Shown here piece after piece: positions 1 through 20,000 of a stretch of 20,000 nucleotides of DNA. Location of the stretch: positions 47,518-67,517 of the forward strand of contig JBNGIO010005379.1 of the NCBI GenBank assembly GCA_049999805.1. Reading direction: 5' to 3'. This DNA comes from Folioceros fuciformis (lineage: Eukaryota). Each line of letters opens with the position of its first letter. Position 1 is the stretch's first letter. The position numbers and the translations under genes were made by a program. The notes under the pieces were generated by a model. That model worked only from the letters and a program-made list of their open reading frames with translations. It did not search any database and was not told the origin of the DNA.

Positions 1-135
1 TAGCATATTTTCAATCACAGCCTAACAAAACATGCTTAGCATATTCCCCATCACACCCTAGCAAAACATGCTTAGCATATTCCCCATCACACCCTAGCAA
101 AACATGCTTAGCATATTCCCCATCACACCCTAGTA
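1..135. repeat. 36-bp tandem repeat (~3.7 copies; may continue left of the window)
   Basis: Unit TAGCATATTCCCCATCACACCCTAGCAAAACATGCT starts at 1 (diverged), 37, 73 and 109 (partial). Confidence 0.95.
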
Positions 136-318
136 AGGCAGGCTTCTTAAACTGTGCCTTAGCAGAGGGTTCATAGTGACCTAGTCTTCCTTGGCAACCT
201 CTAGTCTAAACATGTTTAGCATATTCCCCATCATAGCCTAGTAAGTCATGCTTCTTAAGCTGTGCCTTTGCATGGTTCATAGTGACCTAGTCTTCCTTGG
301 CAACCTCTAGCCTAGATC
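109..318. repeat. ~108-bp tandem duplication starting with the 36-bp repeat head
   Basis: TAGCATATTCCCCATCA...CTAGTAAG...GCTTCTTAA.CTGTGCCTT...GGTTCATAGTGACCTAGTCTTCCTTGGCAACCTCTAG starts at 109 and again at 217 (period 108 = 3 x 36). Confidence 0.9.
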
Positions 319-552
319 TTATTATGTGCCTCATCTCCTCTTATGAAGCTATTAGTGCCCAACAATTGCTCAGCAATGTCAAGCATGATTGTGTGCTTAT
401 GGCTTAGATGCATCCAAATAGTAATTAGTTAATAATTAACTAATATTAATGAATAGTATTAATAATAATTAATAACTATTTAGTCAAGTTTATTAAAAAT
501 ATATGATATAATATAAAGTCAACTAGATACACACAACTAGATGTGTGGATGT

Positions 553-568
553 GGGTTTAGGGTTTAGG
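553..568 (+). repeat. Short interstitial plant telomere-type motif / telo-box
   Basis: GGGTTTAGGGTTTAGG is about 2 TTTAGGG units and contains the reverse complement of AAACCCTAA. It is too short to infer function. Confidence 0.4.
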
Positions 569-741
569 TTGCAGTAGGTCTCAAGTAGTAGGCATAAAAG
601 TCTAGCTCAATGAGTGTCCGTTGCAGTTGTAAGCTTGTATTGTCTTGCTTTTTGGGAATAAGCTTTCTCTTATGGGAGCATCCTCTTGTTGCAAATCCGG
701 TTGAGGTGTGCATGTGCGCGGTGTGTAAGATTATGTGACCC

Positions 742-902
742 GATCGAGGATTTGAGAAGCCAAGTTACAGCTCTGAGAAGTGTGGATGCAAGTAGATCGA
801 GGATTTGAGAAGCCAAGTTACAGCTCTGATAAGTGTGGATACAAGTAGATCGAGGATTTCATAAGCCAAGTTACAGCTCTAAGAAGTGTGGATGCAAGTA
901 GA
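742..902. repeat. 53-bp tandem repeat, 3 copies
   Basis: GATCGAGGATTTGAGAAGCCAAGTTACAGCTCTGAGAAGTGTGGATGCAAGTA starts at 742, 795 and 848 with only a few substitutions. Confidence 0.95.
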
Positions 903-1208
903 GGAGATTTTGTGGTGTCTGACAGAAGCAAACCCTTCAACTCTTACAAGCTTACAGCACCCTGTTTAATGTGTGTGTAATGTGGTGTGGTGTGAGTATT
1001 GTTAACTAATGAACCATGCAGGAGGGTGATGTTGAGCGGCACAGCATGACAACAAGCATCCACGCATATTCCCTAACCTAACGTGTACAACCAAGCAAGA
1101 CACTCTACGTAAGTTGCACATTAGCAAAGTTCATAGTAACCTAGTCCTCGTCGGCAACCTCTAGCCTAGATCTTATTATGTGCCTCATCTCCTCTTGCAA
1201 AGCTCCCT

Positions 1209-1629
1209 AGTGCCCAACTCACTTGGCAAGTAGCCTAGCATGCAATTCCTCAACCTTGGCAACCTCTCATACAAAAGCTCCCTTTACAGAATATAACTTT
1301 GGTTGAAAAAAAAATGTGCTAGACCACTTGCTTCACTCCTCCACCCATGCATAATTGATAAGCTTAAGCTCAATGAGAACTTCACCTCTAACCAAGATCT
1401 ATCGATAACTAACTATCAAATACTCTCCCTACACCTTGTTCATAAGCTCAACTCGCATAATGCCTTTGGATGTTTGTTCCAACTCTTCAACAATGTTAAC
1501 CTAGTGCTCACTAGCTCTTCCTATGTCATCTCTCATTTATTAGCTCAAGGGTGGGCCTTGACCACCCGTGTATGGGAGGTTGCTAAGGTTGAAAAATTAT
1601 GTACTAGTCTATTGGCTTCTTAGAGCACT
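1209..1629. mobile_element. Degenerate inverted repeat pair (1209-1273 vs 1569-1629); possible MITE/foldback relic
   Basis: The reverse complement of 1230-1273 (TGTATGAGAGGTTGCCAAGGTTGAGGAATTGCATGCTAGGCTAC) aligns with 1569-1612 (TGTATGGGAGGTTGCTAAGGTTGAAAAATTATGTACTAGTCTAT) at 34/44, and 9 of the 10 mismatches are transitions. No target-site duplication was identified. Confidence 0.5.
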
Positions 1630-2230
1630 CTTCACAAAATATGGCCTTTTACTAAAAATAAAATGTTTTTATTGTAAATATAATTCAAATAATTTCTTTG
1701 TAAGCTTGTTTTCAATTCTTTTTCGAGCCATAAATGATGATGAGATACAAGCACATGGGATTAGCAATGGGTTAGTGGATTCATAGTACTAAGGGTAGGA
1801 TTTGGGAATTTGTATAATATCATGGCCTGATAGCAATGCTATGGTGCAGTTTACCCAGGGTTGGGGCATGGGCTTGCCTTGGGCTCAATCAAGTTTAAGT
1901 TACATTCTTTTATGCACAATTTAAATTTAATTCTTAATTGATATATGCTTTATTTATTCTGGTATTGATTAATTGATTTATAAATCTTCACTTTTGTGGC
2001 TCATAAAGCTTTTCTTCGACAGATAGCTTAGTTTGGAACATGGACGAACAGGTGACTCTGGCTCCGTGCAGATTGCCTGATTGTGCTGGGCTCCCATCTG
2101 CCATCCGGTTCGAGAAGGAAAAGGTGCCCATTTCTCAGGGCTTGGATGATGCAGGCATGCTGCCTTGTCTAGGATCGGCTCTCCATGTGCAAAGCCAGAG
2201 ACAGGCGGCCCCCGTGACCTCCATGGATTC

Positions 2231-5200
2231 ATGGCTGTCGGGAACGTGGTCATACGTATTCTTGGAAGAGCACCAGCTCAAGTTCAACCTCAATCTCAAG
2301 CTCATGTGCCTTGTAGGAACCAACGCCGACCCCAACTCTTGGCACACAAGCACGCTGCCAGATACAGCAGCACCTGGCCATCAACGCCACAGCCGGATGA
2401 ACCTGGATCTGGTGGCCGGATCCGGTGTGCAGAATACGAAAGGGGAGCCGCCGTTACCCAGCTCTGTGACCAGGGTTATATCACCCAAGCTGTCGAGGCT
2501 CTTGGAGTTCTGGTGCAGACGCGATGCTGCATTTCCAAATCTCTCTTTTCTGCCGTCCTCAAGAAATGTGCGTTCCGAAAGGACCTTGTTCTGGGCCGCC
2601 GAGTTCATGCCTTCGCTGTGAGAACGGGGTACCAATCGGACGCTGTCCTGGGCACCAGCATCCTGCGAATGTACGCCTCTCATGGCAGGTTGCAAGACGC
2701 CATGGATGTGTTTGAGCTGGTTTCAGAACCGGATGCCTTCACCTGGTCTGCCGTAATCTCTGCGCATGCTAAACAAGGCCAAGACAAGCTGGCCGTAGAG
2801 CTTTATCATCGGATGCGCAGGTCCAGCGTGAAGCCTGATGGCCATGTGTTTGTGGCAGTTCTGCAGGCTTGTGCAAGGGGACACGACTTGAAAACGGGGC
2901 AGCAGGTGCATGCTCACCTCCTGGCCACAGGCACCCAACCTGATTGTTTCGTGACCACTTGCTTGGTGAACATGTACGCCAAGTGTGGCCAATTGGAAGA
3001 TGCTCACACACTCTTTGACGGACTCGGACAGAATCAAAAACATGTCGTGACGTGGACTGCTCTCATCGCAGGGTACTCCCAGCAGGGTAGGGGGCAGGAA
3101 GCCCTTCGCATCTACGGCGCTATGCAACGAGAAGGCCTTACTGTTCCCAATTCCGTTACATTTGTGTGCCTTCTGCAGGCATGTTCCAGTGTGGGGGCCC
3201 CAGCTTTGGACAAGGGGAGGCAGCTTCATGCAGAAATCAGGGACCACGGACATCAGGATGATGTCTTCGTGGCCAACAGCTTGGTCAACATGTATGCCAA
3301 GTGTGGCAGCCTAGAGGATGCTCGCAGAGTATTTCAGGGACTTCGCCACAAGGATGTGGGAACGTGGAATGCATTGATAGCTGGGCATGCCCACCATGGC
3401 AAGGGCCAAGAAGCCCTCCGTCTCTACGATGTCATGAAACACGAATGCAGCACTACACCTGATTCCATGACCTTTGTGTGTCTCCTGCAGGCATGCGCAG
3501 CCGTGGGCACCCCAGCTTTGGAGAAGGGGAGGCAACTTCATGTGCAAATTAGGGAAGGAGGACATGAAGCTGACATGTTTCTGGCTAACAATTTGGTGAA
3601 TATGTATGCAAAGTGTGGTAGCATCGAAGACGCTGAGAGAGTGTTCCATGGGCTCCATCAAAGGGATGTGGTCACATGGAATGCCATGATAGCAGGATAT
3701 TCGCAGCAAGGCATGGGCTGGGAAGCCCTTCGTGTCTACACTGATATGCAGGAAGAAGCAAGTGCACCACCGAATTCCGTGACTTTTGTGTGTCTCCTTC
3801 AGGCCTGTGCAAATGTGGGCAGCGCAGGTTTGGAGAAGGGGAGGGAGATTCATGCGCAGATAGCAGAATCTGTACATCAGGCTGATGAATTTGTAGCCAA
3901 CAGTTTGGTGAACATGTATGCCAAGTGTGGCAGCTTGGACGATGCTCAGCGTGTGTTTGATGGACTGCGTAGGAAGGATGTGGTGATGTGGACTGCTCTG
4001 ATTGCAGGTTATTCCCAACAGGACATGGGCCAGAAAGCGCTCCATCTGTACAGTGCTATGCAAGAAGAAGGAACAGCAGTGCCCAACTCCTTGACATTTG
4101 TAAGTCTCCTGCAGGCATGCGCAAGTGTGGGCACCCAAGCTTTGGACAAGGGGAAGCAGATTCATATGCAAATAAGAGAACAAGGACATGAAGCTGATCT
4201 ATTTGTGGCCAACAGTCTGGTGAACATGTACGCAAAGTGTGGCAGCCTGGAAGATGCCCACGCTGTGTTTGACGGACTCACTCAGAAAGACGTCGTTACT
4301 TGGACTGCTCTGATTGCAGGATACTCCCAGCAGAACATGAGCCAGGAGGCGCTCCGTCTTTACGGTGCAATGCAAGAGGACAGCATGGCTGTACCCAATT
4401 CCATGACATTTGGCTATCTCCTCCAGGCTTGTTCAAATTTGGGGACCCCAGCTTTGGACAAGGGGAAGCAGCTTCATGCAGAAATTAGAGCACGAGGATA
4501 TCAGGGTGATTTGTTTGTGGCCAACAGTTTGGTGAACATGTATGTAAAGTGTGGCAGCCTTGAGGACGCCCATAGAGTGTTTGATGGCATGGTGGAAAAA
4601 GATGTGGTCACTTGGACTGCTCTAATTGCAGGGTACTCCCAGCACGGTATGGGGCAGGAAGCCCTTCGTCATTACATTGCTATGCAAGACGAAGGCATCA
4701 CCGTGCCCGATCCTGTGACGTTTGTGTGCCTCCTGCAGGCGTGTGCAAATGTGGCAGCTTTGCACCTGGGGAGGCAGATACATGCACAGATTGAGGAACA
4801 AGGGCTTCACCACCAAGCGTTTATAGCGAGCAGTTTGATTAACATGTATGGAAAGGCTGGGAGCATGGTTAACGCGCAGCAGGTGTTTGATGGCTTGCCG
4901 CACAGAGAGACTGTTGCCTGGAGTGCGCTGATTGCTGGCTACGCCTCTCAAGGACACAGTGAAATAGTCTTTGACTTGGTCCAGAGAATGAGAGACGATG
5001 GCGTGCAGCCAGTTGGCGTCACATTCCTTAGTGTATTAACAGTGTGTAGTCATGCTGGTCAAATGGCCAAGGGCATGGAGTTCTTCGAGGCTATGAGCAG
5101 AGAGTATGGCGTCACTCGCACAGTGGAGCACTACACATGCATGGTGGACCTTCTGGGCCGTGCCGGTCAAGTGGATGAAGCACTGAAGTTGGTGAGCAAA

Positions 5201-5581
5201 ATGCCCGTCGTCGCCAACGCTGCTATCTGGCATACTCTATTGAATGCTTGTCGAAAGTGGAGGAACCTGGAGGTGGCGCGACACGCTTTCGAAGAAGCAG
5301 TGAAGCTAGACGAAAAAGATGCGGCTGCATATGTGCTGATGTTCAATATGTACACCGGTGCCCAGATGTGGGAGCAGGCACAGATGGTACAGTTGAGGAG
5401 GATGAAGGTCAGGGCATGGAAGCAGCCAGGTCAGAGCTGGTGGACCGACATGAACGGAGAGGTTCATAGTTTTTTGGTTGGGGACGACAAGCTCAAACCA
5501 GAATCAAACACGTCTTGCGCTGAAAGAAGCCAGGATGTGGACCAGTCACGTGACCGGGAGGCATATCTGATGTTAGGATGA
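2231..5581 (+). CDS. PLS-class pentatricopeptide repeat protein, organellar RNA-editing specificity factor (E1-E2 + WW-type PG box, DYW domain truncated), ~1116 aa
   Basis: The track ORF starts at a TTG (2165). The first in-frame ATG after the TGA at 2147 is 2231 (MAVGNVVIRILGR...), followed by an Arg-rich presequence-like N-terminus without acidic residues. Motif order is L-S, 7x(P-L-S), P2-L2-S2 (VVTWTALIAGYSQQG / SVTFVCLLQAC / VFVANSLVNMYAKCGSLEDA / VEHYTCMVDLLGRAG), then E1 (AAIWHTLLNACRKW), E2 (AAAYVLMFNMY) and KQPGQSWWTDMNGEVHSFLVGD. There is no HxE or CxxC and no DYW end. The ORF is uninterrupted. Confidence 0.96.
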   Translation: MAVGNVVIRILGRAPAQVQPQSQAHVPCRNQRRPQLLAHKHAARYSSTWPSTPQPDEPGSGGRIRCAEYERGAAVTQLCDQGYITQAVEALGVLVQTRCCISKSLFSAVLKKCAFRKDLVLGRRVHAFAVRTGYQSDAVLGTSILRMYASHGRLQDAMDVFELVSEPDAFTWSAVISAHAKQGQDKLAVELYHRMRRSSVKPDGHVFVAVLQACARGHDLKTGQQVHAHLLATGTQPDCFVTTCLVNMYAKCGQLEDAHTLFDGLGQNQKHVVTWTALIAGYSQQGRGQEALRIYGAMQREGLTVPNSVTFVCLLQACSSVGAPALDKGRQLHAEIRDHGHQDDVFVANSLVNMYAKCGSLEDARRVFQGLRHKDVGTWNALIAGHAHHGKGQEALRLYDVMKHECSTTPDSMTFVCLLQACAAVGTPALEKGRQLHVQIREGGHEADMFLANNLVNMYAKCGSIEDAERVFHGLHQRDVVTWNAMIAGYSQQGMGWEALRVYTDMQEEASAPPNSVTFVCLLQACANVGSAGLEKGREIHAQIAESVHQADEFVANSLVNMYAKCGSLDDAQRVFDGLRRKDVVMWTALIAGYSQQDMGQKALHLYSAMQEEGTAVPNSLTFVSLLQACASVGTQALDKGKQIHMQIREQGHEADLFVANSLVNMYAKCGSLEDAHAVFDGLTQKDVVTWTALIAGYSQQNMSQEALRLYGAMQEDSMAVPNSMTFGYLLQACSNLGTPALDKGKQLHAEIRARGYQGDLFVANSLVNMYVKCGSLEDAHRVFDGMVEKDVVTWTALIAGYSQHGMGQEALRHYIAMQDEGITVPDPVTFVCLLQACANVAALHLGRQIHAQIEEQGLHHQAFIASSLINMYGKAGSMVNAQQVFDGLPHRETVAWSALIAGYASQGHSEIVFDLVQRMRDDGVQPVGVTFLSVLTVCSHAGQMAKGMEFFEAMSREYGVTRTVEHYTCMVDLLGRAGQVDEALKLVSKMPVVANAAIWHTLLNACRKWRNLEVARHAFEEAVKLDEKDAAAYVLMFNMYTGAQMWEQAQMVQLRRMKVRAWKQPGQSWWTDMNGEVHSFLVGDDKLKPESNTSCAERSQDVDQSRDREAYLMLG
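2972..4850 (+). repeat. Intragenic ~312-bp PLS-triplet tandem repeat
   Basis: The ATG of the NMY[AVG]K[CA]G motif recurs at 2972, 3290, 3602, 3914, 4226, 4538 and 4844 (spacings 318, 312, 312, 312, 312, 306). Confidence 0.92.
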
Positions 5582-5941
5582 AAGACGGGGACAGCACCGA
5601 GATGCCCACGTCGTTGAAGAGACATAACTGGACATACGTCCGCAAGTGTTGTGAAGGACTTCCTCCGTGTTTGGTTGTGGCTGTGTTGTTATGTAGAGGA
5701 GAGTCGATGTATCCTCTGAAAGGGTGCAGGGACGGAAGTTGAAGTCGGACAGTTGTGTATGGTACAGGGCACAGCTGAAGGCGGGGTAGCCCCTCTGGCG
5801 CCCAGCAACGGCTGATGACAGACAGTAGAATCTGGAGCCTAACAGGTTGCAACGTCCACTAATCTTTCTATCGACAGCTCCCGCTCATCGCTCACCTGAC
5901 CTGAAGGAAGCCACCATTGTGCATGATGGCTGACAACCATG

Positions 5942-6475
5942 AGCAAGCTGTGTGATCAGGGCCATGGATTTGTCATTTAGGCTGTTGAGGAGGCTTGGGA
6001 ACTTTTGGTGCTTCCAAACAAAGCAGCGACCTGTGTTTCCAAATCCGCCTACTTCACTACTGCCTAATATGAATTTATGAGCACCGTCGTGAAAAGAAGA
6101 GACCAGAAGCGTGTGGGTGTGGGTCACCTTCATGTGGTGCCATTCCATACTTTGGGCTCATGTCAAACAGGCAAGGACAAGTGGGCCTCATTGCATGCAA
6201 TGGGTCCGACCAGATGGTCTAGTCTCGTCTGTTGTGGCCACCCCCTTCCGGCATGTGCAGGGGCATTTGTTGCAGCTGAAAACTGGCCACGAACAGCTGT
6301 ACATGCCTGCTTTCGGGGTTCAGACCAGAGTTGATCCCTTTGTGTGTGACTACACTTGCTTGGTGAACACAGTATGCGCCAAATGCTCGCACACTGTTTG
6401 ACAGGCTAGCACGCGAGCATGTCCTGGCTGGATTGCCCTTCTTAATTCTTATTGCAGGTATTCACAGCACGCCAT
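5942..6475 (+). pseudogene. Decayed partial tandem paralog of the 5' part of the upstream PPR gene
   Basis: Collinear matches to ~2455-3090: KLCDQGH..AVEEAWELLV vs QLCDQGYITQAVEALGVLV; CVSKSAY vs CISKSLF; TFMW...AHVKQ/GKDKWA vs AFTW...AHAKQGQDKLA; an exact 17-mer CACTTGCTTGGTGAACA (6353-6369 = 2956-2972); ATGCTCGCACACTGTTTGAC vs ATGCTCACACACTCTTTGAC; and an LIAG/YSQH remnant at 6448-6470. It has multiple frameshifts, stops and deletions. Confidence 0.85.
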
Positions 6476-6832
6476 GGATATTTTTTCCAAGATGCTCGAC
6501 CACAGTCACGACAATACGGGGATCAGGACAATGCAAGTCACCCTGCGGATCGCACGATGATGAAGACGACACGACCTCGGTCATGTCTGAAGTCACGGCC
6601 CTGGGAACGGGCCATCCACGGCATCAGCAATGGCGGGGTAGGGAACATGGGCTGTGTATCCGGGGCGAAGCGAGCATCAAGGGAATGGGACATGGCCTGG
6701 TACGGAGTGGGACACGCCTCTCGAGGAAATACGATCCCCCGTCCGACGAGCGGAAGACGTTGCGCTCGGTGATGGAGACATGGCCTTACCCGCAGCCGTA
6801 ATAGCCATCGGGTGTCCATGCGAAGACGGTAG

Positions 6833-9800
6833 TCATGCGACAGAAGGCCTGAGCACCGGAGTGTCACCTAACACAGGTAACTCTTGCGAACTAGAAGGTT
6901 TGGTAACATTTTCTGGCTCAGCACCGTCATCTTCTTCTTCCTCTTCACTTTCTGTTTCGGCAAAGTAGTCGATGTTGAACTCGGGACCATCGCCTTCAGG
7001 CATTTCTGGTCCGCATTTGTAGTTCTCATGCCATATCTCAAGACCGGCGTTATCTTTCTCAGTTTTGGCGTCCAAGATCTCGAAGGCATCCAGTAGGAAA
7101 AGTCTCTTATCTACCTCTTTCCTTGTGTCCAAGTGCCGGGCTCTGTCAGCAAGTCGGAGTCCAGCATGCCTGGCCTCCCATGCTATTCTGTGTCGCCTCC
7201 GGTCCACATCCAGCAGTATTTCAGCATGATTTTGCCGAATTTGTTGTCTTCTAGCACGTAGTCTAGCCTCCTTTGCGGCTACCGTGTTGTCAGTGAGAAC
7301 TCGCAACGCGGCTCTCCTTTTAGTGGCGTTCAGGTTATCACAGGCCTCACTGAGACTTGCACATACTTGCACTTCTCTTTCGCTCTCAAGAAAAATCTGT
7401 CTTCTTCTCATCCTTTCAGCGGCGGATTTGGCATCAAGGAACGAGTTGAAGGCATGGTTGCATGCGTGGAGCTCCCATTCTGTGGTCTTGTCTACATATC
7501 CAATTTTGGCCTGCAAGAACTGTCTTTTAGCTTCCCTTTCAGCAAGAGCTGCCCTCCTCTTCTGCCTTTGCCTCAATCTGTCGTTGCACAAGCGAGTTTC
7601 TAAATACGGCTCCGCGGGGTCATGCCTGTCCATCAGTTGTCTCTCCTTTTGCCTGGCCAACTGTCGCTTTCTGCAAAGCGTTGCTTCCTTTATCCTTTCA
7701 ATGGATCTTTGTAACTCCTCTTCTTGCAAGGCTTTGCTTTCTTCTGCTCTCCCGTCGTCACCAACTTGCGCCTTCGCTCCGTCATCTTTTTTCTGCTCAT
7801 CCGGCTTGTCAGATTGGATGAGCAGCCCTTGATCTTGAGGAGCAGGAGCAAGAGTAGGAGTGGAAGATCCATTTGCGTACACCTGCTCTTGGGGTGGACC
7901 CTGCAAAGCAGACTCCTCCTGCCCCTCGGGACTAGTAAGCGTGGTTGGCTGTACATCCATTTGGCTGTCAGGTCGCGCCATGTCTTTTGGTTCCGCTGGG
8001 TTCGTCGAATCTATTTCTGCTTGACCTTTTGCTTTGCAGGATTGTAATCTCGTCTTCATGCGTTTCAAGCCTTTGCTGATGTATTCACAGTTTCTAGGAC
8101 AACAGTGTGATGTTATGGCTGTCATTTTCCTTTTAATCCTGCCCTCCACAGGGCTTGAAGCTGATGTAGGGTCAGGCCCAGGACTGCTGGTGATGGTTGA
8201 AGCGTTTTGTACTGTGGGGGTTTTCTCTGTAGATGTGGTCCTACGAGTGTCCATGGGAGCTTGCGCGTTGGCTATAATCTTGTCATTCTCGCTCTTGAAT
8301 CTAAAAGCCTCCAACTCAGGTTCATTTCCTGCTTGTGGTATCTCGTTGAATGATGTACTTTCCCCTTGCTCCTGGGTGCCATCTGCGAGAGACGGTGGTC
8401 CACTGTTTTCAGTAAAATCACCTTTGGAGAATCCAATTCCCTCTTGCTCCTGGCTCCCAATGACGGACGAACGTCCACTCTTGTTCTTGGAGGTTAGATC
8501 ATCCAAGGCCACTAGAACAAAGCGTGCACGTGAAGTGATTGTCTCCTTGGAACCGTCCGCTCCGACGTCTTCAGTTTTGGTCACGGATGCTCTAGCAATC
8601 ATAATTTCGTTGTCTTGAAGGGCAAAGCTGCTCTTCTGCATTGGGGCATTCTTCTCTTCATTCTGCTCTTGATTTTGCACTGGGGCGACCTGCTCTTGAT
8701 TCTGCACTGGGGCACTCTGCTCTCCTTTCTGCGCCGGGGCACCCTGCCCTTCATCTTCTTCCGCACCCTTAGCTCGCGCACCCTCCAAATGACCTTTCAG
8801 GCTAATAGGCAGGCAACAGCTGGATAGTTTGGGTACATGAAGTGACCGACGGGGGCGCTTTGGCTCTTCTTCTAGGCCTTGCACCGAAGAGTCCCTTAGG
8901 TCATCCCCATGGCTGGAGAATGTCCCAAATGCTGACATGCCTGCCCCTGGGGCAACTTCGTGGGGACCTGCTCCCGGGTCTGCTTCTTGGGTCCCTGATG
9001 TCACAAGTGGACCGTGAGCCTGACCTTTACGGATATTTGCAGAGAGCGTCCCTTGTGCTGTTGTGGCTTTGCTATGTTTGCTGTCAGGTAGGTTAGACTC
9101 GATATGGTTGTCATGCATAGACGTGTCTTCCGTTCTGCCGAGTGCTTTTCTCTTAAACGGGTTACAACATGCTCTTCTATCATCCTTTTGAGTGTGAGGC
9201 ACATCCGCTCCTACACTTGCAGCCGGAGTGTCTGGCGCGTTCGACACAGCAGCTGTCTCAACACCGCTTTGGGTTGGTGGTCCAGTGGATGACAAACCAG
9301 GAAGTGGATCAGGCTGTGCGCCTCCTTCCTTACCATCCTCAGCCTGTTTCGTACCCCGGGGTGCCTTTCTTGTGAAGGGGTTGAAGTATGCTTCTCCATC
9401 GTCTTCCTGAGTTGCAGACATATGTGCTCCTGGACTTGCAGCCTGTGTGTCCAATGCCTTTGACACAGAAGCTTTCTCAAAGCTGCCCTGGTTTGTCGGC
9501 CCAATCGATGACCGACCATGAAGTGGATCAGGTTGTGTACCTCCTGCCGGATCCTGAAAAACGTCACCCACTTTCGTACTCTTAGATACTTTTCTTGTGA
9601 AAGGATTGCAGGATGCTCCTCTCCCGCTGTTATCTTTCTGAGTTCCAGACACATCTACTTCTGGACTCACAGGCTGCATGTCCAACGAGTTTGACACAAC
9701 AATTGTCTCGACATTGGCTTCAGTTTCTGGTGTAGAAGAGGGCAAAGTATGAAAGGGATCAAGCTGTGCATCTCTTTCTTCACCACCTTCAATCTCTTTC

Positions 9801-12800
9801 GTACTCCCAGGTCTTTTTCTTGTGAATGGGTTGCACAATACCCCTCCATCATCTTCCTGAGGTCTGGGCACAATTGCTCCTGGACTTGAAGCCTGTGTGT
9901 CCAATGCCTTTGACGCAGAAGTTGTCTCAACTCTACTTTGGTTTATTGGCCCAATCGATGACAAGCCATGAAGTGGATCAGGTTTTGCACCTCGATCCGA
10001 ATCCTGACCGACTTCACCCGCAGTCGTACTCTCAGATGCTCTTCTTGTGAAAGGGTTGCAGGATGCTGCTCTATCGATGTTATCTTTCTGAGTTCCAGAC
10101 ACATCTACTTCTTGACTTGCAGCCTGTATGTTCAACGCGTTTGGCACAACACCTGTCGCAATATTGCCTTGAGTTTCTGGTGTAGAAGATGGCGAAGTAT
10201 GAAAGGGATCTGGCTGTGCATCTCTTTCTTCGCCGCCTTTCATCTCTTTCGTACTTCCGGGTGGTTTTCTTGTAAAGGGGTTGCACCATGCTTTTCCATC
10301 ATCCCTCTGAGTTCCAAGCACACGTGCTCCTGGACTTGCAGCTTCTGTGTCCAACGCCTTTGACGGTTCACGTGTCTCAGTACTGACTAGGTTTGGTCGT
10401 CCAGTGGATGAAAAACCAGAAAATGGATGAGGTTGGATGTCTCGTTCTTGACTACCTTCAGCCTCGTTTGTACTCCTCTTTGCTTTTCTCGTGAAGGGGT
10501 TGCACCATACCCACTTATCATCCTCGTGAGTTCCAATGATATGTGCTCCTCGACTTTCAGCCGGTGTGTCCAGTGTGGTTGACACATCGGCGGATTCAGC
10601 TGTCTGAGCACTGCCTTGGTTTGGTCGTCCAATCGATGGCAAACTAGGAAGTGGATTAGGTGGTATGTCTCCTTCCTGACTACTGATTGTCTCTTGTGTA
10701 CTCATAGGTGCTTTTCTCGTAAATGGGTTGCACCATGCTCTTTCATCATCCTTATGAATTCCAGACACATCTTCTTCTGGACTTGCAGCCGGTGTGTCGA
10801 ACGCGTTTGACAAAGCTTCTGTCTCAACACCGCCTTGATTTGGTGGTCCAGTAGATGACGTACCCGGAAGGAGATTAGGTTTTGATTCTTCCTCCTGACC
10901 ACCTTCGGTCTGTTTCATACTCTTGGGTGTCTTTCTCGTGAAGGGGTTGCACCTTGTTACTCTATCATCTTTTTGTGTTTCGATCACATCTGTTTCTGGA
11001 CTTTCAGCCGGTTTGTCCAATGCGTTTGCGAGAATTGTTGTCTCGACACCGCCTTGGTTTGGTCCTCCATCGGATGGCAAATTAGGAAGTGGATCTCTTT
11101 GTATGTTTCCTTCTTGACCACCTTCAGTTGCAAAGGCCGACGATGCAAACATTGGCATCTGATCGGACTGCAAGTTGCTATCGTGATCTACATCTGATGG
11201 TTGCTGCAGGTTGGTGGATGGTTGAGACAGGAGAGGTGGATTAGCCTGTTGGCTATGTGTCACGCCCTGGTTTTTTGGCCACCCGCTGTTATGCAGATCG
11301 CTACCACTCACCTCAGAAGCTGGCAGGTTTGACTTGTATGCACTTGATTCACGTGTGCTGTCTGTAGGTGCCCCTGCTGTTCTTGCCAAAATGGTTCTCT
11401 CCTCTTTCGTTGTCTCAAAATTTTCACTGTCACTGGATTGATGCGTACGTATGTCAGAAACAGTTTGGTTGTCATGCACACAAATGTCCTTTATGGTTGT
11501 CCTGTGGTCTCTTCTTTTGAAGGGAAAGCAACAGACTTGTTTGTTGACCTCCTGGTGTGGTCGTTCTCCAATCAAAACAGCAAATGCCTGTGTGTTGACA
11601 GGGGATGCATCCACAGCAGCACCAGTTGCCTTCATTATTGCAAAGTCCGGAATGAGTGGTCCTGTGGATGCTAGAGTGGTAGCCTCATCTTGTGGTGCTG
11701 CATCTCCCGTATCACCTTTCTCAGTCAGAGCGCTATCTTCTCCTCTTGTTGAGGGGTAGCAGCGTGATGCTGTTGCGCTATCTCCTCTAGGATCCTGATG
11801 TTCAAGGATCGGAACACATGCAGCTGAAGATAGTGTTCCTTTGGTGAACACAGGTGGGCTTGTGCCAAGAACCTTGTCGACTTTGTCAATCTCCTCATTC
11901 TTGTCTCCTTGTATGCTACTAGCTGCCATGACGCTTTTATCATGTGTTGGTTCCTCTTCTGTTGCGTCAGTTTCATTTGGCTGTACGCCAGCATGTAAAT
12001 TGCTTGATAAGCCAGCAGAGTGAAGGGCACTTGACGCTCTCGAGGTTGAGGCTGCTGGTGATTCTGTTGTCTGAATGATGTCTCCAGTTGGGTCTACCCT
12101 AGTCAATTCTTCTAGAGGTGAAGAGAGGTGATGGATCTGTATTCCATCTGGATCTGCGGAAATTGGGTTGCCATCAGATTTGGTTTGCATATCTCCAGGG
12201 AGCAAAGTCGGAGGTACCTTTTTGTCCACGATAGCTTCCGAGAAAATGGTCGTCGATTTCCTCATCTTAGTAGAATCACTCACGTCTTGATCTTCCAGTG
12301 GGTAAACAGAGGTTTTGTGGTCTTCGAGAAGAATACTGTGTGATTCAAAGAGTACACCCTGTGGAAGTTTGACATCGGTATTTGTTGTTGGCTGTGTTGT
12401 GGGTGCGATTTGCGATGATCTTCCTCTTCCGTTGAGTTCAATTATGCTTTCTATCATAGTTCCTGAGTTGTCCTCCACATCCATGAATATAAAACCTTGC
12501 AAGTTGTCATTCTGGTATGTATCTTGCACTGCTGTCGTGGGTCTTCCTTCATCTGTTATTTGAGAGGCATTATCCATTTTTTCCTTATCAGTACATGGGT
12601 CACGTGTACCGTAGCATTCACTCATCTTCGCTTGGCCTTCATTGGAACCTGAAGGTGGTTCGTCCTCAGGAATAATTGGATCTAAAATGCCCTTAGTTGT
12701 TGTTACTTCATTTGATTTCTGTTGCTCCAATTGATTCTGTATGGGGAGCTCAGGTGTGTATAGGACCTGAGCTTGAGGGGGCTGGACAGACATGGCAAAG

Positions 12801-15800
12801 GCTGAATCAAGGGTGCCCAAAGCTCCATCATCAACTGTCTGATTCTCTAGTATCAGTGTGTTAGAAGGGCAAGCTCCATTAGTATCTGCTTCATTGATGC
12901 TCGGTTTGTCTAGCATTTGCTCAATCTCTGGCACTTGGTTACAAGTGGTTGGGATGTCAGTGGAAGTCCTACTGATCGTGCCCCCTTGAATGCTTTTAGT
13001 AAGCTTCTCCACAAAGCAGAAGGGACAGGGTCCTGGAACTTGACATAAACTTCTGTCTCCCTTCTTGTCTTCGCTTCGTTTAGCAATGCCATCATTACTC
13101 TCTTTGGACGCCTTTCTACAACCATCTCCCTGCTCAGAAGGGGCAACCTCGTTCTGTCCTTTCTCTACGCATGCAAACTCTTGACTCTTGATTTCAGTAG
13201 CTGTCGTGTTCTCTGTGCTCATATGCGGACTCCCGTCTCCCTGTTCTTGTGAGATGTCGGAGGTCAACACCTGGCATGTGGTTTGTTCTCCCTGATGGTG
13301 GTCTTTGCTTAGGTCGGCTGATTCAATATTGCCAGCTCTTGAAGGCGAGCCTTCGCCAAGGAGATTGCCTCCATGGACCTCTCTCTCAATCTTAGCAACT
13401 TCATCATGCCTCCGCTGTGCCGAGTGCATAGCACAATTTTGACTTTTGGGTTCATCACGTGCCCCATGTGTTGTGCTCGTAGAACCCTCGCCAATTCGTG
13501 TGTGACTTGCTTTTGAAACTTGTATACGCGACACACGAGCCTCAGTTTGGTCTTCTTGTGTGTTTAGTAATATGCCTTGTTCACCTATGTTTTCTGCTGA
13601 ATGTAAACTCGTACCGATCTCTGCGGGCACCTCTTTTTTTCCGATAGGTTCCAAGTCCTCACTCTTTTCTGGAGCCAGGTTGATTGAATGTAGTCTAGTG
13701 GGTTCATCAGAACGCAGGTGTGAGCTTCCTTGTACAGGACGACTCGCTGGAATTCCGGTTTGCTTTTTCGGAATGTTTTTAGTCACTGTATCATTCGCTG
13801 GTGAAGCAAACATGGACAAGGTTTTGGTACTATTTCCATGTGGTGAAGGTGTTGATGGCTCTGATGGTGGGACTATGGGTTTTCCAAGGACTTCTGTGTC
13901 CTGTGTAGACTTCTCCTTCTCGTAAGAAGGGGGCGTCGCCATTGCCACTAAAACGAAGTGAGATGTCAGTACGCTGTGAACCATATCTGTGGACGTAATT
14001 GCTTCTGCTATGATTTTGTCAGCTCCTTCGACCTCGGTAGGCAATTTTGGGTCTCCTGAATCAAATGCCGTGGTTGACGTCGAAGCTCTGGCAATCATAT
14101 GTGCCTCATCGTCTTCAATTGCGGCTTCGTTTCTGTACTCGACGAGCGTCTCCTGTCCGTGTTGATTGCGTCCAACTTGATTAGAGATTGTATCGTGACA
14201 TGATGAATCTGATTTTTCCTTGTCCGTAGCCAAAGATAGTCTTGAGTGGCGGTCTGCTCCAATTGTTTGAGGGTCCATGTGCTGAGCACGCTCTATTTCG
14301 GACGATTGCTCTCTTTGGTGAGTACTGGGTCTGTCTGGGATACCATGTCTTCCAAAATTCGCTTCCTTGGCTCCATATACCTGTGGTATGATGTCTATGG
14401 ACGGCTGATGATCATGATCGCTCTCTCTTTTTTGCTTGGTAGTTATTAGCTCAGCATCGTTGCCAGGCGGTGTGGTCTCTTTGGTGCCTTGATGATCGCT
14501 CCCCCTTACTTCTTGCGTATTTAGCTCGTCCGTGTGGCCAGAATGCTGAGGAGTGCCGGAGTCGGCCTGGGTGATACTTTGTCTCCCAGTCTTGTAGAAG
14601 GAGCTACTCACTTTAAGCAGACCACCCTCAGTGATAGATAGGCCAGAGATAGAGAAACGTGGCTGCATTTCCTTACTATCAAGCTCAAGAATAGGCATGG
14701 GTACTGGACTGGTGCCTGGTTTGCTTTCCCCGGCTTGCTGAGCTCCGAAGGATATCTGGACAATCTCGTCCATGTTCACGTTGTCACTCTTCTTCTGGTC
14801 ACTCTTCACGTGGTCTCTGCCTGGCGGTTTTTGTAACATGTGATGGAGAGGAGAAACCTCTGAAACTGCTCTCTCACCTTCAGAGGCACGTTGGAGAATG
14901 GGTTTCTCTTTATCATTGACCCCAGAAAATGCGGTTTCTAATGACTTCGCACGTAGTGCGGGCCTCATCTGCGTGCTAGAACGCATGATCCTGCTTCCTT
15001 GAGAAGAGCCGGCATCCTGCCTTGGTACCGTGCTGCTTTGTTCAACCTCATGCAGTCTGGGCACAATTGCTGCATGCTGCTTCTCATGTTCTTCACCTGT
15101 TGTTGTTTTGTGACTTGCTTGTTCCAAAGTTTTGCACCCTGAGTATGCAATTCGCACACCACTGTGGAAGGCCATGGCAACATGATGTCCGCCAGATTCC
15201 ATCTTCTCAACTAATATTGCGTCGGCCCTTGAGGCAATGCCAGGTTCAGCACCCTGATGCGTCGCAGTGTGACAAGTTAGTTGCCCAGTTATGCAAGACT
15301 CGCTCGTCTTTCTTAATCTTGTTGACGAGTAGTGATTTCCCGAGCTGGCTCTGCTACGCAGGTTACTTGTGTTCATGGTAGAAGTAATGTGCTCTCTATC
15401 GAGATGGTTCATGTCTTGTGTGCTTGCATTATGGTATGCGGACTCGAGTAACTGTGAATCCAGGAGTGTGGATCTTTCTTTTTTGGGAAATTTAGAGAGA
15501 AGACCATCGCTGGGACTTGTCTCGCCATAAGATCCGTCCCGGATGATCCCTCTCGACAAAGTGGGCTCAGTGGATGATATCGAGCGCTTGCCACCCATGG
15601 TCTCTCGCTGGGCTGTCGTGTTCCGTGAAACGGACAATGAAGGTTCCTGGCCTCCTCGCAAGTTAACACTGCGGCCTGCTTGACTTGTGCCCTCGGGACC
15701 ATCTACCTCAGACTTTGAAGACCTCTTTGTACCATTCGATGAAAGGCTAGAGCTGTCGGGATTCAAACTTGGCAACATGGTCCCGGATGTTGAAGGTATA

Positions 15801-16561
15801 GAGGTTCTTCTTCGTCCTTGATGTCCCTGTGTAGGTGAATGATCTGTGATGTATTGACGTGGTTCATCTTGTGTTTCCTCAACTAATACGTCCTCAAGCT
15901 CCATTTCCTTCATGTTCTTTGGTTTTGGCACGACAATGAGGTATGTTTTTTTTTTGTCGGCATCGTTGAATAGTTGACCTTGTGAAGATCCGGACCAGGG
16001 TGGATCAGTAATTATTTCGTGTACCTTACTCTTCGTTTTTGACGGTGTGGGGTGTGTAACTCGTGATTCTTTGTCTCCTATTGTTTGACGATGTTTTTCG
16101 TCCCGTGGCATCCCGCTCTCCTCTTTCTTCTGGTGCCGTGTATCTTGGGGTGAGATGATGCTGCTCCCAGTTGTAGTAATGGTTGTCGCGAACAATGTCG
16201 TGGTTGAGGCGCTATGATGTGATGCTTCCTCCAAATATTGTGCTCCACTAGTTCCTGTGTGATTGTGCACTGCCAAATTCTCTGTGCCTATCTGGGATGC
16301 TCTCGTCAGACTAACATAGCCTTCAGCGGCATGGACGTCTTTCTTGATGACCTCAGCTACTTCACTAGTGCGTGAAGTGTGAGCTTCCTCCTGAAGCTTG
16401 GAGAACATATTTTGGATCATGTTGATCTCGTAGTGGTTGTGCACTGGTGAGCTGGCGGTTCGTGGTGATGTCACTGTGCTTGTAATGTCAAGCTCGAAAT
16501 CCATTTCAACGAATTCTACTCCAGGGCACTCCTCTGGAGCATCGTTTTCGGCGTCTCCCAT
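6833..16561 (-). CDS. Giant uncharacterised protein (3242 aa): mostly disordered, with an NPF-motif tandem-repeat region, a C-terminal Arg/Ala/Leu-rich helical (coiled-coil-like) domain and an acidic tail
   Basis: A 9729-nt stop-free frame, far beyond chance length. Repeat-unit length differences are all multiples of 3. Composition is S/T/G/P/E/D/Q-rich, with no long hydrophobic segment or obvious signal peptide. I recognise no enzymatic or transposon domain. The true start is uncertain (see findings). Confidence 0.9.
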   Translation of the reverse strand: MGDAENDAPEECPGVEFVEMDFELDITSTVTSPRTASSPVHNHYEINMIQNMFSKLQEEAHTSRTSEVAEVIKKDVHAAEGYVSLTRASQIGTENLAVHNHTGTSGAQYLEEASHHSASTTTLFATTITTTGSSIISPQDTRHQKKEESGMPRDEKHRQTIGDKESRVTHPTPSKTKSKVHEIITDPPWSGSSQGQLFNDADKKKTYLIVVPKPKNMKEMELEDVLVEETQDEPRQYITDHSPTQGHQGRRRTSIPSTSGTMLPSLNPDSSSLSSNGTKRSSKSEVDGPEGTSQAGRSVNLRGGQEPSLSVSRNTTAQRETMGGKRSISSTEPTLSRGIIRDGSYGETSPSDGLLSKFPKKERSTLLDSQLLESAYHNASTQDMNHLDREHITSTMNTSNLRSRASSGNHYSSTRLRKTSESCITGQLTCHTATHQGAEPGIASRADAILVEKMESGGHHVAMAFHSGVRIAYSGCKTLEQASHKTTTGEEHEKQHAAIVPRLHEVEQSSTVPRQDAGSSQGSRIMRSSTQMRPALRAKSLETAFSGVNDKEKPILQRASEGERAVSEVSPLHHMLQKPPGRDHVKSDQKKSDNVNMDEIVQISFGAQQAGESKPGTSPVPMPILELDSKEMQPRFSISGLSITEGGLLKVSSSFYKTGRQSITQADSGTPQHSGHTDELNTQEVRGSDHQGTKETTPPGNDAELITTKQKRESDHDHQPSIDIIPQVYGAKEANFGRHGIPDRPSTHQREQSSEIERAQHMDPQTIGADRHSRLSLATDKEKSDSSCHDTISNQVGRNQHGQETLVEYRNEAAIEDDEAHMIARASTSTTAFDSGDPKLPTEVEGADKIIAEAITSTDMVHSVLTSHFVLVAMATPPSYEKEKSTQDTEVLGKPIVPPSEPSTPSPHGNSTKTLSMFASPANDTVTKNIPKKQTGIPASRPVQGSSHLRSDEPTRLHSINLAPEKSEDLEPIGKKEVPAEIGTSLHSAENIGEQGILLNTQEDQTEARVSRIQVSKASHTRIGEGSTSTTHGARDEPKSQNCAMHSAQRRHDEVAKIEREVHGGNLLGEGSPSRAGNIESADLSKDHHQGEQTTCQVLTSDISQEQGDGSPHMSTENTTATEIKSQEFACVEKGQNEVAPSEQGDGCRKASKESNDGIAKRSEDKKGDRSLCQVPGPCPFCFVEKLTKSIQGGTISRTSTDIPTTCNQVPEIEQMLDKPSINEADTNGACPSNTLILENQTVDDGALGTLDSAFAMSVQPPQAQVLYTPELPIQNQLEQQKSNEVTTTKGILDPIIPEDEPPSGSNEGQAKMSECYGTRDPCTDKEKMDNASQITDEGRPTTAVQDTYQNDNLQGFIFMDVEDNSGTMIESIIELNGRGRSSQIAPTTQPTTNTDVKLPQGVLFESHSILLEDHKTSVYPLEDQDVSDSTKMRKSTTIFSEAIVDKKVPPTLLPGDMQTKSDGNPISADPDGIQIHHLSSPLEELTRVDPTGDIIQTTESPAASTSRASSALHSAGLSSNLHAGVQPNETDATEEEPTHDKSVMAASSIQGDKNEEIDKVDKVLGTSPPVFTKGTLSSAACVPILEHQDPRGDSATASRCYPSTRGEDSALTEKGDTGDAAPQDEATTLASTGPLIPDFAIMKATGAAVDASPVNTQAFAVLIGERPHQEVNKQVCCFPFKRRDHRTTIKDICVHDNQTVSDIRTHQSSDSENFETTKEERTILARTAGAPTDSTRESSAYKSNLPASEVSGSDLHNSGWPKNQGVTHSQQANPPLLSQPSTNLQQPSDVDHDSNLQSDQMPMFASSAFATEGGQEGNIQRDPLPNLPSDGGPNQGGVETTILANALDKPAESPETDVIETQKDDRVTRCNPFTRKTPKSMKQTEGGQEEESKPNLLPGTSSTGPPNQGGVETEALSNAFDTPAASPEEDVSGIHKDDERAWCNPFTRKAPMSTQETISSQEGDIPPNPLPSLPSIGRPNQGSAQTAESADVSTTLDTPAESRGAHIIGTHEDDKWVWCNPFTRKAKRSTNEAEGSQERDIQPHPFSGFSSTGRPNLVSTETREPSKALDTEAASPGARVLGTQRDDGKAWCNPFTRKPPGSTKEMKGGEERDAQPDPFHTSPSSTPETQGNIATGVVPNALNIQAASQEVDVSGTQKDNIDRAASCNPFTRRASESTTAGEVGQDSDRGAKPDPLHGLSSIGPINQSRVETTSASKALDTQASSPGAIVPRPQEDDGGVLCNPFTRKRPGSTKEIEGGEERDAQLDPFHTLPSSTPETEANVETIVVSNSLDMQPVSPEVDVSGTQKDNSGRGASCNPFTRKVSKSTKVGDVFQDPAGGTQPDPLHGRSSIGPTNQGSFEKASVSKALDTQAASPGAHMSATQEDDGEAYFNPFTRKAPRGTKQAEDGKEGGAQPDPLPGLSSTGPPTQSGVETAAVSNAPDTPAASVGADVPHTQKDDRRACCNPFKRKALGRTEDTSMHDNHIESNLPDSKHSKATTAQGTLSANIRKGQAHGPLVTSGTQEADPGAGPHEVAPGAGMSAFGTFSSHGDDLRDSSVQGLEEEPKRPRRSLHVPKLSSCCLPISLKGHLEGARAKGAEEDEGQGAPAQKGEQSAPVQNQEQVAPVQNQEQNEEKNAPMQKSSFALQDNEIMIARASVTKTEDVGADGSKETITSRARFVLVALDDLTSKNKSGRSSVIGSQEQEGIGFSKGDFTENSGPPSLADGTQEQGESTSFNEIPQAGNEPELEAFRFKSENDKIIANAQAPMDTRRTTSTEKTPTVQNASTITSSPGPDPTSASSPVEGRIKRKMTAITSHCCPRNCEYISKGLKRMKTRLQSCKAKGQAEIDSTNPAEPKDMARPDSQMDVQPTTLTSPEGQEESALQGPPQEQVYANGSSTPTLAPAPQDQGLLIQSDKPDEQKKDDGAKAQVGDDGRAEESKALQEEELQRSIERIKEATLCRKRQLARQKERQLMDRHDPAEPYLETRLCNDRLRQRQKRRAALAEREAKRQFLQAKIGYVDKTTEWELHACNHAFNSFLDAKSAAERMRRRQIFLESEREVQVCASLSEACDNLNATKRRAALRVLTDNTVAAKEARLRARRQQIRQNHAEILLDVDRRRHRIAWEARHAGLRLADRARHLDTRKEVDKRLFLLDAFEILDAKTEKDNAGLEIWHENYKCGPEMPEGDGPEFNIDYFAETESEEEEEDDGAEPENVTKPSSSQELPVLGDTPVLRPSVA
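8663..8722 (-). repeat. 27-bp coding microrepeat (APVQNQEQ x2 plus degenerate neighbours)
   Basis: CTGCTCTTGATT[T/C]TGCACTGGGGC occurs at 8663 and 8690; the protein reads EQSAPVQNQEQVAPVQNQEQNEEKNAPMQK. Confidence 0.85.
9140..11130 (-). repeat. Coding tandem array of nine 219-228-bp (73-76 aa) units, each with an NPF motif
   Basis: NPF codons have their + strand left edge at 10940, 10721, 10493, 10274, 10049, 9824, 9599, 9374 and 9155 (spacings 219, 228, 219, 225, 225, 225, 225, 219). The consensus is about EGGQE.D.QPDPL...SS.GP.NQG.VET...S.ALDT.AASP...V.GTQ.DD....CNPFTRK. Confidence 0.95.
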
Positions 16562-16630
16562 CTCTGGACACCTCTTTCGTTTGATGTCACCAGTGAGCTC
16601 CTGCGATATGGCGTCAGCCTTGTCGCCAAT

Positions 16631-16825
16631 TTAACGCTTGATAACCACTTTCTGGCCCAGTTGAGGATTGGCTTTGCCAGGTCGGACATTGGCTTGGCCA
16701 GGATGGAATGGATTGGCATGGCTTTCCAATCCTGATTTCATCTCGGTGCTTGTGTCCTTTGAGATCTGCTGGGTGGCCACATCCGTGTGGCCTACAAGTA
16801 CTCCGGTGACTTGATTGAACAACAT
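16631..16825 (-). other. 64-codon upstream ORF in frame with the giant ORF, separated from it by a single TAA
   Basis: The ATG at 16825 is 264 nt (88 codons) upstream of the ATG at 16561. The only in-frame stop between them is TAA at 16633-16631, followed by open codons IGDKADAISQELTGDIKRKRCPE-M. The uORF itself contains an NPF (SHANPFHPG). Confidence 0.6.
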
Positions 16826-17380
16826 TGAGGTTGTAGATTAATACATGGGATCTCCACTCACCTCAGATGGAGACAGACCTCAAATGAGTTCTATGGGTAA
16901 CAGAAGGGGACTGGTCAAAGTACACCTCTACGTTATTGGATACAAAAGCAAAAAACTAATAAACCTGACTTTGGATTCCTTTGCATGTTACCGCGTAAAA
17001 GAAATAGTATTTTATTTCCATGTTTCATATTTCATATGTCACGCTCATCAATTGAATATGGATAATCGAACATAGAAATATAAAATAAATAAATAAATAA
17101 AAATTACTTTATAAGTTATTTTTAATAATAAGAAACGATAAAATAATAGTGTTTTATACAATAAGCATGTAGAGTAGCAATATTAGGAAAAAAAATCCAT
17201 GAATTGGTAAGGTGGTTTGTGAATGATTGTATTTGATTGTAATGTAAGAAAAATTAGAGAAATCCAACCTTTGATCGGATATGCTTGTGAACTATAATGA
17301 TAAACATCATCACAATGATGAATACATTTTAAAATACTTGTTTGTATCACATTTACTTATTCTTATGATACTAAACTCTA

Positions 17381-17470
17381 TGAAATGATCATTATTTTTA
17401 GTTGACAAAGTGAAATGATCAGTATTTCTAGTCGACAAAGTGAAATGAGCAGTATTTCTACTCGACAAAG
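17381..17470. repeat. 30-bp tandem repeat, 3 copies
   Basis: TGAAATGATCAGTATTTCTAGTCGACAAAG-like units start at 17381, 17411 and 17441. Confidence 0.92.
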
Positions 17471-17860
17471 TATTATGTATTGTGGACTTATTGTACACAA
17501 CCCTAGTAATTTAATGAAGAAGAAGAATTAAGCTTCAAATCTGCCTCACATAAACCTTAACTTAATGCAAAAGAAAACTATACCTTAAAGTTCTCCTCAT
17601 GTTTCTCATAGTGTTTCAAGTAGTCTCATATGTTGTATCAAATGAAATGATCCAAAGAATGCACTAGTTTCATATGTTGTTTCAAGTAGAGACAGCTGGT
17701 GTACAAATATGATATGATAAGATGCACCAGTGTTATGTTCCAACCTAACTTTTTTGTCACTAATTTTTATTCCTAAATAACCTTTCCAATCCAAACTTCA
17801 TGCTATTAGCTACAACGATCACACTATGATCTAACTTTGTTCCTTAGAACCCCTTGGGTC

Positions 17861-17960
17861 CTTCTATTATCATGGGGAATCATAGGTATTTGCCTGCTTC
17901 TAGTGATACTACTTCTATTGTCATGGGAAATCGTAGGTCCTCGCTTAGATTCTAGTGATA
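17861..17960. repeat. ~51-bp degenerate tandem duplication
   Basis: CTTCTATT[A/G]TCATGGG[G/A]AATC[A/G]TAGGT...TTCTAGTGATA starts at 17861 and 17912. Confidence 0.8.
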
Positions 17961-17998
17961 TGTTACGAGTTAATTTCATACAACTTTAACAAGAAAAT

Positions 17999-18098
17999 NN
18001 NNNNNNNNNNNNNNNNNNNNNNNNNNNNNNNNNNNNNNNNNNNNNNNNNNNNNNNNNNNNNNNNNNNNNNNNNNNNNNNNNNNNNNNNNNNNNNNNNN
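17999..18098. other. Assembly gap (100 N)
   Basis: Exactly 100 N, the usual placeholder for a gap of unknown size. Adjacency across it is not guaranteed. Confidence 0.99.
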
Positions 18099-19296
18099 AA
18101 GTTGGATCAACAAGTTAAGGAAAGCTTTAACACACAATTGCTGTACATCTAGTGATTCAAAAAATTAAAATAATTTTAATCATAAATGATTTCAATCATA
18201 AAAGCCAATGAGGAAAGTTGGATTCAATAGCTCGTCGTAATCAGCCAATTTTGTAATATTATCTAAAATAAATAAATTATTAAAAAAACAATTTTGTGCC
18301 TACCAATTATCTATTGGACAGAAGAAATAAATAGATCTATTTAACTATATAAATTAACTCTAATAATATCTAATATTCACATTCCCACAAAGTTGCAAAT
18401 GGGAAAGAAAACTAAAATGTTTGAAATAATAAGTAGAAAACAAAAAATTACATACAAAACAAAAGCTTGTAAAAAGATCCTACAGACATAAAAATAAATA
18501 TACATACACTAGTAATTAATACTTATGCATATTACAATGTGTGGGTATAAGAAACTTCGGTTAGACCACATCGAGTATAAGTAAGGTTTTATTTAAATAT
18601 TAAATATAATTTAAATATATGACTTTTCCCATGAATAATATAAGATTTTTCAATCATAGTGGATACATCTAATAAATACAGAAAAATCCCAATACTATAA
18701 AATATCTATATAAAGGTTACATTGTACAATGTTAAAAGGTGAACCATATTATGACCCATTCAATATATATGCGATGTATAAAATTTAAGTAAATAATAAT
18801 CTACATTTACAATAAAGGGTTAGTGTTAATTTGGAAAAACCTTATAGGAATTCTTACTAGGATCCTCTAGAACAACTATAGCAACATAAAATACAATGGT
18901 TACATGTGAGAATGCCCTATGGGCAATAAGGGCAACATGGAATCTTATTACTACAAGCTAGAAAGATGTGGTGGGATGGAACATAATAAATGTCGAATAT
19001 TCCATGTAGGCATGGTTGTGGATTTGCTTTTTCCTTGCAAAGGTCATGGGAAGAGAAGATGCAAAAGAGTTTAACTAGATTCTTCAACATTTTATTTCTC
19101 AGTTTTATTTTTATTTCAAATTATGTATCTCATATAAAATATCATTATTTTTAAATAGGAAAAAATATTTAAATATAATATGTATAAATATATTTCTTGA
19201 ATGTGACATGACAAGGAGTGCTCACTCCTTCACAACTAGAGAGCTGAATAGCCTGGAAATGATGACCAACATGTTGTGCAAGAAATTTTAGATGAC

Positions 19297-19985
19297 AAAC
19301 TATTGAGCTTTACAAGGCAAAGTGTTAATGATGCTTTGAGTTTTCAAAAGCTTGGTTTAGCAAGGCAATTTGGGTTGCTTTATGAGATGTATAGTTTCAA
19401 ATCAAAGTTGCCTACTTTCAACAAAATATGCTTGTGTTCTAAATCATTTCAGTTGGATGTTAAGTAAGATGATTCGACTGAATGACAAGAAAACGTTCTA
19501 AGTAAAGTGTTTGGACCTTGTGAATCATTTATTTTAAGCTTCTTGCACTACTTCAAATGGTTGATTAACTCGAAGAAGAAGAAGAATTACGAAGAATGAC
19601 AACATCACTTGTTGGTAGGGCATAAATTAAAGGTCACAATGTTTAAGTTCAAGTCTAGCTACTACAATGCCAAGAAGCAAGTATGTAGTCATATCAACTA
19701 ATAAGAAATTAGGAACTATGAAATGGCATCTCATCCATTGGATGTGATTAGTTGGTCTGTCAAGTATTGATGCAATTCCCATTAAGCTGTTTGTGCAATT
19801 GATAGGTGGATTGGCTTCCATTGCTCTAATCTTTCAACACATAATGATTTTTTTGGAATGACAAACCATTCTAGCAAGTTGAATGAAGTGTAACATGTAA
19901 TGTAATTTGCTGGCAAGTATGGAACACAATTTACTTCTAACATTAGAAGGGCTTAGTGTCATTGGGTATGGAGTTCCTGAAGAGA
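19297..19985 (+). pseudogene. Probable highly degraded receptor-like (RLK/Pelle) protein kinase domain relic
   Basis: Collinear remnants across frames: LLSFTRQSVNDALSFQKLGLARQFGLLYE (~F(S/T)xxELxxATxxF..LGxGxFGxVY, 19300-19386); LDVK* and ENVLSKV (~VAVK, EFxxEV, 19453-19509); GTMKWHL (~GSLxxHL, 19712-19732); ISWSVKY (~LSWxxRL, 19747-19767); HCS..THNDF (~HRD, 19819-19851); TQFTSNIR and IGYGVPE (~THVSTxVxGTxGYxAPE, 19924-19981). It has many stops and frameshifts. Confidence 0.5.
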
Positions 19986-20000
19986 GAAGGGCTTCGTTGG

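What the first reader, a model, noticed from the sequence alone, without database searches (positions are those of the whole stretch)
6833..16561. Giant 3242-aa single-ORF disordered scaffold protein with no recognisable family
Seen: a 9.7-kb uninterrupted frame encoding about 2900 aa of low-complexity S/T/G/P/E/Q-rich sequence. It is punctuated by short hydrophobic or Cys motifs and a nine-unit repeat array, and ends in a ~220-aa helical region and an acidic tail. No RT, integrase, transposase or kinase motifs are visible, and there is no TM helix or signal peptide. Established: coding exons of this length are uncommon in plant nuclear genes. Inference: a lineage-specific multivalent linear-motif scaffold, acting for example in endocytosis or cortex/cytoskeleton anchoring, or in gametes. 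This is the best candidate for an undescribed system in the window.
Basis: partly seen in the sequence, partly recalled or inferred. Interest (0 to 1): 0.8.

Follow-up and report, generated by a model that had tools for sequence, protein, structure and literature searches.

The report
Orphan giant NPF-repeat plant protein
A land-plant genome carries one intact, intron-free 9.7-kb gene for a huge, mostly floppy protein with no known relatives; its only clearly preserved parts are ten copies of a short docking motif of the type read by membrane-trafficking proteins, plus a helical tail, so it is probably a lineage-specific multivalent scaffold, though its function is untested.

Summary
Window 6833-16561 (-) is one 3242-codon ORF, and 200 shuffles never exceeded 332 stop-free codons. 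It lies tail to tail with a PLS-class PPR gene, so the source is a land plant. Two independent studies hold the stretch, as contigs colinear with the window.

No family was found. Pfam, PDB sequences, three word-index searches and two Atlas look-ups gave nothing. An exhaustive phmmer of the last 363 aa against 1.84 billion proteins found only one unnamed 57-aa fragment.

The protein is mostly disordered by two proxies and has a roughly 250-aa Arg-rich helical C-terminus.

The new result concerns the nine ~75-aa repeats. They drift neutrally (pN 0.341, pS 0.332). The embedded C-NPF-T-R-K is frozen (pN 0.039, pS 0.673; NPF alone pN 0, pS 0.9), the lowest pN of 74 windows. The array holds no stop, where about 14 are expected.

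Best reading: a lineage-restricted multivalent linear-motif scaffold. NPF is the class I EH-domain ligand, so an endocytic or membrane-traffic role is the leading inference, but it is untested. The conserved Cys and the basic tail remain unexplained.

The parts
6833..16561 (-). Single uninterrupted ORF of 3242 codons plus stop (P0001)
   Evidence: Contigs of runs X1 and X2 are colinear with it (records 6-8 and 10-13).
9122..11134 (-). Array of nine ~75-aa repeat units (residues 1810-2480). Each ends in [C/F]-N-P-F-[T/K]-R-[K/R]. The motif codons lie at 10931-10951, 10712-10732, 10484-10504, 10265-10285, 10040-10060, 9815-9835, 9590-9610, 9365-9385 and 9146-9166.
   Evidence: Selection on the motif: (pN 0.039 against pS 0.673; rest of unit 0.341 against 0.332). 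No stop where 14.3 are expected.
11450..11674 (-). Degenerate tenth unit (residues 1630-1704) with CCFPFKRR in place of CCNPFKRK
   Evidence: 37% identity over 76 columns to unit 9, E 2.5e-5. Also.
7016..7756 (-). Arg/Ala/Glu/Leu-rich helical C-terminal region (residues 2936-3182)
   Evidence: helices 57-99, 105-141 and 149-303 of the 363-aa piece; 207 of 363 residues have pLDDT of 70 or more. Composition. Only generic long-helix fold matches.
6935..7102 (-). Terminal conserved motif FEILD..EIW..NYKCG.EM.EGDG.EF.IDY plus the start of the acidic tail (residues 3154-3209). This is the only part with a relative anywhere.
   Evidence: 32 of 56 residues identical to P0002, a 57-aa ORF on an unnamed 1495-nt contig.
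13013..13027 (-). CPFCF Cys motif (residues 1179-1183), followed by VEKLTK
8795..8818 (-). CCLPISLK motif (residues 2582-2589)
8081..8104 (-). CCPRNCEY motif (residues 2820-2827), followed by a basic stretch (ISKGLKRMKTRLQSCKAKG)
16562..16979 (-). Possible 418-nt 5' leader with six upstream ATGs. The start-codon context is GAGATGG.
   Evidence: The X1 contig (record 8) ends at 16979. Sequence; ATG count. It is a leader only if X1 is RNA, which is a guess.
5582..6832 (.). A 1.25-kb spacer of 53% GC between the convergent stop codons of the PPR gene and the giant ORF. It is probably 3' UTR sequence.
   Evidence: One contig spans 5416-9657 in both X1 and X2.

Best explanation
This is a genuine nuclear gene of a land plant. 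No second copy was detected, and it has no intron within the ORF. It encodes a lineage-restricted 3242-aa protein that is almost entirely intrinsically disordered.

Its function sits in short linear motifs, not in folded domains. There are ten copies of C-x-P-F-x-[KR]-[KR]. Nine of them are (C)NPF(T)R(K), set about 75 residues apart in a tandem array. Selection holds these motifs fixed while the linkers between them evolve neutrally. A few further Cys/Pro/Phe-plus-basic motifs are present, together with an Arg-rich helical C-terminal region that ends in a conserved motif and an acidic tail.

The most likely mechanism is inferred, not shown. The NPF array would act as a multivalent, low-affinity, high-avidity ligand for EH domains. 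In plants these are the AtEH/Pan1 subunits of the TPLATE complex and the EHD proteins. The protein would then cross-link or recruit EH-domain proteins at membranes, with the C-terminal helices providing a second attachment or assembly site.

Shown: a real, selected ORF; no known family; disorder; motif-specific purifying selection.
Inferred: EH-domain binding, membrane or endocytic location, and the role of the C-terminus.
For: 1. The ORF is real and selected. It has 0 stops in 3242 codons, against 98-232 in the other frames. Shuffles reach at most 332 codons. In the array, 0 of 2000 simulations at the observed divergence stayed stop-free, with a mean of 14.3 stops expected. All alignment gaps among the units are multiples of three.
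2. The stretch is present in runs of two studies (X1 from 2017, X2 from 2025), with 0.99 of the sampled words in each. Long contigs are colinear with the window: X1 5416-9657, 9633-10107 and 10083-16979; X2 5416-16933 in four pieces.
3. There is no sign of paralogues. Over the ORF, the summed depth of all X2 contigs laid at 80% likeness or more (10.9-14.8) is about that of the single contigs listed there (10.9-16.3). Over the PPR gene it sums to 759-5716.
4. No family was found. Pfam gave nothing. Searches of 7989, 8000 and 8000 scored candidates gave 0 hits each. An exhaustive phmmer of the C-terminal 363 aa hit 1 of 1,835,955,588 proteins, a 57-aa fragment. PDB sequences gave 0 hits.
5. Disorder. 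51 of 63 windows fall on the disordered side of the charge-hydropathy boundary. In the AlphaFold2 model of residues 1601-2800, 1193 of 1200 residues have pLDDT below 50, with no helix or strand element.
6. Motif selection. Across nine units, CNPFTRK has pN 0.039 against pS 0.673, and NPF alone has pN 0 against pS 0.9. The rest of the unit has pN 0.341 against pS 0.332. The motif window has the lowest pN of 74 windows. Pro uses all four codons, and Phe, Asn, Thr and Lys use two each. This rules out recent copying as the cause of the identity.
7. NPF occurs 9 times against 0.2 expected, and PF.[KR][KR] 10 times against 0.0 expected, with 0 of 300 shuffles reaching either count.
8. From the literature (passages read). 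NPF is the class I EH-domain ligand. Single motifs bind weakly and multiple copies gain avidity (PMC8927860). The plant AtEH1/Pan1 EH1.1 domain binds the NPF motifs of SCAMP5 with a Kd of 59 uM, and binding is abolished by NPF-to-AAA mutation (PMC8144573).
Against: - No binding test was possible, because no EH-domain sequence could be obtained.
- EH binding does not explain the Cys kept directly before NPF in 8 of 9 units, nor the basic T-R-K tail. The degenerate tenth unit keeps C-C-x-P-F-K-R-R but has lost the Asn.
- Other endocytic motifs are absent or not convincingly enriched. DP[FW] occurs 2 times against 0.3 expected (12 of 300 shuffles reach that). The clathrin-box pattern occurs 3 times against 0.9 expected (20 of 300). 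FxDxF, WxxF, FxxFxxL and DLL all occur 0 times.
- The one plant EH-NPF interaction I read about used two NPFs separated by a short acidic stretch (PMC8144573). Here the NPFs are 73-76 residues apart.
- The linkers have a dN/dS of about 1 (median 0.87 over 36 pairs).
- No orthologue is available, so conservation between species is unknown.
- Transcription is not shown. X1 is only guessed to be RNA.
Confidence: 0.4

Rival explanations
1. It is the same kind of object, a real orphan disordered scaffold with a selected motif array. But the motif is not an EH ligand. The unit under selection would be Cys-x-Pro-Phe plus a basic tail. That unit could work as a reversible S-acylation and electrostatic membrane anchor, a metal or redox site, or a docking site for a different, unknown reader.
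For: Cys precedes NPF in 8 of 9 units and is doubled in unit 9. The degenerate unit keeps CC-x-PF-KRR without the Asn. C.PF occurs 9 times against 0.1 expected, PF.[KR][KR] 10 times against 0.0, and CC 4 times against 0.5 (only 1 of 300 shuffles reaches that). Further Cys/Pro/Phe motifs followed by basic residues lie at residues 1179, 2582 and 2820. Adding the Cys to the window lowers pN: CNPFTRK 0.039 against NPFTRKA 0.085.
Against: Within the array, Asn is invariant with zero non-synonymous change. A pure Cys/Pro-Phe/basic anchor does not require that. No tool here predicts S-acylation. The two readings are not exclusive.
Confidence: 0.25
2. It is a nuclear, chromatin-associated or RNA-associated giant disordered scaffold. 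The Arg-rich helical C-terminus would bind nucleic acid or chromatin, and the repeats would dock nuclear partners.
For: The helical region is 15% Arg. Basic clusters such as KRPRRS, GRIKRKM and RKRQLARQKER are visible. The K[KR].[KR] pattern occurs three times. PMC8144573 (passage) mentions a nuclear-envelope protein with a double NPF motif as a possible EH1.1 partner.
Against: K[KR].[KR] is not enriched: 3 against 2.0 expected, reached by 90 of 300 shuffles. No nucleic-acid-binding domain was found. Nothing positive ties the protein to the nucleus.
Confidence: 0.12
3. It is a cytoskeletal or axonemal protein, for example specific to sperm cells. The long charged helices would lie along microtubules or filaments, and the disordered part would project outward.
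For: The C-terminal model is made of very long helices. Among the 50 VIA-align rows, 12 are chains from ciliary doublet-microtubule entries.
Against: Those rows have Z of 7.3-8.1 with rmsd mostly 27-95 A, and they tie with tropomyosin, lamin, cohesin and ATP-synthase stalks. The tool's own note says Z under about 13 means little for long helices. There was no Pfam hit and no sequence relative. The lineage, and hence whether it has motile sperm, was not established.
Confidence: 0.08
4. It is a functionless or decaying element: a young orphan ORF, a transposon-derived ORF or an assembly artefact, with no selected protein function.
For: There are no homologues. The repeat linkers have a dN/dS near 1. 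No run on record as RNA holds it.
Against: - A 9.7-kb open frame cannot persist neutrally.
- The motif shows strong purifying selection.
- No RT, integrase or transposase domain was found.
- No extra copies at 80% likeness or more were seen in the DNA run.
- No terminal inverted repeats of 40 nt or more were found in the window.
- The stretch is present in runs of two studies.
Confidence: 0.05

Closest known systems
Multi-NPF endocytic accessory and cargo proteins read by EH domains. SCAMP1 and SCAMP5 were read in PMC8927860 and PMC8144573. Epsin, Hrb/AGFG1, synaptojanin-170 and stonin-2 are recalled from general knowledge.
   Same: Several NPF tripeptides sit in disordered sequence. Multivalency gives avidity for EH domains that bind each motif weakly (PMC8927860). 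The NPF is the element under selection.
   Different: Those proteins have 2-5 NPFs beside a folded or membrane domain (ENTH, ArfGAP, phosphatase, four TM helices), and they belong to conserved families. This one has nine evenly spaced NPFs in 75-aa tandem units, an invariant neighbouring Cys and a basic tail. It is 3242 aa long, has no folded domain and has no detectable family.
Eps15/Ede1/AtEH1-type disordered endocytic scaffolds and their condensates (PMC7615741, abstract in the search listing only; PMC13176895, passages)
   Same: It is a large disordered protein with repeated short motifs and a helical region, which suits multivalent network formation.
   Different: Those scaffolds carry the EH domains themselves (the readers). 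This protein carries only the ligand motif and no EH or EF-hand domain.
Giant repeat-bearing disordered scaffolds in general, such as animal Ki-67, MDC1 and AHNAK (recalled, not tested)
   Same: These have very long, largely single-exon, disordered coding sequence with tandem units. Each unit presents one conserved short motif, and the linkers evolve fast.
   Different: There is no sequence relation, the motif differs, and the kingdom differs. The resemblance is only architectural.

Membership tests
Class I EH-domain ligand proteins (NPF-motif proteins) | One or more Asn-Pro-Phe tripeptides | tested here: met
   Nine NPFs against 0.2 expected; 0 of 300 shuffles reach nine.
Class I EH-domain ligand proteins (NPF-motif proteins) | The motif lies in accessible, disordered sequence of a non-secreted protein | tested here: met
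   By proxies only. All windows starting between residues 1651 and 2451 (which cover the array) fall on the disordered side. 1193 of 1200 residues of the model of 1601-2800 have pLDDT below 50. There is no TM stretch and the N-terminus is acidic.
Class I EH-domain ligand proteins (NPF-motif proteins) | The motif is functionally constrained (conserved beyond its surroundings) | tested here: met
   NPF has pN 0 against pS 0.9. CNPFTRK has pN 0.039 against pS 0.673. The rest of the unit has 0.341 against 0.332. The motif window has the lowest pN of 74 windows. This is among paralogous units only, because no orthologues are available.
Class I EH-domain ligand proteins (NPF-motif proteins) | Physical binding to an EH domain that depends on NPF | not testable with these tools
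   No EH-domain sequence of this or any plant could be obtained.
Transposable-element or retroviral ORF | RT, integrase, transposase or protease domain; multiple copies; terminal repeats | tested here: not met
   No such Pfam hit at E up to 1. No extra contigs at 80% likeness or more over the ORF in DNA run X2. No inverted repeat of 40 nt or more in the window.
Canonical coiled-coil oligomerisation domain (C-terminal 250 aa) | Heptad periodicity of hydrophobic residues; self-association | tested here: inconclusive
   The helices are predicted with confidence. But a simple a/d heptad score is no better than shuffles: 72 of 200 shuffles reach it. Fold matches are generic long helices with Z of 8.4 or less.
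Any Pfam family, over the whole protein | A score at or above the family's gathering cut-off | tested here: not met
   The best rows are 12.6 bits against a cut-off of 26, and 10.1 bits against 27.

The most novel reading that the evidence does not exclude
This would be a lineage-specific giant cross-linker of the plant endocytic machinery. Nine NPF sites on one flexible 3242-aa chain would bind many EH domains (AtEH/Pan1 of the TPLATE complex, or EHDs) at once. The protein would thereby nucleate or tune their condensates or membrane contact sites. The invariant Cys next to each NPF would be reversibly S-acylated, so that lipidation and the basic tail pin each site to the membrane and gate EH access. 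That would be a lipid-switchable multivalent EH ligand, with no counterpart described in any organism.
Probability: 0.1. Interest if true: 0.7.

Novelty: new variant of a known kind. Interest (0 to 1): 0.45.

Why it matters
If the array really is read by EH domains, this would be the most multivalent natural EH ligand known to me (from recall). It would also be a plant-lineage-specific addition to a machinery (TPLATE/AtEH condensates) in which, in the papers I read, one NPF-bearing partner, SCAMP5, is characterised in plants (PMC8144573, PMC13176895). It would give a natural tool for asking how ligand valency controls endocytic condensates.

Independently of function, it is a clean case of how a giant orphan disordered protein evolves. 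A 7-residue motif is held fixed (pN/pS about 0.06), the 68-residue linkers around it evolve at pN/pS of about 1, and the 9.7-kb frame stays intact throughout.

The caveat is that everything beyond 'real gene with a selected motif array' rests on a three-residue motif.

Tried and rejected
**Expression**
- No RNA holder is listed.
- Run X1 is only guessed to be RNA. Its contigs cover 2035-16979 but none were laid at 1335-2001 or 17343-20000, where DNA run X2 has cover. This is at most a weak hint that X1 is a transcriptome and that the ORF is one unspliced exon. I do not count it as evidence.
- Only 15 of 1966 joints are listed, and all 15 lie in the PPR gene. Absence of joints in the ORF is therefore not shown beyond the colinear long contigs.
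- One X1 record is laid at both 8167 and 4204 (table 5c). This is probably a short chance match at the 80% threshold.
- Runs X5 and X6 (other organisms of X1's study) showed only pieces of 38-63 nt. Nearly all were on the PPR gene, and they held no usable match to the ORF.

**Self-association of the C-terminus**
- The complex-prediction job with two copies of residues 2935-3225 gave no answer, with scores of 0.00 and 0.00. It counts neither for nor against.

**Fold and family searches that found nothing useful**
- Foldseek against the PDB gave 0 matches.
- VIA-align wide gave only generic long helices, Z of 8.4 or less.
- The Atlas gave a best score of 0.79 to unnamed clusters for the C-terminus, and no usable hit for the array.
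- phmmer against PDB sequences gave 0 hits for the C-terminus and 0 for the whole protein.
- The word-index searches (whole protein near-length, whole protein shorter, array shorter) gave 0 hits each. The N-terminal 2880 aa were never searched exhaustively, because the single exhaustive job went to the C-terminus. Weakly conserved islands there could have been missed.

**Other resources**
- No genome is held for the window. Orthologue searches by tBLASTn in other plants, dN/dS between species and lineage placement were therefore not possible.
- Earlier findings of this scan gave nothing for this place, this sequence or these words. The NPF notes that were returned concern phages, bacteria and archaea and do not bear on this gene.
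- Rfam gave no match in the window.

**Literature**
- The search for 'NPF repeats', 'NPF motifs', 'intrinsically disordered' and 'land plants' (at least 3 of 4 terms) returned 0 papers.
- The search for 'NPFTRK' and 'NPFTR' returned 0 occurrences, and the 'CNPF' hits were unrelated acronyms.
- PMC2857698, on charge effects around NPF, is not held. Whether a basic tail favours or disfavours particular EH domains therefore stays unchecked.
- Supplements were not consulted.

**Methods and minor ideas**
- Two whole-protein BLAST self-comparisons returned only the self-hit. A chunked comparison replaced them.
- The 'MIARAS...FVLVA' similarity between residues ~826-875 and ~2688-2722 was seen by eye. 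It was not recovered at E of 0.01 or better.
- N-myristoylation was considered because the protein begins Met-Gly. I rejected it from the recalled PROSITE pattern, which excludes Asp after the Gly.
- The PDP[LF] element of the repeat is not among the 12 lowest-pN windows. I do not claim it as a DPF-type motif.
Full report
**1. The observation**

The window holds one open reading frame at 6833..16561 on the minus strand, 3242 codons from an ATG. Stop to stop it runs 3265 codons, to 16630. The other five frames of the same 9.7 kb contain 98-232 stops. In 200 shuffles of the stretch, the longest stop-free run averaged 160 codons and never exceeded 332. The codon-position bias is of coding type: purine at position 1 in 0.63-0.67 of codons, and T at position 1 in 0.10-0.16. 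It is even across all ten 300-codon windows, so no part looks like a retained intron.

- The protein is rich in S, E, T, A, G, P, D and Q, and poor in W, Y, C and F.
- It has nine NPF-bearing repeats.
- It has a helical C-terminal region and an acidic tail.
- It has no Pfam domain: the best rows are 12.6 and 10.1 bits, against cut-offs of 26 and 27.
- It has no TM-like stretch: the maximum 19-residue hydropathy is 1.16.

**2. Setting**

The gene lies tail to tail with a 1138-codon ORF at 2165..5581 (+). That ORF is a PLS-class pentatricopeptide-repeat protein with an E motif (PPR_2 E 9.5e-126, E_motif E 3.3e-10). To my knowledge this class is characteristic of land plants.

Both genes are about 49-53% GC, while the flanks are 23-40% GC. 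No genome is held for the window, so I could not place the lineage more finely or look for orthologues.

Runs of two studies hold 0.99 of the sampled words of the ORF: X1 from 2017, and X2 from 2025, which may be the source of the assembly. Their long contigs are colinear with the window. X1 covers 5416-9657, 9633-10107 and 10083-16979. X2 covers 5416-16933 in four pieces. The contig breaks fall inside the repeat array.

Over the ORF, the summed depth of everything X2 laid at 80% likeness or more (10.9-14.8) is about that of the single listed contigs. Over the PPR gene it reaches 759-5716. So I see no close paralogues and no repeat-element behaviour.

Whether X1 is RNA is only a guess by the tool, and transcription is therefore not shown (see Tried and rejected).

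**3. No family**

- The whole protein against proteins of 1783-5674 aa: 7989 candidates scored, 0 hits.
- The whole protein against 30-1782 aa: 8000 scored, 0 hits.
- The array alone against 30-1782 aa: 8000 scored, 0 hits.
- The last 363 aa, scored by phmmer against every one of 1,835,955,588 representatives: one hit, P0002. P0002 is a 57-aa ORF on an unnamed 1495-nt contig, with 32 of 56 residues identical to residues 3154-3209. The shared pattern is FEILD..EIW..NYKCG.EM.EGDG.EF.IDY, followed by acidic residues.
- PDB sequences gave 0 hits.
- Atlas features gave a best score of 0.79 to unnamed clusters, and nothing for the array.

The N-terminal 2880 aa were searched only through the word index, so weak islands of similarity there may have been missed.

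**4. Anatomy**

*Disorder.* 51 of 63 windows of 100 aa fall on the disordered side of the charge-hydropathy boundary. A single-sequence AlphaFold2 model of residues 1601-2800 has a mean pLDDT of 32.9, with 1193 of 1200 residues below 50 and no helix or strand element. A single-sequence model is a weak witness, but it agrees with the composition.

*C-terminus.* The model of residues 2880-3242 has a mean pLDDT of 69.4 and a pTM of 0.29. It has three long helices, at 2936-2978, 2984-3020 and 3028-3182, and 207 of 363 residues have pLDDT of 70 or more. The helical part is 15% Arg, 13% Ala, 11% Glu and 11% Leu. A simple heptad test is no better than shuffles, with 72 of 200 shuffles reaching the observed score. 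I therefore call it helical, not a proven coiled coil. Foldseek found nothing, and VIA-align found only generic long helices at Z of 8.4 or less.

*Repeat array.* Nine units of 73-76 aa span residues 1810-2480 (window 9122-11134). Their consensus is ..EGG.E...QPDPL.GLSS.GPPNQG.VET...VSNALDT.AASPGADV..GTQKDD..A.CNPFTRKAP.STK. A tenth, degenerate unit at residues 1630-1704 matches unit 9 at 37% identity (E 2.5e-5) and carries CCFPFKRR where unit 9 has CCNPFKRK. Further Cys/Pro/Phe motifs followed by basic residues lie at 1179 (CPFCF), 2582 (CCLPISLK) and 2820 (CCPRNCEY).

**5. What selection says**

Pairwise Nei-Gojobori estimates among the nine units give dS of 0.17-0.73 and a median dN/dS of 0.87 over 36 pairs. 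As wholes, the units therefore drift almost neutrally. This holds even for the youngest pairs: units 5/7 give 0.99 and units 6/8 give 0.98.

Column by column the picture splits. The seven codons of C-N-P-F-T-R-K have pN 0.039 against pS 0.673, and N-P-F alone has pN 0 against pS 0.9. The rest of the unit has pN 0.341 against pS 0.332. The motif window has the lowest pN of all 74 seven-codon windows.

The codons themselves vary: Pro is CCC, CCA, CCT or CCG, Phe is TTC or TTT, and Asn is AAC or AAT. The identity of the motif is therefore kept by selection on the protein. It is not due to recent copying or gene conversion.

The frame is also protected. Random substitution at the observed divergence from the unit consensus would give 14.3 stops in the nine units, and 0 of 2000 simulations had none, yet none is observed. 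All alignment gaps are multiples of three. The units share ancestry, so these counts overstate independence, but the direction is clear.

**6. Mechanism**

A short peptide kept fixed in neutrally drifting, disordered linkers, repeated ten times at even spacing, is the signature of a multivalent linear-motif scaffold. That much I regard as well supported, at about 0.7.

Which reader binds the motif is inference. NPF is the class I ligand of EH domains. Single motifs bind in the high micromolar range, and several copies gain avidity (PMC8927860, passages). In plants, the EH1.1 domain of AtEH1/Pan1 (TPLATE complex) binds the NPF motifs of SCAMP5 with a Kd of 59 uM, and NPF-to-AAA mutation abolishes binding (PMC8144573, passages; also PMC13176895). 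AtEH1 and AtEH2 are described as condensate scaffolds (PMC7615741, abstract in the listing).

My best reading is therefore that the array is a high-valency EH ligand, which recruits or cross-links EH-domain proteins at membranes. The C-terminal helices and the conserved terminal motif would give a second contact. I put this specific reading at 0.4.

**7. What does not fit**

- EH binding explains neither the Cys kept before NPF in 8 of 9 units nor the basic tail.
- The degenerate unit keeps Cys-Cys, Pro-Phe and the basic residues but not the Asn.
- Other endocytic motifs are absent or marginal.
- The plant EH-NPF case I read used two closely spaced NPFs, whereas these are 73-76 residues apart.

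The main rival (0.25) is therefore that the selected unit is C-x-P-F-x-[KR]-[KR], acting as a lipidation-plus-charge membrane anchor or as the ligand of an unknown reader. The two readings can be combined, as in the novel case. The nuclear, axonemal and 'functionless' readings have little in their favour (see Rival explanations).

**8. Comparison and novelty**

In its workings, the protein most resembles the multi-NPF partners of EH-domain proteins. It is not a member of any of their families. It has no ENTH, ArfGAP, SCAMP or other domain and no sequence relative.

I found nothing in print on such a protein. The search for NPF repeats or motifs, intrinsically disordered and land plants returned 0 papers. 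NPFTRK and NPFTR returned 0 occurrences. Both searches cover only the held library.

I class it as a new variant of a known kind: a giant orphan version of the NPF-array ligand. Interest is moderate. The gene, its orphan status and the motif selection are solid. The function rests on a tripeptide, and binding, expression and orthology remain to be tested.

Noticed in passing
window 2165-5581 (+): An intron-free PLS-class PPR gene with an E motif and no DYW hit among the 25 Pfam rows shown. It is built from a 312-nt (P-L-S triplet) unit repeated 5.7 times at 73% identity. Runs X1 and X2 laid 4899 and 7048 contigs on the window at 80% likeness or more, with summed depth highest by far over this gene. 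The genome therefore holds a very large family of similar PPR genes.
   Followed up: partly
window 1-1334: AT-rich flank with tandem repeats: a 36-nt unit x3.7 at 1-133 and a 53-nt unit x3.0 at 742-902. The summed X2 depth here is 140-410, against about 11 over single-copy parts. It looks like dispersed repetitive DNA.
   Followed up: no
window 17999-18098, and 17381-17471: A run of 100 N (an assembly gap) lies in the 23-29% GC region upstream of the giant gene. A 30-nt x3 tandem repeat sits nearby.
   Followed up: no
window 12753-12764: The contigs of both X1 and X2 differ from the window by four substitutions, one deleted base and one inserted base within 12 nt. The site is the loop of a perfect 8-bp hairpin, GCTCAGGT...ACCTGAGC. 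It is either a small inversion-type polymorphism or an assembly difference. The reading frame is restored within 5 nt.
   Followed up: partly
window 5582-6832: The 1.25-kb spacer between the two convergent stop codons is 53% GC, unlike the other intergenic parts. It is spanned by a single contig in X1 and in X2. The two genes' 3' ends may abut or overlap.
   Followed up: no
window 8662-8751 (-), residues ~2604-2633: A 27-nt tandem repeat x3.3 encodes the (A/S)APVQNQEQ repeats between the array and the C-terminal region.
   Followed up: no
window 16562-16979 (-): The stretch between the end of the X1 contig and the start codon holds six upstream ATGs and a GAG|GTGAGT donor-like site near 16862. 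If this is the 5' leader, translation of the giant ORF may be regulated by uORFs.
   Followed up: no
residues ~826-875 and ~2688-2722 of the ORF (window ~13937-14086 and ~8396-8500): Two hydrophobic islands share a loose pattern, [EN].[HI]MIARAS...G.....ITS....FVLVA[ML], seen by eye. The first contains the most hydrophobic 19-mer of the protein. The similarity is not significant by BLAST.
   Followed up: partly

Follow-up and report, generated by a model that had tools for sequence, protein, structure and literature searches.

A seven-residue Cys-Asn-Pro-Phe-Thr-Arg-Lys motif under protein-level selection in a nine-unit repeat array of a 3,242-residue protein predicted to be disordered

The window, a stretch of 20,000 nucleotides, contains on its minus strand one long open reading frame, which extends from stop to stop over positions 6833-16630 and has its first ATG at 16561. 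Contigs of run X1, presumed to derive from RNA, span positions 5416-16979 as three overlapping pieces, and no intron-like joints are seen among the pieces displayed over this interval. A PLS-type PPR gene with an E motif is also present within the window. The genome is probably that of a hornwort, judging from its LCIB exons and PLS-type PPR genes: two matches to LCIB_C_CA lie above the cut-off, on one contig, compared to none in 14 control genomes. In the portion of PMC8075897 available, LCIB is reported from hornworts alone among land plants.

The encoded protein is predicted to be disordered overall. A Pfam search of the protein returned no family and no NOI domain, and none of its 3,242 residues form a transmembrane segment (the highest 19-residue hydropathy mean is 1.16). 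Judged by eye from the sequence, the amino-terminus is acidic, unlike a plastid transit peptide, and a signal peptide is absent. Towards the carboxy-terminus a helical rod is predicted, modelled as three long helices. This rod is common to one paralogue (G000:C4038, 29-31% identity), in which neither the NPF nor the Cys motif is present.

Table 1. Features of the open frame, with positions in the window.
Feature	Position	Strand	Remarks
Single open frame, 3,242 aa (P0001)	6833..16561	-	composition disorder-prone
Predicted helical rod, about 245 aa (aa 2935-3181), Arg/Glu-rich	7019..7759	-	pLDDT 80.2, pTM 0.27
Di-cysteine CCPR (aa 2820)	8093..8104	-	candidate acylation site, putative function
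Di-cysteine CCLP (aa 2582)	8807..8818	-	candidate acylation site, putative function
Nine repeat units, 73-76 aa each (aa 1808-2476)	9134..11140	-	34-71% aa identity
Motif 9, CCNPFKRK	9146..9169	-	
Motif 8, FNPFTRK	9365..9385	-	Phe in place of Cys, Tyr before
Motif 7, CNPFTRK	9590..9610	-	
DPF, unit 7	9752..9760	-	not a selected motif
Motif 6, CNPFTRK	9815..9835	-	
Motif 5, CNPFTRR	10040..10060	-	
DPF, unit 5 (sister of unit 7)	10202..10210	-	not a selected motif
Motif 4, CNPFTRK	10265..10285	-	W before
Motif 3, CNPFTRK	10484..10504	-	W before
Motif 2, CNPFTRK	10712..10732	-	W before
Motif 1, CNPFTRK	10931..10951	-	
Tenth site, CCFPFKRR, Asn-less (aa 1677-1684)	11510..11533	-	i-E 0.0037 with the unit profile, owing to the motif

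The nine NPF motifs listed in the first-pass annotation are all where it placed them, on the minus strand and in one frame, with successive spacings of 73, 76, 73, 75, 75, 75, 75 and 73 residues. NPF is confined to the array, while 0.16 to 0.17 occurrences would be expected in the whole protein from its composition, the tandem copies being non-independent events. Units 5 and 7 (bootstrap 100%) and units 6 and 8 are sister pairs, reflecting a higher-order duplication of 450 nucleotides. Three units, modelled from single-sequence input, are disordered and devoid of secondary structure (pLDDT 48.9). All nine cysteines of the 669-residue array are located inside the motifs, and three of the nine tryptophans of the protein directly precede a motif Cys, with a fourth two places further upstream. 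The basic patch described earlier downstream of the motif is present throughout, with a net charge of +1 to +4 in each of the nine units. The acidic patch ahead of it is weaker: the 12 residues upstream of the motif sum to a negative charge in four units, to zero in three and to a positive charge in two, although two Asp columns are kept in nine and eight units respectively.

Selection acts at the protein level on a repeated short motif, as had been proposed from the divergence of the rest of each unit: across the nine aligned paralogous units, the motif has a pN/pS of 0.058, against 1.00 for the remainder. The synonymous variation on which that proposal drew is real (four codons for Pro, two each for Asn and Phe), and pS is 0.67 in the motif against 0.33 in the linker. 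The conserved element is a 7-mer, C-N-P-F-T-R-K, wider than NPF alone; Asn, Pro, Phe and Arg occupy their columns in nine units and Cys, Thr and Lys in eight, with Arg as the ninth residue in the Lys column. NPF, originally taken to be the conserved motif, is invariant (pN 0, neutral P 1e-5; neutral P 0.015 for Asn), but the neighbouring C, T, R and K columns are also selected and the tenth site lacks Asn. Within a comparison of paralogous units only, pN/pS is 0 for NPF, 0.135 for these four flanking columns and 1.004 for the linker, and the joint conservation of the four has a neutral-simulation P of about 7e-5. For the seven consecutive columns together, the neutral joint P is 7e-10. P-F-x-R-[KR] is found ten times in the whole protein and C-x-P-F and NPF nine times each, so that what never varies is the Pro-Phe-basic core. 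The linkers, about 68 residues long and neutral to acidic, drift neutrally in sequence and are nearly fixed in length, with three of 65 non-motif columns invariant. Unit 8, without Cys, still reads NPFTRK, where it differs from unit 6, its sister, by two synonymous changes.

It is very improbable that the array is a functionless recent tandem expansion, with its apparent motif conservation due to gene conversion or chance. Such an origin would agree with the neutral linker, with the invariant columns outside the motif and with the databases searched, where neither an orthologue covering the array nor any other relative was found; the higher pS of the motif is the opposite of homogenisation, and both the neutral joint P and a 9.7-kb frame that is still open argue against it.

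The two DPF tripeptides, at the coordinates first given for them, were interpreted as ligands of the AP-2 alpha appendage. This interpretation is not supported: DPF is found in two of nine units, which form the sister pair 5/7, and the other seven units have DPL (four, the usual form), NLL, NPL and HPF in the same column (Asp in six, Pro in eight and Leu in six of the nine). The protein contains no DPW, FxDxF or WxxF, and DLL is absent as well. Clathrin-box-like strings occur three times, against 0.9 expected (P 0.06), none of them within the array.

Without AP-2, the array could still be a nine-valent EH-domain ligand, scaffolding or co-condensing endocytic sites by binding either EHD proteins or the EH/Pan1 proteins of the TPLATE complex; we consider this somewhat unlikely. 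Of the first-pass proposal, protein-level selection on a repeated short motif, with NPF in every unit, stands, in a protein free of transmembrane segments and a genome that encodes two EH/Pan1 genes (three matches among eight candidates). A suboptimal NPF is described, in the part of PMC12808100 available, as binding EPS15 after an increase in valency. The suggested modelling with an EH domain of the species gives weak support: the predicted complex of the genome's EH1 with a 34-residue peptide of unit 4 scores 0.34, compared to 0.03 for the best of three controls, with at least 65% of contacts agreeing between runs and a partner pLDDT of at least 46. In a calibration that contained no peptides, 51 of 78 solved pairs and 2 of 108 mismatched ones attained the mark for this score, and scores of 0.60 or less comprised only five of the 78 solved pairs and all four passing mismatches. 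NPF-EH complexes have already been solved, so the EH1/unit-4 prediction may stem from model memory. The modelled EH1 segment has a net neutral charge.

The flanks and the spacing of the motifs speak against an EH ligand. According to the accessible text of PMC8144573, the EH1.1 domain of AtEH1 was found experimentally to require both NPFs of SCAMP5, with an acidic region between them, and in both plant EH domains basic residues mediate binding to anionic lipids. In the SCAMP of the array-bearing genome, two NPFs lie 8 residues from each other, the first being followed by an acidic stretch, and EHD1-type domains prefer acidic flanks in the excerpt of PMC13282721. In the array each NPF precedes a net positive segment and the next is about 75 residues away, so that neither the plant EH1.1 form (two close NPFs, acidic spacer) nor the EHD form (acidic after NPF) is matched. 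The lack of selection on DPF, the absence of the other AP-2-type motifs and of DLL, and the location of the clathrin-box-like strings outside the array count against it too, and an EH ligand would not account for the selected C, T, R and K columns.

Alternatively, the 7-mer may be a short linear motif, with an Asx-turn NPF and a basic tail, read by some protein pocket or polymer surface, its Cys forming part of the binding surface; the protein would then be a nine-valent sticker-and-spacer scaffold, for instance along a filament of the cytoskeleton or on a repeated coat. Although somewhat unlikely, this would suit the conservation of seven adjoining columns, the near-constant spacing with neutral linkers and the tolerance of Phe for Cys in unit 8. 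NPF receptors unrelated to EH domains exist (SEC23/24, SSBP2-LDB1 and POLE2), and for POLE2 the NPF flanks set the specificity, both as given in the available part of PMC12808100. No result points to a partner, the Asn required for an Asx turn is absent at the tenth site, and SxIP is unenriched (7 against 4.4 expected).

The tenth site, upstream of the array in the protein, is possibly a degenerate repeat unit, its homology being suggestive only: compared to the units, its flanks alone have z of 2.1-2.8 for three of the nine and of -0.8 to 0.8 for the other six. Genome-wide, the pattern CC-x-P-F-[TK]-R has two matches, both in the array gene, and a control pattern has one.

The interpretation that we tentatively prefer, itself somewhat short of probable, is that the 7-mer is a repeated S-acylated, aromatic-basic membrane anchor, acting in the manner of those of RIN4 and D6PK, rather than a plain endocytosis signal. 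The motif Cys would be S-acylated, the Phe would reach into the bilayer, in four units together with a Trp or Tyr ahead of it, and the Arg-Lys would bind anionic lipids. With the linkers as spacers between anchors, the protein would be stapled at up to ten points onto the cytosolic face of a membrane, displaying the predicted carboxy-terminal rod and a long disordered amino-terminal arm as a possible tether or scaffold. Cys is found in eight of nine units and at the tenth site, Phe and Arg at all ten sites. Selection on the C, T, R and K columns apart from NPF, the restriction of array cysteines to the motifs, and a tenth site with two Cys and no Asn count for an anchor, and so do the tryptophans next to Cys, the excess of CC pairs in the protein (4 against 0.56 expected) and the nature of the only Cys loss, to a Phe beside Tyr, which leaves the site hydrophobic. 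Against it count the retention of NPFTRK in unit 8 despite the loss of Cys and the retention of Asn and Pro in all nine units, which is not obviously needed for acylation; in D6PK the prolines are dispensable. The strict conservation of seven residues looks more like a fit to a protein pocket. The Arabidopsis S-acylome has no clear consensus, as far as the available text of PMC12236689 goes.

The nine paralogous units with their neutral linkers amount to a natural mutational scan that exposes the seven-residue motif; in four spellings, this motif gave no match in a full-text literature search. If the motif is an acylated anchor, internal S-acylation at multiple points would hold a disordered protein of great length on a membrane. 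Should it instead bind EH/Pan1 proteins, plants would have an EH ligand whose flanks are basic and whose valency is ninefold, bearing on the nucleation of TPLATE condensates. It is quite improbable, though conceivable, that a dual-purpose motif, every copy serving as an S-acylated staple and as an NPF turn, occurs ten times in a hornwort-specific disordered 350-kDa protein; acylation would then decide whether the chain lies on the membrane or presents up to nine NPFs to the EH/Pan1 proteins of the TPLATE complex. This would make it a nine-valent scaffold, endocytic or at contact sites, that is switched by lipidation, and a literature search found no plant precedent for it. The importance of these putative functions is limited by a seemingly narrow distribution.

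When the array is compared with known systems, it may resemble sticker-and-spacer linkers such as EPYC1 in having a short conserved motif that recurs at a set distance along a disordered chain. Pyrenoids are present in hornworts. The acidic amino-terminus of the array protein does not look transit-peptide-like, however, and its motif bears no evident resemblance to the Rubisco-binding motif. The plant SCAMP5 amino-terminus and the mammalian SYNJ1 and MICAL-L1 also carry several NPFs in a disordered region and are multivalent. The flanks are acidic in SCAMP5 and in EHD1 ligands, whereas the nine widely spaced NPFs of the array come after Cys in eight cases and before basic residues in all; the protein has neither a transmembrane nor an endocytic folded domain, and DPF is unselected. 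The middle domain of the D6PK/AGC1 kinases (PMC10881395) has repeated S-acylated CXX(X)P with a K/R patch, and the array protein, also from a plant and free of transmembrane segments, likewise has Cys and Pro repeated beside basic residues. Its motifs are mostly C-x-P, are not clustered and are not accompanied by a kinase domain, and their acylation is putative; the D6PK signature is unmatched at eight of nine sites (C-x-P or no Cys), while it is present in motif 9, at the tenth site and in CCLP. The carboxy-terminal anchor of RIN4/NOI proteins (PMC3661340) is similar in that Cys or Cys-Cys is closely followed by Phe, often with an aromatic residue before, although RIN4 has a single terminal anchor and an NOI domain, while the sites described here are internal and repeated ten times.

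All nine NPF tripeptides of the giant protein P0001 lie inside 9155–10948, at spacings of 73, 76, 73, 75, 75, 75, 75 and 73 residues, one in each of nine tandem units, so the regular array described in the first-pass annotation is borne out. In a tree built from the non-motif columns, units 5 and 7 (bootstrap 100) and units 6 and 8 (bootstrap 99) are sisters, in agreement with the 450-nt period reported by Tandem Repeats Finder. A tenth site is matched by the full unit profile (i-E 0.0037) and unmatched by a motif-less profile; its flank shows weak likeness to three of the nine units (z 2.1–2.8) and none to the other six. With this site included, P-F-x-R-[KR] occurs ten times, and the preceding cysteine and the asparagine nine times each. 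Genome-wide, the pattern CC-x-P-F-[TK]-R has two matches, both within the giant gene, and a control pattern has one.

Features of the giant gene and its surroundings (window nucleotides unless marked aa)
Feature	Position	Strand	Details
P0001 frame	16630 to 6833	-	uninterrupted; 3,242 aa counted from first ATG, 16561
Nine tandem units	aa 1808-2476, nt 9134-11140	-	identity 34-71% amino-acid, 61-86% nucleotide
Tenth site CCFPFKRR	11510-11533	-	upstream of array, without Asn
Gln-rich 9-aa units	8647-8751	-	27-nt tandem repeat, 3.3 copies, in ORF past main array
Rod	aa 2935-3181	-	three long helices predicted
PLS-type PPR gene	2150-5581	+	intronless, 1,143-aa frame, E motif present
Non-coding tandem repeats	1-133, 742-902, 17381-17471		periods 36, 53, 30 nt

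Contigs from three public runs back the assembly; the runs represent no more than two samples, and one is possibly the source. DNA depth in run X2 is 11.7–16.3 across the array and gives no sign of many collapsed copies. In run X1, taken as RNA by guess only, three overlapping contigs span 5416–16979 with no intron-like joint among the joints shown, and depth is absent in seven of 30 bins (1–2001, 17343–20000), where both DNA runs have depth; the coverage of this single run hints at an unspliced transcript of the giant gene. At 12753–12764, inside the frame but off the array, X1 and X2 contigs differ from the window by four substitutions, one base lost and one gained, leaving the length the same: either an allelic difference or a local misassembly. 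Residues ~815–880 and 2648–2700 of P0001 share short strings (MIARAS ... ITS ... FVLVA), a likeness that is not significant (phmmer i-E 0.052). The PPR gene, which has no DYW match, is convergent with the giant gene, and an X1 contig (5416–9657) covers both 3' ends. The high DNA depth of the 742–902 repeat marks it as genome-wide. Upstream of the window (locus L010), a pyruvate dehydrogenase E1 beta-like frame (1–864, +) and several further uncharacterised coiled-coil and low-complexity frames were read by eye. The genome also contains exons of LCIB, reported among land plants from hornworts only (PMC8075897), by which the host is probably a hornwort.

Alignment and per-column scoring of the units, as earlier proposed, gave a pooled pairwise pN/pS of 0 for NPF and 0.058 for the C-N-P-F-T-R-K 7-mer; C, T, R and K taken by themselves gave 0.135, and the other columns 1.004. 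Since pairs of units are non-independent, neutral evolution was simulated on the unit tree; conservation as seen here had a probability of 1e-5 (NPF), 7e-5 (C+T+R+K) and 7e-10 (7-mer), values that are approximate, with columns assumed independent and the commonest residue of each assumed ancestral. Five of the 65 other columns have P <0.1, matching chance expectation. Synonymous divergence is higher inside the motif (0.67) than outside (0.33), a difference that speaks against gene conversion. The claimed protein-level selection is upheld, but on C-N-P-F-T-R-K rather than on NPF alone. No array orthologue was found in the databases searched, so the conservation evidence rests wholly on paralogous units.

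The first-pass annotation read the motifs as a multivalent EH-domain/AP-2 ligand array. The selection, together with the EH/Pan1 genes of this genome, agrees with that reading; its AP-2 part is not supported, and its reliance on NPF alone is weakened. The DPF column has D in six, P in eight and L in six of nine units; DPL conservation is jointly at P 0.04, with no column individually significant. DPF is confined to sister units 5 and 7 and is a single base change from DPL, hence one event, and other AP-2 motifs are absent from P0001; a role of DPF as an AP-2 ligand is not supported. Clathrin-box-like strings show no clear enrichment in P0001.

Our best reading, a tentative one with less than even confidence, is that the motifs serve as membrane anchors of an S-acylated, aromatic-basic type. 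The motif cysteine would carry the acyl chain, and neighbouring aromatic and basic residues would help hold the motif at the membrane. In its favour, all nine array cysteines lie inside motifs, aromatic residues are concentrated there, and basic residues follow downstream in 9/9 units. Against it, asparagine and proline are invariant across the nine units, and unit 8 has lost the cysteine and kept the remainder of the motif; the prolines of D6PK are reported to be dispensable (PMC10881395), and no clear consensus is reported for the sites acylated in Arabidopsis (PMC12236689). A fitted protein pocket would suit these observations better.

That such a pocket belongs to a reader protein other than an EH domain seems rather unlikely; NPF receptors besides EH domains are reported, with flanks that can set their specificity (PMC12808100). 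An EH domain as its owner we judge about as likely. Two EH/Pan1 proteins encoded in the same genome are potential partners, and valency is reported to be able to rescue poor NPFs (PMC12808100). A complex prediction for a 34-aa unit-4 peptide with this genome's EH1 (contact agreement at least 65%, partner pLDDT at least 46) lends weak support, scoring 0.34 versus 0.03 for the best control. The calibration does not extend to peptides; in it, every mismatch that passed (four) did so at <=0.60, as did 5 of the 78 solved complexes, and similar complexes are already solved. On the other side, AtEH1 is reported to require both SCAMP5 NPFs and an acidic spacer (PMC8144573), the form shown by this genome's SCAMP; EHD1-type domains reportedly prefer acidic flanks (PMC13282721); and EH binding leaves selection on C, T, R and K unaccounted for. 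The membrane anchor and the two pocket readings can hold together. One EH/Pan1 copy (L021, 1–2736, minus strand, G000:C6303), apparently intronless, encodes both EH domains together with the coiled coil within a single open frame no shorter than 912 aa; the second (L023) seems to have introns.

P0001 has no Pfam family match, no transmembrane segment was found in it, and its composition is disorder-prone; three array units modelled from single sequence are structureless (pLDDT 48.9). The carboxy-terminal rod model (pLDDT 80.2, pTM 0.27) had no match in a fold search. The rod is common to one paralogue of the same genome (29–31% identity, E 1.9e-10), in which NPF, CC and related motifs are all absent. 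The paralogue frame (L008, G000:C4038, plus strand, 3897–6275) is followed 34 nt downstream by a 704-aa frame (6310–8424) with Trp-rich repeats of ~34 aa (W...E.E...FEASLCADRE-like); the two are perhaps a single gene split by a stop or short intron. A frame at 3–1937 of this locus was read by eye as a copia-type retrotransposon. The sole relative outside the genome, the 57-aa database fragment P0002, is 57% identical to the extreme carboxy-terminus of P0001. Five residues (P, A, T, H, Q) are missing from it, and 8 of 24 mismatches are compatible with C-to-T changes, features by which it resembles an assembly of base-converted reads from a related plant's C-terminal tail; true homologues may be concealed in similar converted entries.

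The motif, in four spellings, had no match in a full-text literature search (few subscription papers and no supplements covered), and titles and abstract openings on hornwort disordered repeats and plant NPF ligands, again with few subscription papers, held no such protein. The array lacks the features tested for the AP-2 ligand class, the plant double-acidic-NPF ligand form and the D6PK signature, so it is assigned to none of the three. The D6PK likeness lies in repeated Cys/Pro motifs with basic residues, D6PK being described with repeated, acylated CXX(X)P motifs plus a polybasic patch (PMC10881395). Anchoring of the array motifs is proposed to work as in RIN4, whose anchor is reported as cysteines followed by phenylalanines (PMC3661340). 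As a kind, the array is likened to the multivalent short-motif arrays of disordered scaffolds.
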